Origin: an uncultured delta proteobacterium
GTDB taxonomy: Bacteria > Desulfobacterota > RBG-13-43-22
Reading direction: 5' to 3'
NCBI GenBank assembly: GCA_963802945.1
Contig: CAWDKY010000053.1
Location: forward strand, 160,001 to 224,000
Length of the DNA stretch: 64,000 nt
Shown here: piece after piece, positions 1 to 64,000 of the stretch
How positions within the stretch are numbered: position 1 is the first letter of the stretch
Layout: the number at the start of each line of letters is the position of its first letter
Translations under genes and position numbers: made by a program
Notes under the pieces: generated by a model
The model's input: the letters and a program-made list of their open reading frames with translations, nothing else
Database searches by the model: none
What the model was told of the DNA's origin: nothing

Positions 1-75
1 AATAACGGCCGAAATAATTAAGATGATGAGGAAGAGGATAAGCAACCAGCCTGTTGTTTTCGATGAGATGTTCAT
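1..75 (-). CDS. 5' end of a gene running off the window edge; N-terminal hydrophobic signal/TM segment
   Basis: ATG at 75-73 on minus strand reads MNISSKTTGWLLILFLIILIISAVI, open to the window edge; divergent from the sirtuin. Confidence 0.45.
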   Translation of the reverse strand, partial: MNISSKTTGWLLILFLIILIISAVI

Positions 76-288
76 AGCAAATATTTTAGAAAAAATGCAG
101 GATCAGTTTTAATTAAATTTTTCCGGATGATCGAGTATAAAATAGAGAGAAAATACGAGTCAAGAATAAATATAGGATATGAAGGTCATACGATTATCGT
201 CCGGTCTAGTTGAATTTTATTTTTTTATAAGTTATATTTATTACCAAATCTTATTAATTGAAATCGATGGACCCAGGAGGGCAAAACC

Positions 289-1092
289 ATGGAGGAATTA
301 ATTCAAAAAGCGGCAGAACATTTGCTTAAAAGTCAGCATGCCATAGCACTGACCGGTGCGGGGAGCTCCACCGAATCGGGAATCAAAGATTTTCGAGGAC
401 CGGACGGGGTCTGGACCAAGAACCCGGAGGCCGAAAGAAAGGCCTACGAAGCTTATGCCCGGTTTCAGGCCAATCCCAAACAATTTTGGAAAGAAACCCT
501 GGCCGGGGCCTCACTTATGGGAAATCTGGAGGATGCCCTCCCTAATCCGGGCCACTATGCCCTGGTCGAGCTGGAGAAAATGGGCATCCTGAAATGTGTG
601 GTCACCCAGAATATCGACAACCTGCACCAGAAGGCAGGAAACAAAAGAGTCTTGGATTATCATGGGAATATCTCCTTGCTCCGATGTTTTTCCTGCGATA
701 CCCGTTATGACCGCACGGAATACGACCTGGAGCATTTGGCCAAGGAAGATCAATTGCCGCCTTTATGTAAAAAATGTAATGGTGTTCTGAAGTCGGATGT
801 GGTTTATTTTCAGGAAGCCATTCCTGCGGATGTGGCCCAGGAAAGCCAGGAAGAAGCAAGTAAATGCGATCTCATGTTGATCTGCGGGACCTCGGCCGTG
901 GTTTATCCTTTTGCCTATCTGCCCAGGATGGCCAGGCAGCGCCGACAGGGAAAACAAACCATTATCATTGAAATCAATGCCGATCCCACTCCCCTGACTG
1001 CAGAAGGGATATCGGATTACCTGATCCAGGGCAAGACCGGCACTATATTGCCGAAACTCGTGAAAGAGGTTAAAAAAGAACTCCATAAATGA
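289..1092 (+). CDS. cobB: NAD-dependent protein deacylase (Sir2/sirtuin family)
   Basis: TGAGxSTESGIxDFRG, TQNIDNLHQKAG, HG, two CxxC zinc motifs, GTSAVVYP; SD AGGAGG upstream. Confidence 0.92.
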   Translation: MEELIQKAAEHLLKSQHAIALTGAGSSTESGIKDFRGPDGVWTKNPEAERKAYEAYARFQANPKQFWKETLAGASLMGNLEDALPNPGHYALVELEKMGILKCVVTQNIDNLHQKAGNKRVLDYHGNISLLRCFSCDTRYDRTEYDLEHLAKEDQLPPLCKKCNGVLKSDVVYFQEAIPADVAQESQEEASKCDLMLICGTSAVVYPFAYLPRMARQRRQGKQTIIIEINADPTPLTAEGISDYLIQGKTGTILPKLVKEVKKELHK

Positions 1093-1186
1093 TGAGATAG
1101 TTCATTCAACCCTCAGGAGAAACTTTGCATTGGAGGATGGAATAAAAATAAAAAGAGAAACAGGGAAAAAATTTCGGAGCGCTCTT

Positions 1187-1514
1187 ATGTCCAATCCAAA
1201 AGTGCCTGTCAAACATTACCAGAAGTTGTTTAAACTTTTTTCTGAAGCCATCTCCGTCCTCGAAACACTCGACTCAGCAATCCACGATGCCGGTCCGATA
1301 AAGGAAAAGACGGCAGAATTCATCTAACTGGCCGGTGCAGCTGCCGTACATTCTTAGGGATCGGTTACCTTCGCATACCCGTCGGGCTGTCTAGGAAGGG
1401 ACCTCAAAGGAGGAAATCCAATCTACCTTGTTGTTGCTCATCTCGACTATCGAATTTCCTCGCGCTTCCACCGCTATGAAATAGGTAGAGGATATCTTGG
1501 ATAAGTCCAACTAA
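1187..1514 (+). pseudogene. Carboxymuconolactone decarboxylase (CMD/AhpD) family pseudogene
   Basis: Reads ...AGPIKEKTAEFI*LAGAAAVHS*GSV/SHTRRAV*EGTSKEEIQSTLLLLISTIEFPRASTAMK*VEDIL; CMD pattern with four in-frame stops and one frameshift. Confidence 0.75.
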
Positions 1515-1618
1515 CGGTTTTCCCTCCAGGAAAATGGTGTATAGAATTCAATCCCACCCTGAGACTGGAATCCTCAAATCCTATTTTCATATTAACTCCG
1601 TAATTAATTAACAATTTC

Positions 1619-1647
1619 TGGACAAAAGAGAATTTTTTTTATATAAA
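1619..1647 (+). promoter_or_regulatory. Candidate sigma70 promoter for hisS-aspS
   Basis: TGGACA-17 nt-TATAAA about 40 nt upstream of the hisS start. Confidence 0.35.
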
Positions 1648-1688
1648 TAACAAGTTACTGAATTGATGGTCAGTAAGTAAGAGGTACT

Positions 1689-2950
1689 ATGAATATTCAA
1701 GCCTTAAAGGGTTTTAAAGACATCCTTCCCGGTGAAGCGGAGAAATGGGTCTTCATGGAAGAAACGGCCCGTGGGATCTTCCGGACCTTCGGCTTTTCTG
1801 AAATCAGAACCCCAATCCTGGAAAAAACGGACCTCTTTGTCCGTTCCATCGGTTCTTATACCGATATTGTCGAAAAAGAAATGTACACCATCATTGACCG
1901 AAGCGGGGATTCGATCACTTTACGCCCTGAGGCTACGGCCTCGGTATTGCGGGCCTTTATCGAGCACAATCTCCAAGGGCAACAGCCGATCCACAAACTT
2001 TTTTCCATCGGCCCCATGTTCCGCCATGAACGGCCCCAAAAAGGACGCTTGCGCCAGTTCCATCAGATCAATGCCGAATATATAGGAACCGACAGCCCGT
2101 TATGCCGATGCGGAGATGATTTATCTTTTGATGCAAATTCTGGATCACCTGGGGCTTCAGGAAACCCGCCTGCGAATCAATTCCCTGGGCTGCCCGGTTT
2201 GCCGGCCTTCTTTCACCTCGGCCCTGCAAGGAGTTTCTGGAAGACAACAAATCGGTTTTATGCCCGGACTGTCAACGCCGGACGGTGACCAATCCCTTAC
2301 GGGTATTTGACTGCAAGGTGGAACGCTGTCAGGAAGTTTTAGTAGCACGCTCCGACCATCACGGCTTTTAATTGCCCGGAATGTCAAACCCATTTTGCTC
2401 AAGTGCAGGAACTCATCTATCGGCTTCACATTCCATCCCATCTGGATCCCAGACTGGTCCGAGGACTGGATTATTACTGCCGGACTACCTTTGAGGTCAG
2501 TGCCGGCCATCTTGGGGCCCAGGATGCGGTGGCCGGCGGCGGGCGTTATGACGGCCTGCATTCGGCTGTTGGGGGGGCCTGATCTGCCGGCTATCGGTTT
2601 TGCCATTGGTCTGGAAAGAGCGGCGCTGCTTTTATCTCCTCAGGAAGAATGGCTAAGCCGGCCTTTCGTTTTTATTATCCCTTTAGGAGCAGAGGCCCGA
2701 GATAAGGCTTTTGATCTATTAACGACCCTTATTAAAAAAGAAATACCGGCCGTTATGGATTATGAAGATAAAAGTTTGAAAAGCCGGCTTAGAACGGGCC
2801 GATAAGGTCAAAAGTCATTATGCCGCCATCTTGGGAACTGAGGAACTGAATAAGGATCAGATCCTGATCCGCAACTTGAACACTCAGAGTCAGGAAGAAA
2901 TTCCGATTCCCCAATTTTTAGATTATTTTTTAGAAAGATATCTCAAATAA
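1689..2950 (+). CDS. hisS: Histidine--tRNA ligase (five apparent +1 insertions, probably sequencing errors)
   Basis: KEMY, LRPEATA, GPMFRHERPQKGRLRQFHQ, LVRGLDYY, GGRYD, GFAIGLER recovered by shifting frame near 2101, 2230, 2348, 2559 and 2793. Confidence 0.93.
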
Positions 2951-2951
2951 A

Positions 2952-3047
2952 AGGATTCAAGGGGTCAAGGGGTCAAGGATTCGAGTGAAAAATAATTAAA
3001 TTCAAAAAACATCCTTGAACCCTTGAATCCTAGAATCCTCGAATCCT
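2952..3047. repeat. Periodic inverted-repeat element, octamer family A
   Basis: Left arm GGATTCAA GGGGTCAA GGGGTCAA GGATTCGA; right arm TTGAACCC TTGAATCC TAGAATCC TCGAATCC. Confidence 0.85.
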
Positions 3048-3067
3048 GTTCTTTAAAGGAGAACCCA

Positions 3068-4849
3068 TTGACTGAAACCAAACCCATCGGACAGCGGACC
3101 CACGACTGTGGAACTCTGACTGCCCAGGATATAGGCCGGTTCGTAACCTTGGCCGGATGGGTGGACACCCGCCGTGACCATGGAGGGCTTATCTTTATTG
3201 ACCTCCGGGACCGGGCCGGCATCACCCAGGTCGTATTCAACCCGGAGATCAACAGCACTGTCCATCAATCGGCCCATCAACTTCGTAGTGAATATGTTAT
3301 TATCATTCACGGAAAAGTGCGTTCCCGGCCCGAAGGCATGGCCAATCCCAATCTGAGAACCGGAGAAATCGAAGTCCTGGTGGATGAATATCAATTATTG
3401 AATACTTCCAAGACCCCACCCTTTACCCTGGAAGACACGGCCGAAGTCTCTGAGGCCGTCCGTCTGCACTACCGTTATCTCGACCTTCGCCGTCCGAGCC
3501 TGCAGAAAAATTTTTTTATCCGCCACCAGGCCATCCAGTTCATCCGAAATTTCCTGAACCAAAAAGGGTTCTGTGATGTGGAAACCCCTTTCCTGACCAA
3601 AAGCACTCCGGAAGGGGCCAGGGACTATCTCGTCCCCAGCCGGGTCCAACAGGGAAAGTTCTTCGCCCTGCCCCAGTCTCCTCAGCTCTTCAAACAACTC
3701 CTGATGGTGGCCGGCTTTGACCGCTATTATCAGGTGGTCCGCTGCTTCAGGGATGAAGACCTCCGTGCCGACCGGCAGCCGGAATTCACCCAGTTGGACA
3801 TGGAGTTGTCCTTTATTTCCGAAGATGATATTTACGATTTAATTGAAGAACTTATGTGCCAATTATTCAAGCAGATTCTTAAAATTGAAATTCCCAGGCC
3901 TTTCCGTCGACTGACTTATGAAGAGGCCATGAATCGCTATGGGACCGACCGTCCGGACTTGAGGTTCGGGCTGGAAATTATGGATCTGACCGACCTGGTC
4001 AAGCAGTCAAAGGTCAAGGTCTTTGTCGAAGCCGCCCAGAAAGGAGGCTGCGTCAAGGCCATCAGAGTCCCTGACGGCGCCGCCTTTTCCCGCAAGGATT
4101 TGGATGAGCTTACCGGCCTGGCCCAAGAATGGGGGGCCAAGGGCCTGGCCTGGGCCAAGATCAATCCTGAAGGATGGCAGTCTCCCTTGGCCAAATTCTT
4201 TACCGAAGAAGAGCGAAAGACCATAGACCGGACCTTGGAAGCCCGGCCCGATGATCTGATTATTTTCCAGGCCGATGTCCCTTCCGTGGTCCATGAAGTC
4301 CTGGGTAAGATCCGTCTCCATCTCGGGGCACAGCTTCCCCTGCCCCAAAATCAGTTTGAATTTACCTGGGTCCTTCAATTCCCCCTTTTGGAATATCGGT
4401 CGGAAGAAGGCCGCTACGGTGCGGTGCATCACCCTTTCACCGCACCTTTGGAGGAAGACCTCCCTCTTCTGGAAACCCAGCCGGAGAAAGTCCGTTCCCG
4501 CGCCTACGATCTGGTCTTGAATGGCAATGAAATCGGCGGCGGCAGTATCCGTATCCATCAAAGAAGTCTGCAGGAGCAGATCTTTAAAGTCCTTAAAATT
4601 TCCGCGGAAGAGGCGGAAGAAAAGTTTGGCTTTCTTCTGGAGGCCCTGGAAATGGGTGCCCCGCCCCACGGCGGGATCGCCTTTGGATTGGACCGCTTGA
4701 TTATGCTGATGACCGGCGTCCCATCTTTGAGGGAAGTCATTGCCTTTCCCAAAACCCAAAAGGCGGTCTGCCCCATGACCAACGCTCCCGCCAGTGTCAG
4801 CAGGATCCAGTTAAATGAGTTGGGGTTGAGGTTGGACATCAAAAAATAA
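3068..4849 (+). CDS. aspS: Aspartate--tRNA ligase, likely non-discriminating Asp/Asn type
   Basis: RRDHGGLIFIDLRD, STPEGARDYLVPSR, FRDEDLRADRQPEFTQLD, PPHGGIAFGLDR; His in RRDHG and Gly in RPEG are the ND signature; TTG start after AAGGAG. Confidence 0.95.
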   Translation: MTETKPIGQRTHDCGTLTAQDIGRFVTLAGWVDTRRDHGGLIFIDLRDRAGITQVVFNPEINSTVHQSAHQLRSEYVIIIHGKVRSRPEGMANPNLRTGEIEVLVDEYQLLNTSKTPPFTLEDTAEVSEAVRLHYRYLDLRRPSLQKNFFIRHQAIQFIRNFLNQKGFCDVETPFLTKSTPEGARDYLVPSRVQQGKFFALPQSPQLFKQLLMVAGFDRYYQVVRCFRDEDLRADRQPEFTQLDMELSFISEDDIYDLIEELMCQLFKQILKIEIPRPFRRLTYEEAMNRYGTDRPDLRFGLEIMDLTDLVKQSKVKVFVEAAQKGGCVKAIRVPDGAAFSRKDLDELTGLAQEWGAKGLAWAKINPEGWQSPLAKFFTEEERKTIDRTLEARPDDLIIFQADVPSVVHEVLGKIRLHLGAQLPLPQNQFEFTWVLQFPLLEYRSEEGRYGAVHHPFTAPLEEDLPLLETQPEKVRSRAYDLVLNGNEIGGGSIRIHQRSLQEQIFKVLKISAEEAEEKFGFLLEALEMGAPPHGGIAFGLDRLIMLMTGVPSLREVIAFPKTQKAVCPMTNAPASVSRIQLNELGLRLDIKK

Positions 4850-4859
4850 TGAGAAGACA

Positions 4860-4946
4860 TTCAGCGTTCAGTGTTGAGTGTTCGGCGAAAGAGGAATGGG
4901 AATTTAAGATTTTTACTCGACGAACGACGAACGATTAACGCCGAAC
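4860..4946. repeat. Periodic inverted-repeat element, heptamer family E
   Basis: TTCAGCG TTCAGTG TTGAGTG TTCGGCG ... CGACGAA CGACGAA CGATTAA CGCCGAA. Confidence 0.8.
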
Positions 4947-4961
4947 AGTAGGGAGGTTGTT

Positions 4962-6791
4962 ATGGCCCACTGGAACCCGAATAAAAAAGTCCTGGATCAT
5001 GAGCCTAACCGCTTTTGGAACTATGAATTGAAGGACATTCCCGAACCCAACCTGCAGCGGGATATCTTTCCCTATGAGGAGATCTCCCGCATCGATTTTG
5101 ATCACAAGATCTTACCCATCGACCCCTGTGAAGAATTTTGGATCACCGACACCACTTTTCGGGACGGCCAGCAGGCCCGCCCCCCCTATACCCTGGAACA
5201 GGTCCTGAAAATTTTTGATTTTCTCCATCGTATGGGAGGCCCTTATGGGGTCATCCGCCAAACTGAATTCTTTCTTTACAGTAAAAGGGACAAAGAAGCT
5301 CTGCGCAAATGTCAGGAAAGGAATTATCCTTATCCGGAAATCACCGGCTGGATCCGGGCCCATCCGGACGACCTGAAACTGGTCAAAGCAATGGGACTCT
5401 CAGAAACCGGAATACTCACCTCGGTCTCCGATTACCATATTTTTTACAAGTTGAATTGGACCCGGTCACAGGCCTTCAAGCAATACATAGCCATCGTGCA
5501 AAAGGCCCTGGATCTGGGCATTGTCCCCCGCTGTCATTTTGAAGATATCACTAAAGCCGATATCTACGGCTTCTGCGTGCCTTTGGCTAGGGAACTGATG
5601 AAACTTCGGGAGTCCTCGGGGATCGACATCAAAATTCGTCTTTGTGATACCTTGGGCTATGGAGTCACTTATCCCGGGGCGGCCCTGCCCCGCAGTGTGC
5701 CCAGATTAGTCCGGGCCATGATCGACGACGCCGGGGTCCCCGGCCGTCTTCTGGAATGGCACGGCCACAACGACTTTCATAAAGGATTTATCAACGCCAC
5801 CACCTCCTGGCTTTATGGTTGTGCGGCCGTCAACGGCGCCCTGCTCGGTTTTGGGGAACGCACTGGGAATACGCCGATTGAGGGTCTACTGATCGAATAT
5901 ATCAGTCTCGTGGGGCAGGATAACGGGATTGACACCCAGGCCATTACCGAGATGGCCGAGTATATTGAAAAAGAACTCCATTATGCCATACCGGCCAATT
6001 TCCCTTTTGTCGGCGAAGATTTTAATGCCACCAGCGCCGGAATCCATGTCGACGGCCTGATCAAGAATGAAGAAATCTATAACATCTTCGACACCCAAAA
6101 AATTCTGGGCCGTCCGATCAGCATTATCATTACCGATAAATCAGGCCTGTCCGGGGTTGTCCACTGGTTGAATAAGCGGCTGGACCTTGCCGGCCAACGG
6201 CCCTTGGATAAACAACACCCCGGGGTGATAAAAATTTACAAATGGGTTATGAAACAATATGAAGAAGGCAGAACCACTTCCATATCTGCCCAGGAAATGG
6301 AGAGGGTCAGCCGAAAACACCTGCCTGAATTTTTTGTCTCTGAGTTTGATGAGCTGAAACAAAAGGCCTACCACCTGGCCTTTCATATCGTTGAAGAAAT
6401 TCTGCAACGGGAAGAAATTCGGAGTATGGACCCGGCCCTTCAGGAACCGATCATGGAAAACTTTATCGAGCTCAATCCCTTTATCCAGTTTATATACGTC
6501 ACCAATATGGAAGGGAAAAAGATCACCAAAAATATCACTCGGATTGTAGACCGGGCCAAATATCAGGTCTTCAAATTGGACGAAGACTTTTCTGACCGGT
6601 CCTGGTTCCATCTTCCTATCAATGATGGAAAGATTCACATTACCGACTTTTATACTTCAAAAATCACCGGTGCCTTGTGTATCACCGTTTCCGGGCCGAT
6701 CCGAAACCATGAGGATGAGATTCGAGGGGTCCTGGGCCTTGACATCAAATTCGAGGATCTGGCCAAGATGGATCAAGATGGAGAATTATAG
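4962..6791 (+). CDS. Re-citrate synthase-like DRE-TIM metallolyase with C-terminal Cache/PDC sensor domain
   Basis: ITDTTFRDGQQARPPY, HFEDITKAD, RLCDTLG, HGHNDF, GERTGN, AGIHVDG; C-terminus DRSWF...FYTSKITG..ITVSGPI...GVLGLDI. Confidence 0.8.
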   Translation: MAHWNPNKKVLDHEPNRFWNYELKDIPEPNLQRDIFPYEEISRIDFDHKILPIDPCEEFWITDTTFRDGQQARPPYTLEQVLKIFDFLHRMGGPYGVIRQTEFFLYSKRDKEALRKCQERNYPYPEITGWIRAHPDDLKLVKAMGLSETGILTSVSDYHIFYKLNWTRSQAFKQYIAIVQKALDLGIVPRCHFEDITKADIYGFCVPLARELMKLRESSGIDIKIRLCDTLGYGVTYPGAALPRSVPRLVRAMIDDAGVPGRLLEWHGHNDFHKGFINATTSWLYGCAAVNGALLGFGERTGNTPIEGLLIEYISLVGQDNGIDTQAITEMAEYIEKELHYAIPANFPFVGEDFNATSAGIHVDGLIKNEEIYNIFDTQKILGRPISIIITDKSGLSGVVHWLNKRLDLAGQRPLDKQHPGVIKIYKWVMKQYEEGRTTSISAQEMERVSRKHLPEFFVSEFDELKQKAYHLAFHIVEEILQREEIRSMDPALQEPIMENFIELNPFIQFIYVTNMEGKKITKNITRIVDRAKYQVFKLDEDFSDRSWFHLPINDGKIHITDFYTSKITGALCITVSGPIRNHEDEIRGVLGLDIKFEDLAKMDQDGEL

Positions 6792-6866
6792 ACCCTACTT
6801 CCCGACGAGCTTTGAGCTTGACAAAATTTTTTATACTCAGTAGATATTCTGTAACGCTTAAGTTTT

Positions 6867-7013
6867 GATGGCTTCGTAAGAAGTCGAAAGTGATCCTTTT
6901 TCGTCATTCCGGCGAAAGCCGGAATCCAGGAAGATGGAACTGGTTCCCGGCTTTCGCCGGGACGACGTCTGGACCCCGGTTTTCACCGGGGTGACGACTT
7001 GTTATGAGTCCAT
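6867..7013. mobile_element. MITE-like element containing three REP-like hairpins
   Basis: Imperfect terminal IR GATGGCTTCGTAAGAAGTCG / CGACTTGTTATGAGTCCAT around GTCATTCCGGCGAAAGCCGGAATCCAG and two inverted CTGG...GAC units. Confidence 0.7.
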
Positions 7014-7059
7014 AAGTTTTTACACCTAATAAATTCTTAGCAAAGAAGGAGGAGTTATC

Positions 7060-7272
7060 GTGACAGAGATTTTGGCACCTATGGCCGGTAAGATTATTGA
7101 AATTAAAGTAAAGGTAGGAGATTCGGTTCATGAAGACGATGAAGTGGCTGTTATTGAGGCCATGAAAATGGAAATGCCGATTATGGCTTACTCTGATGGA
7201 AAGGTGAAGGAGATCAAGGTAGCCAAAGGGGATTCCGTCGAGGCCGATCAGGTTTTGATGATTATTGAATAA
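7060..7272 (+). CDS. Biotin carboxyl carrier protein (standalone biotinyl domain)
   Basis: APMAGKI, EAMKME biotinylation motif; SD AGGAGG, GTG start. Confidence 0.93.
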   Translation: MTEILAPMAGKIIEIKVKVGDSVHEDDEVAVIEAMKMEMPIMAYSDGKVKEIKVAKGDSVEADQVLMIIE

Positions 7273-7280
7273 AAGACTAA

Positions 7281-7392
7281 GGGGGATTCAAGGGGTCAAA
7301 TGATAAAGGTTCAAGGTACAAGGTAACCCTTAAACCGTATACCGTGAACCGTAAACCATAAATTCCCTTGAATCCTAGAATCCTTGAACCCT
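7281..7392. repeat. Octamer family A arms enclosing a heptamer family B hairpin
   Basis: GGATTCAA GGGGTCAA [AAGGTTC AAGGTAC AAGGTAA / TTAAACC GTATACC GTGAACC GTAAACC] TTGAATCC TAGAATCC TTGAACCC. Confidence 0.85.
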
Positions 7393-7412
7393 ATTTCCTT
7401 TAAAGGTACTTA

Positions 7413-8967
7413 ATGACCACTGCAGACCGGATTAAGGAATTAATCGCCCGAAACGCCCAGGCTGAAATGGGCGGCGGGCAGGATAAAATCGACATTCAGC
7501 ATCAAAAAGGTAAGCTGACGGCCCGGGAACGGATCGATTATCTTCTGGATCAAGGCACCTTTGCGGAAATGGATAAGTTTGTGGTCCATCGCTGTTATGA
7601 TTTCGGTATGGAAAAACAAAAATTTTTCGGCGACGGGGTGGTAACCGGGTACGGGCGGATCAATGGTCGTCTGGTTTATGTTTTTTCCCAGGACTTTACG
7701 GTCTTCGGAGGGAGCCTAAGCGCTGCTTTTGGAGAAAAGATCTGCAAGATTATGGACATGGCCATAAGGAACGGGGCCCCGGTCATCGGACTGAACGATT
7801 CCGGAGGGGCACGCATCCAGGAAGGGGTCGGAAGCCTTGGGGCTTACGGTGAAATCTTCAGAAGAAATGTCAGAAGCTCCGGAGTGATCCCCCAGATATC
7901 GGCCATCATGGGACCATGCGCCGGCGGTGCGGTTTATTCCCCGGCCATCACTGATTTTATCATTATGGTCGAAAAGACCAGCCACATGTTCATCACCGGT
8001 CCCCAGGTCATTAAGGCCAACACCCATGAAGATGTCGATCCGGAAGCCCTGGGTGGAGCGGTTAGGCATAACAACACCAGCGGAGTGGCTCATTTCTCGG
8101 CCAAAGACGACAAGAAAGCCTTGGATTTGATCAAAGAACTTTTATCCTTCCTTCCGCAAAATTGCAATGAATCCCCTCCCCAAACTGAACCCAATGATGA
8201 TCCCAACCGTATCGATATGGCCCTTCAGGACCATCATTCCCGACAATCCGCGCCTCCCTTATGATATGAAAAAGATCATCCTCTCTATTGTGGATGATCA
8301 TCACTTTTTCGAGGTCCAGAAATTATATGCCCAGAATATGATTATCGGCTTTGCCCGGATGAACGGGATGCCGGTCGGGATTGTCGCCAACCAGCCCCGG
8401 GCCCTGGCCGGATGTCTGGACATCAATGCCTCGGATAAATGCGCCCGGTTTGTCCGCTTTTGCGATTGTTTTAATATTCCGATCATCACTCTGGTCGATG
8501 TCCCCGGGTTTCTGCCCGGGGTGGCCCAAGAGTATGGCGGGATTATCCGCCACGGGGCCAAGGTCATTTATGCTTATTGTGACGCCTCTGTGCCCAAGGT
8601 GACGGTCATCACCCGCAAGGCTTATGGTGGGGCTTATGATGTAATGGGCAGCAAACACCACGGAGGAGACATCAATTTTGCCTATCCCACAGCCGAGATC
8701 GCCGTTATGGGTCCGGAGGGGGCGGTCCCCATCGTCTTCCGCAATCAACTGAACAATTCGGCCGATCCGGAAAAAACGCGTCAGGAATTGATTGATGATT
8801 ATCGGCAGACCTTTGCCAGCCCTTATAAAGCGGCCGAATTAGGGTATATAGACGAAATTATCCTTCCCGAATATACCCGCCCCAAATTGATCCGTGCCCT
8901 GGAATCCCTGAAAACCAAGATGGATGTGCATCGCCTTCCCCGTAGGCATGGGAATATACCTCTTTAA
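7413..8967 (+). CDS. Acyl-CoA carboxyltransferase subunit (methylmalonyl-CoA decarboxylase alpha / propionyl-CoA carboxylase beta type), frameshift near 8230
   Basis: [53 protein letters not shown]; ORFs 7413-8264 and 8167-8967 join on removing one base. Confidence 0.9.
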
Positions 8968-8974
8968 AAATCAA

Positions 8975-9063
8975 AGGGTCAAGGATTCGGGGATTCAAGG
9001 GATCAAGGGATGAAAACAATAAACTGGTATTTGTTTTTCTTGAACCCTGGAATCCTTGAACCC
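8975..9063. repeat. Periodic inverted-repeat element, octamer family A
   Basis: AGGGTCAA GGATTCGG GGATTCAA GGGATCAA ... TTGAACCC TGGAATCC TTGAACCC. Confidence 0.85.
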
Positions 9064-9142
9064 TTTTTCGTAGCCGTAAAATCCCAAGCTCTTACAATAA
9101 GCGTTCCCATTTTATTTCTCTATTATATTAATGAGGTCTCTT

Positions 9143-10820
9143 ATGTTTGATTCACAAAAAATTAAAGAGCTGAAGATAAGGCAATCAGCCTGGCAGGAAA
9201 AAACCGAAGCCGGGGTTTACAAATCGCCGGAAAGGAAAAAGACCTTCACGACCCTTTCAGAAATTCCCCTTCAGCGCACCTATACTCCGGCGGATATTGA
9301 GGATTTGGACTATGAAAAGGATCTCTCCTTTCCGGGAGAGTATCCTTTTACCCGGGGGGTCCAGCCCACCATGTATCGCGGCCGTTTCTGGACCATGCGC
9401 CAATACGCCGGTTTTGCCGATGCCGAAGAATCCAATCGCCGTTATAAATTCCTATTGGAGCAGGGCCAGACCGGACTCTCCGTGGCCTTTGATCTGCCCA
9501 CCCAGATCGGCTATGACTCCGATCACCCGCTGGCCCAGGGGGAAGTGGGAAAAGTCGGGGTAGCCATCGATTCCCTTCTGGACATGGAAACCTTGTTTAA
9601 CGGCATCCCGTTGGATAAAGTCAGCACCTCCATGACCATCAACGCCCCGGCCGCCATCCTGCTGGCCATGTACATCGGAGTGGCGGAGAAACAAGGGATT
9701 TCCTCCAAAGATTTGAACGGAACGATCCAAAACGACATCCTGAAGGAATACACCTCCCGGGGGACTTATATTTTTCCACCCCAGCCTTCTTTGCGCATCA
9801 TCACCAATATCTTTGAATATTGTGCCCAAGAAGTCCCCAAATGGAACACCATCAGCATCAGCGGCTATCATATCCGGGAGGCCGGTTCCACGGCCGTTCA
9901 GGAAGTGGCCTTCACCCTGGCCAACGGTCTGGCCTATGTGGAAGCCGCTCAAAAAGCCGGGTTGGACGTGGATCGTCATCGGCCCCCGCTTGTCTTTTTT
10001 CTTTAACGCCCATCTGGATTTCTTGGAAGAGATCGCCAAATACCGGGCTGCCCGCCGGCTCTGGGCCCGCCTGATGAAAGAACGTTTCGGGGCCAAGGAT
10101 CCCCGGACCATGACCCTGCGTTTTCATACCCAGACCGCCGGCTGTTCCTTGACCGCCCAGCAGCCGAAGAACAATATCGTCCGGGTGGCCTTTCAGGCCA
10201 TGTCCGCCGTCTTGGGAGGGACCCAATCCCTGCACACCAATTCCATGGACGAAGCCCTGGCCCTGCCTTCCGAGGAAGCGGTCCAAATCGCCTTACGCAC
10301 CCAGCAATTAATCGCTTATGAAACCGGCGTCACCGATACCATCGATCCCCTGGCCGGTTCCTTTTATATCGAACATCTGACCACCACTATTGAAAAAAAG
10401 GCCATGGACTATATCCGACAGATCGATAAGCTGGGCGGTGCAGCGGCGGCGATTGAAAAAGGATTCATCCAACGGGAAATCCAGGAGAGTGCTTTTCGCT
10501 ATCAGAAGGCCGTGGAGACAGGCGATCGGGTGGTAGTCGGGATCAACAAGTTCCAGACCCAGGAACCGCCGCCTTCAGGACTGCTTAAGGTTGATCCAGC
10601 GATACAGAAGCAACAAATTCAAAAGATTATTCAACTCAAACAATCCCGGGACAATATCAAGGTGCTTTCCTGTTTGGCCCAACTTAAAAAAACCGCCGAA
10701 GTACAGGATAATCTGATGCCCCCGATCCTCGAAGCGGTTCGGGCCTATGCGACCCTAGGGGAAATCTGCGACACCTTGCGGTCGGTTTTCGGAGAATATA
10801 CGGCCGTCTCATTCTTATAG
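9143..10820 (+). CDS. Methylmalonyl-CoA mutase substrate-binding subunit, frameshift near 9975
   Basis: [15 protein letters not shown] (Tyr), [14 protein letters not shown] (Arg), [20 protein letters not shown]; the Tyr/Arg pair is methylmalonyl-type rather than isobutyryl-type. Confidence 0.9.
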
Positions 10821-10833
10821 GAGGTCTGGATCC

Positions 10834-11237
10834 ATGAGCACAGAAAGAAAAATACGCGTCCTGGCCGCCAAACCAGGACTGGACGGTCATGATCGCGGCA
10901 TCAAAATCATCTGCCATGCCCTGCGGGATGCCGGCATGGAGGTGATTTATACGGGCCTGCGCCAAACCCCGGAGCAGATAGCAGCCACGGCCGTTCAGGA
11001 AGACGTGGATGTCATTGCCCTGAGCGTCCTGTCCGGAGCTCACGATTATCTGTTTCCTCGGGTCATGGAACTGGTCAAGGAAAAAGGCTTGAAAGACGTC
11101 CTAGTGGTCGGAGGCGGCATCATTCCGGAAGAGGACATCCCGGCCCTGAAAGCGGCCGGTATCAGGAAATATTCGGCCCGGGGACTTATACCTCGGATAT
11201 CGTCAAATATATCCAGGAAAACGCCCGAAAAGCCTGA
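10834..11237 (+). CDS. Methylmalonyl-CoA mutase cobalamin-binding subunit, frameshift near 11165
   Basis: [22 protein letters not shown]; shifted frame gives [23 protein letters not shown]. Confidence 0.9.
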
Positions 11238-11301
11238 AAAACAAAAAGCCGTTTCTCCAAAACCCCTTGCTTTTTCAGCAAAACAGAAGCTCTCTGTCAA
11301 T

Positions 11302-11325
11302 CGATTTTACTTACGAGTAAAATCG
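11302..11325. promoter_or_regulatory. Perfect 10-bp inverted repeat between convergent genes (operator or weak terminator)
   Basis: CGATTTTACT TACG AGTAAAATCG. Confidence 0.4.
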
Positions 11326-11418
11326 GGTTATCCATATTTCACAATGATGATGATCCGTGACCGATATTATTTGTACTAAACCTATTATTTAGAAATCTTC
11401 AAAAAACTCCATTCAGCT

Positions 11419-12049
11419 TCACCCCCCTGTCAAATGCCGGTATTTAATCCGATAAGGCGGATCGGCAGCAATCCCCAGATGGGCTTTCCGGTCTGCTTCA
11501 TATTCGGAGTAGTTGCCGTCAAAAAAGAGGCATCGACTCTCCCCTTCAAAGGCCAGGATATGGGTGACGATAAGATCCAGAAACCAGCGGTCATGGCTGA
11601 TGACCAGGGCACATCCGCTTCCAAGGCATCCAGGGCTTCCAGTTTTTCCTGAACTTGGGCTTGTCATTCAATAAGTTTCTCCATGACCTCATCCGACATG
11701 GATTCGGCGAATTTTTCATTGATCCTGTTGAACTCATTCAGCAGGTTAACGATAGACTGGACTCCTTGTTCGACGATCTCTTTCACTGTCTTGGTATCAT
11801 CCAGGACCGGTTCCTGTTCCAGAAGACCCACGGTATGACCTGGAGAAAGGATGGTCTGTCCGTTGAATTCCGGGTCACCTCCAGCCATGATGCGAAGAAG
11901 GGAGCTTTTACCCGATCCGTTGAGACCCAGGACCCGATTTTAGCCCCGTAAAAATAAGAGAGGGAGATGTCTTTCAATACCGATTTCTTATCGTAGTATT
12001 TGCTGACTTTGATCATCAAATAGATGACTTTATTCACTTCCTTAGCCAT
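11419..12049 (-). pseudogene. ettA: Energy-dependent translational throttle EttA remnant with large internal deletion
   Basis: N-terminus VLKDISLSYFYGAKIG and LEQEP joined near 11620 to C-terminus CALVISHDRWFLD..THILAFEG..GNYSEYEADRK..RIKYR; in-frame TGA and frameshift; 631 bp versus about 1.67 kb for a full gene. Confidence 0.85.
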
Positions 12050-12161
12050 TGGGTTTTTCTTCCTGCTGTTTTGAAAAAAATCGTCTGGTTAATCGCTGAC
12101 TGCTGAAAGCTAACTGTTCTTCCAGGGATTTTTAGGTTTCCGGATGGATATCAATTCATTT

Positions 12162-12578
12162 TCACACGTGAAGGGGAAACCTTTGACCGTCGATTTCAAT
12201 TGTTGTTTTGGAATAGGTCAATTTCTTGATGATTTTTCCATCCTGAAAATGAATCACATCAAGCCCCCATCTTTTTTCCGATTTTCCTTCATGGCCTTTT
12301 TCTATTGACGGCCAATCCAACTGCCAGCGATAAAGGACTTTTTGATCCCTTTCATCGACGAAAAAATCTTCCTCGGTAAATTGAAAACCTCCGTGATTGT
12401 CGAACCACGGCGTCCAGGCCTTTTTCAGGGCTTCCTTGCCCACTGCTTTTCCACCGGTCCAATTTTCAAAAAAAACATCCTCATGGAAAAGTTCCATTAC
12501 GCCTTCCAGGTCATGATTTTTCCAGGCCAGATTCCATTCTTTCATGGCCTCAATGATTTCTTCTCTTGAAAGAGGCAT
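12162..12578 (-). CDS. SnoaL-like / NTF2-fold protein
   Basis: WNLAWKNHDLEGVMELFHEDV..GKEAL...GLDVIHFQDGKI; SD GGAGA. Confidence 0.8.
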   Translation of the reverse strand: MPLSREEIIEAMKEWNLAWKNHDLEGVMELFHEDVFFENWTGGKAVGKEALKKAWTPWFDNHGGFQFTEEDFFVDERDQKVLYRWQLDWPSIEKGHEGKSEKRWGLDVIHFQDGKIIKKLTYSKTTIEIDGQRFPLHV

Positions 12579-12672
12579 AGTTATCTCCTACAGTTAATTT
12601 TCATTTGTATCAGAAATTTTTCAAAGCTATTTGTTTGAATTCCGAAATCTGCAATCTTACATCCGAAATGAT

Positions 12673-13302
12673 TTATTCCCACCCTTTCACATATTGAGGG
12701 GCTTTTTCATTTTTCTGAAATCCGCCATAGGAACGAGGCGAAGGGTAATACTCCGTCCCGAACTGGACCATGCCGGCCTTCTCTTCTCCGGCCGTATCGG
12801 CCACAAAGGCCAAAGCCATATCAATCCCGGCGGATACCCCGGCCGAGGTCCAAATCCGGCCATCCCTAACTATCCGCTCCTCAACCACCGTTACGTCGCC
12901 CAGATCACGCAGACGATCCAGAGAGGCCCAATGCGTTGTGGCCCTTAAGCCGGACAATAGACCGGCACGGTGCAATATGAAACTCCCTGTACAAACCGAT
13001 AGCACGGCCCGGCAATGTTTGGCCTGTTCGGCGACAAACCGGATTAAAACCTCATTGTCCACTTCTTTACGTGTGCCTTTTCCCCCTGGAACAAGCAGAT
13101 AATCCAAGGAAGGACACTCTGAAAAGATAACCTGGGGATTAATGGACATCCCCTTGTTGCAGACAATTGTTCCAGATTTCTCGGAAACCATAAGGCAATT
13201 CTCCGGTCCCTGAGCCAGCACACTCCAGTATCTTATTATTTCCCAAGGGCCAACCAGGTCAAGCTCTTCAAGATCCGGAAAGATCAGAAATCCAAAATTC
13301 AT
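12673..13302 (-). CDS. DJ-1/PfpI family protein (isocyanide hydratase InhA-like)
   Basis: EELDLVGP, LLVPGG, SVCTGS, ATTHW, TSAGVSAGID. Confidence 0.88.
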   Translation of the reverse strand: MNFGFLIFPDLEELDLVGPWEIIRYWSVLAQGPENCLMVSEKSGTIVCNKGMSINPQVIFSECPSLDYLLVPGGKGTRKEVDNEVLIRFVAEQAKHCRAVLSVCTGSFILHRAGLLSGLRATTHWASLDRLRDLGDVTVVEERIVRDGRIWTSAGVSAGIDMALAFVADTAGEEKAGMVQFGTEYYPSPRSYGGFQKNEKAPQYVKGWE

Positions 13303-13482
13303 ATAGAACCCTCCTGATTGAAAACTTTTTAATTACCTGCTATTTTAAAATAAATGTAAATAAAACACACGAGATTTTTAGGAAATACCGGAATGGGAGA
13401 TTTTGACCGGAGACAATGATTCAGTTTGATTCTCCAGTGGAAATTTGATAAATGCAGAAGAACGATATCGGAGGTGAGAAAC

Positions 13483-14286
13483 ATGGGCAGGGGAAAAGAA
13501 AAGAAGCCTAAACGCTTTGTCGACTTAAGTATTGCCATTGAATCGGATCTTCCAAGCGATCCACCGGGCATGATTCCCAGGGTCGATTACAGTGATCACA
13601 GCCTGGGGAGTGAGGGGATGAAGAATTACTTTCCCGGGATTACCCAAAAGGATCTGCCGTCCGGTCTGGGCTGGGCCGTGGAGTCGGTGAGTCTGAGCAC
13701 CCATTCAGGGACACATCTTGACGCCCCGTATCATTACCACCCGACCATGGATCGGGGCAAACCTTCTTTGACCATCGATGAAATTCCCCTGGAGTGGTGC
13801 TTTCATGACGGGGTGCTCCTGGATTTCCGTCATAAGGCCGATGGGGAGCCGATAACAGCAAAAGATGTGGAAGAGGAATTAAAACGGATCGACTATAAAA
13901 TTAAACCCTTGGATATCGTCCTCATCCAGACCGGGGCCGATGCGGCCTGGGGCACTTCCCAATACCTGATCAAAGGGGCCGGCATGACCAAAGAGAGCAC
14001 CCTGTATCTTACGGAAAAAGGGGTCAAAGTGGTCGGGATCGATGCCTGGAGCTGGGACCGGCCCTTACCTCTTCTAGCTGAGGAATTTAAGCGAACGGGA
14101 AATTCAAAAGTGATCTGGGAAGCCCACTTCGCGGGTATAGAAATCGGTTACTGCCACATGGAGAAGATGGCCAACCTTTCCGGCATCGGACGCCCCCACG
14201 GCTTCACGGTCTGTTGTTTTCCGATTAAGATCAAACGGGCCAGCGCCGGTTGGGTCAGGCCGGTGGCTATAGTCTATGAGGATTAA
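13483..14286 (+). CDS. Cyclase family metal-dependent hydrolase (kynurenine formamidase-like)
   Basis: VDLS, HSGTHLDAPYH, VGIDAWSWD, HMEKMANL; ATG after GGAGGT. Confidence 0.88.
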   Translation: MGRGKEKKPKRFVDLSIAIESDLPSDPPGMIPRVDYSDHSLGSEGMKNYFPGITQKDLPSGLGWAVESVSLSTHSGTHLDAPYHYHPTMDRGKPSLTIDEIPLEWCFHDGVLLDFRHKADGEPITAKDVEEELKRIDYKIKPLDIVLIQTGADAAWGTSQYLIKGAGMTKESTLYLTEKGVKVVGIDAWSWDRPLPLLAEEFKRTGNSKVIWEAHFAGIEIGYCHMEKMANLSGIGRPHGFTVCCFPIKIKRASAGWVRPVAIVYED

Positions 14287-14296
14287 TTTTATTAGA

Positions 14297-14422
14297 GGGT
14301 TCGAGGATTCGAGGGTTCAAGGAAAGTAAGAAGGGGTACACGGTACAAGGTATAAGGTTTAAGGGTGTAAAGTGTAAGGTTTTTCCTTTAACCGTATACC
14401 TTATACCGTAAACCTTGCACCT
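14297..14422. repeat. Family A left arm followed by a complete heptamer family B hairpin, between convergent genes
   Basis: GGGTTCGA GGATTCGA GGGTTCAA; GGTACAC GGTACAA GGTATAA GGTTTAA ... TTAACC GTATACC TTATACC GTAAACC TTGCACC. Confidence 0.8.
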
Positions 14423-15937
14423 TTATTTCTCCGAGTGGCGCTTTCGAAGTTCCTGTCGCAGGACCTTGCCGACAGAATTTCTCGGTATCTCTCCCAAAAA
14501 CTCGATGTACCTGGGACTTTTGTACTTACCCAGGCTTCCCTGACAATATGAAATCAGGCCGCTTCCGGCGACATAATGACCCGGCTTCAAAACTACAAAG
14601 GCCTTGACTTCTTCCCCCATGATCGGATCCGGCACCCCGACAACCGCCGCATCCTCCACGGCCGGATGCTCATATAACACTTCTTCGATATCCCAGGGGA
14701 AAATATTGATCCCGCCCCGGATGATGAGATCCTTTTTGCGATCGACAATATATAAATAGCCGTCATCATCCATCCTGGCCATGTCCCCGGTGTAAAGCCA
14801 GCCATTTCGAAAGGCCTGCCCTGTTTCTTCGGGCATTTTATAATATCCCGGAGAGACATTCGGTCCCCTGACGATCAGCTCTCCAATCTCCCCAACGGGC
14901 AGGTCATTATCGTCATCATCCACAATCCTGACTTCCACCTCCGGTATGGGTACTCCGATGGAGCCGGGCTTCAGCGGCATGTCCGGCCGGTGTCTCGTGA
15001 CCACAGGGGCCGCTTCGGAAAGGCCGTAGCCCTCCCGAACGGGACAGTTGAATTTTTCCTGAAAACCTTTCAGGACCTCAAGAGGAAGAGGCGCTGATCC
15101 GCATCCGCAGCGCCTAAGGGACGATAGGTCATAGTGATCCGCTGCCGGACTGTTGAGCATCATGGCAAACATGGCCGGGGAACCGGAAAAACCCGTCACC
15201 TTATATTTTTCAATGAGGCGAAAGGCCTCCTCGGTATCAAACCAGCGCATCAGTACACTTTTTTGGTTGAACATATAGCCGGAATTCATGACCGTCAGCC
15301 CATAGGAGTGAGATAGGGGCAAGACATGCAGAGCCACATCATCAGGTTTTACATCGGCCATGGAAGAAGCGTTAACGGCATTGGAATAAAGGTTCCTGTG
15401 GGTCAACATTACCCCTTTCGGTTCCCCTGTGGTCCCGGCGGTATACAGGATCACGGCCAGGTCATATTCATCAATCTCAATTTTATTCGGCTCCTCAGAA
15501 CTCGTTCGGACCAGGTTCCAAAAGTTGACCGTCCCTGGAATATCTTCATTTTCAACCACAATGATTTGCTTCAAGGTTTCGATACCGACCCTGCCTTTTT
15601 CGATCTTGCTCATCAAATTTCTGTTGGTGATCAGGACCTTGGATTCGGAATTTCTCAAAATGTGAATCATCTCCCTTTCACCCAAAAAATTGATCACCGG
15701 AACAATGATGCCCCCCGCTCGCAGTATGCCCTGATAGCTGATCAGGACCTCGGGACTGTTCATGAGCATCACCATCACTCTATCCCCCATCTTGACGTCC
15801 AAGCCCTTTAGTCCATTGGCCAGTTGTTCTGCAAAACGAAGCAACTGAAGATTTGTGTACTCTTGATCTTCAAAAATCAAGGACACCTGTTCGCCGAAAT
15901 TTCTATAATGCTGATCGGCCAGTTCAACCAGATTCAT
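14423..15937 (-). CDS. Long-chain fatty acid--CoA ligase / AMP-binding acyl-CoA synthetase
   Basis: YTAGTTGEPKGVML, EGYGLSE, GWLYTGD, DRKKDLI, GKVLR. Confidence 0.92.
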   Translation of the reverse strand: MNLVELADQHYRNFGEQVSLIFEDQEYTNLQLLRFAEQLANGLKGLDVKMGDRVMVMLMNSPEVLISYQGILRAGGIIVPVINFLGEREMIHILRNSESKVLITNRNLMSKIEKGRVGIETLKQIIVVENEDIPGTVNFWNLVRTSSEEPNKIEIDEYDLAVILYTAGTTGEPKGVMLTHRNLYSNAVNASSMADVKPDDVALHVLPLSHSYGLTVMNSGYMFNQKSVLMRWFDTEEAFRLIEKYKVTGFSGSPAMFAMMLNSPAADHYDLSSLRRCGCGSAPLPLEVLKGFQEKFNCPVREGYGLSEAAPVVTRHRPDMPLKPGSIGVPIPEVEVRIVDDDDNDLPVGEIGELIVRGPNVSPGYYKMPEETGQAFRNGWLYTGDMARMDDDGYLYIVDRKKDLIIRGGINIFPWDIEEVLYEHPAVEDAAVVGVPDPIMGEEVKAFVVLKPGHYVAGSGLISYCQGSLGKYKSPRYIEFLGEIPRNSVGKVLRQELRKRHSEK

Positions 15938-16247
15938 TACTCTTCCTCCGACCGGAGATCGGGGTTTTTCCTTTGGTCAACAAGAGAAACAACCACTTCA
16001 GGAGATACTCTGAATGGCCTTTGATCCCCAGATATCCACGGCGCTAAAAGTTTGGGTTTTATATAAAGGACCGGCTAACGAATAGTGAGACCTGCCGTCT
16101 TCTTTGACAGGATAGAATCAGTTTAGACCGTAAAAGTATAATTTAAGAATCCCCCTAAAGTCAAGGGAAAAACAGGGTTAGAGTATGAGGCAGGAAAAAA
16201 CCATTTAGGAATCCGGGCAAACAGGTTTCTTTAAAACGGAAAAAATC

Positions 16248-16295
16248 AAGAATTCAGGATCCTGGAGTCAGAATTCAGAATAAAAACTCTTAATC
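16248..16295 (+). repeat. Heptamer family C arm with conserved tail
   Basis: ATTCAGG ATCCTGG AGTCAGA ATTCAGA ATAAAAACTCTTAATC. Confidence 0.7.
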
Positions 16296-16508
16296 GCACG
16301 ACTCGAAGGTTTTTTTCTTGTTTCGTGTTGGCTGGCCCATGGGGGCAGGAGGGTTAAAAAGAAACCGGGGAGATGCCCTATTCCTGAAGATAAATAAGGT
16401 CATTAAATTTATTGCATCTGTGACCTTCATTATGATAACTTGATTTCCTTTAAAAAAACCACAGACCAACATGAAAATTTCTAATAGCTCGTCGGAAAGG
16501 ATCAAACC

Positions 16509-16967
16509 ATGGCAACAGAAAAGACCGTAAAAGAAATGAAGGAACTTATAGGAAAAGAAGTTTCAGTAGGGGACTGGTTTGAAGTGACCCAAGATAGGAT
16601 CAATCAATTTGCGGATTGCACCGGCGACCACCAGTGGATTCATGTCGATTTGGAAAAGGCGGCTAAAGGACCTTTTGGAAAACCGATTGCCCATGGCTTC
16701 CTCACCTTGTCCCTCCTTCCTGCCCTGCAGTCGGGCACCCGTTTTTCGATCAAAGGAGCGAAAATGGGAATCAATTATGGACTCAACAAAGTCCGGTTTT
16801 TAAGTCCTGTTCCAGTAGGATCCAGGATCAGAATTCGGGGTGTCCTGTCCGGCGTTGAGGAAAAAGAAGGAGGAAGGGTTTTGTTCACCTATACCAATAC
16901 GATTGAGATAGAAGGAATGGAAAAACCGGCCTGCGTGGCTGAAACGCTGGGTCTCGTCTATGTTTAG
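16509..16967 (+). CDS. MaoC family (hotdog) dehydratase
   Basis: INQFADCTGDHQWIHVD, IAHGFLTLSL, NYGLNKVRFLSPV. Confidence 0.92.
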   Translation: MATEKTVKEMKELIGKEVSVGDWFEVTQDRINQFADCTGDHQWIHVDLEKAAKGPFGKPIAHGFLTLSLLPALQSGTRFSIKGAKMGINYGLNKVRFLSPVPVGSRIRIRGVLSGVEEKEGGRVLFTYTNTIEIEGMEKPACVAETLGLVYV

Positions 16968-16976
16968 TGCGACAAC

Positions 16977-17234
16977 AAGAATCCAGAATCCAAAAGTCAG
17001 AATAAAAAATCTTAATCACTTGATCCTAAGTTTAGTCCGAAAATAGGATTCCGGAATTCCGGGATTCCAAGGTTCAAGAGGTCGGCTTTGCCGACCTAAA
17101 AGGAGGCTTCCATTCGGAAGCCGGCCCGCTCGACTTTGTCGAGCTTTAGAAGAGGCTCCCTCTTGGGAGCCGAAGGGTTTTGCTTCCACGCCTTTCACTT
17201 GAACCCTTGACCCCTTGGCTCCTGGAATCCTATT
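16977..17234. repeat. Family C arm followed by a family A element enclosing four short hairpins
   Basis: ATCCAGA ATCCAAA AGTCAGA ATAAAAAATCTTAATC; ATAGGATTCC..GGTTCAAG [AGGTCGGC/GCCGACCT, GGCTTCC/GGAAGCC, GCTCGAC/GTCGAGC, GGCTCCC/GGGAGCC] CTTGAACCC..GGAATCCTATT. Confidence 0.8.
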
Positions 17235-17313
17235 AATAACTAATTGACAAGCCTCTTAAAAATGACTAAAGGGTTTGGCGGAAAAGGGTGAAAGAATAAG
17301 GAGGTAGGCATTC

Positions 17314-18522
17314 ATGTTTCAAGGAGCTTTGGAGGGGGTCAAAGTGGTGGAATATGCAACCATGGTATCCGGCCCCTATTGCGGTAAACTACTGGCCGAT
17401 CTGGGAGCGGATGTCATCAAAGTGGAGCCGCCCGGGGGTGATCCCGCACGTCTTTGCGGACCTTTCCCTGAAGACAAAAAACATCCCGAGAAGAGCGCTC
17501 TGTTTCTTTATAACAACACCAGTAAACGAGGAATTACCCTGGATCTGATGAAGGATGAAGGGCTCGAAGTTTTTAAAAAACTTCTTCAATGGGCCGACGT
17601 TTTTATCGACAATAATCCTGTTGACTATTTTGAAAATCTCAATCTGGATTGGGACGCCCTTCAGCAATTGAACCCAGGGCTTATTTATGCCTCCATAACC
17701 CCTTTTGGACGTACGGGTCCCAGGGCCAAGGCCAAAGGAGACGAGCTGACCCTTGTTCACGCCGGCGGCATAGGGTATCACCTGCCGGCCCGCTCGGTGG
17801 ATATTGATCATGCCCCGGTCAAGCTGGGGGGTTATCAGGTAGGTTATCATGGAGGACTCACCACCGCCCTAGCCGTGATAGCCTTGCTTCTGGGCAAGTT
17901 AAAGACGGGACGGGGACATTTGGTCGATATCGCTCTGCAACAGGTTGTCCTCACTTTGGTTTGTCCTTTAGTCACCTCATCACGGTATTATGATCAATCC
18001 TACAGCCGGGTCCCGGACAGGCCGCCGGGCATGGGTAGGATGGAAACCAGCGACGGATACGTCATACTCGGCGCGGCCGATGATCATCATTTCCGGGCCT
18101 TTCGCGAGTTGATGGGCAAACCGGAATGGGCAGCCAGTGATGAGTGGGATGATATGGTCTGGCGTGCCAACCATATGATGGATATTGCCCCTCAGATGGA
18201 GGCATGGATGAAGGCCCAAAAAAAGAAAGACATCACTGAAAGGGCCTCTAAAGCAGGAATCCCCATCGGGTCGGTCAATTCGGCCGAAGATGTAATGAAT
18301 TATGTGCAATATAAGGCTAGGAATTACTTCGTTGAAGTGGACCACCCTGTGGCCGGGAAATATCTCTATGCCGGGTGGCCCTATAAGATGGCGGCTTCAC
18401 CGCCTAAAGTGAGCCGACCGGCCCCGCTTTTGGGCCAGCATAGCGAAGAGGTTTACGGTCAGGTCCTCGGTTATTCAAAGGAAAAAATAAAACATCTTCG
18501 GGATATTCAGGTGATAAAGTAA
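17314..18522 (+). CDS. Class III (CaiB/BaiF) CoA-transferase subunit, probably non-catalytic
   Basis: GPYCGKLLADLGADVIKVEPPGGD, NTSKRGITLDL, APLLGQH; no Asp at the usual catalytic position (QVGYHGG). Confidence 0.9.
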   Translation: MFQGALEGVKVVEYATMVSGPYCGKLLADLGADVIKVEPPGGDPARLCGPFPEDKKHPEKSALFLYNNTSKRGITLDLMKDEGLEVFKKLLQWADVFIDNNPVDYFENLNLDWDALQQLNPGLIYASITPFGRTGPRAKAKGDELTLVHAGGIGYHLPARSVDIDHAPVKLGGYQVGYHGGLTTALAVIALLLGKLKTGRGHLVDIALQQVVLTLVCPLVTSSRYYDQSYSRVPDRPPGMGRMETSDGYVILGAADDHHFRAFRELMGKPEWAASDEWDDMVWRANHMMDIAPQMEAWMKAQKKKDITERASKAGIPIGSVNSAEDVMNYVQYKARNYFVEVDHPVAGKYLYAGWPYKMAASPPKVSRPAPLLGQHSEEVYGQVLGYSKEKIKHLRDIQVIK

Positions 18523-18547
18523 TTAATTCTCATACGGAAATCCAAGA

Positions 18548-18656
18548 TTTACGGATTAAGCTTTCAGCCAACAGCAGTCAGTCTTTAGCCTCTTCTTTGT
18601 TTTTAATAAATTTTACTGAACGCAGACTGTTGATGGCTGATGGCCTAAATCCGAAA
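18548..18656. repeat. Periodic inverted-repeat element, heptamer family H
   Basis: TTTACGGATTAAG CTTTCAG CCAACAG CAGTCAG ... CTGAACG CAGACTG TTGATGG CTGATGG CCTAAATCCGAAAA. Confidence 0.7.
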
Positions 18657-18697
18657 ATAATTTTTTGGAATTATATTGATCAAGGAAGGAAATATTA

Positions 18698-19927
18698 ATG
18701 GAAAACATGCTTCCACTTCAGGGGATTCGGATTCTCGAGTTCTGCTGGGTATGGGCCGGCCCTTATGCCACCATGTTACTGGCCAATCTCGGGGCTGAGG
18801 TTATCAGGGTTGAAGGACACAGAAGAACGGATCTGATGCGTCGCCCTATTGTCTGGCCTAGGTACGAACCGGCCCCCAGAATGCTTCCGCCAAATCAGGG
18901 GATGCCCTTTAATTCCGTCAACCGGGACAAAAAGAGCCTCACTCTTAATTTGAGCGAGCCGAAAGGCATTGAACTGGCCAGGAGACTGGCGGCCATAAGC
19001 GATGTGGTTATCGACAATATGCGTCCGGACGCTATGATCAAGATGGGATTGGGCTATGAGGTATTATCTGAAATCAAACCGGACATCATCGTCATCTCCT
19101 CTTCCGGGAGAGGGCATGAAGGTCCGGAAGCGGAATATCTTGGATTTGCCACTATACATCAGAGTATCGGGGGTCTCACTTATATATCAGGTCATCCGGA
19201 TGACCATCCTACCCACGGCACCGCCGGTGATGCGGATCTGATGAATGCCACCGGTGCCGCCTTTGCCGTTGTGGCCGCCTTGCATCACCGCACACGAACC
19301 GGTGAGGGGCAATTTATTGATTACTCCCAATGCGAGGGGGTAAGCTCTTTGATCGGCGAACAGCTCTTGGGCTATGTCATGACTTCCAAAATTCCTGAGC
19401 GCCTGGGCAACACCCATCCGGAATATGCCCCCCATAGTGTTTTCCAATGTTGGGGGGTTGACCGCTGGCTGGCCCTTGAGGTCCATACGGACGATGAATT
19501 CAAGGCTTTGGCCCAAGTCATGACCCAGCCGGAATTGGCCGCTGATTCGCGTTTCAAGACCATTGGTTCCCGAAAGAAAAACGAAAAAGAGCTCAATCGG
19601 ATCATCGGGGAGTGGACAAGGCAGAGAGACCGGGATTGGATGGTGGAGGAAATTAGCAAGGCCGGCATCGCCGCCGCACCATGCAGAGACGACAAGGACC
19701 TTTATGCAGATCGTCACCTGCGGGATAGAGAAGCCTTTGTAAAAATAAATCATCCCGAATTGGGTGAGCTGGAGTTGGTAGGCCCCCCCTGGAAAATCAG
19801 TGATCTGGAGCTGCCTAAGGGCTATGCCCCCCTTTTGGGAGAGCATAATCAATATGTTCTTCAAGGGCTCCTGGGGCTTAAGGATGAAGAGATAGCCGAC
19901 CTGCGGGAGAAAGATATTATTATGTAA
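18698..19927 (+). CDS. Class III (CaiB/BaiF) CoA-transferase subunit, catalytic Asp present
   Basis: WAGPYATMLLANLGAEVIRVE, NRDKKSLTLNL, GDADLMNA, APLLGEHN. Confidence 0.9.
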   Translation: MENMLPLQGIRILEFCWVWAGPYATMLLANLGAEVIRVEGHRRTDLMRRPIVWPRYEPAPRMLPPNQGMPFNSVNRDKKSLTLNLSEPKGIELARRLAAISDVVIDNMRPDAMIKMGLGYEVLSEIKPDIIVISSSGRGHEGPEAEYLGFATIHQSIGGLTYISGHPDDHPTHGTAGDADLMNATGAAFAVVAALHHRTRTGEGQFIDYSQCEGVSSLIGEQLLGYVMTSKIPERLGNTHPEYAPHSVFQCWGVDRWLALEVHTDDEFKALAQVMTQPELAADSRFKTIGSRKKNEKELNRIIGEWTRQRDRDWMVEEISKAGIAAAPCRDDKDLYADRHLRDREAFVKINHPELGELELVGPPWKISDLELPKGYAPLLGEHNQYVLQGLLGLKDEEIADLREKDIIM

Positions 19928-19978
19928 ATTTTTTCATCCTATGTCCTTGAGAAAAGAATGTTACTCATTTGGTGAATG

Positions 19979-20078
19979 GTTCGGAGTTCAGAGTAAGGAG
20001 TTTCGGGTTCAGAGTTTGAAATTCAAAGTACAAAAGTTAATGTTTTTGCTCCGAACTCATCACTCCGAACTTAAAACT
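19979..20078. repeat. Periodic inverted-repeat element, heptamer family F, overlapping the malQ stop codon
   Basis: GTTCGGA GTTCAGA GTAAGGA GTTTCGG GTTCAGA ... CTCCGAA CTCATCA CTCCGAA CTTAAAA. Confidence 0.8.
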
Positions 20079-22364
20079 GTTTTTCTTACCCCTCTCCCTG
20101 ATTGATTAATCAACTCTCGATAACGATCAGCCGCCTTTTGGACTTCGGGATCATTCCACAATTCTTCAATAGAATATTGCATCTTTCTGGACCAGTTGGG
20201 ATAGGCGGTGATGGTTCCCGGAAGATTGAGTTGATTCTTTTCCAGGAAAAGGTCTTCCTGGCTGATAACCGCTAATTTGGCCTTGGTGGAAAGCACATAA
20301 GACAACACGGCCCGGTGAAGCCCTTCCGTTACTACCGGTTCTTCCTGGGCTTGAAGGGTTAGCGCATCCTCTTTGGAAAGAAATCCCAATTGCTGAAGAC
20401 GGTCTACCATCCTGCGTTTGTCCTTGATCCGTTCAGCCAGGGCCTGATAAAATTGTTCCTCTTTTGCAAAGAGACCTAAATTTTTTCGAAGAGCAATGTC
20501 TCCCATTCCCCAGAATCCGGCCAGTGGAGGCAGATCATGAGTACTCACCGAGGCCAGGGCTAATTCCGGATAGGCCTCAGGATGAATTAATTGGCCTGTT
20601 TCATCCTTTTCAAAATAAAAGAGACGACAGGAAAAAACACCCTTTTTCTGCAGAACCTCCCTCAATTGGTCCGGTAATGTCCCCAGGTCTTCACCGATGA
20701 TCAGGGTTTTGTTTCGAACACTTTCCAGGGCCAAAATCTTTAAAAACTCCTCAAGAAAATATTTGACGTAGACCCCTTCATGGGCAGGCCGCCCTTCCAA
20801 TATCCAAAAAAGACGTGAAAATTTTAAAATATGGTCAATACGCAAGGCCCCTCCGGGACAACTGTTTTTACGAATCTCTAAAGCAAAGAGTTGATAACCC
20901 TCTTGACGATATTTTCCCCCATCGGGAGGGAAAAATCCCCAATCCTGTCCTTTAGGTGAAAAATCATCCGGAGGTGCCCCGACCTTGACACCGGGGATGG
21001 TATAATCCCGCCAAGCCCAAGAATCAGCCCCCCAGGGATCAATACCCAAGGCCAAGTCATGATAGAGGCCGATCCCGGACCCAAACTTCATGGCCAGCTC
21101 CTGCACGGCCGAAAGCTGCTCTTCTATTTGCCACTGTAAATATTGATGAAATAAGACCTCTGGCCAGTGTTCATTTTTAAAGGTAATAACTTCCTGGGAA
21201 TGAGGGTCTTGAAAAGGATTGGGCCACTGCTCCCAGGTATAAAGCTCCTGGTTTTCTTTTTCAAAATAGTCTGTCAGGGCACAGAAAACCGAGAAGCGAT
21301 CCAGCCATTCGCCTTCTCCTTCAATATAAGCCTGGAATTCTTTTTGACGTTGAGTCTCCTGCCCGGCCTCCTTCCAATGACGTTCTAAAAAGGTTTGAAA
21401 AACTTTCTGTAAAACCTTTCTCTTCAACCTGTCCACTTTTTCAAACTGAACTTTTTTGGAATTTCTTGTTTCGTTCATCAAGTTCAGGGTTTCCGAACCC
21501 GCCATAATTTCCTTGGCTTTTAGAGAATATTCATATTCTTCGATTTCGGGAACGGATAAGTAGATCGGATTTCGATACAAACGGCTCGATGGGTAATAAG
21601 GACTGATATTGTAAGGCTCCTTATTAGAAAGGTAATGCAAGGGGAGCAACCCGACAACCTCCACATGCAGCCTTTCGATGGCCCAGCGCATTAATTCCTT
21701 CAGGTCGCCGAAATCCCCAACCCCCCAATTATTCCTGGACCGGAGGCCGGCCAAGGAAACCATGAATCCGGCCCTTTTCCCGTTGCCTCTGAGGGCCGGA
21801 GGGATATAGGTCTGTTCGGGGCAGACGATCACTTTGACGTCTTGCGCAAAATGACGCTCCCCTTGCCTTAAGACCACAGAACAATAGTGGTAGCCCAAAG
21901 GCAGACCTTGAGGGAAAGGCAGGCTTCCTCTCAGATAAAGGGCCCCCTCGATCCTGGCCGCTTCTCTAAACAGAAGCTTTTCCTGGGGGAAATAGTTGAA
22001 TGGTTACGTTCCCATTTTCCTCATGAATATTTAATTGAACTCCGAGGTCTTCGGGCAAATCAACGGGCTCTAGGTCCTGTTCTTCCGCTGGAAACTGAAA
22101 ATGCATTTCTTCCGGCAGAGACCCCATCGATATAATCAAAACAGGCTCTGTAAGTTGCCTCCAAGACCGATGCTCTTCGGCCAGGACCGCCTTTTTCAGA
22201 TCCTCCAGAGGCTCCACCGGACACCCCATGGCCGACAGGATCTTCATGGTGGTTTCCTGGGTACTGGAATGGATGTGCCCCCAGACATCCCGATAATCGG
22301 TTTCAATCCCTTTAAGCGAAGCTAAACGAGTCAGCCATTTTTGATATTCTTCAGAATCGTTCAT
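20060..22364 (-). CDS. malQ: 4-alpha-glucanotransferase (amylomaltase, GH77), frameshift near 21995
   Basis: NWGVGDFGDL, SPYYPSSR, YHDLALG, GAPPDDF, LRIDH, IGEDLG, STHDLP, NLPGT; N-terminal YRDVWG segment joins on removing one C. Confidence 0.92.
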
Positions 22365-23447
22365 TGGATTCGAATGATTTCCCCTTCATCCATTATCCGG
22401 GCATTGAAATCACAACCATTCTTGTGAGTAAGTTCTTTCAGCAAACGAATCCCTTCTTTTTGGCTATCCAATACAGGAATTCCCCCATTAACCAATTTTA
22501 TCGGAATCAATCGCCCTTCCAAAAATTGGCCGTTTTTCAGAGTCCAGATTGACTTTTAAGATACCAGAAATGCCATTAGGTCCTTTGAGATTAAACAGGC
22601 CGTACGTCAAAAAATTACCCAGACTGTAGGCAATTAATTTCCCCTTATAAATCTCCACAGCCCTTAAGACATGAGGGCCGTGGCCCAGGACCAGATCTGC
22701 ACCGGCGTCGATAACCGACCGGGAAAACAGCATCACGTTACCCCGATCCTCGTCTAGAAAAATTTCATTCTCATTGACGACTTGGAGAGCGGTTTTCCCT
22801 TCAGCCCCCCCATGAAAGGATACGATCACCAGGTCATGGGTCTCCTTTATTTTAGCGACCAGTTCTTTGGCCTTGCCGATTTCCAACAAAGACCAGGAGT
22901 AGAGAGACGAACGATAAGAAAATCCGATCAAGGCTATCTTTTTTCCTTTGATCAATAATTCGGCGACGGCTTGGCCTCCTAAAGGTTTTATCCCCAAGGC
23001 ATCCAAGGTCTCAAGGGTACTCCTTAGGCCCTCCATTCCAAAATCCAGGGTATGATTATTGGCGATATTCACCACCGTAAATCCGGCCTGTTTCAGAAAA
23101 AGGCCGTAACGGACCGGCATCTTGAACTCAAAACACCAGGGGCTTTTATTGTCCAGACATTTACCCTGTCCTTCTGCCTCGTATAGAGGACCTTCCAAGT
23201 TTCCAAAGGTAAGGTCTCCGTCCTTAAGACTAGCGGCAATATTATCAAATAAATACTGTCCATCATCGGGCGGCAATCTCCCTTTTTGACCAAGGGAACC
23301 CATCATGATGTCCCCCACGGCAACCACAGAGAGAACATCACCGGCATAGGACTTTTGAAAAACCAATCCGGCGATCAGAACTAAGAAAAACAAAAAGATG
23401 GCCTTTTTAGGTTTTAATATTTTTTCTCTTTGGCTTGGGAAGGACAT
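22361..23447 (-). CDS. CapA family metallophosphoesterase (exported), frameshift near 22540
   Basis: VGDIMM, GNLEG, ANNHTLDFG, SFHGGAE, GADLVLGHGPHV, AYSLGNF; corrected frame ends DEGEIIRIQ* with ATGA overlap on malQ. Confidence 0.85.
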
Positions 23448-23583
23448 AACTGACCTATATACTACAGAATCGACTCCTTGTTAACTTTTTAAGAGATACC
23501 TTATTACGGAATTCTTGACAATGCACTCATAACATTATAAAAAAAGAATAATAAATTTCATTTTTTTATTACCGGGGGCTGCC

Positions 23584-24060
23584 TTGAATTCTAATAATAA
23601 GCCGGCCTTTAAGGGGTTGATCCTATTCTTAAGTTCCGGGACCTACCTGGGGTATATCCCCCTGGCTTCAGGAACTTTTGGAACCCTTTGGGGGTTGCCC
23701 ATATTCTACTGGCTCTCGGCACGAACCATTTGGTTTCAGATCGTATTTACAGTCGGCTCCATCTTGTTGGCCGTTCTTTTGGCCGGGCAAGCAGAAAAAA
23801 TTTGGAATAAAAAAGATCCTTCCCAAGTGGTGATCGATGAAATAGTCGGTTATATGGCAGCAATGGTTTGCCTGCCTTTTTCCTGGGAAACAGCCTGGGT
23901 CGGATTTTTTATTTTTAGGGCCATGGATATCATCAAACCTTATCCGATTCGAAAAATCGACCGAAATTGGCCCGGGGGTTGGGGAATCGTGTTGGATGAT
24001 GTCTTGGCCGGTATTTATACTCAACTTGTACTTCGGTTTTGGATTTACTTCCGGTCCTGA
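23584..24060 (+). CDS. pgpA: Phosphatidylglycerophosphatase A
   Basis: ASGTFGT, DPSQVVIDEIVG, FRAMDIIKP, GIVLDDVLAG. Confidence 0.93.
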   Translation: MNSNNKPAFKGLILFLSSGTYLGYIPLASGTFGTLWGLPIFYWLSARTIWFQIVFTVGSILLAVLLAGQAEKIWNKKDPSQVVIDEIVGYMAAMVCLPFSWETAWVGFFIFRAMDIIKPYPIRKIDRNWPGGWGIVLDDVLAGIYTQLVLRFWIYFRS

Positions 24061-24072
24061 TGGAAAAATTAA

Positions 24073-25335
24073 ATGGGGATAAAGATTGAGGTCATAGGGA
24101 TAGGCAATGAACTGATTACCGGCCGGGTTCTGGATCAAAACGCCGGTTATGTTGCTGCCCGATTGCATTCCTCTGGATTTGAGGTCAGGAGGATAGTCTT
24201 AATTGGGGCCCAACCCAGAATCATCCGCTCCGCCCTGAAACAGGCAGGAAAAAGGTCCGATGCCGTCCTGGTGACCGGCGGCTTGGGCAGCACCCTGGAT
24301 GACATTACGGTTGAAGTGGTCAGCCGGGTCTTCCGCCGTCCACTGGTTCTCCATCCGGATCTTCAAAGTCAAATCAGACGATCGTTAACCAAGAAGGCCA
24401 TCCCCCGGGACCCCAAGTTTGAAAAAATAGCCTGGCTGCCGGAAGGGGTGGAACTGTTTCACCCCAGACCCAAGGCCTGCGGTTTTATGATGATGGAGAA
24501 TGGAAAACCGTTCTTTTTTCTACCCGGAGTCCCGGAGGAAATGAGAAGGTTTTTAGACCGGCAAATTATTCCCTATTTACTCCAGCACTACCCGGGACAG
24601 GAGGTCGTCCGGCAAAGGGTCTATCATATCTTCGGATTGTTGGAGCCGGAGATCAATGAAAAAGTCAAGGATTTGGAACAACGTTTTGAATCCCTCCAAA
24701 TAGGATTTTATCCCAATTTTCCGGAAAACCAACTGACCCTTTCCGTCCGCTCCGAGAAAGCCCTCTGGGCCGACCGCTTGCTCGATTCCATTGAAACGGT
24801 AGTGGAAGAACGATTATCCGGACATCTTATTTCCAAGCATGGTCAGACTCTGGAAGAAGTCATTGGTGAATTATTAATACAAAAAAAGAAGACCCTGGCT
24901 GTGGCCGAATCCTGCACCGGCGGTTTGATCGGACATCGAATAACAAGTGTACCTGGAAGTTCCGAATATTTTGATCGGTCCGTGGTGGTTTACAGCAACA
25001 AGGCCAAAACAGAACTGCTTGACATCCCCAAAAGGATTCTTGCCCGATACGGGGCTGTCAGTGAAAAAACAGCCATATTGATGGCCGAGGGAATTCGAAA
25101 AAGAAGCGGATCGGATATAGGACTGGCCGTTACCGGGATCGCCGGACCGGGAGGCGGAACGCCGGAAAAACCCGTGGGAACGGTCTGGATCGCCCTGTCT
25201 ACGATCCAAAGGAGCAAGGCCGGTCATTTTCTTTTTAGCGGACCACGCCAACAAATTAAAACCCTGACAGCTTATACGGCCCTGAATTGGGTCAGGAGAT
25301 ACCTCCTTGATGATACGTTCCTTTTTAGCGATTGA
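24073..25335 (+). CDS. cinA: CinA family protein (MoCF-like domain plus NMN deamidase)
   Basis: IGNELITG..DQN, TGGLG, LPGVP, AESCTGG, YSNKAK, TGIAGPGGG. Confidence 0.93.
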   Translation: MGIKIEVIGIGNELITGRVLDQNAGYVAARLHSSGFEVRRIVLIGAQPRIIRSALKQAGKRSDAVLVTGGLGSTLDDITVEVVSRVFRRPLVLHPDLQSQIRRSLTKKAIPRDPKFEKIAWLPEGVELFHPRPKACGFMMMENGKPFFFLPGVPEEMRRFLDRQIIPYLLQHYPGQEVVRQRVYHIFGLLEPEINEKVKDLEQRFESLQIGFYPNFPENQLTLSVRSEKALWADRLLDSIETVVEERLSGHLISKHGQTLEEVIGELLIQKKKTLAVAESCTGGLIGHRITSVPGSSEYFDRSVVVYSNKAKTELLDIPKRILARYGAVSEKTAILMAEGIRKRSGSDIGLAVTGIAGPGGGTPEKPVGTVWIALSTIQRSKAGHFLFSGPRQQIKTLTAYTALNWVRRYLLDDTFLFSD

Positions 25336-25876
25336 ACTTCCTGAAGACCAAAAAGAGACTGTTGCCGAATATATTCAGGAGCTGCGTCAGGTCCCTTCGA
25401 AGATTAAATGGGTCCTGCCCCATCAGACCCATTTTACCTTGAAGTTTTTTGGTTCCATTAGGCCCGAAACAGTAAAAAAAATTGCTCAAGCCCTTTCTCC
25501 GGCCTTAAGCGAGTTCCCCAAATTTCATCTGACCTTGAAAGGGATAGGGGCTTTTCCAAACCTGTTCAGACCCCGGGTGATTTGGTTAGGTCTGGGGGGG
25601 AAGACGGATAGCCTCCGGGGGATTCACCAGATCATTGATCAGGCCCTTATTCCTTTGGGCTTCCCCAAAGAAGAACGGCCTTTCCAGGGCCATTTGACCC
25701 TGGGAAGAAATAAAGAGAATCAAATAAACGAATCGTTTTACAGACACCTGTCCGAATGGTCGAAGGAAGAAACCACCCCGTTTGCAGTTGAAAGGGTGAT
25801 TCTTTTTCAAAGTGATTTAAAACCGGCCGGACCGGTGTATACCAAGTTGGAGGCTTTTACACTTAAAAAAGCGTAA
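25307..25876 (+). CDS. thpR: RNA 2',3'-cyclic phosphodiesterase (2H family)
   Basis: RSFLAI, HFTLKF, HLTLGR, GPVY. Confidence 0.92.
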   Translation: MMIRSFLAIELPEDQKETVAEYIQELRQVPSKIKWVLPHQTHFTLKFFGSIRPETVKKIAQALSPALSEFPKFHLTLKGIGAFPNLFRPRVIWLGLGGKTDSLRGIHQIIDQALIPLGFPKEERPFQGHLTLGRNKENQINESFYRHLSEWSKEETTPFAVERVILFQSDLKPAGPVYTKLEAFTLKKA

Positions 25877-26015
25877 CTGGAATAAGAAAAAAAATCTGGA
25901 TCCCTGACACCAGATAAAAAAATTTTCATCTGGAGAGGACATCTGGTATCTTTCTTATACCAGGAATTCAATAAAAGGAATTAGACTTAAACAACCAAAC
26001 CAAGAGGGAGGCGAT

Positions 26016-27041
26016 ATGAAAACAGATTTGAAACCAACCAGTGAAAAAGGCAGGGCGGTGGAAATGGCCATGGGTCAAATTGAAAAACAGTTCGGAAAAG
26101 GCTCTATTATGCGTCTGGGAGCAGAGGCCGTGACGGCCGATATCCCCTCTATCCCTACGGGATCCCTTTCTCTCGATATGGCCACCGGTATCGGAGGTAT
26201 TCCCCGGGGCAGGATCACAGAAATCTATGGTCCTGAATCTTCCGGCAAGACCTCTCTGGCCTTGCATACCATCGCCGAGGCCCAAAAAAAAGGAGGCATG
26301 GCCGCCTTTATTGACGCCGAACACGCCCTGGATATCAGCTATGCCAGCAAGTTGGGGGTGAATTGCGATGACCTGCTGGTCTCCCAGCCTGATAATGGGG
26401 AGCAGGCCCTGGAAATCGCTGAAATACTGGTGCGCAGCGGTGCCATGGATATCGTGGTAGTCGATTCGGTAGCCGCCCTGGTTCCTCGGGCGGAAATAGA
26501 AGGGGAAATGGGAGATGCCCACATGGGACTCCAGGCCCGGCTTATGTCCCAAGCCTTGAGGAAATTGACCGGGACCATCAGCAAGACCCATACCTCCCTA
26601 GTCTTTATCAACCAGATCCGGATGAAAATCGGGGTCATGTTCGGCAATCCGGAAACCACTACCGGAGGAAACGCCTTGAAGTTTTATGCCTCTTTGCGCC
26701 TGGATATACGGAAAATCGGAACGTTAAAAGATGGACAGGAGATCATCGGTACTCGAACCAAAGTCAAGGTGGTTAAAAACAAGATTGCCCCTCCATTTAA
26801 AGAAGCCGAATTTGATATCCTCTATGGAGAAGGGATCTCCAAGGAAGGCGACATCCTGGACCTGGGTGTGGCCCACGACATTGTTGAAAAAAGCGGCACC
26901 TGGTACTCTTACGGCGGCAATCGTATCGGTCAGGGACGGGATAATGCCCGGTTGTATTTAAAGGACCACCCGGAAGCCTTAACCGAGATCGAGACCAAAG
27001 TCAAACAGACTTATGGATTGATCAAAGAGACCGGGCAATAG
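26016..27041 (+). CDS. recA: Recombinase RecA
   Basis: [44 protein letters not shown]. Confidence 0.99.
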
Positions 27042-27060
27042 AACAACCTAAATCATATTG

Positions 27061-27272
27061 GAATACAGAATCCAGGAGTCAGCATTCAGGATAAAAAATG
27101 ATATTGATATACTCGTGAATTGTATGTGTAATCACTTTACAGTCTTGTCATTCCGGACTTGATCCGGAATCCATTCTTTTTGACCTGGGTTCCCGCTGGA
27201 GTTTATCCCGCACTTGATGCGGGACGGGAATGACGGCATGAGGACTATTGTAAACCTCTTATCGAGACACAA
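27061..27272. mobile_element. Family C arm plus about 150-bp REP-containing MITE (inverted copy of 39732-39891)
   Basis: GTCATTCCGGACTTGATCCGGAATCC...TCCCGCACTTGATGCGGGA..GGAATGAC...AGGACTATTGTAA..GAGACAC aligns along its length with the reverse complement of 39732-39891. Confidence 0.8.
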
Positions 27273-27313
27273 TAATAGATACGAGATTCATTTTCTTACT
27301 ACGGAAAGGATAA

Positions 27314-29966
<2,653 letters not shown>

Positions 29967-29972
29967 AAAACG

Positions 29973-30091
29973 ATGGAGTATTGGAGTACTGGAATATTGG
30001 AATAGTGGAAGAATAGAGTAGCCGGGCTAGTCCATTACTCCAATACTCCATCACTCCAATTTCCCATCCTTCACTACTCCATTACTCCAAT
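29973..30091. repeat. Periodic inverted-repeat element, octamer family D, between convergent genes
   Basis: TGGAGTAT TGGAGTAC TGGAATAT TGGAATAG TGGAAGAA ... ATTACTCC AATACTCC ATCACTCC ... ATTACTCC AAT. Confidence 0.88.
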
Positions 30092-30100
30092 TCTTTTGGT

Positions 30101-31189
30101 TCAGTTTTTTGAGTGGCCGTTTTTCAGGGTTTCATAAATTCGATCAGAGAGATAACGGATGGCCTTAGTCTTCTTTCTGCCCCAGCCCCCATCGGATGGG
30201 CGGTCTTTATTCTCGATAATAATAGAAAGGACATAATCGTTACGACCGTTCAAGCTCTTTTGATAAACAATACCGCAATCGCCGTTCAAACCCCTAACAA
30301 AGCCGGTTTTATCGGCCACAGCCACACCATCCTGTTTGATCTGATAAGTTCTAATCCGGTCATGGATGTTTTTAAGTAAAATGTCGTTCATTTCTTGGGA
30401 ATACTGGGGACTGATCAATTTCTGTTCATAAAGCAGACGAAAGAAAAGCGTGGTGTCGGCGGCTGAAGTTCGATTGAAGTACGTTTTCCCTCCTTCGGGA
30501 ATAAGTTCCCGGAGACGCGTGTCCAAGAAACCCAGTTTACGCATCAAGGCGTTGATGCCGATGATACCTTGAAGGGTATCCCCTTTCCCCAGACGACGTA
30601 TCAGGACATTGGTGGCCCCATTATCACTTACGGTGATCATACGATTCAAATGGTGTTCTATTTCCGGGGTTTCCTGAAGTTCCTGCCGGGCAATAGCATC
30701 GTAAACCGCCAACATGACAAAAGGTTTGATCAGACTGGCCGCATTACGAACAACATTCCCGTTAATGTCCACCAGCATTTTTTTGTCATTGAGGTCGTAG
30801 ACCTGGATGGAAATCTGATCCTCCGGCAGAAGTTGCCGGATAGACTTAAGATGAATAATTTCATTTTCGATCAAGACTTGTAACGGACCTTCGGTATTTA
30901 TTTCCGGCGGTGGGATAGCGTCTTCACGAGGAAACCGTTTTCGGGCAATGGATGTAACCGGTTTGCGGGGAGAAGCGGCCTTTTTCCTTTTTTTAAACGA
31001 GGCAGATCTTTTCTTTTTTTTCTTTTGGCTGATTCGTTTGAGTTTCTTTTTCTTGGTCCCTTTTTGACAGGTCTTCTTTGATTTTACCCGAGGACCATCA
31101 GACCCTGTGATGGCCTGAAGGGGTTGGTTCAGAAAAAAAACCAGGGCCAGTATCAAAGATATGATGAAATTTTTCTTAAAAAGTGTCAT
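30101..31189 (-). CDS. Exported serine hydrolase, class A beta-lactamase/PBP fold, with Lys-rich N-terminal region
   Basis: Signal peptide, AASLIK (SxxK), SDN, DKTG. Confidence 0.82.
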   Translation of the reverse strand: MTLFKKNFIISLILALVFFLNQPLQAITGSDGPRVKSKKTCQKGTKKKKLKRISQKKKKKRSASFKKRKKAASPRKPVTSIARKRFPREDAIPPPEINTEGPLQVLIENEIIHLKSIRQLLPEDQISIQVYDLNDKKMLVDINGNVVRNAASLIKPFVMLAVYDAIARQELQETPEIEHHLNRMITVSDNGATNVLIRRLGKGDTLQGIIGINALMRKLGFLDTRLRELIPEGGKTYFNRTSAADTTLFFRLLYEQKLISPQYSQEMNDILLKNIHDRIRTYQIKQDGVAVADKTGFVRGLNGDCGIVYQKSLNGRNDYVLSIIIENKDRPSDGGWGRKKTKAIRYLSDRIYETLKNGHSKN

Positions 31190-31291
31190 AAATGTACCAT
31201 AAAAAATTTATTGTTTTCTTGTCAAGAAATAACAGCTATTGGGATGCTAACTTACTAAAACTTTTAATGTTTTATTTTCACTCGGTGATTT

Positions 31292-32437
31292 ATGAAATTG
31301 CATCATTCTTCCGGCTTGGGCTCCTGGGTTGAAATTGACCTTTCCTGTCTAAGGGAAAACTATCAATCTCTCAGGGAAAAAATCAACCCCTCTACCAAAA
31401 TCATGGCGGTGGTTAAAGCCGATGCCTATGGGCATGGTCTGGTTTCCATTGGTCGGGAATTGGTTCGTCTTGGTGTTCCGGCTTTGGGTGTAGGTTCGAT
31501 TGACGAAGGCATCATAGTCAGAAACAAGATCAGCCCTGATATCCCGGTGTTCCTTTTACTGGGCCTTCTCCCGGAAGAAACCCAGGCCTGTCTCCATTAC
31601 CGCCTGACCCCGGTCCTGTACGGAATCGAAACCGCCAAAAAGCTCGACCGGGCTGCAAGACAAAAAAAAACCCAATTCCCAGTACACATCAAGATCGATA
31701 CCGGAATGGGTCGTTTGGGGGTCCCCTGGTTTGAATTCGGGGAGTTTGTCCATCAAATAAAGGTCTTGAAAGGTCTTCAAATAACCGGCCTGACCTCTCA
31801 CTTCGGACAAGCCGATGAAAAAGAAAAACCTTATAATCAACTGCAATGGAAACGATTCACCGCCGCACTGGATCTGGCGCGGCAAGCCGGCCTGGCATTG
31901 ACTGAAAATCATATGGCCAACAGCGCCGCCCTGCTCAATTACCGGCAAAGCCATCTCCAGTTTGCTCGCCCCGGAATCTTGCTTTATGGCTGTAACCCGG
32001 TCACCCCGCTCAGCCGCACCAAATCCCTCAAAGTAAAACCGGTCATGACCTTAAAAAGCCATATCCTGCAAGTCAAACAACTACCGGCCGGGGTTGAAGT
32101 CAGTTATGGTGGCGCTTTTATCACCACCCGTCCTGAAAGCCTGGCCATTATAGCCATTGGTTATGCCAACGGCTATCCAAGAATATTATCCAACCAAGGA
32201 GAAGTCTTGATAAGGGGCAAACGTTTCCCTATCGTCGGCCGGGTCTGCATGAATTTGACGATAATCCGGGTTGCTCCCTCTCTCCATTGCCGGGTTGGTG
32301 AAGAAGTGGTCCTGATGGGAACCCAAGGGCAAGAGACCATAACCCCAAACGAGCTGGCTCAAAAGGCTGGAACCATCCCTTATGAACTTTTTTGCCTTTT
32401 GGGTCGTCTGAATCCCAGAAAAAATTTAGACATTTGA
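31292..32437 (+). CDS. alr: Alanine racemase
   Basis: AVVKADAYGHG, HIKIDTGMGRLG, RPGILLYG, GYANGY, GRVCM, TIPYE. Confidence 0.96.
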   Translation: MKLHHSSGLGSWVEIDLSCLRENYQSLREKINPSTKIMAVVKADAYGHGLVSIGRELVRLGVPALGVGSIDEGIIVRNKISPDIPVFLLLGLLPEETQACLHYRLTPVLYGIETAKKLDRAARQKKTQFPVHIKIDTGMGRLGVPWFEFGEFVHQIKVLKGLQITGLTSHFGQADEKEKPYNQLQWKRFTAALDLARQAGLALTENHMANSAALLNYRQSHLQFARPGILLYGCNPVTPLSRTKSLKVKPVMTLKSHILQVKQLPAGVEVSYGGAFITTRPESLAIIAIGYANGYPRILSNQGEVLIRGKRFPIVGRVCMNLTIIRVAPSLHCRVGEEVVLMGTQGQETITPNELAQKAGTIPYELFCLLGRLNPRKNLDI

Positions 32438-32498
32438 CTTGGATTCAAAAAAAGCTTATAAAAATAGATTAAATTAAGTCTGTTGGCCAGGAGGAATT

Positions 32499-32675
32499 AT
32501 GTCGCCGGTTCCTGAAGAAATAACCATCTGCGTCGTCTGTGCCTGGAGGGAAACCTGTCAAAAAAAGTATTCCTTTTCCTCTTCGGGTGGAACAAAATGC
32601 CCGGATTATACCCGGGATTTGACCTTGCCGAAAGATAACGATAAAAAACCGGAGAGTAATAAACAAGGTGCGTGA
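32499..32675 (+). CDS. Small 58-aa four-cysteine protein (below the ORF-track cutoff)
   Basis: SD AGGAGG; MSPVPEEITICVVCAWRETCQKKYSFSSSGGTKCPDYTRDLTLPKDNDKKPESNKQGA*; stop overlaps the argS start by 8 nt. Confidence 0.75.
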   Translation: MSPVPEEITICVVCAWRETCQKKYSFSSSGGTKCPDYTRDLTLPKDNDKKPESNKQGA

Positions 32676-34353
32676 ACAGCTGACAAAACTGATTCAAGAA
32701 GCGATTCATGAAATTCCAATGCCTTTTTCAGAGAATCGTTTTGATCTACCCATTGTTTTTACTGTTCCGAAAAACGAAACCTATGGGGACTATGCCACTA
32801 ATCTGGCCATGACCATGGCCAAGGCGATGAAACAATCTCCCATGAAGATCGCCGAAGCCTTGGCCGAACGCATTCCAACCGAACCTGATTGGCTGGAAAA
32901 AATTGAAGTGATCAAGCCGGGATTTATTAATTTCTTTCTTAAAGATAAAGCGCTTCAGGATAGACTTCCTCTGATCATCAATCAAAAGGAGGCCTTCGGC
33001 CAAAGCCAATGGGGAAAAGGGCAGAAAGTCCAGATCGAATTTGTCAGTGCCAATCCCACCGGTCCCTTACATATAGGCCATGGCCGGGGCGCCGCCCTTG
33101 GAGGGGCTTTGATCAATCTGTTGAAGGCCACTGGGCACGAGGTGTCTGCCGAATACTACCTCAATGATCTCGGCACCCAAATGGAAACTCTGGGGCGATC
33201 CATTCAGGCCCGATTCAAAGAACTGAAGGGTGGAGTCGGCCTTTTTCCGGAAAACGGCTATAAAGGGGAATATATCAAGGACATTGCTGCCGAGATACTT
33301 AAGAAAAATTCATCTAAAGCCGTTGATGAATCCGCCTTGGATGTATCTTATTTTTCTCAATATGGTCAACAGGCCATCTTAAAGGATATTCGCAAAGACC
33401 TGGAGACTTTTGGAATCCAATTTGATCATTGGTTCAGCGAAGAAAGCCTGGTTCGTGAAGGCCTGGTGGAAAACCTAATCCAATCCATGAAAGACAAGGG
33501 CCTTTTTTACCAAGCCGAAGGGGCCCTTTGGTTTAAGAGCAGCGCCTTCGGAGACGAGAAAGACCGGGTGGTGGTTCGGGCCAACGGGGCCTTGACTTAT
33601 TTTGCCTCGGATATGGCCTATCACCTTCAAAAATTCGATCGCGGTTTTCATCGATTGATCGACATTTGGGGGGCCGATCATCACGGTTATGTCCCGCGGT
33701 TGAAAGCCGCTCTTAAGAGTTTGGGACATGATCCAAAGGCCTTAACAGTTATCCTGGTCCAACTGGTCACCTTGATCCGGAAAGGCAAACCGGTGGCCAT
33801 GTCTACCAGGGCCGGTGAATTCATCACCTTAAGAGAAGTCCTGGATGAAGTGGGTAAGGACGCCGCCCGATATATCTTTCTGACCAGGCGGTCGGACAGT
33901 CCCTTGGATTTCGATTTGGATTTGGCTAAGAAACAGAGTAATGAAAATCCGGTTTATTATGTTCAATATGCCCATGCCCGGGCTTGCAGCCTTCTTGCCG
34001 TAGCCCAGTCCCAGGGTTTTACTATTGATAACCTGGATGTCAAGATGGTTCATCTATTGACTTTACCGGAAGAGAGGAGACTCTGCAAACATCTGACAGA
34101 ATATCCGGAAGAGGTCAACCAGGCGGCCATGAAGCTGGAACCTCACCGAATCCCATTTTACTTAGGGGAATTGGCCGCCCAATTTCATCACTATTACAAT
34201 CATCATCGGATCATTCAAGATAACCGGGAACTAAGCCAAGCCCGATTGATCCTCTCTCTGGCGATAAAAACGGTGATTAAAAATGCTTTACATATTTTGG
34301 GCGTCTCCGCCCCGCAAAAAATGATGAGGGAGTATGAAACCCAAACCCTATAA
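32668..34353 (+). CDS. argS: Arginine--tRNA ligase
   Basis: GDYATN, EFVSANPTGPLHIGHGR, WGADHHGY, MSTRAG, YVQYAHAR. Confidence 0.97.
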   Translation: MREQLTKLIQEAIHEIPMPFSENRFDLPIVFTVPKNETYGDYATNLAMTMAKAMKQSPMKIAEALAERIPTEPDWLEKIEVIKPGFINFFLKDKALQDRLPLIINQKEAFGQSQWGKGQKVQIEFVSANPTGPLHIGHGRGAALGGALINLLKATGHEVSAEYYLNDLGTQMETLGRSIQARFKELKGGVGLFPENGYKGEYIKDIAAEILKKNSSKAVDESALDVSYFSQYGQQAILKDIRKDLETFGIQFDHWFSEESLVREGLVENLIQSMKDKGLFYQAEGALWFKSSAFGDEKDRVVVRANGALTYFASDMAYHLQKFDRGFHRLIDIWGADHHGYVPRLKAALKSLGHDPKALTVILVQLVTLIRKGKPVAMSTRAGEFITLREVLDEVGKDAARYIFLTRRSDSPLDFDLDLAKKQSNENPVYYVQYAHARACSLLAVAQSQGFTIDNLDVKMVHLLTLPEERRLCKHLTEYPEEVNQAAMKLEPHRIPFYLGELAAQFHHYYNHHRIIQDNRELSQARLILSLAIKTVIKNALHILGVSAPQKMMREYETQTL

Positions 34354-35050
34354 TCGGAAAAAACAGTACTTTATCGAAATGAGTAGGTCGCAATTGTTTC
34401 TCAGTATTGCCGGTGCCCTCTTCGTTTTGTGTTGGATTTTTATCCTGGGAATCTTTGTTGGCCGCGGATATGTATCCGATACCATAACTCGGACTTTTAC
34501 CGATAAAATTCAAAAACTTCAAGAGGAGAAAAAGGCCCTGACGGATAAATATCTTGTCCAGGAGAAAAAAGCTGATATCCCCAAAGAAGAGATCCTTGAC
34601 CCAAAATTGGATTTTTATGACAAGCTATCCAAAAAGGAGCCAGACACCACCTTACAGACTGTCCCCAAGCCGACACCAAAACCCTCTCCTGTGGAGGAAA
34701 AAACCAATTTGTCCGGGAAACCCGATTCCCTGGAAACTAAAAAAGAAACCAAGGAAACCGCAACCGAAATAAAGGTCCCTAAAGTGTCCCCGGAAAATAC
34801 CAGCCAGAACGGTAGTTTTATGATTCAAATTGGATCATACCGGGAGGAGGCTACGGCCCAATCCAGTGTGAAACGCTTATCTGAAAAAGGGTACCAAGCC
34901 CATTTAAGGATGAAAGATATACCTCAAAAAGGAGGAAAATGGTTTCGAATTCAGATTGGTCCTTTTAAGACCAAACCCGAGGCCGAAAAAATGGTCAAAA
35001 AGTTAGAGCACGACGGTTTCCAAACTGTGGTGCTGGAAAATAATTTTTAA
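34334..35050 (+). CDS. SPOR domain cell-division protein (FtsN-like)
   Basis: Single TM (FILGIFVGRG), LDFYDKL, C-terminal IQIGSY...WFRIQIGPF; downstream of argS. Confidence 0.85.
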   Translation: MKPKPYNRKKQYFIEMSRSQLFLSIAGALFVLCWIFILGIFVGRGYVSDTITRTFTDKIQKLQEEKKALTDKYLVQEKKADIPKEEILDPKLDFYDKLSKKEPDTTLQTVPKPTPKPSPVEEKTNLSGKPDSLETKKETKETATEIKVPKVSPENTSQNGSFMIQIGSYREEATAQSSVKRLSEKGYQAHLRMKDIPQKGGKWFRIQIGPFKTKPEAEKMVKKLEHDGFQTVVLENNF

Positions 35051-35057
35051 TCAAAGC

Positions 35058-35424
35058 ATCCAGAATACGGGAGCCAGGAATCTATTTAGGTTCTTGCAAA
35101 TCTCTCAAATTTCGTCACACCGGCGAAAGCCGGTGTCCAGAACGCATTAAAAAGACTGGATTCCGGCTTTCGAGACTGTGTCGTAATAGCGGACAGCGCC
35201 ATCAAAGCCGTCATGCCGGCGAAAGCCGGCATCCAGAACTTAATGAAAATACTGGATTCCGTGTCGCGCTTCGCTTGCACGGAATGACAAAAATATAATT
35301 GCGACACAGTCTCTTCGCCGGAATGACGTCGTGGAACTTTTGCCAAAGGCTCTAATAATAAGAAACAACAAAAAATTAGGAGTAAAAATTTTCTGGATTC
35401 TGAATTATGACTTCTGGATTTTGA
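35058..35424. repeat. Nested repeat complex: family C arms > degenerate IR > REP pair > inserted MITE
   Basis: ATCCAGA ATACGGG AGCCAGG ... TTCTGGA TTCTGAA TTATGAC TTCTGGA outermost; REP GTCACACCGGCGAAAGCCGGTGTCCAG inside. Confidence 0.8.
35172..35313. mobile_element. 142-bp MITE with 16-bp terminal inverted repeats and TTC target duplication
   Basis: GAGACTGTGTCGTAAT / ATTGCGACACAGTCTC (15 of 16 match); TTC at 35169-35171 and 35314-35316; removal restores CTGGATTCCGGCTTTCGCCGGAATGAC. Confidence 0.85.
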
Positions 35425-35434
35425 AAGTAATACT

Positions 35435-35890
35435 ATGATCCGTAAAGCCACCATGAAGGATGTCAAGCCGATTCAAAAACTTTTGGAGCATTATGCCCAG
35501 AAGGGATTGCTCCTCCCTCGTTCCCTTAATGAATTATTCGGCTATCTAAGGGATTATTATGTTTTTATTCCTGATGGAGGGGAAGAACCGCACGGCGTCT
35601 GTGCCCTGCACCTATGTTGGGAAGATTTGGCCGAGATCAAATCCTTGGCCGTAAATGAGACCTATGCCCGGCAAGGGATCGGCACCCAGTTGGTGGAAGC
35701 CTGTCTGTCTGAGGCCATTACCTTAGGCCTTTACAAAATATTCGCCCTGACCTATCGGGTGGACTTTTTTAAAAAACTGGGTTTTAAAGAAGTGGATAAA
35801 AATCTTTTACCGCATAAAATTTGGTCCGATTGTTTGAATTGCGTCAAGTTTCCTGAGTGCGACGAATTAGCCGTAATGCTGGAAATATGA
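35435..35890 (+). CDS. GNAT N-acetyltransferase, short amino-acid N-acetyltransferase (ArgA-like)
   Basis: LLPRS, WEDLAEIKSLAV, GIGTQLV, LPHKIWSDCLNCVKFPECDE; linked to argJ. Confidence 0.85.
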   Translation: MIRKATMKDVKPIQKLLEHYAQKGLLLPRSLNELFGYLRDYYVFIPDGGEEPHGVCALHLCWEDLAEIKSLAVNETYARQGIGTQLVEACLSEAITLGLYKIFALTYRVDFFKKLGFKEVDKNLLPHKIWSDCLNCVKFPECDELAVMLEI

Positions 35891-35896
35891 TTACGA

Positions 35897-35950
35897 AAGG
35901 TAAAAGGTATTAGATTTAAGGTTTAAGATTTTCCCTGAACCTCGACCCTC
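35897..35950. repeat. Degenerate heptamer family B hairpin
   Basis: AAGGTAA AAGGTAT TAGATTT AAGGTTT AAG ... CCCTGAA CCTCGAC CCTC. Confidence 0.55.
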
Positions 35951-35967
35951 ACGAAAAGAAAGAAATT

Positions 35968-38487
35968 ATGTTCAGCAGCCTAATAAAAAAAGTAGTTGGA
36001 ACCAAAAACGATCGGGAACTGAATCGTATAGCCCCCATGGTAGATCGTATTAATGAGATGGAAAAGGCTATGGGCGCCTTAAGTGATGCCGAACTCCAAG
36101 CCAAGACCGCTCAGTTTAAAGAGCAACTGGGACAGGGGGCCTCTTTGGACGATATCCTTCCCGAGGCCTTTGCCGTGGTTCGGGAAGCCTCAATTAGAGT
36201 CTTGGGTTTGAGACCTTTTGATGTCCAGGTGATTGGAGGGATCGTCCTTCACGAAGGGACAATCGCTGAAATGAAGACCGGCGAAGGGAAAACCCTGGCC
36301 GCCACCATGCCGGTCTATCTGAATGCCTTGACCGGAGAAGGTGTTCATGTAGTTACGGTCAATGATTATCTGGCCAAACGTGACAGTGAATGGATGGGAG
36401 GGATTTATCGGTTCTTAGGGCTGCCCGTTGGCGTCATTCTCCATGACCTGGATAAGGAGGAACGCCGGACGGCCTACGGGTCGGATGTGACCTATGGGAC
36501 CAATAATGAATTCGGGTTCGACTACCTCAGGGATAACATGGAGTTCTCACTTTCCAATTACGTGCAACGCCAATTTAATTATGCCATCGTGGATGAAGTG
36601 GACAGTATCCTGATCGATGAGGCCCGCACCCCGCTGATTATCTCCGGACCAGCGGAAAAATCCACCCGTATGTATCATGACATCAACCAGATCATCCCCC
36701 GCTTGAACAAAGACAAGGATTATACCATTGAAGAAAAAACCCGGACCGTGGCTTTAAGCGAGGTCGGGATTGCCCATGCCGAAAAATTATTAAAGGTGGA
36801 CAACCTGTATGATCCACGCCATATGTTGATGGTCCATCATATCAATCAGGCCCTCAAGGCCCATACTCTATTTAAAAGGGATGTGGACTATATCGTCAAG
36901 GAAGGCGAGGTTATCATCGTTGATGAATTCACCGGCCGACTCATGCCGGGACGGCGGTATAGTGAAGGTCTCCATCAGGCCCTGGAGGCCAAAGAAAATG
37001 TAAAAGTGGAAAGTGAAAACCAGACCCTGGCCACCATCACCTTCCAGAATTATTTCCGTATGTATAAAAAATTAAGCGGGATGACCGGAACAGCCGATAC
37101 CGAAGCCCCGGAATTTAAAAAAATCTACAAGCTGGATGTGATGGTCATCCCCACGCATAAGAAAATGATCCGGGAGGATTATCCGGATGTTATTTATCGC
37201 AACGAAGCGGAAAAATTTCAGGCCATCATAGAAGAAATCAAACGGCTGCATACCAAAGGTCAGCCGGTCCTGGTTGGAACGATCTCCATTGACAAATCGG
37301 AACAACTGGCCAAAGTGCTATCCAGAGAAGGGATCAAACACTCGGTCCTGAATGCCAAAAACCATCGATTGGAAGCGGAAATCGTGGCCTCGGCCGGGCA
37401 AAAAGAGGTGGTCACCATCTCCACTAATATGGCCGGACGGGGAACTGATATTGTCCTTGGGGATGGGGTGACCGCATTAGGAGGACTGCATATCCTAGGT
37501 ACGGAACGGCATGAATCCCGACGAATCGACAACCAGCTTCGGGGCCGTTCCGGACGGCAGGGAGACCAGGGCAGTTCTCGTTTTTATCTGTCTCTTGAGG
37601 ACGACCTTCTACGGATTTTCGGATCGGACCGTATATCCGGTCTGATGGGCAAGATGGGCATGGAAGAAGGGGAACCCATCGAACACTCTCTGATTTCCAA
37701 GGCCATCGAAAACGCCCAACGCCGAGTGGAAGGCAACAATTTTGAAATCAGGAAGCACCTCATCGAGTATGATGATGTCATGAATCAGCAACGAGAGGTG
37801 ATATATGGTCAAAGACGCAAAATCCTGGAAGGCCAGGAATTGAGGGAACTGGTAAAGGAAATGACCGAAGATTTGCTGGACGAAATTGTCGGCCTGTTTG
37901 TCAATGATAAAATTCCGGCTGAAGAATGGGACCTCAAATCCCTGAGCGACAAACTCTTTCAACAGTTTTCCAGCAGGGTTTCTTTGAATGGGAACCAGTC
38001 CCTGACCGACCCGGAGGAATTGAAGGAAAAGGTCCAGGAACAGATATGGACGACCTATCTTAAAAAAGTGGAAACCATCGGCCAGGAAGTCATGGACTCA
38101 TTGGAACAAATGGTCATGCTGGAGACAATTGATACCACCTGGAAAGATCACCTGCTCAGTATGGATCATCTAAAAGAAGGGATCGGCTTGCGGGGATATG
38201 GTCAGCGCGATCCTCTGCGGGAATATCAGCGGGAAGGCTATGAGATGTTTGTGGATATGGTTGACAGGATCAAAGAACAGACCATTGCCAATCTTTTTCG
38301 TCTCCAGTTGGCTAAAGAAGAGGACCTTCAACCCCTGATTGAACCCCAGGAAAGGCAGATGTTCTTCAGTCATAGTGAAGAGGAAACTTCAGCCCCGAAA
38401 AGAAGAGAAGGAAAGAAGGTAGGAAGAAATGACCCCTGTCCGTGTGGAAGCGGTAAAAAATACAAAAGGTGCTGCGGCCAGAAATAA
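35968..38487 (+). CDS. secA: Preprotein translocase ATPase SecA
   Basis: [61 protein letters not shown]. Confidence 0.99.
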
Positions 38488-39679
38488 GCAGTTTCACCTG
38501 CCGGGTTTTTTGGCCTCAGCCCAATCCGCTGAAGTTCAAAAGGGAATTACTCGTCCGGATTTGGGTCTGATTTTTTCCGAAGTTCCGGCCGTGGCCGCGG
38601 GTGTCTTCACCCGTAGCCTGGTCAAGGCGGCACCGGTTCAGATTAACCTCGAACGAATCATTAAACAAAAAGGGCGGGCCATCCTGGTCAACAGTGGCAA
38701 TGCCAACGCCTGCACCGGACCGGGTGGTCTTAAAGATGCCCGACGGTTGTCCAGGCAGGTCTCTCAGGCCCTGTCCATTCCCGATTCTCAGGTCTTCCTG
38801 GCTTCCACCGGGGTGATCGGAAAAAGACTGCCGATGACCCGGATGACCAAGGCCGTTCCTTCTTTGATTCAATCTTTGTCTCCCCACGGACTGCCGAAAG
38901 TTTCCGAAGCCATCATGACCACGGATACCTTTCCCAAACTCATCTCCGAAGAAGCATCCATAGGGAAGAAAAAAGTTCATTTGGTGGGAATGGCCAAGGG
39001 GGCCGGCATGATGCACCCCGATATGGCCACTATGCTCTGTTTTGTATTGACCGATCTGGCCGTCTCCCCTGCCCTTCTAAGTCGCTTTTTAAGAAAAGCA
39101 GTCGATCAGTCCTTTCACCGGATCACCGTGGATGGGGACACCAGCACCAATGACACGGTCCTGGTTATGGCTAACGGTCTGGCAGGAAACCCTGTTTTGG
39201 ATGATCTCCAAACACCTGGAGCCCGAATTTTTTCCAGGGCCTTGGATCAACTCCTTTTGAAACTGGCCCGGATGATCGTTCAGGACGGCGAAGGAGCCAC
39301 CAAAGAAGTGAGCATCCGGATCGAAGGCGCCCGTACAAAGGAAGAGGCACGAACTTTGGCCATGACTGTGGCCCTTTCTCCTTTGGTTAAAACAGCCCTT
39401 TTCGGTCAGGACGCCAATTGGGGAAGAATCCTGGCTGCCCTGGGCAGATCAGGCATTCCCTTTGACCCGGATCAGGTGGATATCTATTTTGACCGAATTC
39501 AATTAGTCAAAAATGGGATCAGCAAAGGGCCCAAGGAAGAAATTCAGGCCGGCTTGGTCTTAAAGAAACCATCTCTGACCATCCGGATCGACCTGCATCA
39601 AGGATCGGCTAAAACCCAGGTCTATACCTGCGACCTTTCTCTGGATTATGTCCGCATCAATGCCGACTATCGAACCTAA
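38429..39679 (+). CDS. argJ: Bifunctional ornithine acetyltransferase / N-acetylglutamate synthase (start uncertain, overlaps secA)
   Basis: [61 protein letters not shown]. Confidence 0.94.
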
Positions 39680-39683
39680 GTAT

Positions 39684-39972
39684 GTTACGGGTTGCGGATG
39701 CGGGTTACGAGGTATGATTTTGAAGTCGGTGTAGTGTCTCAATAACTGGCTTACAATAGTCCTGAGCCGTCATTCCTGTCCCGCATCAAGTGCGGGATAA
39801 ACTCCAGCAGAAATCCAGGTTAAAAATACTGGATTCCGGATCAAGTCTGGAATGACAATCTTGTAAAACGAATACCGTTACAGTACATTAGTTGATGAGA
39901 ATGAATTTGGCTTATAGTTATGTCTAAATTCTATAAGATAAAAACTCGTAACCCACATCTCGTAACTCGCAA
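39684..39972. repeat. Heptamer family G arms enclosing a REP-containing MITE (39732-39891)
   Basis: GTTACGG GTTGCGG ATGCGG GTTACGA ... ACTCGTA ACCCACA TCTCGTA ACTCGCA. Confidence 0.82.
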
Positions 39973-39981
39973 TTCTTTCTA

Positions 39982-41697
39982 ATGACCATCAAAAAACTCC
40001 AAAAAATCATTCGTGCCGCCCGGGGAGAAATCCCCGCCGACTTAGTTCTTAAGGGTGGAAAGGTGGTCAATGTTTTTTCCTGTGGAATCCAAGAAACCGA
40101 TGTGGCGGTGTGCGAAGATCAAATCGTGGGACTCGGTTCTTATCAAGGCCGGGAAACCTTGGATTGTCGTCATCGCTTCATTTGCCCAGGATTCATCGAC
40201 GGACATTTCCATATCGAAAGCACCTGGCTTACACCGGCCAACCTGTCTCCAGTGCTTCTACCCCTTGGGACAACGACCCTGATTGCCGACCCTCATGAAA
40301 TAGCCAATGTTCAGGGCTTGACCGGCATTGAGTTTATGCTGAACAACAGCGCCAAACTCCCTTTGGAAATATATTTCATGGCCCCATCCTGTGTCCCGCC
40401 CAGCCATCTGGAAACCTCGGGAGCAATCTTGACCGAAAAAGATTTACGGCCTCTTCTCCGAAATCCCAGGGTTCTGGGTCTGGCCGAGATGATGAATTTT
40501 CCCGGAGTTCTTTTGAAGGATCAGGAGGTGCTGAAAAAAATTACCGCCTTCCAACATAAAATCAAAGACGGCCACGCCCCTCTTTTAACGGGGAAAGAGC
40601 TTTGCGCCTATGTCAGTGCCGGGATCAGATCCGACCACGAATCGACTGGGTTATCTGAGGCCCGGGAAAAACTGGCCCTCGGTATGGTCGTCATGATCCG
40701 TCAAGGAACCCAGGCCAAGAATTTAAAAGAGCTTCTGCCCATAGTTAACTTTAGCAACGCCCGTCGCTGTTTATTGGTCAGCGACGATCGACACCCCGAA
40801 GACCTTCTCAAAGAAGGACACATTAATTTTATCCTCAAACAAGCCGTTCAATGGGGCTTAGATCCCATCCTGGCCATACAAATGGTTACCCTGAACACGG
40901 CCGAGTATTTCGGCCTTCGCCATTTAGGGGCCGTTGCCCCTGGGTATCAGGCGGATATGGTAGTCTTAAAATCGCTCACTGGCCTGGAGATCGAGGCGGT
41001 CTTTAAAAAAGGGAAAAAGGTGGCCGCCAGCGGCCGGCTTTTGGAAGAGATTCCGCAATCCGAAGGTTTCAACAATTATATGGGAATGAAAATAAAAAAT
41101 CTTTCTTTGGAAAGATTTCAAATCCCCGTCCGCGGGCCAAGGGCCAAAGTCATCGAATTGGTTCCTAATCAGATCCTGACTCGACAATTTCTTCATAAAG
41201 CCCAAGAAAAAGACGGCCTGTTGATCCTCAGGGCTGAGGAAGATATCGTCATCCTGGGTTGCGTGGAAAGGCATATAGGGACAGGCAACGTGGGCTTGGG
41301 GCTGGTTAAAGGTTTTGGACTTTCCTGGGGGGCCATGGCTTCTTCGGTGGCCCATGATTCTCATAACATTGTGGTCATCGGACGTGAACCGGAAGATATG
41401 TTCTTGGCTGTCAAAACGATTGAAGCCATGAAGGGCGGACTGGAGATCGTGGTTCAGAGAAAAGTGGCGGCCAAACTTCCTTTGCCTATTGCCGGGCTGA
41501 TGTCCGATCAATCCATCGAGAAGGTCATTAGCCACCAAGAAAAACTGATCCAGGCTGTACCGCTAACCGGCTGCACCCTAAAAAATCCCTTAATGGCCCT
41601 TTCCTTCCTGGCCTTGCCGGTAATACCGGAATTAAAAATCACCGACCAAGGACTGGTAGATGTGAACCGTTTTGAAATTGTGCCTTTATTTGACTAA
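39982..41697 (+). CDS. ade: Adenine deaminase
   Basis: PGFIDGHFHIES, DPHEIANV, LAEMMNFPGV, DGHAP, SDHE, AHDSHN, LPVIPELKITD. Confidence 0.94.
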   Translation: MTIKKLQKIIRAARGEIPADLVLKGGKVVNVFSCGIQETDVAVCEDQIVGLGSYQGRETLDCRHRFICPGFIDGHFHIESTWLTPANLSPVLLPLGTTTLIADPHEIANVQGLTGIEFMLNNSAKLPLEIYFMAPSCVPPSHLETSGAILTEKDLRPLLRNPRVLGLAEMMNFPGVLLKDQEVLKKITAFQHKIKDGHAPLLTGKELCAYVSAGIRSDHESTGLSEAREKLALGMVVMIRQGTQAKNLKELLPIVNFSNARRCLLVSDDRHPEDLLKEGHINFILKQAVQWGLDPILAIQMVTLNTAEYFGLRHLGAVAPGYQADMVVLKSLTGLEIEAVFKKGKKVAASGRLLEEIPQSEGFNNYMGMKIKNLSLERFQIPVRGPRAKVIELVPNQILTRQFLHKAQEKDGLLILRAEEDIVILGCVERHIGTGNVGLGLVKGFGLSWGAMASSVAHDSHNIVVIGREPEDMFLAVKTIEAMKGGLEIVVQRKVAAKLPLPIAGLMSDQSIEKVISHQEKLIQAVPLTGCTLKNPLMALSFLALPVIPELKITDQGLVDVNRFEIVPLFD

Positions 41698-41746
41698 TAG
41701 GAGAGAAAAAGGCATTTAAAAAATCTTTACATCCAATTAAAAAAAT

Positions 41747-43342
41747 ATGAATTTATCAATGTCAACGGAGGTGATCAAACAGGAAGCCGTAATCCAGGCC
41801 ATGCTGGACCCGGAAACTTATCCGCAACCTCCCAAAAAGATCACCCACCTCCAGACCCATATCTCCCATATCTTTTTAACCGGCGGTCTGGTTTATAAGA
41901 TCAAAAAGCCGGTCGATTTCGATTTCCTGGATTTCTCCACCTTGGCCAAGAGACGCTATTTCTGCCATCAGGAGGTAAAGCTGAACCGCCGTCTGACCCA
42001 AAATATTTATTTGGGAGTGGTCAAAATAACTTCTGAAAAAGGAAGACTGGTTGTCAACGGAAAAGGACCGATTATGGAATATGCGGTCCTGATGAAAGAG
42101 ATGCCCCAGGAACGGATGATGAACCGGTTGCTGGCTGAAGGAAAAGTCAGGGAAAAAGACATTCGGGAACTGGTTGGCAAATTGGTCCCCTTTTACCAAC
42201 AGGCTCGGACCGGAAAAGGGATCAACCCTTTCGGACGTATCGAGATCATGATCAAAAATACCGAAGAAAACTTTGCCCAGACTCAATCTTACATTGGCCG
42301 ATTGATTCCAGCCCGGACTTATTCCCCGATGGTCAAAGGCACCCGGGATTTTTTAGAAAAAGCGAGAGAGCTTTTCAAAAAACGGATTCGTGAGGGTTAT
42401 ATCAGGGACTGCCACGGCGACCTTCATTCCGCCAATATCTGTTTGGATAAAAAGCCCCTGATTTATGATTGCATTGAATTCAATCACCGCTTTAGATACA
42501 CCGATGTGGCCTGTGATCTGGCCTTCCTGGCTATGGATCTGGATTTCCATGGCCGCCCGGAACTCTCCAGGCTTTTGGAAAGGGAATATGTGCATCGTTC
42601 CGGGGACGATGATCTTCCTCGGCTGTTTAATTTTTACAAGGGTTATCGGGCTTATGTGAGGGCCAAGGTTCACTCCTTTACCTCCGAGAATCCGGAAATA
42701 TCTAATAAAGAAAAAAAAGTTGAAAGCCGATTGGCCAAAAGGTATTATCAATTGGCATATGAATACATTCAAAAAGACAGGACTCCTCAGATCGTGGTGG
42801 TCTTTGGACTGATGGGTACCGGCAAGACCTCTCTGGCTAAGGCGCTGGCCGCACAAACAGGCTGGCCGATGATCAGCTCGGATGAAATAAGAAAAAACTT
42901 GCAAGGGATTTCTCCGATGACCAGGAAGTGGGAACCTTTTGAAAAAGGCCTGTACTCGGAAGAAATATCCCGAAAAACCTATCGGAAGATGCGGGATGAG
43001 GCCCGGAAATGGCTTAACCAAGGTCAATCGGTTATTTTGGATGGATCATACAAACGGCAATCAGAGCGTCTGGCTCTAATGGAACTGGCTAAAAAAACCG
43101 AGGCCCGGATCCGTTTTATCGAATGCCTGGCTTCGTTGAAAACCATACGACAACGCTTGGACCAACGAGAAAAGGAAACCAGATCCATATCCGACGGCCG
43201 TTGGGAAATATTTCATCGGCAACGCAAGGATTTTGATCCCGTCATGGATCCGGTTAAATCGAAATGGGTAGGTGTTAGAACCACGAAGTCTGTCGAACAA
43301 ATCACCCAAAATATTCTCAGGGACATCCAAGCCGATGCCTAA
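41747..43342 (+). CDS. APH-like kinase fold fused to AAA_33 P-loop kinase (Rv2004c-like)
   Basis: QTHISHIFL, YKIKKPV, DCHGDLH, DCIEFN; GLMGTGKT, SSDEIRK, GLYS. Confidence 0.85.
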   Translation: MNLSMSTEVIKQEAVIQAMLDPETYPQPPKKITHLQTHISHIFLTGGLVYKIKKPVDFDFLDFSTLAKRRYFCHQEVKLNRRLTQNIYLGVVKITSEKGRLVVNGKGPIMEYAVLMKEMPQERMMNRLLAEGKVREKDIRELVGKLVPFYQQARTGKGINPFGRIEIMIKNTEENFAQTQSYIGRLIPARTYSPMVKGTRDFLEKARELFKKRIREGYIRDCHGDLHSANICLDKKPLIYDCIEFNHRFRYTDVACDLAFLAMDLDFHGRPELSRLLEREYVHRSGDDDLPRLFNFYKGYRAYVRAKVHSFTSENPEISNKEKKVESRLAKRYYQLAYEYIQKDRTPQIVVVFGLMGTGKTSLAKALAAQTGWPMISSDEIRKNLQGISPMTRKWEPFEKGLYSEEISRKTYRKMRDEARKWLNQGQSVILDGSYKRQSERLALMELAKKTEARIRFIECLASLKTIRQRLDQREKETRSISDGRWEIFHRQRKDFDPVMDPVKSKWVGVRTTKSVEQITQNILRDIQADA

Positions 43343-45299
43343 TCCTATCATTGGTACGCTAAGACAAAAAAACAATCCCATATGGATAATCATTTTTTTT
43401 GTTCTGCTGGCATCCACTGTTCTTATTTTTCATATTCCTGAAAAAATAACAGCCATTCTTTATCTGTGCTTTTTCTTTCTTCTCACCTTGATCAATCCCA
43501 TAAATGGCATCACCTTAATGGTGATGTCCATCCCTTTTTTCCTGGGTGCCCCCCACAACCCTTATTTTTTTCTTTTCAAAATTGTAATCTATGGCACCCT
43601 TATCCTTGGATTCATCCATTTATGGAAACAAAAAACATCTATAGAAATCCCTTTTAAACCCCTGGTCCTTTTGTTGTTCCTGTCAGTTCTTTTCAGCATT
43701 CCCATCAATGCCAAGGAATATTACTATGAATTTTGGGCCACCCCGGCAAAAGAAATATGGTTCCAGTGGGTCAGAGGTCATGAAAAGTTTCCTCTTTTCC
43801 ACCTCAGGGCTTTAACCAATACCCTCAGCGGTATGTTAATTTTCATTTTAACAGCCAACTTGTTTTCAAAAAATAACGCTGATGATTTGAAAAGAAATCT
43901 AATGGGTATGATCTGGATGGCGGTTATCATCTGCTTGATAGGAATCCTTTTCCTCTTCGACGTCATACCTCCCCAGCCGAAAACCTATTTATCCCTTTCC
44001 TTGGCAGGCATTCATGAAGGGGCCATTTCCGCTTTCGCCTTTAACCGCCAATATCTGGCCCAGTTCCTGCTGATCCTCTTCCCTTTGATATTTTATTTCC
44101 TGAATTTGAACCGTAAGAAATTTTTACGGTTATCTATTTATTTGTTGGTCCTCGGTCTTTTTATAGTATCTTTATCGGCCAGCATGCAACGTAGCGCTTT
44201 TCTAGTCCTTTTTCTGGAAATGATTCTTTTCGGCCTACTCTATATTTTTCTTATTTCAACTAGGAGGAAAAAGGCTCTCTTATTTTTTATTATTCCTTTT
44301 TTCCTTCTGGCCGTCATGATTCTCTTAGATTTTGAATTATTAAACAAACGATTCATAGAAAGGCTGACTCTTTGGGGTCTTTCTGACCCTGATAACAGAC
44401 GGCTGCATCTCTGGAACACCGCTTGGCATATGTTTACTTTTTCTCCTTTTCTTGGGATGGGGCTGGGTAAATATTTTGAATTTTTCCCGGAATTTTTTAC
44501 CGATTCTCGCGTCCATTGGAAAACATTTGGGTTTGTGCGAGGAGAGCCCCATTCTTTTTATCTTCAAACCCTATCTGAACGAGGGGCCATCGGATTTCTT
44601 CTTCTTTTATTCCTGGCGGCTGCAATCGTTTATAAAATAATTAAAAAAATAAAAGAAGAACCATCTCAAGAAAACAAGATGCTTATGATAACGCTGATGC
44701 TCTCTTTGTTTGGATGGTTTTTATTGGGTTTTTTCCATAACGTATCCTATGTTCGGTCCCTAGGTATACTGTTTTGGATCCTTATGGGATGGTTAGCCGG
44801 ACTGACTACTCCCCAAGCGGTTGCCGTCAAAAATAAATTGGATATTAAAATCTTTTTTGTTGGATTACTGGTTTTAACAGCGGCCTTTGTGTACCAGATC
44901 AAATTGATCTACGAAAGACCGATAAATCCTTTTTTCCAGACCGGTTTATACAACAAAGAACTCTTGCCGGGAGGAGAGATAATCCACTGGACTAAAAAAA
45001 GGGCGGTCTTCACTACCCCTATTCAAAATGGGAACATCATCTTATCCTTTTCAGCACCATTGCCGGGGATAACGGAGCATTTCCAAAAAGTCCGCTTCTG
45101 GATTGGGCAAAAGAAAGTTGAGATCCTCTTGAAGGATACCGCCTGGCACCAGATCGTACTTCAACCAGAGAACCCTTTTGAAAAAAAGATGCTCCTCCAA
45201 TTGGAAACCGGCTACACCTTTAATCCCAAGAAGGCCAAGACAAGCAATGATGACCGGGATCTCGGAATAATGATTCGAGAAAAACAAGAAGGAAGTTAG
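43335..45299 (+). CDS. O-antigen ligase / Wzy_C family membrane protein with C-terminal soluble domain
   Basis: Many TM segments, SMQRSA, RLHLWNTAWHMF..P..GMGLG.Y, PHSFYLQTLSERGAIG; C-terminal WT...DDRDLG. Confidence 0.8.
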   Translation: MPNPIIGTLRQKNNPIWIIIFFVLLASTVLIFHIPEKITAILYLCFFFLLTLINPINGITLMVMSIPFFLGAPHNPYFFLFKIVIYGTLILGFIHLWKQKTSIEIPFKPLVLLLFLSVLFSIPINAKEYYYEFWATPAKEIWFQWVRGHEKFPLFHLRALTNTLSGMLIFILTANLFSKNNADDLKRNLMGMIWMAVIICLIGILFLFDVIPPQPKTYLSLSLAGIHEGAISAFAFNRQYLAQFLLILFPLIFYFLNLNRKKFLRLSIYLLVLGLFIVSLSASMQRSAFLVLFLEMILFGLLYIFLISTRRKKALLFFIIPFFLLAVMILLDFELLNKRFIERLTLWGLSDPDNRRLHLWNTAWHMFTFSPFLGMGLGKYFEFFPEFFTDSRVHWKTFGFVRGEPHSFYLQTLSERGAIGFLLLLFLAAAIVYKIIKKIKEEPSQENKMLMITLMLSLFGWFLLGFFHNVSYVRSLGILFWILMGWLAGLTTPQAVAVKNKLDIKIFFVGLLVLTAAFVYQIKLIYERPINPFFQTGLYNKELLPGGEIIHWTKKRAVFTTPIQNGNIILSFSAPLPGITEHFQKVRFWIGQKKVEILLKDTAWHQIVLQPENPFEKKMLLQLETGYTFNPKKAKTSNDDRDLGIMIREKQEGS

Positions 45300-46753
45300 G
45301 CGGTAAAGGAGGGAGGGGTTACCTGGAGGTCATGACAAAATTCATTGGCCATCACATTCAATACCCTGCTTATTCCAAGAGGAAATACACCTTGGGAACT
45401 GCTCCAAATAATCTCTAAATTTCCCACAGACCCTTTTCCCCAAGACAAAGGAAGACTTAAAGTTGCCGTCCTGTTGTCTCCCTGAAGGGGTTCAGAGGCA
45501 AACCAGGTTAGGGGCTTATCGGGATACATAGCCAGAAAAAGGGAAGCTCGCAGAATGCCTACATCTTCAAATAACTCTCCAGCCAATTTCCACCTTCCAT
45601 CAATGGCCTTTTCATCTTCAAAGGCCCGGCAAAGCAAACGGGTCCTGAAGGCCAGGTACTTGAATTTTTGAGAATCCTTCCATCTGTCAACCAAATCCTG
45701 GAAAAGCCCGGCGAATCTAAAATATCCCAGCAGCCTTGATCCAAAGACAAACGCAGCTCCCAGCATAACCACCACATAGGCGGCCAAGGAGTTTCTGGTA
45801 AAAAGTAAAAAGCCAGCTAAGGCCGCCAAAAATAAATTTACTCCATAGAGCATCAGGACCGCCCGGCGGTGAGAGAATCCCTTTTCCAGCAATCGATGAT
45901 GAATATGATCACGATCAGCCTGCCCGATGGGAACCCCCCGATGCCAACGTCGTAACACCGCATAAATCATGTCCATAATCGGAATTCCAAGGGCGACAAT
46001 AGGGATAAATAAGGCAAAGGCGATGGCACTTTTTTCAGAGGCCCACAAGGAAAGGCCCCCCAAATAAAAACCCAGAAACAGGCTGCCCGAATCTCCTAAA
46101 AAAATAGTGGCCGGTGAGAAATTATAACGAAGAAACCCGAGGCAGGCACCGATCAGAGCAATGGCCAAAAAAGGGACTAAGGTATAAATAGTCGAAAAAG
46201 TCATGATAAAGAGAATGGCTGCAGCAAAGGTGGCGATTCCCACGGCCAACCCATCTATTCCATCGGCCAGATTGACGGCATTGGTTATTCCGACCAACCA
46301 TAATATGGTAATGGGTCCGCTCAGCCAGGAAAGATCTAATTGTATCCCGAAGGGATTGGAAATGAGTTGTATCTTCAGCCCAAAGATAAAGGCAACACCG
46401 GCCGCCACAGTCTCCGCTGATAATTTCGGCCAGGGAGTCAATCGGTGAATGTCATCCCAAATCCCAATCCCGAAAACGATTAAGCAACCGAGGGAAAGCC
46501 CAAAAAGAGGTTTCCAGAAGGAATGGATTTCCCTCATCATGAAATCCCCCCAAAAAAGCAAGCCAATAAAAGGTAATGTCGTGGCTATAAAAATAGCTAC
46601 TCCGCCAAGACGAGGGATCTCCTTTTGGTGAACTTTCCTTTTTCCCGGGGAATCAAGGAGTTCGAATTGGGCTCCTAATGCCCGCACATAGGGGGTGATG
46701 ATCAAGGCTATAATCAAGGAAGTGGTAAAAAACAAAATATAGGTTAAAGTCAT
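45296..46753 (-). CDS. Undecaprenyl-phosphate GlcNAc-1-phosphate transferase (WecA/MraY family) with C-terminal extension
   Basis: RKVH..IPRLGG, GIWDD, NAVNLADGIDGLA, FLGDSGS, DRDHIHHRL. Confidence 0.9.
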   Translation of the reverse strand: MTLTYILFFTTSLIIALIITPYVRALGAQFELLDSPGKRKVHQKEIPRLGGVAIFIATTLPFIGLLFWGDFMMREIHSFWKPLFGLSLGCLIVFGIGIWDDIHRLTPWPKLSAETVAAGVAFIFGLKIQLISNPFGIQLDLSWLSGPITILWLVGITNAVNLADGIDGLAVGIATFAAAILFIMTFSTIYTLVPFLAIALIGACLGFLRYNFSPATIFLGDSGSLFLGFYLGGLSLWASEKSAIAFALFIPIVALGIPIMDMIYAVLRRWHRGVPIGQADRDHIHHRLLEKGFSHRRAVLMLYGVNLFLAALAGFLLFTRNSLAAYVVVMLGAAFVFGSRLLGYFRFAGLFQDLVDRWKDSQKFKYLAFRTRLLCRAFEDEKAIDGRWKLAGELFEDVGILRASLFLAMYPDKPLTWFASEPLQGDNRTATLSLPLSWGKGSVGNLEIIWSSSQGVFPLGISRVLNVMANEFCHDLQVTPPSFTA

Positions 46754-47523
46754 GATATCCTTTCGGACATTTTCTTCGGCCGTTTTAAAAAGCTGGCCAT
46801 AAAAACCCGGGAGGAAAAAAACCTGATTCCGCTTAACGTATGCCTCAATAAAAATCTGAGACGGCGGTGACTGTCCCGCCGGGCATGATGAATAACCGAG
46901 ATCTGCGGATCAAATACAACCTTGTATCCTGCTAATCTTAAACGGCTGCAAAGATCCACGTCCTCAAAATAAAGATGATACCGTTCATCAAATCCGTTCA
47001 TGGCAGCAAAGGCGGCACTCGAAAATAACATAAATATACCGGCTACCCAATCCGGATAAAACATCTTATCCATGTTATAGTCCAACTTGCCGTTTTCTTG
47101 GTTCAAAACCCTTTTGATCAGCCGGGCAGGTGTGGGAAGCCGACGGGCACTATCCTCAACTGATTGATCGCTGGAAAGTATCAGCGGGGCAATTACCCCG
47201 ATTCGCTCATCGGCCCGTAAAGGGGCAAGAAGAACAAAAGGATCTTGGGTCAATCGAACATCCGGATTCAGGACACAAAAATAATGGGAGGCCCTTAACC
47301 GAAAGGCCGCATTATGATTGGCCCCAAAGCCCTTGGGGTGCTCATTTTGAATCACTCTCATTTTAAAATTGAAATCATCTTCCTTAAAAGGTATTTTTTC
47401 TTGAACATTTATTGTTATCACCACCTCCATATCTCTGTAAAGGCAAAACCGTTCGATACCCATTAAAAGTCCATGTACCAAGTCGGCCTGTTTATGACTG
47501 ACTATTGATAGCAAAATCGACAT
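46750..47523 (-). CDS. GT2 glycosyltransferase (WbbL-like rhamnosyltransferase)
   Basis: SIVSH, GFGANHN, LNPD, DWVAG, GFDERYHLYFEDVDLC. Confidence 0.88.
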   Translation of the reverse strand: MSILLSIVSHKQADLVHGLLMGIERFCLYRDMEVVITINVQEKIPFKEDDFNFKMRVIQNEHPKGFGANHNAAFRLRASHYFCVLNPDVRLTQDPFVLLAPLRADERIGVIAPLILSSDQSVEDSARRLPTPARLIKRVLNQENGKLDYNMDKMFYPDWVAGIFMLFSSAAFAAMNGFDERYHLYFEDVDLCSRLRLAGYKVVFDPQISVIHHARRDSHRRLRFLLRHTLSGIRFFSSRVFMASFLKRPKKMSERIS

Positions 47524-47554
47524 TAAGGTCCTTCTTTCAATGATGATATCTCAC

Positions 47555-47584
47555 AAAATATGCTTCTTGCTGAATCGTTGTCAA
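47555..47584 (-). promoter_or_regulatory. Candidate sigma70 promoter for the GT2-wecA operon
   Basis: Minus strand TTGACA-18 nt-TATTTT, 31 nt upstream of the start codon. Confidence 0.5.
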
Positions 47585-47835
47585 GTAGTTTGAATGGGCT
47601 AAAAATTTTTTAAAAAAGACTACGGATTCGAATAAAATCAGAAGATTGTTAAAATGATTTTAAACTCCTCTGCTAAAAAGCCATTATGATTGAACCGGAT
47701 CTATATCTTGCTTCGGATTGATCAAATAAGAAAAGTTTTACCCAATTCCCCCACCCTTTCTTCCCCTTCTAAAAAGCTGTCTTGTTGATTAAACATACTC
47801 TTATCAAAAAAATACCTTTTAAGAATAAAAAATAC

Positions 47836-47864
47836 TTGACAATGTCTTGCCCCTCGTTTATTAA
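47836..47864 (+). promoter_or_regulatory. Candidate sigma70 promoter for the rfaH-like/marR/wzm operon
   Basis: TTGACA-17 nt-TATTAA (imperfect -10). Confidence 0.4.
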
Positions 47865-47865
47865 G

Positions 47866-47886
47866 TATGTTCAGAGCATGAACATA
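47866..47886. promoter_or_regulatory. Putative operator, perfect 8-5-8 palindrome
   Basis: TATGTTCA GAGCA TGAACATA directly downstream of the candidate -10. Confidence 0.6.
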
Positions 47887-47913
47887 TAAAATACATAGGG
47901 TTTTCTTACTATC

Positions 47914-48447
47914 ATGAACCACTGGTATTGTATTTACACCAAACCCAACAAAGAGGAGTTTGTCTGCTGGCTGCTCAGAAAGTTTAATGATATCGAACTG
48001 TTCAATCCAAAATTGAAGAGAAAAAGATTGGTTCGTGGGCGGGTTTCGGAGATTGTGGAAGAACTTTTTCCCTGTTACGTTTTTTCCCGCTTTAATCCCT
48101 TAACCTATTACCATCTCATAAAATATACCAAAGGGGTAAAACGGATCGTCGGTGACAGTAGTGGAAATCCTTACGCCGTTGATCCGACAGTTATAAATGA
48201 AATTAAGGCCCAAAGCGAGAACGGATATTTTCGGGTTCAACCGATCGAATTCCAAAAAGGGGACCCGGTTATGATCAAAGGGGGCCCCTTTCAGGGATTG
48301 GAAGGTATTTTCTTAAGTAAGTGTAAGGCCAGTGAGAGGGTCTCCATTTTGCTGAATCTGATTAAATCTACAGCCCGAGTTAAAATAGAAAAATGTTTTT
48401 TGGCAAAGGGGGAGGAGTCGAATGAAAGGGTTAAGGTTTTAAGCTAA
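47914..48447 (+). CDS. RfaH-like NusG-paralogue transcription antiterminator
   Basis: WYCIYTK, EELFPCYVF, YTKGV, KOW GDPVMIKGGPFQGLEGIF, ERVSILLNLI. Confidence 0.88.
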   Translation: MNHWYCIYTKPNKEEFVCWLLRKFNDIELFNPKLKRKRLVRGRVSEIVEELFPCYVFSRFNPLTYYHLIKYTKGVKRIVGDSSGNPYAVDPTVINEIKAQSENGYFRVQPIEFQKGDPVMIKGGPFQGLEGIFLSKCKASERVSILLNLIKSTARVKIEKCFLAKGEESNERVKVLS

Positions 48448-48510
48448 CGGTTTAAAGTTATTTCGTTTTATTACTGAGAGCATAAAAAAGATTACATCAT
48501 AGAAACATAT

Positions 48511-48630
48511 TTTCACTGCCCACGAGTCTCGATAAAAGCGAAACTCCTTCGAGAAGCGAAGAACTCAGAGATAAACATTTTCTTCTCTACGCCCTCAGGG
48601 TCTCGGCAGTGAAAGAAATTTATAATCTGC
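48511..48630. repeat. Inverted-repeat element related to 50333-50550
   Basis: TTTCACTGCC / GGCAGTGAAA perfect IR; shared tail TCTCGGC(A/G)GT.AAA.AAA.TTATAATCTG. Confidence 0.65.
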
Positions 48631-48678
48631 CCCGCTTAATAAATAAACTACTTTTAATCCTCCTTTTAGGCAGGGAAT

Positions 48679-48690
48679 GGCGGTAGCCTG
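48679..48690 (+). promoter_or_regulatory. ops (operon polarity suppressor) element
   Basis: GGCGGTAGCCTG matches GGCGGTAGnnTG on the non-template strand, downstream of the RfaH-like gene and 29 nt before the marR start. Confidence 0.8.
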
Positions 48691-48719
48691 CCATTAAATC
48701 CCTCCCTCAGCTAATATTT

Positions 48720-49058
48720 ATGGATGAAAACCACCTAAAGACCTTGAAAATTCTCGAAGAAAACCCGGCCTTGTCCCAACGGCATCTGGCCCGAGAATTA
48801 AACCTTAGCCTGGGCAAGGCCAATTACATTATCAACGCCTTGATTCAAAAAGGATATTTAAAAGCCAAACGATTTAAAAATTCCAATAACAAACGGGCTT
48901 ATGTCTATTATCTGACACCGGAAGGGATTAAGAAGAAATTTGAATTGACTTATCAATTTTTTAGGACAAAATCACTGGAATTTGAACAGTTGAGGCAGGA
49001 AATTCGAGCCTTGGAACAGGACATTAAGGCTTCTAATTTCCCTCCGGAGTCGCCATAA
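48720..49058 (+). CDS. EPS-associated MarR family transcriptional regulator
   Basis: SQRHLARELNLSLGKANY, F.NSNNK..Y.YYLTPEGI.KK. Confidence 0.9.
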   Translation: MDENHLKTLKILEENPALSQRHLARELNLSLGKANYIINALIQKGYLKAKRFKNSNNKRAYVYYLTPEGIKKKFELTYQFFRTKSLEFEQLRQEIRALEQDIKASNFPPESP

Positions 49059-49130
49059 AACAACCCTTTGGTTGGCTAGGCGCTTAATAATTCTTCAATC
49101 TTCTCAGAAAGGCTCGAGGAGGAAGACAAA

Positions 49131-49247
49131 ATGCAATCCGGATGGAACCCTAAAGTAACCTTTGACGAATTGTCCTGTCTCATAGTCCGGGCCGATCTGG
49201 AAAAAGCAAAAAAAAGAAGCTCTGGAGATAGCCAAGCCGATGGATAA
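49131..49247 (+). other. 38-codon ORF resembling an extended-SDR (Gmd-like) C-terminal fragment, or the frameshifted true start of wzm
   Basis: SD GAGGAGG; MQSGWNPKVTFDELSCLIVRADLEKAKK; A8 run at 49208-49215, loss of one A puts it in frame with 49240. Confidence 0.45.
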
Positions 49248-50319
49248 ACCAAGGATTAAACAAAACACGACCGTATGGATAGTATCTTTTTTGGCTGTAT
49301 TGGGGTTATGGAACACCCTTCGATGGCAATCCATTTTGAATCTGCCCTTTGAGAATAGTCCGCTGTGGGGCGGCCTTATAATGTCAGCCGGAGCAGCCCT
49401 TATGGTTCTGGGAATTTTTTATTACGGGAATTGGCTAATGGAAGATACGCGACGGCTCTATCAAATTTCAAATCAACGTTTGAATATTCCTTCCATCAAG
49501 TGGATTCGCTTTCTTAATCCGTTAGGACCTTTCTATAACCTCTACCAGCACCGGGACCTATTGCGCCAATTCGTGCGACGGGATATTGAAGGACGTTATA
49601 AAGGGTCTTACCTCGGCCTGATCTGGTCGTTTATCAATCCTCTGTTAATGTTAATGATCTATTCCTTTATTTTTTCAATCGTCTTCAAAGCACGCTGGCG
49701 GCCCCAGGGTGAAGTCAACCTGGGGGAGTTCGCCGTCACCCTTTTTGCCGGCCTGATTGCCTACAATATCTTTTCCGAAACGGTCAATCGGGCTTCCGGG
49801 CTGATCATCGGCAATCCTAACTATGTCAAGAAGGTCATCTTCCCTTTAGAGATCCTTCCCGTCAGCGCTTTGGGATCGACTATTTTCCACGGCCTCGTCA
49901 GCATAGCCATTCTGATAGCCGGCAAACTGCTGATTATGGGAACGCTTTCCCCGACGATACTATTATTGCCTTTGGTCATTCTCCCCTTGCTTTGGTTGAC
50001 TCTGGGGTTGTCCTGGGTCTTGGCCTCTTTAGGAGTATTTCTGAGGGATACGTCTTACGCCGTCGGTATTATTACTCAAGTTCTATTCTTTATGTCTCCC
50101 ATATTCTATCCGATTGAAGCCATACCTAAAAAATATCGGTTTATCCTGCAGATCAACCCCCTTTCGGGCATATTGGAAAATTTCAGGGGCGTACTCATCT
50201 GGAATCGCCTGCCGGACCTGGGAGGATGGCTCATCCAGGTATTCATATCACTGGTCATTTTTGTCATCGGATACATGTGGTTCATGAAAACCAAGCCTGG
50301 CTTTGCCGACGTCGTTTAA
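49240..50319 (+). CDS. wzm: ABC transporter permease Wzm with N-terminal hydrophobic extension
   Basis: RRDIEGRYKGSYLGLIWSFINPL, NYVKKVIFP, FLRD, SPIFYP, FADVV. Confidence 0.9.
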   Translation: MDKPRIKQNTTVWIVSFLAVLGLWNTLRWQSILNLPFENSPLWGGLIMSAGAALMVLGIFYYGNWLMEDTRRLYQISNQRLNIPSIKWIRFLNPLGPFYNLYQHRDLLRQFVRRDIEGRYKGSYLGLIWSFINPLLMLMIYSFIFSIVFKARWRPQGEVNLGEFAVTLFAGLIAYNIFSETVNRASGLIIGNPNYVKKVIFPLEILPVSALGSTIFHGLVSIAILIAGKLLIMGTLSPTILLLPLVILPLLWLTLGLSWVLASLGVFLRDTSYAVGIITQVLFFMSPIFYPIEAIPKKYRFILQINPLSGILENFRGVLIWNRLPDLGGWLIQVFISLVIFVIGYMWFMKTKPGFADVV

Positions 50320-50332
50320 TTGGAAAGAAATG

Positions 50333-50550
50333 TTTTTACCGCAAAGGCCCAAAGAGCGCAGAGAGAATCATTTTTGTTCAATCCCGCCTCTTAAGGGATT
50401 GAACAAAACAGCTCTGGCCTCCGGCCATAAAAATACCCGGAGGGTAGCGAGGCTTATCGATTGCCGGTGAAAGGCCGGCAATCGATAAATTTTCTTCTTG
50501 GCGGCCTCTGCATCTCTGCGTCTCGGCGGTTAAAATAAATTATAATCTGT
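50333..50550. repeat. Nonamer-type arms enclosing three hairpins, between wzm and wzt
   Basis: ACCGCAAAG GCCCAAAGA GCGCAGAGA ... CTCTGCAT CTCTGCGT CTCGGCGGT; perfect 14-bp stems at 50372-50408 and 50454-50488. Confidence 0.8.
50454..50499 (+). terminator. Candidate intrinsic terminator inside the glycan operon
   Basis: TTATCGATTGCCGG-TGAAAGG-CCGGCAATCGATAA followed by ATTTTCTTCTT. Confidence 0.45.
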
Positions 50551-50571
50551 CTCTCATAAGCATAGTATTTC

Positions 50572-51954
50572 ATGTTAAATCAATCTGTAAATAATGACGC
50601 CATGATTTCCGTGCGGAATATCGGCAAGATGTATCGATTATTCGATCAGCCCAAGGATCGCTTGAAGGAGCAATTATTATGGAGGTTTGGCAAGAGATAT
50701 AGTCGGGAGTTCTGGGCGCTCAAAGATATTTCTTTTGAAGTTAAAAAAGGCGAAACCGTCGGCCTCATCGGCCGAAATGGTTCAGGAAAATCCACGCTGC
50801 TACAAGTGATCTGCGGTACGCTGACGCCTACCCATGGAACCATCGAAACAAGAGGCCGCATTGCTGCTTTGTTGGAGCTTGGTTCTGGGTTCAATCCGGA
50901 GTTTACCGGACGTGAGAATGTCTACATGAACGCCGCGGTACTGGGCTTGAGCAAAAAAGAAATCGATGCACGCTTTGACGACATTGCCACATTTGCTGAT
51001 ATTGGTGATTTCATCGAGCAGCCCGTCAAAACTTATTCCAGCGGCATGGTGGTGCGGCTTGCGTTTAGCGTAGCGATCAATGTCGATCCAGAAATTTTGG
51101 TTGTTGATGAAGCCCTTTCGGTAGGTGACGAACTATTCCAGCGCAAGTGTTTTTCCCGCATCGAGGCCATCAAGAGTAGCGGGGCAACGATTCTGTTTGT
51201 ATCCCACTCTGGCGCCACCATCATTGAACTATGTGATCGTGCGGTATTGATAGATGCGGGTGAAAAACTGGCGGTTGGCGTCCCCAAACAAATCGTGGGG
51301 AGCTACCAAAAACTACTTTATGCACCCAAGGATAAACGCGAAGCTATTCGGAATCAAATTCGCCGAGCGGATGAACATATTGCAGCTTCTGCCAATACCG
51401 TTCAAGATACATCACCAGAATTATACGCCCCCAGTGAAGCTACACCAGAGCTGCAAGAAAGTTTCGACCCAAATCTTAAGCCTATCAGCACTATTGAGTA
51501 TGCGTCTCAAGGGGCTAAAATAATATCCGTCTTAATAAAAACGCTTGAGGGCGTGCAAGTTAATAACTTGGTGCGTGGAAAAACTTATCTCTACTGCTAC
51601 ACGGTGAAGTTCCTGAAAAATTGCACCAATGTCCGTTTTGGGATGTATATCAAGACTATTTCCGGGTTTGATTTAGGAGGCGCGGCCTCATCAAGTTTGA
51701 AAAACAGTATTGCCTTTATAGAAAGCGGATCAACGTATCAAGTCGAGTTCCAATTCCGTTGTATTTTAAATAGTGGTGTTTATTTTGTGAACGCAGGGGT
51801 TAATGGCAATATTGATGGTACTGAGACATTTCTAACGCGACTGCTAGATGCCATCGCGTTTCGAGTGATAGATGAAGTTGATATTTATTCGTCAGGCATT
51901 GTGGACTTTGGGTGCCTTCCCACGATTCAACTAGCTCTAGATCAGAGCGAGTAG
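50572..51954 (+). CDS. wzt: ABC transporter ATPase Wzt with C-terminal carbohydrate-binding domain
   Basis: GRNGSGKSTLL, ELGSGFNPEFTGREN, YSSGM, VDEALSVGD, VSH; about 200-aa C-terminal extension. Confidence 0.93.
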   Translation: MLNQSVNNDAMISVRNIGKMYRLFDQPKDRLKEQLLWRFGKRYSREFWALKDISFEVKKGETVGLIGRNGSGKSTLLQVICGTLTPTHGTIETRGRIAALLELGSGFNPEFTGRENVYMNAAVLGLSKKEIDARFDDIATFADIGDFIEQPVKTYSSGMVVRLAFSVAINVDPEILVVDEALSVGDELFQRKCFSRIEAIKSSGATILFVSHSGATIIELCDRAVLIDAGEKLAVGVPKQIVGSYQKLLYAPKDKREAIRNQIRRADEHIAASANTVQDTSPELYAPSEATPELQESFDPNLKPISTIEYASQGAKIISVLIKTLEGVQVNNLVRGKTYLYCYTVKFLKNCTNVRFGMYIKTISGFDLGGAASSSLKNSIAFIESGSTYQVEFQFRCILNSGVYFVNAGVNGNIDGTETFLTRLLDAIAFRVIDEVDIYSSGIVDFGCLPTIQLALDQSE

Positions 51955-51964
51955 GTTTTGTATT

Positions 51965-52690
51965 ATGATTATTTCGCACGATAAAAGGTTTGTCATGTTT
52001 CGCGCCTGGAAGGCTGCCAGCTCAACTTTAGCTTTAAGACTTCGAATTTACAATCAAAGTCCATATTCGCATTTTTTTTACTTTAACAAATTCCTAAACA
52101 GGGTGACCCATGGGCATATTACCTGCGCCGAATTCACTCATCTCCCAGAAAGCAACCTTGGTTATTTTACTGCCTCGTTCGTTAGAAACCCATATGATCG
52201 AGTCTATTCCGGATTTCGGCAGTTAATAAAAGACATTAACGAACAACCTTTTTTGGATTATCCGGAGTTGTGGATACGAGACAGGGTAAAGAAGCAATTG
52301 GCGGAAAATTTTGAGCAATTAGTCCAAGCATCTTTTGAATTTAACAGGTGGTTTGATTTGATAAGAGAAGAGCAAGTTTATCATGTTGGCGTTAACACGA
52401 ATTTCCCGCTGCACCCCTCTCATTACTGGACGCATAATGCGGGAAGGCAATTCGTCGACTTTATTGGAAAGGTTGAGAACTTTGAAGAGCATTTTAATCG
52501 GTTCTTACGCTTAATGAATATTGATAACCTGGAAGTCGTCAATGCCAACGTAGTTGAATTAGAATCAAAGGATAAACAGGAACCGTTTGGCTATCGTTAC
52601 ACAAACCGGATGTCAAAAAAAACTATAGAAAAAATCAATCGAATATTTTGCCTTGATTTCGAATTGTTTAACTACGAACCAATCAAATAG
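51965..52690 (+). CDS. Sulfotransferase family 2 protein
   Basis: MIISH..FV....KAASST (5'-PSB), FVRNPYDRVYS (3'-PB), DFIGKVENFE, DFELFNY. Confidence 0.8.
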   Translation: MIISHDKRFVMFRAWKAASSTLALRLRIYNQSPYSHFFYFNKFLNRVTHGHITCAEFTHLPESNLGYFTASFVRNPYDRVYSGFRQLIKDINEQPFLDYPELWIRDRVKKQLAENFEQLVQASFEFNRWFDLIREEQVYHVGVNTNFPLHPSHYWTHNAGRQFVDFIGKVENFEEHFNRFLRLMNIDNLEVVNANVVELESKDKQEPFGYRYTNRMSKKTIEKINRIFCLDFELFNYEPIK

Positions 52691-52886
52691 CTCAATAACT
52701 CGAATAGCCTCGGGACGTGGGCCTTTATTTTTTGAGGCGTTCGATCTGAGTAGAAACAACATGATCTTCTATGTAACGGCTGGCCATAGAAAATTTCATA
52801 CAGACAACCAATGACATTGCGATCGGTCGTATCAAAGAAGTATTTTTGATTTCATCAAAGCCCAAGGGATATTTAGGGACAATGGA

Positions 52887-53828
52887 ATGAAATTTACCGG
52901 AGAACGCTATCACAACACTCCGAACTCTGCGCAGATCAGTTACGAGCATTGGCACCGGTATCTTTATGCAACGCAATTCATCAAAGGAAAGGTCGTTTTA
53001 GACATTGCATCCGGGGAAGGGTATGGAACGAGCTTGATGGCCCAAACGGCCAAGACGGTTGTGGGCATTGATATTTCTCAAGAGGCTGTTGATTTCGCAG
53101 CAGAGCACTATCCCCGAAACAACATTTCCTTCCTGCAGGGATCGGTGGAAAATATCCCCATTGATGGTGCAAATAAATTTGATGTTATAGTTTCTTTTGA
53201 AACCATCGAGCATGTGGATGCCAGGGCACAGGAAATCTTCCTGAATGAAGTAAAACGTCTTTTGAAGGATGATGGGGTCTTCATCGTTTCTTCTCCCAAT
53301 AAACTGTTTTTTTCTGATATTCCAAAATACAAAACTGATTTCCACATCAAAGAATTTTACGAGAAAGAATTCAGGAACTTTTTAGAAACATATTTCGATC
53401 ATATTGTCCTGTTGGGACAGAAGGTTTTTACCGGCTCCAACATGTGGCAACTTAACGATTCAAAATCCGCAGGTTCATTTGCTGAATATCAGATCACAAA
53501 CGATGGACAGCGTATTGTCGTAACGGATGAAAAGAAAGAATCGCGTTATATGTTTGCTGTTTGCTCTGATGTAAAAATTAAAGTAGCAGAAAATTCATTT
53601 TTGGTTGATGTTTCCCTAAGCCTTTTATCTGAACGTGACAGGCAGATTGCCGTCCTCAATCAGACATTGGCACAACGTGACACAATGATTGTCAACCTGG
53701 AGCAAACGATAACTGAACGCGACGCTCAGATCATCCAAATCACCTCGAGCCATTCATGGAAGATGACGCTTCCGTTGCAGGAAGTCGTGCGGTGGGTTGC
53801 AAACCTGATGTCACATGCCAAACGTTAA
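52887..53828 (+). CDS. Class I SAM methyltransferase with short coiled coil
   Basis: FTGERY, EHWHRY, VLDIASGEGYG, SFETIEH, SSPNK; ERDRQIA..QRD..ERDAQI..SHSWKMTLPL. Confidence 0.87.
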   Translation: MKFTGERYHNTPNSAQISYEHWHRYLYATQFIKGKVVLDIASGEGYGTSLMAQTAKTVVGIDISQEAVDFAAEHYPRNNISFLQGSVENIPIDGANKFDVIVSFETIEHVDARAQEIFLNEVKRLLKDDGVFIVSSPNKLFFSDIPKYKTDFHIKEFYEKEFRNFLETYFDHIVLLGQKVFTGSNMWQLNDSKSAGSFAEYQITNDGQRIVVTDEKKESRYMFAVCSDVKIKVAENSFLVDVSLSLLSERDRQIAVLNQTLAQRDTMIVNLEQTITERDAQIIQITSSHSWKMTLPLQEVVRWVANLMSHAKR

Positions 53829-53961
53829 TGGGGATAGGCGGCAAAGCTTGCCGAGTCGGTTGATGTGCTCCTCTTCCCGCGCCAATAAAAACATGCAGGC
53901 TTTTCGAGACTTGGTCAACTCCCACTAAATTTATTATCAAGGAAAGTTAATAAAAATCAAA

Positions 53962-56900
53962 ATGAACAAAAACAACGTGACCATAATAATACCGGTCTAT
54001 AAAGACTTCCCGGCCTTAAAGAGCTGTATTCAATCTCTTAAAAAATTTGTTGGTTCGAGACACAAAATTTTGATTGTTAATGATTGTAGTCCGGAAATAA
54101 ACATGGAGAACGACATTGTAAATGAAATTGATCAAGATAGTAGATTTAATTACTATAAAAATAATGAAAATTTAGGATTTGTGAGAACCTGTAATAAAGC
54201 GGTAATAGAATTGGATAAAACCAAAAACGACATCCTTGTTCTAAATTCAGATACTGAAGTAACGGATAATTTTTTGGAAGAGATGATCGACATATTATAT
54301 AACTGCGAAAAGCACGGCATCGTATGTCCGCGAAGCAACAATGCCACGATATTATCTATCCCCCTCAATTATAATGAAGATCGAAGAAAAATCATCAATG
54401 AAAGTTATGCGTGTTATTTAAAAATTAAATATTTGCTTCCGAGATTCAATATTATCCCCACTGCTGTTGGCTTTTGCATGTTAACCAAGAGGGAATTAAT
54501 AAATAGATATGGTTTTTTTGATGAAATATATTCCCCCGGATATAACGAAGAAAATGATTTTTCTATGAGGATAAACAGATACGGATATTCATCGATCATG
54601 GCGAATCACTCATTTGTATTTCATCACGAAACAAAGAGCTTTACCTTACATGGGAAAAAAGAACTAAATGATAAAAATCAAAAAATATTATTGGAAAGGT
54701 ATCCTTATTATCTCAATCTTGTAAGTAATTATTTGAATTATCAGATCAATCCTGTTGACCATTTTTCAGACGTTATCGACAATTCTTTTTCTGAGAAAAC
54801 CAGGATACTTTTTAGTCTATATAATCTTCCTGTTATGCACAATGGAACATCCGAATATGGATTAAATTTGCTCAGTAATTTTATTGAGAAATATAAGGAT
54901 AAATACGACATAGATATATTAACTACGCCCGCCGGGGCTGAATTCCACAAATTATCAGAAAAATATAATAACATATTTTATCCGGACACCATCACAAAAC
55001 ATTATCATATCACCATCTGTCCCTCACAAATCTTTGATATAAGACACTTATTGGTATTAAATAAGTATTCATTAAGAATTCTTGTCACCATGCAAGACAT
55101 CATATCTCTAAGATGTCGATATCTCTATATTGAAAACCCCAGTGTTGAAAATCTAGTTGCCTTGACCCTTAGGTTTTCTGACGGGATAATCTCCTTAACA
55201 AACTACTCAAAAAAAGATCTGATGACATATTTCGAACCGCTCCCGGCGAATAACAAAAAACCCAATATAAGAGTGATACCGCAAGGAATATCGAATGATT
55301 TTCAAGAGTTTGAAAAATTTAAGCATGAAATACCTTTTGAGGAATACGTATTAATTGTTGGCAATGATTATCATGATCATAAATCAGTAAAAGATTGCAT
55401 CAATCACCTCCAAAATATGGAAATCAATTTCTGTGTTTTGGGGTGTGGCGATATGGGAAAAAAAAATGTCAAATGCTATTCGAGCGGTTTTCTTGATGGC
55501 GCATTCATTGAGGCCTTATATCATTTTGCTGCTTTAGTGATTTTTCCAAGCACCTATGAAGGTTTTGGAATACCTCTTATTAAAAGCGTCTTACACTCCA
55601 AGAAAATTGTCGTGCTCGACAATGAAATAAATAAAGAAATATCCAATGATTATGGAAAAGAAAACTTCTTGTTCTTCAAAACATATGATCAAATTAGAGA
55701 CCACATCCTAAATTGTAAAAAAACACCATTCAGAAATAACAATCAAGCAAGAACATGGGAAGATGTGGCTGATGATACCGAGGAATTTGTTGAAGAAATA
55801 TTAAGCATAGGAATAGATTCCAAAGAACTGGCAAAAAGATGGTATTCATTATTATCTATCGAACAACAAATAAAAGAGGGAGACCTAAAAATAGAACAAC
55901 AAATAAGGGAGAGGGCCCTGTTAATTATAGCAGCATTATTTTACCCACATTCCCTTCAATCTCCGAGTGGATGGGTGGGACACTTACCGTTTGCGGCTTG
56001 GGTGATCCAAGATATTTCACCAAAAGTATTTGTTGAGCTTGGCACGCATATCGGGAATTCCTATTTTTCGTTCTGCCAATCCGTTTTCGAAGCCGGCCTT
56101 TCAACAAAATGTTATGCCATCGATACCTGGCAAGGGGATGAACATGCCGAGAAATATGACGAAGAGATTTTCGCCAAAGTTAACGCATATAATCAGGAAC
56201 ACTATGCCGGATTCTCCAGGCTGTTGCGGATGACTTTTGATGATGCCGTTACACATTTTGCGGATGGATCCATAGAGTTATTGCACATTGACGGTTTGCA
56301 TACATATGAAGCAGTGTGCCATGATTTTGATACTTGGCTGCCCAAATTGGCACCCGGAGCCGTGGTTATATTGCACGATACCCAAGTTCGCAAAAATAAC
56401 TTTGGGGTGTGGAAACTCTGGGAAGAACTGCAAGAGCGTTACCCGAACAATTTAGAGTTTGTCCATTCGTACGGGCTCGGAGTGTTGCAACTAAACAACA
56501 CGCCGGCTGATAAGAGACTCACCTGGTTTCGACCCAATTCCTCCGAAAAGCTTCGATTGATAAATTACTTTGCCGCTCTGGGCTTCCGGCAATTGGAACA
56601 TTTTGAATTAAACGAACAAAAGCAGCTAATAGCTGAACGCGACGGGCAAATCGCCAACCTTTATCACTCTACCAGTTGGCGAATTACACGGCCTCTTCGC
56701 ATTATTGGGCGCCAGTTAAAAAGATACCGACGTGTTGCTGAATTTGCCCTCCCTGCTATTCAGCGTGGCGGTGGTTTGAAAAGCACACTTAAGAAAGTAA
56801 TACGACTATACCGTCGTGAGGGTTTGGTTGGTATCAAGCGCGATTTTAGATGGGTTGCTGCCTCGCAACTACCTGATAATTTAAAAGATATCAACTCTGC

Positions 56901-59226
56901 CTACCGGAGGGCGGTGAGCCAGCCGGCTGAGGAATTATTAGCTCCGCGGGTTTTGATCATCGCCGAGATGAGCATTCCCCAGTGCAAGAAATATCGCGTC
57001 CAGCAGAAACAAGATTTGTTTAAATTCCTGGGTATCAATTGCACCATGCTCAATTGGGCTGACGCTCAAGCGTGTCTTAATGCGTTGCAAACACACTCTC
57101 TGGTCATCTTCTACCGGGTGCCCGCATATAATAGTGTGCTTTCGATTATTAATGAAGCGAAGCGACTACGCCTCCCAACGATTTGGGAGGTGGATGATTT
57201 AATTTTCGACAAAAAAGTGTTGATCAAGAGCAAAACACTATTAGCTTTGAACAAAGAAATCGTTGACCAGCTCGTTGAAGGTGCCGGTCTGTATCGCAGG
57301 GCCATGCTGCTTTGCGACCAGGGAATTGCTTCCACCACAGGTCTTGCCGATGCCATGAAGAAGGCTGGTTTGTCCGAAGTGCATGTCATCGAAAATGCGT
57401 TGGACCGACAGACCTTGGAGGTTGCAGAAAAGGTCTGTCGTGACCATACCTTTCACCGAAATGGCATTGTTCGTATTTTCTATGGCTCAGGAACAAACAC
57501 GCATAATGTCGATTTTCAAGAAGCTGCGCCCGCCATTATCAAGATATTGGATAAATTTCCCAATGTGCGGCTTCGCCTCATGGGATTATTGAATTTACCC
57601 GAAATTTTTTCTCAGTATGAGGAGCAGGTGGAGCGTTTGCCAACCTGTTCTTACGAAGAATATATGACTGCCCTGGCTGAGTGTGATATCAGTATTACAC
57701 CTCTCGAGAACTATGTTTTCAATGATTCCAAGAGCAACATAAAATATCTGGAAGCCTCCATTGTTAAGGTGCCTTCTGTTTGTTCGCCGCGGGCTGCTTT
57801 TGCTCAGGTCATGATCCATGGCCAGAACGGCTTGTTGTGTGAAACAGATGATGAATGGGAGGCCGCTCTTACGTTGCTTGTGACAGACAACGCGAAGCGA
57901 AACGAGGTCGGTGAGGCCGCATACACAACGATAAGGCAACGCTATTTGCCGGAAAGCATCGCTCGGCAACAGGTTGCGCCCCTGCTTGCTTGCCACGACA
58001 GAAACCCCGACACCCTGCGGGTGCTTTCGGTAAACTGCTTTTACTATCCTCGTTCCTACGGGGGAGCAACCATTGTTGCAGAAGAGGTCAATAAACAAAT
58101 CAATAATAAGGATGGTTTTCAGGTTCATGTCTTCACGGCCTTGCCATCTTCTGTGGCGCCCTCTTATACAACCAGACGTTATGAGGTTGACGGCATCAAC
58201 GTCTATGGCGTAGGGCTGCCTGACCGATTGGATGAAAAGACACAATTCGAGAACCCTGAGATCGTCGACGCCTTTGGCAACGTTCTTGCCGTGGTACAGC
58301 CCGATATCGTGCATTTTCACTGTATTCAAGGTATCGGAGTATCGGTGGTCGATCTTTGCGTCCGAAAGAGCATCAAATATGTTATTACACTTCACGATGC
58401 CTGGTGGCTGTGCGGTCGACAATTCATGATCAACAGGAAAGGCAAATACTGCGAGCAGAAAAAAATCGATCTTGCCGTATGTGCAACATGTGTCGACAAT
58501 CATCACTTGAATTTATACCGGAGTGAGCGCCTGATCGCTGCATTGCGTCACGCCTCGGCATTGCTGACGCCAAGCCGCTTTTTTGCAGACTTTTACATTG
58601 CCAACGGATTTACTAATGTACAGGTTAATAAAAATGGCGTACTGAAGCCTGGCAGTACGTCACGGTTTCGTAGGAAAGGTCCTCTTAGGTTTGGCTATGT
58701 CGGCGGCAACACTAAAGTTAAAGGCTTTCACCTGGTCAAGAAAGTCTTCTCCGGTCTTGCCGGCTCTAACGTCAGGCTTATGCTGGTCGATAACATGTTG
58801 AGTCTCGGTTTCACCTCCTACCATCAGCAGGATTTAGCGGGCATTCCTAAAGCAAAGATTGTGCCTGCCTACACTCAGAGCAATATTGACGACTTCTTTG
58901 CCAAAATTGATGTTTTGTTGTTTCCCACGCAATGGAAAGAAAGTTTCGGTCTGACAGTCCGCGAGGCATTGGCAAGAAATGTTTGGGTTATCGCAACGGA
59001 TGCTGGAGGGGTTATCGAAGATATCAAGCCTGGTCAAAACGGCTATATCGTACCCTTCGGGGATACGGGAGAAGGCTTGAAACAGGCTGTCATCGACACG
59101 CTGCGGCATTTTGAACAAATCACTCCTGGTGAAGAAATCTTGCTCGGTACGACGGATATCACCTTCTTCGAGGATCAAGCCGCCGAACTTGAGGCTATAC
59201 TGAAGCAAGTCCATGCCGGCAACTAA
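53962..59226 (+). CDS. 1754-aa multidomain protein: GT2, GT4-like, methyltransferase (Methyltransf_24), short coil, two further GT-B domains
   Basis: IIIPVY/NDCS/LNSD/EENDF; FPSTYEGFGIP; VELGTH..DTWQGD..LHIDGLHTYE; EVDDLIFD/KSNIKYLEA; YGGAT/TLHDAWW/ESFGLTVREA. Confidence 0.85.
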   Translation: MNKNNVTIIIPVYKDFPALKSCIQSLKKFVGSRHKILIVNDCSPEINMENDIVNEIDQDSRFNYYKNNENLGFVRTCNKAVIELDKTKNDILVLNSDTEVTDNFLEEMIDILYNCEKHGIVCPRSNNATILSIPLNYNEDRRKIINESYACYLKIKYLLPRFNIIPTAVGFCMLTKRELINRYGFFDEIYSPGYNEENDFSMRINRYGYSSIMANHSFVFHHETKSFTLHGKKELNDKNQKILLERYPYYLNLVSNYLNYQINPVDHFSDVIDNSFSEKTRILFSLYNLPVMHNGTSEYGLNLLSNFIEKYKDKYDIDILTTPAGAEFHKLSEKYNNIFYPDTITKHYHITICPSQIFDIRHLLVLNKYSLRILVTMQDIISLRCRYLYIENPSVENLVALTLRFSDGIISLTNYSKKDLMTYFEPLPANNKKPNIRVIPQGISNDFQEFEKFKHEIPFEEYVLIVGNDYHDHKSVKDCINHLQNMEINFCVLGCGDMGKKNVKCYSSGFLDGAFIEALYHFAALVIFPSTYEGFGIPLIKSVLHSKKIVVLDNEINKEISNDYGKENFLFFKTYDQIRDHILNCKKTPFRNNNQARTWEDVADDTEEFVEEILSIGIDSKELAKRWYSLLSIEQQIKEGDLKIEQQIRERALLIIAALFYPHSLQSPSGWVGHLPFAAWVIQDISPKVFVELGTHIGNSYFSFCQSVFEAGLSTKCYAIDTWQGDEHAEKYDEEIFAKVNAYNQEHYAGFSRLLRMTFDDAVTHFADGSIELLHIDGLHTYEAVCHDFDTWLPKLAPGAVVILHDTQVRKNNFGVWKLWEELQERYPNNLEFVHSYGLGVLQLNNTPADKRLTWFRPNSSEKLRLINYFAALGFRQLEHFELNEQKQLIAERDGQIANLYHSTSWRITRPLRIIGRQLKRYRRVAEFALPAIQRGGGLKSTLKKVIRLYRREGLVGIKRDFRWVAASQLPDNLKDINSAYRRAVSQPAEELLAPRVLIIAEMSIPQCKKYRVQQKQDLFKFLGINCTMLNWADAQACLNALQTHSLVIFYRVPAYNSVLSIINEAKRLRLPTIWEVDDLIFDKKVLIKSKTLLALNKEIVDQLVEGAGLYRRAMLLCDQGIASTTGLADAMKKAGLSEVHVIENALDRQTLEVAEKVCRDHTFHRNGIVRIFYGSGTNTHNVDFQEAAPAIIKILDKFPNVRLRLMGLLNLPEIFSQYEEQVERLPTCSYEEYMTALAECDISITPLENYVFNDSKSNIKYLEASIVKVPSVCSPRAAFAQVMIHGQNGLLCETDDEWEAALTLLVTDNAKRNEVGEAAYTTIRQRYLPESIARQQVAPLLACHDRNPDTLRVLSVNCFYYPRSYGGATIVAEEVNKQINNKDGFQVHVFTALPSSVAPSYTTRRYEVDGINVYGVGLPDRLDEKTQFENPEIVDAFGNVLAVVQPDIVHFHCIQGIGVSVVDLCVRKSIKYVITLHDAWWLCGRQFMINRKGKYCEQKKIDLAVCATCVDNHHLNLYRSERLIAALRHASALLTPSRFFADFYIANGFTNVQVNKNGVLKPGSTSRFRRKGPLRFGYVGGNTKVKGFHLVKKVFSGLAGSNVRLMLVDNMLSLGFTSYHQQDLAGIPKAKIVPAYTQSNIDDFFAKIDVLLFPTQWKESFGLTVREALARNVWVIATDAGGVIEDIKPGQNGYIVPFGDTGEGLKQAVIDTLRHFEQITPGEEILLGTTDITFFEDQAAELEAILKQVHAGN

Positions 59227-59240
59227 GCAATGAGGTTATT

Positions 59241-60749
59241 TTGGATCTAAAGAAACAGGCCTTCGAGAGCACATCGAGCAACATAAGTCCGTGGATGATC
59301 TTATTGATCCTTGTTGTCGGCTCATTTTTTTCAGTACTCATACCACCCTTCCAGTCTCCGGATGAGCCTGCCCATGTCATGCGAGCTTACTTATTAAGCA
59401 AGGGTTCGATTATTTTGGATGCGCCAGCCGGTAATAATTCAGGCGGCATGATTGACTCGGGCCTTGTTGCTTATTCTGAAGTTTATGAAGTTCTTAAATT
59501 TAAGCCAGATAGAAAGTTATTGGCTGACGAAATAGATTCGGCAAAATTCATTAAGTGGACAGGTATTAAAGAATTTAAAGCAGTACCCCTTGCATTTTAT
59601 TTCCCACTAAGTTACCTACCACAGGCCCTAGGCCTTACGGTAGGAGAAATATTAGGGCTAACGATCAATTCCTCTTACCTGCTGGCCAGGTTCCTGGTTC
59701 TTGTGTCCATTGCCTTGATTTTGTTTGCAGCATTTCAAGTATACCCGGTAAATCCGCTAACCATTGCGCTGTTAATCATACCGATGAGTGTATTTCAATC
59801 CTCATCTGCAAGTCTGGATGGCGTTTCAACAGCCTTGGCCATTTTTTCCATTGCAACATTTTTGCGGCTTGCTGTTGAGAAAGATAACGCCAGCCCTTGG
59901 CTTTTTTATTTGCATACCTTGTCGGTAGTTTTGGTGGCAACGTGCAGACCTCATTTACTACCATTGTTGGCCCTGGTTTTGGTGGTTGGCTTTTATCTCC
60001 CCAAAAAGAAATATTTATATATTTCCGCCTTTGCTTTGTTGTTTGTTCTGACATGGTTTATCATCGCAAATAAAACAACAGTCGACTTCGTTGATAAAGT
60101 TGGCATTTCAAAAGCGAGTTGCGCGTTGTTTTACATTAAAAATCCCATAGCATTCTTTGATGTCCTCATGGCCACATTGGATAGAGATCATCTTAGATTT
60201 CTAATAAAATCTTTTTTGGGCATACTCGGATGGATTGATACTCGATTCAGTACAGAAGCATATAAGTTTCTTTTTATAGTCACTATCTTGATTGGTCTGT
60301 TCTCAGTTTCTGTAAAAAATTTAAAGACTGGATGGATTCCGCGGCTCGTTCTGCTTTTCAGCGCGTTTTCTTCTGTTTTTCTTATTTTCTTTTCATCCCT
60401 AATTACTTGGAATCCACATCCTGCTAGAATTATCGATGGTGTCCAGGGCCGATATTTTTTGGTTCCAACGATTATGGTTGCTTACGCCATTTCAGGCGGA
60501 TCAAATATATCCGATGGTATCTGTCGAAAAATTGCCCTCTTACTGGTTATACTCTTAGGGGCATTCACCATTTTTAGCATGCCACGGGTACTGATTGAAA
60601 GATATTATCTTGGGCTTGAACAGCCCAAACAGATTTCCTTAGTAATCCGCGCGAGTGCGTTTCTGGAAAAAAATAATCCAGTTACCCTATTTATGAGCAA
60701 GGATCACGAAAGAAATCTGCAACCACTGAAGCGCAATGGCATACATTAA
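59241..60749 (+). CDS. DUF2142 family polytopic membrane protein (GT-C-like)
   Basis: PPFQSPDEPAH, YLPQALG, G.LGWIDT, GVQGRYF; many TM segments. Confidence 0.78.
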   Translation: MDLKKQAFESTSSNISPWMILLILVVGSFFSVLIPPFQSPDEPAHVMRAYLLSKGSIILDAPAGNNSGGMIDSGLVAYSEVYEVLKFKPDRKLLADEIDSAKFIKWTGIKEFKAVPLAFYFPLSYLPQALGLTVGEILGLTINSSYLLARFLVLVSIALILFAAFQVYPVNPLTIALLIIPMSVFQSSSASLDGVSTALAIFSIATFLRLAVEKDNASPWLFYLHTLSVVLVATCRPHLLPLLALVLVVGFYLPKKKYLYISAFALLFVLTWFIIANKTTVDFVDKVGISKASCALFYIKNPIAFFDVLMATLDRDHLRFLIKSFLGILGWIDTRFSTEAYKFLFIVTILIGLFSVSVKNLKTGWIPRLVLLFSAFSSVFLIFFSSLITWNPHPARIIDGVQGRYFLVPTIMVAYAISGGSNISDGICRKIALLLVILLGAFTIFSMPRVLIERYYLGLEQPKQISLVIRASAFLEKNNPVTLFMSKDHERNLQPLKRNGIH

Positions 60750-60779
60750 GGTAACATCTGAATCTTTAAAACTAATCCT

Positions 60780-62597
60780 TTGAAAGGAATTTTTAATAAC
60801 GATATGATTACCGAACAACATCCGATAATTTTCAACACACCCAGAAGATTACTTGAAGGAGATGAAGCATCTACTTGGATAACGCATGTTCCATTCGGTT
60901 TTTTTCTGATCAGTATTTTAAAGCCGAAGTTAGTCGTGGAGTTGGGTGTTTTTAGAGGCCAATCCTATGCCGTATTTTGCCAGGCCGCAAAAACATTGAA
61001 ACTTAACATCCGATGCTATGGGGTTGACACCTGGAAAGGCGACATCCATAATGGCGAATATGGTGAAGATGTTTATGAGGAATTTAGCCATTACAACCAG
61101 AAAGAATATGGCGAGTTTTCCCAACTTCTACGAATGACCTTCAATGAGGCCTTAACTCATTTTGAAGATGGAAGCATTGATCTTTTGCATATTGATGGTC
61201 TTCATACCTACGAGGGAGTCAAAAATGATTTTGAATCATGGCTGCCCAAAATGTCGCCATGCGGCGTTGTGGTTTTTCATGACACATTTATTAAAGATCT
61301 TGATTTTGGTGTTTGGAAATTGTGGGAGGAGATCTCACAAAAGTATCCCAGTTTTGAATTCGTGCAATGGTGTGGTCTTGGCGTAGCGGCCGTAGGCAAA
61401 GAAGTTAACAAGGACTTTATAGAATTTTTACAAGAAGCTAAAGTCAATGGATTTGTCAGTAAGCTTTTCTATTCTCTCGGAGAGCTGGTTCTTTCCGAAG
61501 CAAGAATAAACAAGTTGATTGGTGATTATAATAAATTGATCGATGATTTCAGCGACTATAAGGCAATGATCGCTAATTCCGTCGAGTGGAAGTATGGTGT
61601 GATAGTGCGTAAATTGCTTGTTTCTATCGCACCTAATAATACGTGGAGAAGAAAGGCATTGGACTATTCTGCGAAAATAAGTGTTGCTGTTTTAAAAAGA
61701 CTTACTGGCTCTTGGCAAATCAATAATAAAACGGATATCGACGTTGCCGAAGTTAAGCGAGTGTATGACGAAGACACGCTCAGGTCATTGGAAACCATGC
61801 CGCTGCCGCTTTCGAAAAATGGAAAAAGGAAATGCGCTATTTTTGTCATGGTTAAAAATGAGGATGTTTTTTTGCCGATCTGGCTGAAATATTACAGCCG
61901 GTATTTTGATGGGAAGGACATTTATGTTTTCGACCATCGGAGTATCGACGGCAGTGTGCAACAATGTTTGAAAGACTACACATTCAATGTCATCCGGCTG
62001 GATTATACCTCCAGTTTTGATCATCTTTGGTTTAAATTTGTCGCCGATAACGTGCAAAAAAAACTTTTTCAACATTACGAATACGTTATATTTACCGACA
62101 TAGATGAAATCATTCTGCCTGGTATTAATAAATACAGAGGCTTAAATGAGTATATTCAAAAACTGGACAAAAGTCACGTACGATGCATTGGTTATGAAAT
62201 AATACATGTGCCGGAAAAGGAAAAACCATATGATTCATCAGAATCTGTTTTATCTCAACGAAGATTCTGGTACTATTCCACTTGGTATAATAAAACGCTT
62301 ATATCCAACCAGCCATTGAATTGGATAATTGGATTCCATGAGGTTCGCAATCTGGAATCCAATTTTGATAATGATTTGATTCTGATCCATCTTCACAAGC
62401 TCGACTTTGATCTTTGTTGGAAAAAAAGCTTCGAGCGAGCGCGTCTCAAGTGGCCACTCGCAGATTTATTCAACAACTGGGGATGGCAGAACCGGTTTGT
62501 CGATATTGATAAATTCAGAGATTATTATGAGAGGTGGCCTGACGGCCTTAAAGTTGAGGAAATTCCTGAGGAATTACGGAAAAGTAATCTTTTTTAA
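60780..62597 (+). CDS. Methyltransferase (Methyltransf_24) fused to a GT-A glycosyltransferase-like domain
   Basis: VELGVFRGQS, DTWKGD, LHIDGLHTYE; MVKNEDVFLPIWLKYY, DHRSIDGS, TDIDE. Confidence 0.82.
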   Translation: MKGIFNNDMITEQHPIIFNTPRRLLEGDEASTWITHVPFGFFLISILKPKLVVELGVFRGQSYAVFCQAAKTLKLNIRCYGVDTWKGDIHNGEYGEDVYEEFSHYNQKEYGEFSQLLRMTFNEALTHFEDGSIDLLHIDGLHTYEGVKNDFESWLPKMSPCGVVVFHDTFIKDLDFGVWKLWEEISQKYPSFEFVQWCGLGVAAVGKEVNKDFIEFLQEAKVNGFVSKLFYSLGELVLSEARINKLIGDYNKLIDDFSDYKAMIANSVEWKYGVIVRKLLVSIAPNNTWRRKALDYSAKISVAVLKRLTGSWQINNKTDIDVAEVKRVYDEDTLRSLETMPLPLSKNGKRKCAIFVMVKNEDVFLPIWLKYYSRYFDGKDIYVFDHRSIDGSVQQCLKDYTFNVIRLDYTSSFDHLWFKFVADNVQKKLFQHYEYVIFTDIDEIILPGINKYRGLNEYIQKLDKSHVRCIGYEIIHVPEKEKPYDSSESVLSQRRFWYYSTWYNKTLISNQPLNWIIGFHEVRNLESNFDNDLILIHLHKLDFDLCWKKSFERARLKWPLADLFNNWGWQNRFVDIDKFRDYYERWPDGLKVEEIPEELRKSNLF

Positions 62598-62633
62598 TGA
62601 GGCGATTATAACAACCTGAAGCAACAACGGGGT

Positions 62634-63680
62634 ATGGCCATGAGCAGCGGGAAAAAAATATCGATAGCCCTGGCAACCTATAACGGCGAGCAATATCTTC
62701 GGGAGCTTCTCGAATCCCTATACCGGCAAACCTGTCGCCCCTATGAAGTGATGGTCTGTGATGACGGATCGACCGACAGCACTGTCGGCATTTTGGAAGA
62801 ATATGCCCGCACCCATGGATTGCACTATCAGGTTAATCCCCGGATCCTTGGCTACATTAAAAATTTCGAGAAAACCATTTCACTCTGCAGTGGTGATTAT
62901 ATCGCCCTCTGCGACCAGGATGACCGCTGGCGACCTGATAAGCTTCGGATTCTCGCTGATGGTATCGGCAGTTATTCATTGATCTGCTCAAATGCCGCTG
63001 TTATTGACGATTTCGGCAATAAAATTGCACGTTCATACTTCAAATATTCACGCATACATGTCCCGAGCCGGAGAAAGCAAACCCATTCACTAACATTCCA
63101 CAATTATGTTATGGGATGCACGTCTCTATTTCACAAAAGTATTTTATCTTCGGCAACGTATCCTTTTCCGGATGGCGTTCCCCATGACTGGTGGATCGCA
63201 ATCATAGCGTCTATGAAAAACGGTATTCGATACATCAATAAACCGCTAATCGAATATCGTCTGCATGGGGAAAATGCCAGCAGCATTGTAAGAAAAAGGC
63301 TATTTGATGACATACGCAACTATTGGAAGAAATTTAATGCTAAACAAAATCATTTAGATACTGTAATGACAATAAATTTTACACTTCTTTTGCTAAATGA
63401 ACTTGAAGGGCGCGGTTTAATTGATGCCTGGATGATCTCATTAAAGCATGATTTGAAAGCATTGCTTGACGATTTCAATATCTCTCCATTTGAACACCCG
63501 AAAGCCAATTTGCTCATCTGGAAGTATCTGAATTATTTTTGCCCCTCGCCCAATCCCCTTGTGAAAATCATGTTTATGATCGAAAATATTTATGACAAAA
63601 TCAGATCTTATGAAAGAGAGGAATTTTTTAATTCAATAAAGCGGAGGGAAAATGAAAATAATATCAATAAAAAACCTTAA
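62634..63680 (+). CDS. GT2 glycosyltransferase
   Basis: ALATYNGEQYL, DDGSTD, LCDQDD.W, GCT, HDWW, YRLHGEN. Confidence 0.9.
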   Translation: MAMSSGKKISIALATYNGEQYLRELLESLYRQTCRPYEVMVCDDGSTDSTVGILEEYARTHGLHYQVNPRILGYIKNFEKTISLCSGDYIALCDQDDRWRPDKLRILADGIGSYSLICSNAAVIDDFGNKIARSYFKYSRIHVPSRRKQTHSLTFHNYVMGCTSLFHKSILSSATYPFPDGVPHDWWIAIIASMKNGIRYINKPLIEYRLHGENASSIVRKRLFDDIRNYWKKFNAKQNHLDTVMTINFTLLLLNELEGRGLIDAWMISLKHDLKALLDDFNISPFEHPKANLLIWKYLNYFCPSPNPLVKIMFMIENIYDKIRSYEREEFFNSIKRRENENNINKKP

Positions 63681-64000
63681 TATCCCTAACGTCAAGATTA
63701 TCCGCTTCGCCCGTTTCTGCGACCAGCGCGGCTATTTTACCGAATTGTTCCGTAAAAGCGATTTTTTCAATAACCCGGAAATGGAATTTATAAAGGGCCT
63801 TGAGTTCGTCCAGGTGAATGAAAGTTTTTCCCGGCCGCTGACTATACGGGGGCTCCATTATCAGTGGAATCCCTTGATGGGCAAACTGGTCCGCACCGTA
63901 CGCGGCCGCATGGTTGACCTGATGCTCGACATCCGCAAAGGCTCACCCACGTTTGGAATGGCCTCCATGTACGACATGCCGGCCACCCCGGACAGGGATT
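63652..64000 (+). CDS. rfbC: dTDP-4-dehydrorhamnose 3,5-epimerase family, truncated by window end
   Basis: SD GGAGG; MKII...FCDQRGYFTE...QVNESFS..TIRGLHYQ...GKLVR..RG...D...DIRKGSPTFG. Confidence 0.85.
   Translation, partial: MKIISIKNLNIPNVKIIRFARFCDQRGYFTELFRKSDFFNNPEMEFIKGLEFVQVNESFSRPLTIRGLHYQWNPLMGKLVRTVRGRMVDLMLDIRKGSPTFGMASMYDMPATPDRD

Follow-up and report, generated by a model that had tools for sequence, protein, structure and literature searches.

Recruitment of RfaH to its ops element is described as worked out for E. coli only (Wang 2020, PMC7593976), where the side chains reported to touch ops are K10, H20, R23 and R73 (Zuber 2018, PMC5995543). Under the current evolutionary model, as put forward in PMC7593976 and PMC13015549, operon-adjacent ancestors of RfaH were ops-independent, and ops reading arrived together with autoinhibition and action in trans. 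Among other specialised NusG paralogues, LoaP, as cited in PMC11685472, is said to depend on an RNA hairpin in the leader, and the promoter of PrfaH is described as being followed by an ops-like site (PMC11880322). Among the papers listed for RfaH or ops in combination with Nitrospira, Desulfobacterota, Syntrophus or Geobacter, none mentions RfaH.

In the stretch of DNA analysed here (64,000 nucleotides, referred to below as the window), an RfaH-like factor gene, a short hairpin, a canonical ops element and a long glycan cluster follow one another on the same strand:

47837..47865, + strand: putative promoter, TTGACA-17 nt-TATTAA, 49 nt 5' of the paralogue start codon (read from the sequence)
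47914..48447, + strand: RfaH-like specialised NusG paralogue, NGN and KOW domains, 177 aa (PF02357, 50 bits; NCBIfam; solved structures)
48515..48611, + strand: long stem cactgcc...ggcagtg with small hairpins inside (fold of 48500-48620)
48659..48675, + strand: short hairpin CCUCCU-UUU-AGG-c-AGG, candidate nascent-RNA pause hairpin (fold of 48640-48700)
48676..48678, + strand: AAT spacer from hairpin to ops (read from the sequence)
48679..48690, + strand: ops element GGCGGTAGCCTG, agreeing with the E. coli consensus GGCGGTAGnnTG at 10/10 specified positions
48720..49058, + strand: MarR family EPS-associated regulator, 112 aa, first gene past ops (TIGR04176, 132.3 bits, cut-off 88; HTH_24/MarR)
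49140..49226, + strand: deletion scar holding a 3'-terminal remnant of a GDP-mannose dehydratase gene (96% identity to positions C59:11259-11173)
49240..50319, + strand: Wzm, ABC-2 permease of an O-antigen/glycan exporter (PF01061, 81 bits)
50454..50488, + strand: intrinsic-terminator-like perfect 15-bp hairpin with U-rich tail, between wzm and wzt (top site of the terminator scan)
50572..51954, + strand: Wzt, ABC ATPase with C-terminal glycan-binding domain (PF00005, PF14524)
51965..64000, + strand: sulfotransferase, methyltransferases, a 1754-aa multi-domain glycosyltransferase, DUF2142, further glycosyltransferases and RmlC (Pfam)

A preliminary description of this DNA had proposed a NusG paralogue with RfaH-type features as the first gene, and the reading frame at 47914..48447 bears this out: K10, EELFP (49-53), TKGV (72-75) and ILLNLI (145-150), named there, were all found in the 177-aa protein. 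The three motifs align with E48-PLFP, T72-R73-G74-V75 and L142-LLNLI-N147 of E. coli RfaH, and K10 with K10. The top NCBIfam model was RfaH TIGR01955 (96.2 bits, cut-off 144.5), and the protein stayed under the curated cut-off for every NusG-paralogue model, including RfaH NF006534 (79.8 bits against 124), UpxY NF033644 (79.9 against 100) and LoaP NF033641 (57.1 against 125), as well as for housekeeping NusG TIGR00922 (38 against 135.7). On account of these scores, the paralogue is RfaH-like and not an RfaH equivalog. Its closest solved relative was E. coli RfaH (E 5e-12), on which the modelled NGN superposed at 2.1-2.3 Å with 26-28% identity in structure alignments; Foldseek gave a good alignment for the NGN only. 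For the CTD, AlphaFold2 (112 family sequences) returned a mixed, low-confidence model (pLDDT 46-70; strands at 118-120 and 130-132, helix at 139-153), so that as regards a switch between alpha-hairpin and beta-barrel the prediction contains no alpha-hairpin, at low confidence.

The paralogue is the only one in the genome beyond housekeeping nusG, whose product, encoded on contig C14, scored 106 bits to PF02357 and grouped with E. coli NusG. In the same tree E. coli RfaH fell with the paralogue clade (SH-aLRT 89), the NusGs stood apart (99) and another NusG-paralogue clade from the same genus was also separate (97). An orthologue with 94% identity (locus L076) is recorded under Thermodesulfobacteriota.

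Residues K10, E48, F56, I93, F130 and L145-I146 of E. coli RfaH, which Wang 2020 (PMC7593976) connects with DNA binding, RNAP affinity, autoinhibition and loss of Rho binding, aligned as identical, so that the autoinhibition residues E48, I93 and F130 and the RNAP-affinity residue F56 are all present. Across a clade of 80 relatives F56 was invariant (80/80), and position 48 was E in 59/80 and S in 21/80. The stretch L-I-K within SILLNLIK aligns with L145-I146-N147, and judging by this alignment the Rho-binding loop of NusG has probably been lost, as in RfaH. Among the four ops-contact positions, the window protein keeps K10 and carries H20 to L, R23 to K and R73 to K replacements; clade-wide, K10 was found in 80/80 and R73 in 76/80 sequences, and positions 20 and 23 were variable. 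H65-T66-T67, the HTT motif in E. coli RfaH, is not kept in the paralogue.

The 12-mer GGCGGTAGCCTG begins 231 nt past the paralogue stop codon, correct to the base as proposed earlier (gap 48448-48678), and is the sole match to GGCGGTAGNNTG on either strand of the window, where shuffling gives an expectation of 0.06 (a match in 6/100 window shuffles). Across the whole genome the pattern matched 8 times against 9 for a reversed control; with no genome-wide enrichment, the case rests on position and conservation. As to position, the ~270-nt gap 3' of the genome's only NusG paralogue holds the 12-mer in the correct orientation. Its bases G2, Y11 and G12 agree with the consensus pause, and together with the following CC ATT it can pair as an 8-bp RNA hairpin (AAUGGCGG/CUGCCAUU). 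A third exact genomic copy of the 12-mer (C34:60690), antisense between PEP-mutase and TPP-decarboxylase genes and without AAY or hairpin (15 bits, E 0.22), was set aside as chance.

Conservation was assessed at the 80 related loci, all from metagenome-assembled genomes of Thermodesulfobacteriota, Nitrospirota, Nitrospinota and Aquificota, which share kinship and are not independent. Beside the paralogue, ops was present as an exact match at 39/80 loci and with one mismatch at 19/80 (58/80 in total); reversed and antisense control patterns in the same windows each gave 0 exact and 1 one-mismatch hit. All sites lay on the strand of the gene and shortly 3' or 5' of it: exact sites were downstream of the factor gene in the window and 31 relatives, and in some relatives ops stood 8-33 nt 5' of the factor gene's start. 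The remaining 22/80 relatives had no ops within reach, six of them with less than 200 nt of downstream DNA. Absence of ops downstream of orthologues had been named beforehand as evidence against the proposal, and the outcome was the opposite: besides the 58/80 wider relatives, all four close orthologues in relatives' genomes with downstream DNA (50-54% identity) carried the exact 12-mer 60-135 nt past the gene. In the eight genomes of the family with an orthologue we counted 27 exact 12-mers against 9 for the reversed control, and in 13 genomes without one, 9 against 9.

The 19 one-mismatch sites were altered at T11 (nine, eight of them to C, which keeps Y), T6 (five, all to C), G12 (three), G1 (one) and G4 (one), and never at G2, C3, G5, A7 or G8. 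In E. coli, G4, G5, A7 and G8 are reported to be required for RfaH recruitment and dispensable for pausing (Zuber 2018, PMC5995543), so the unvaried centre appears to be read by a protein, beyond inducing a pause. No protein residue co-varied with the T6-to-C variants across the clade. Positions 9-10 were CC (57/60 and 52/60 sites, respectively), and the consensus after ops is YCC followed by an A-rich stretch.

Aligned sites revealed that ops belongs to a larger element made up of a covarying hairpin, an AAY spacer, ops and YCC. In the window itself the hairpin amounts to 6 bp with a bulge and is weak (fold z -1.89). A covariance model seeded from 12 sites of identical geometry matched window positions 48662-48695 (26.6 bits, E 1.8e-4), and the homologous stem covaries over 63 distinct sites. 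In this alignment, which was fitted to the model, 90.5% of paired cells could pair compared with 46.5% after shuffling (0/500 shuffles reached 90.5%) and 27-43% with slid partners, and compensatory changes occurred in 6/6 stem pairs. Stems of at least 7 bp were found at 18/60 sites, against 0/60 in a control region and 46/1200 shuffles. The hairpin lies 3-4 nt 5' of ops, the 3' end of the stem falling at -4 in 40/51 sites, and the spacer read AAT, AAC or GAT at 49/57 non-identical sites. When 56 sites were aligned with MAFFT and given to RNAalifold, the upstream hairpin was not recovered and only an invariant GGCGG/CYGYC pairing with no compensatory changes was returned, because stems of unequal length were misaligned; a second MAFFT alignment, trimmed at the stem starts, was likewise out of register. 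Searched against Rfam with an E limit of 10, window positions 47400-49400 and 10 related loci gave no match on the element, and elsewhere only chance snoRNA-like and RT-18 hits.

Further 5' in the leader, the fold of 48500-48620 containing the long stem reached -34.7 kcal/mol (z -3.69, equalled by 1/200 shuffles). The promoter-like site ahead of the paralogue was left out by a consensus promoter scan on account of the final A of its second hexamer. L076 carries it unchanged, but at 97% identity over the stretch this relative is too near to inform. Between paralogue and ops the promoter scan listed no sigma-70-type promoter, and the terminator scan found none on the + strand from 48447 to 48679; the factor and the genes past ops may thus be co-transcribed.

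The assignment of the region to a probable Desulfobacterota glycan operon is upheld by the Wzm/Wzt cluster downstream and by the 94% orthologue in Thermodesulfobacteriota. As had been noted, the next gene follows 29 nt past ops without a Shine-Dalgarno (SD) sequence: it starts at 48720, is preceded by ccctccctcagctaatattt and shows no purine run in the 25 nt 5' of it. A loose SD motif was present in about 4/11 cluster genes versus 57% of long ORFs genome-wide. All large ORFs 3' of ops are on the + strand to the window end (15.3 kb) and on to C53:228525, ~19.8 kb past ops; those beyond the window encode an RmlD-like protein, an epimerase and two acyltransferases (Pfam). The preliminary description had more than 15 kb of downstream genes driven from this leader; the co-directional run stands, at ~20 kb, and read-through along it is suggested by analogy. 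The terminator-like hairpin at 50454-50488 has a centroid energy of -25.4 kcal/mol (z -3.66). Among 44 loci at which ops (at most one mismatch) lies downstream of the paralogue and is followed within 400 nt by an ORF of at least 60 aa, the first gene past ops was an EPS-type regulator or glycan-pathway gene in 38, most commonly MarR/HTH_24 (11/44).

A second hairpin-ops leader was found on contig C59, with no adjoining paralogue and with a decayed MarR gene. Its homology to the window starts at 48590, within the long stem, and AAT plus ops are kept at 15/15 positions in a 78%-identical background; a 33-nt piece (48600-48632) and, 3' of wzm, an identical copy of the terminator-like hairpin also recur there, and C59:11259-11173, the counterpart of the remnant in the window, forms the 3'-terminal 87 nt of the GDP_Man_Dehyd gene there. 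The contig could derive from a co-binned strain (contamination 6.7%). Because this leader has no paralogue beside it and the MarR gene there is decayed, the factor likely also acts in trans and probably serves the C59 leader. The cis placement proposed earlier therefore holds in that the gene lies directly 5' of its own ops and cluster, and is too narrow in being confined to cis.

By its anatomy, conservation, covariation and genomic association, the locus is a real ops-type antitermination module, the function of which we infer. We read it, with a probability of roughly 0.8, as an ops-dependent RfaH-type module for processive antitermination whose factor gene adjoins its own loading site. A promoter 5' of 47914 would give rise to a transcript encoding the RfaH-like protein, and ~230 nt on, RNA polymerase would transcribe the short hairpin, the AAT spacer and GGCGGTAGCCTG, and would pause, if it behaves as in E. 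coli, at ops U11 (48689). The non-template GCGGTAGC would then form a small DNA hairpin read by the NGN domain, and the bound factor would exclude NusG and Rho from the polymerase. With U11 as -1, the upstream RNA hairpin would end at -15 or -16, and most likely acts by lengthening or placing the pause, like the pause hairpins of Bacteroides opsX. Polymerase carrying the factor would finally read through ~20 kb of SD-poor glycan genes, including the terminator-like hairpin after wzm; ribosome recruitment to these genes, like the 15-20 kb read-through itself, is drawn by analogy.

The same arrangement could in principle house a constitutively active (monomorphic), cis-acting NusG paralogue next to a 12-mer that acts as no more than a strong consensus pause or an RNA element and is not read sequence-specifically by the factor. 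Adjacency of gene and operon has been tied to homologues with predicted monomorphic or mixed CTDs (Tabilo-Agurto et al. 2026, PMC13015549), and the non-conservation of H20 and R23, the AlphaFold CTD without alpha-hairpin and the pause match at G2, Y11 and G12 fit such a protein. We nevertheless regard this as unlikely, given that C3, G5, A7 and G8 are unvaried in the one-mismatch sites although central bases are described as dispensable for pausing in E. coli (PMC5995543), that K10 (80/80) and R73 (76/80) are kept, that E48, I93 and F130 align as identical and that further ops sites occur at a distance from the gene in the same genomes.

It is harder still to view hairpin and 12-mer as the operator or RNA motif of another regulator (e.g. 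MarR_EPS), or as a riboswitch-like leader unrelated to the paralogue. The near-palindrome AATGGCGG-TAGC-CTGCCATT does adjoin the MarR gene in the window, and MarR/HTH_24 is the most frequent first gene (11/44 loci), yet no MarR follows the site in the other 33/44, and the palindrome is lost across the clade, where ops is followed by YCC and an A-rich stretch and GGCGG/CCTGY cannot pair without G-U. The motif, moreover, equals RfaH ops at 10/10 specified positions and tracks an RfaH-like gene across phyla, the C59 site is kept beside a dead MarR gene and no Rfam family matches; we judge this explanation very improbable. A chance consensus match in an AT-rich leader would accord with the genome-wide count (8 against 9 reversed) and with the 6/100 window shuffles; it has next to no probability in view of a site kept at 58/80 related loci compared with 1/80 for each control, on the right strand and in the right position, with common flanks (AAY, CC, YCC) and a covarying hairpin, and we take it as refuted by conservation at orthologues and relatives together with hairpin covariation.

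Returning to ops-dependent antitermination, a more specific and rather doubtful proposal sees in the locus an evolutionary intermediate that is still extant, a self-loading cassette in which one transcript carries the factor and, 60-290 nt on, ops, a hairpin-stabilised ops pause holds polymerase for loading in cis by newly made protein, and unlinked hairpin-ops leaders are served as well. If so, ops reading with the exact enterobacterial 12-mer would be ancient and widespread outside Proteobacteria, would need neither H20 nor R23 and would be older than the separation of rfaH from its targets, in conflict with the stepwise model with ops-independent cis ancestors. Irrespective of this, a large clade (Nitrospirota, Thermodesulfobacteriota and neighbouring phyla) has a factor gene physically coupled to a canonical ops with a covarying pause-type hairpin and half of the E. 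coli contact residues, and offers natural material for asking which protein features read ops and for a test of cis-loading. The hairpin-ops-factor cassette is compact and portable and could be used for driving long glycan operons, and in annotation hairpin-AAY-GGCGGTAGCCTG can mark the start of putatively RfaH-dependent EPS/O-antigen operons in these phyla.

Compared with E. coli RfaH/ops, the locus shares a 12-mer identical to GGCGGTAGnnTG at all specified positions, an NGN plus KOW protein with common key residues and targets that are long, SD-poor polysaccharide operons. It differs in that the factor gene adjoins its target, whereas E. coli rfaH is monocistronic, remote and acts in trans; in its 26-28% identity (structure alignments) and scores under model cut-offs; in the absence of H20, R23 and the HTT motif; and in the fixed CC at ops positions 9-10, the conserved upstream hairpin and the AAY spacer. 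The clade may already count as RfaH in Wang 2020, e.g. as cluster CL4, 'associated with an HTH regulator'. JUMPstart (RF01707), described from gamma-Proteobacteria (Weinberg 2010, PMC2864571), is likewise a 5' leader of polysaccharide clusters with ops and a conserved stem-loop, but with E values of up to 10 admitted its covariance model matched neither the window leader nor 10 related loci, and the phyla are others. The cis-located RfaH homologues of Tabilo-Agurto et al. 2026 (PMC13015549) resemble our locus in a gene within or beside a long LPS/EPS operon and a mixed CTD, of low confidence in our AlphaFold model; by that account some of their ops-binding residues are missing and they are ops-independent, whereas here a canonical ops adjoins the gene and the clade keeps K10/R73. 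LoaP of Firmicutes and plasmid PrfaH, compared in outline, are also specialised NusG paralogues encoded beside their target, though the LoaP model score (57.1 against a cut-off of 125) separates our protein from LoaP.

Like UpxY of B. fragilis, which is described as a NusG paralogue encoded inside the polysaccharide operon under its control (PMC11685472), the paralogue is the first gene of its cluster. The next gene, however, is MarR_EPS (TIGR04176) with no UpxZ present, the site lies 3' of the factor in the window and 31 exact-ops relatives, and the genomes searched hold one or few factors each in contrast to the eight reported for B. fragilis (PMC11685472). According to the same source, Bacteroides opsX is a composite site: a consensus pause at which the non-template strand forms a GCG..AGC hairpin, with a nascent-RNA pause hairpin directly 5' of it. 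The layout seen here corresponds to this, and relatives with ops 8-33 nt before the factor start resemble class-2 opsX, with its start codon at +9; the loop and stem here are those of E. coli GCGGTAGC and not of opsX YGCGNAGCR (PMC11685472). The clade thereby bridges the E. coli system, with ops only, and the Bacteroides system, with hairpin and opsX.

An RfaH-like NusG paralogue had been placed at the head of this locus in the preliminary description, and the annotation agrees: the best NCBIfam match of the encoded factor is RfaH (TIGR01955; 96.2 bits, below the cut-off of 144.5), with scores also below cut-off for the UpxY (79.9 bits, cut-off 100), LoaP (57.1 bits, cut-off 125) and NusG (38 bits, cut-off 135.7) models. 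The GGCGGTAGNNTG pattern has a single match in the window, the ops site itself, and its distance from the factor gene, like that to the next gene, came out as first described. No Shine-Dalgarno (SD) run lies upstream of that next gene's start, and all other details first noted were likewise confirmed. Features of the locus were as follows:

47914–48447, plus strand: factor ORF, 177 aa, NusG NGN domain (PF02357, 50 bits)
48679–48690, plus strand: ops, GGCGGTAGCCTG, starting 231 nt past the factor stop codon
Start 29 nt past ops, plus strand: MarR family EPS-associated regulator, MarR_EPS (TIGR04176, 132 bits, above cut-off)
After the MarR_EPS gene, plus strand: Wzm and Wzt (with Wzt_C domain)
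50454–50488, between wzm and wzt: perfect 15-bp hairpin, then AUUUUCUUCU (centroid −25.4 kcal/mol, z −3.66)
Cluster after Wzm/Wzt, plus strand: sulfotransferase and methyltransferases
53962–59226, plus strand: 1754-aa multi-domain glycosyltransferase, single ORF
Cluster to the window end, plus strand: DUF2142, more glycosyltransferases and RmlC
Outside the window, to position 228525 of the same contig (C53:228525), same strand: RmlD-like, epimerase and two acyltransferase genes

Because same-strand genes reach C53:228525, the co-directional array extends ~19.8 kb beyond ops, in keeping with the more than 15 kb of downstream genes originally reported. The terminator-like 15-bp hairpin between wzm and wzt would give an antiterminator something to overcome. 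A loose SD motif was seen at ~4/11 cluster genes versus 57% of long ORFs genome-wide, an estimate that is crude because it is based on first-ATG starts; among first genes after ops in relatives the count was 15/55. The 1754-aa ORF, in which GT2, Methyltransf_24 and two or three GT4/GT1 modules are fused, is an unusually large glycan-polymerising enzyme of a type usual in ABC-transporter-dependent O-antigen pathways. Upstream of and divergent from the cassette, 43272–47523 carries an O-antigen-ligase-like gene (Wzy_C, plus strand), a WecA-type Glycos_transf_4 gene and a GT2-like gene (both minus strand), and the region as a whole forms one large envelope-glycan island. Most (16–201) of the wzm–wzt gap (50320–50572) has 80–92% relatives on two other contigs of the genome (C16, C33), with a weaker relative on a third (C64), and this stretch resembles a short intergenic repeat.

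Genome-wide, the ops pattern is not enriched (8 matches versus 9 for the reversed control). The 12-mer is correctly oriented, and the gap that holds it directly follows the only NusG paralogue that the genome has besides housekeeping nusG. In relatives' genomes, all four orthologues of 50–54% identity with downstream DNA carry the exact 12-mer 60–135 nt past the gene, two further orthologues stop at contig ends, and a broken factor copy (61% identical) has GGCGGTAGCATG. For the search for ops near related genes that was suggested with the preliminary description, such genes were sought in one genome per prokaryote species; the 80 loci obtained come, by record title, from Thermodesulfobacteriota (Smithella, Syntrophaceae and others), Nitrospirota (Thermodesulfovibrionia, Nitrospira), Nitrospinota and Aquificota MAGs. 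In a same-strand search reaching 400 nt past and 200 nt ahead of each gene, ops was exact at 39/80 loci, had one mismatch at 19/80 and was found in neither form at 22/80, while the reversed and antisense control patterns each gave no exact match and one with a single mismatch. Six of the 22 ops-less loci have <200 nt of downstream DNA, and another shows the hairpin together with a two-mismatch ops variant. The evidence is comparative throughout and every genome is a MAG; as a comparison of sequences, we regard this test as decisive that ops beside these genes exceeds chance.

Two layouts were distinguished. In layout A, seen in the window and in 31 of the relatives whose ops is exact, the factor gene is followed by the hairpin-ops element, 58–287 nt past its stop codon (median 115), and then by the operon. 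Layout B (eight relatives with exact ops, chiefly Smithella/Syntrophaceae and some Nitrospirota) has the element 8–33 nt upstream of the factor start codon, and its factors are the window protein's closest tree neighbours after its 94% orthologue. At 44 loci ops (at most one mismatch) lay downstream of the paralogue and was followed within 400 nt by an ORF ≥60 aa long. This first gene encoded a MarR/HTH_24 regulator (11/44), RmlA-type nucleotidyltransferase (7/44), Wzm, DUF3473 polysaccharide deacetylase or priming sugar transferase (4/44 each), sugar epimerase/dehydratase or AsnB-type amidotransferase (3/44 each), exosortase, Wzi, APS kinase, AAA_22, 23S-IVP or HicB-like protein (1/44 each), or a protein matching no family (2/44). 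At L107, L111, L114, L127, L141, L142, L145 and L146, one subclade of MAGs with the record title Deltaproteobacteria, the element stands immediately 5′ of exosortase/PEP-CTERM-type EPS genes (AsnB-like amidotransferase, DUF3473 deacetylase, exosortase EpsH).

Across 60 aligned sites the conserved frame consists of a hairpin, (G)AAY, GGCGGTAGCCTG and YCC; at the positions left as ‘n’ in the E. coli ops consensus, C is found in 57/60 and 52/60 sites. The hairpin varies in sequence from lineage to lineage, with 29 distinct outer stems (CCCGG/CCGGG, AGCTGTC/GACAGCT, CAGGTGC/GCACCTG, CATGCC/GGACATG and AAGGG/CCCT, for example). Its place is constant: in 40/51 stem-bearing sites the hairpin has its 3′ end at −4 relative to ops G1. 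A covariance model built on 12 sites with identical geometry recovered 66 sites, among them the window's (48662–48695, 26.6 bits) and one on C59, another contig of the genome (23.5 bits). Paired cells amounted to 90.5% versus 46.5% after shuffling (0/500 shuffles as high) and only 27–43% with partners slid, with compensatory changes at 6/6 hairpin pairs, in an alignment that is biased toward structure because it was fitted to the model. An independent test on stem length agrees, with 18/60 sites having a stem of at least 7 bp versus 0/60 in a control region and 46/1200 shuffles. No Rfam family, JUMPstart included, matches the element. Should polymerase pause at U11 (position −1), as in E. coli, the typical hairpin would end at −15 and the window's, with its four-base GAAT spacer, at −16, both inside the −12 to −16 range of Bacteroides opsX pause hairpins reported in excerpts of PMC11685472.

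Conservation of the ten specified ops positions is partly by construction, as sites were picked for at most one mismatch. Within the 19 one-mismatch sites, changes fell at T11 (nine, eight of them to C, retaining the pause pyrimidine), T6 (five, all to C), G12 (three), G1 (one) and G4 (one), with none at G2, C3, G5, A7 or G8. According to excerpts of PMC5995543, E. coli RfaH recruitment needs G4, G5, A7 and G8, pausing does not, and the non-template DNA hairpin has C3:G8 as its closing pair; taken with these roles, the mismatch placement argues that in this clade too a protein reads the motif centre. The variants GGCGGCAGCCTG (T6 to C; L090, L095, L141, L144, L147) and GGCGGTAGCCCG (T11 to C; L091, L100, L129, L131, L146, L150) are lineage-specific and keep hairpin and spacer; no protein residue co-varying with them was found. 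In E. coli, T6 is flipped into the RfaH pocket.

The factor's best solved-structure relative is E. coli RfaH (E = 5e-12), with NusG next (5e-6). In the structure-search alignment to E. coli RfaH, with residue roles as given in excerpts of PMC7593976, the window protein keeps K10 (DNA contact), E48, I93 and F130 (autoinhibition), F56 (RNAP affinity) and L145-I146 (the loop replacing NusG's Rho-binding loop); it has L for H20, K for R23 and K for R73 (ops contacts), N for Q24 (T6 pocket), and does not keep the HTT motif (H65-T66-T67). In the 80 relatives K10 and F56 are invariant (80/80 each), R73 is present in 76/80, position 48 holds E (59) or S (21), and there is free variation at positions 20 and 23. 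In a quickly built maximum-likelihood tree (102 of 103 rows, one being left out for its length), E. coli RfaH had a long branch and joined the factor's clade in a polytomy (SH-aLRT 89), separated from NusGs (SH-aLRT 99) and from a second NusG-paralogue clade (SH-aLRT 97). Most genomes of the window's genus (L029–L036) bear this second paralogue, at ~31% identity, and ops is absent within 1.5 kb of it; in that genus the ops-type factor itself is patchy (3/14 genomes including the window's own, one copy broken). AlphaFold2 (112 family sequences) modelled the NGN confidently, superposing on RfaH at 2.1–2.3 Å in Foldseek, and the CTD poorly (pLDDT 46–70), with two short strands and a low-confidence helix at 139–153.

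A second element lies elsewhere in the genome:

C59 (L011) 776–16316, minus strand: full hairpin-ops element and Wzm/Wzt glycan cluster

In this leader, paralogous to the window's, a hairpin with compensatory changes precedes AAT and the exact 12-mer. Upstream is a PAS-LuxR regulator gene, with no NusG paralogue there, and downstream come a MarR_EPS pseudogene (in-frame TAA at codon 13, frame shifts further on), GDP-sugar genes, Wzm, Wzt and glycosyltransferases; the 15-bp hairpin after wzm is identical. A GDP-fucose-synthase-like gene is split here (123 + 219 aa), a PDDEXK_3 gene separates wzm from wzt, and a 33-nt leader piece of the window (48600–48632, in part within a long stem at 48515–48611) recurs 97% identical just upstream of wzt (C59:9312–9280). 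Since wzm and flanks are 96% identical (window 49140–50520, C59:11259–9883) versus 78% for the leader and MarR region and 72% for the 5′ part of wzt, the pattern suggests recent gene conversion or mixing of strains. Of gmd, a gene that C59 still has, the window retains the 3′-terminal 87 nt as a deletion scar. C59 may come from a co-binned strain (contamination 6.7%); whether or not it does, the element occurs apart from the factor gene, and the factor probably acts in trans too.

Within the window's taxonomic family, 27 exact 12-mers were counted in eight orthologue-bearing genomes (control 9) and nine in 13 genomes without an orthologue (control 9), counts that are descriptive rather than independent trials since these genomes are kin. 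Orthologue-bearing genomes of a sister genus (g2) hold additional exact 12-mers, located after a priming transferase and spanning the stop codon of a radical-SAM gene. Exact ops also lies inside a Wzz-like gene behind a Wza-type exporter (Poly_export) gene, at codons 14–17 (Gly-Gly-Ser-Leu), conserved at nucleotide level in three genomes of this genus (L043 in G020, L045 in G014, L046 in G017), with no AAY spacer or obvious hairpin in the three.

Pausing, binding, antitermination, ribosome recruitment and cis-loading at the locus are what we infer from these data. Compared with E. coli RfaH/ops, the DNA signal is exactly the same and the mode of working is probably alike, but the factor scores below the curated thresholds of RfaH models and fails two of four contact residues. 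Bacteroides UpxY/opsX is likewise operon-encoded, with a pause hairpin beside a non-template hairpin; the window's system differs from it in sequence, lacks UpxZ and mostly has another gene order. No published link of RfaH/ops to these phyla was found in the literature covered, to which the Wang 2020 data set, which might list the clade, did not belong. Operon-adjacent RfaH homologues are predicted to be monomorphic and ops-independent in the excerpted text of a 2026 preprint (PMC13015549); the RfaH-like clade of this locus is operon-adjacent too, yet coupled to canonical ops.
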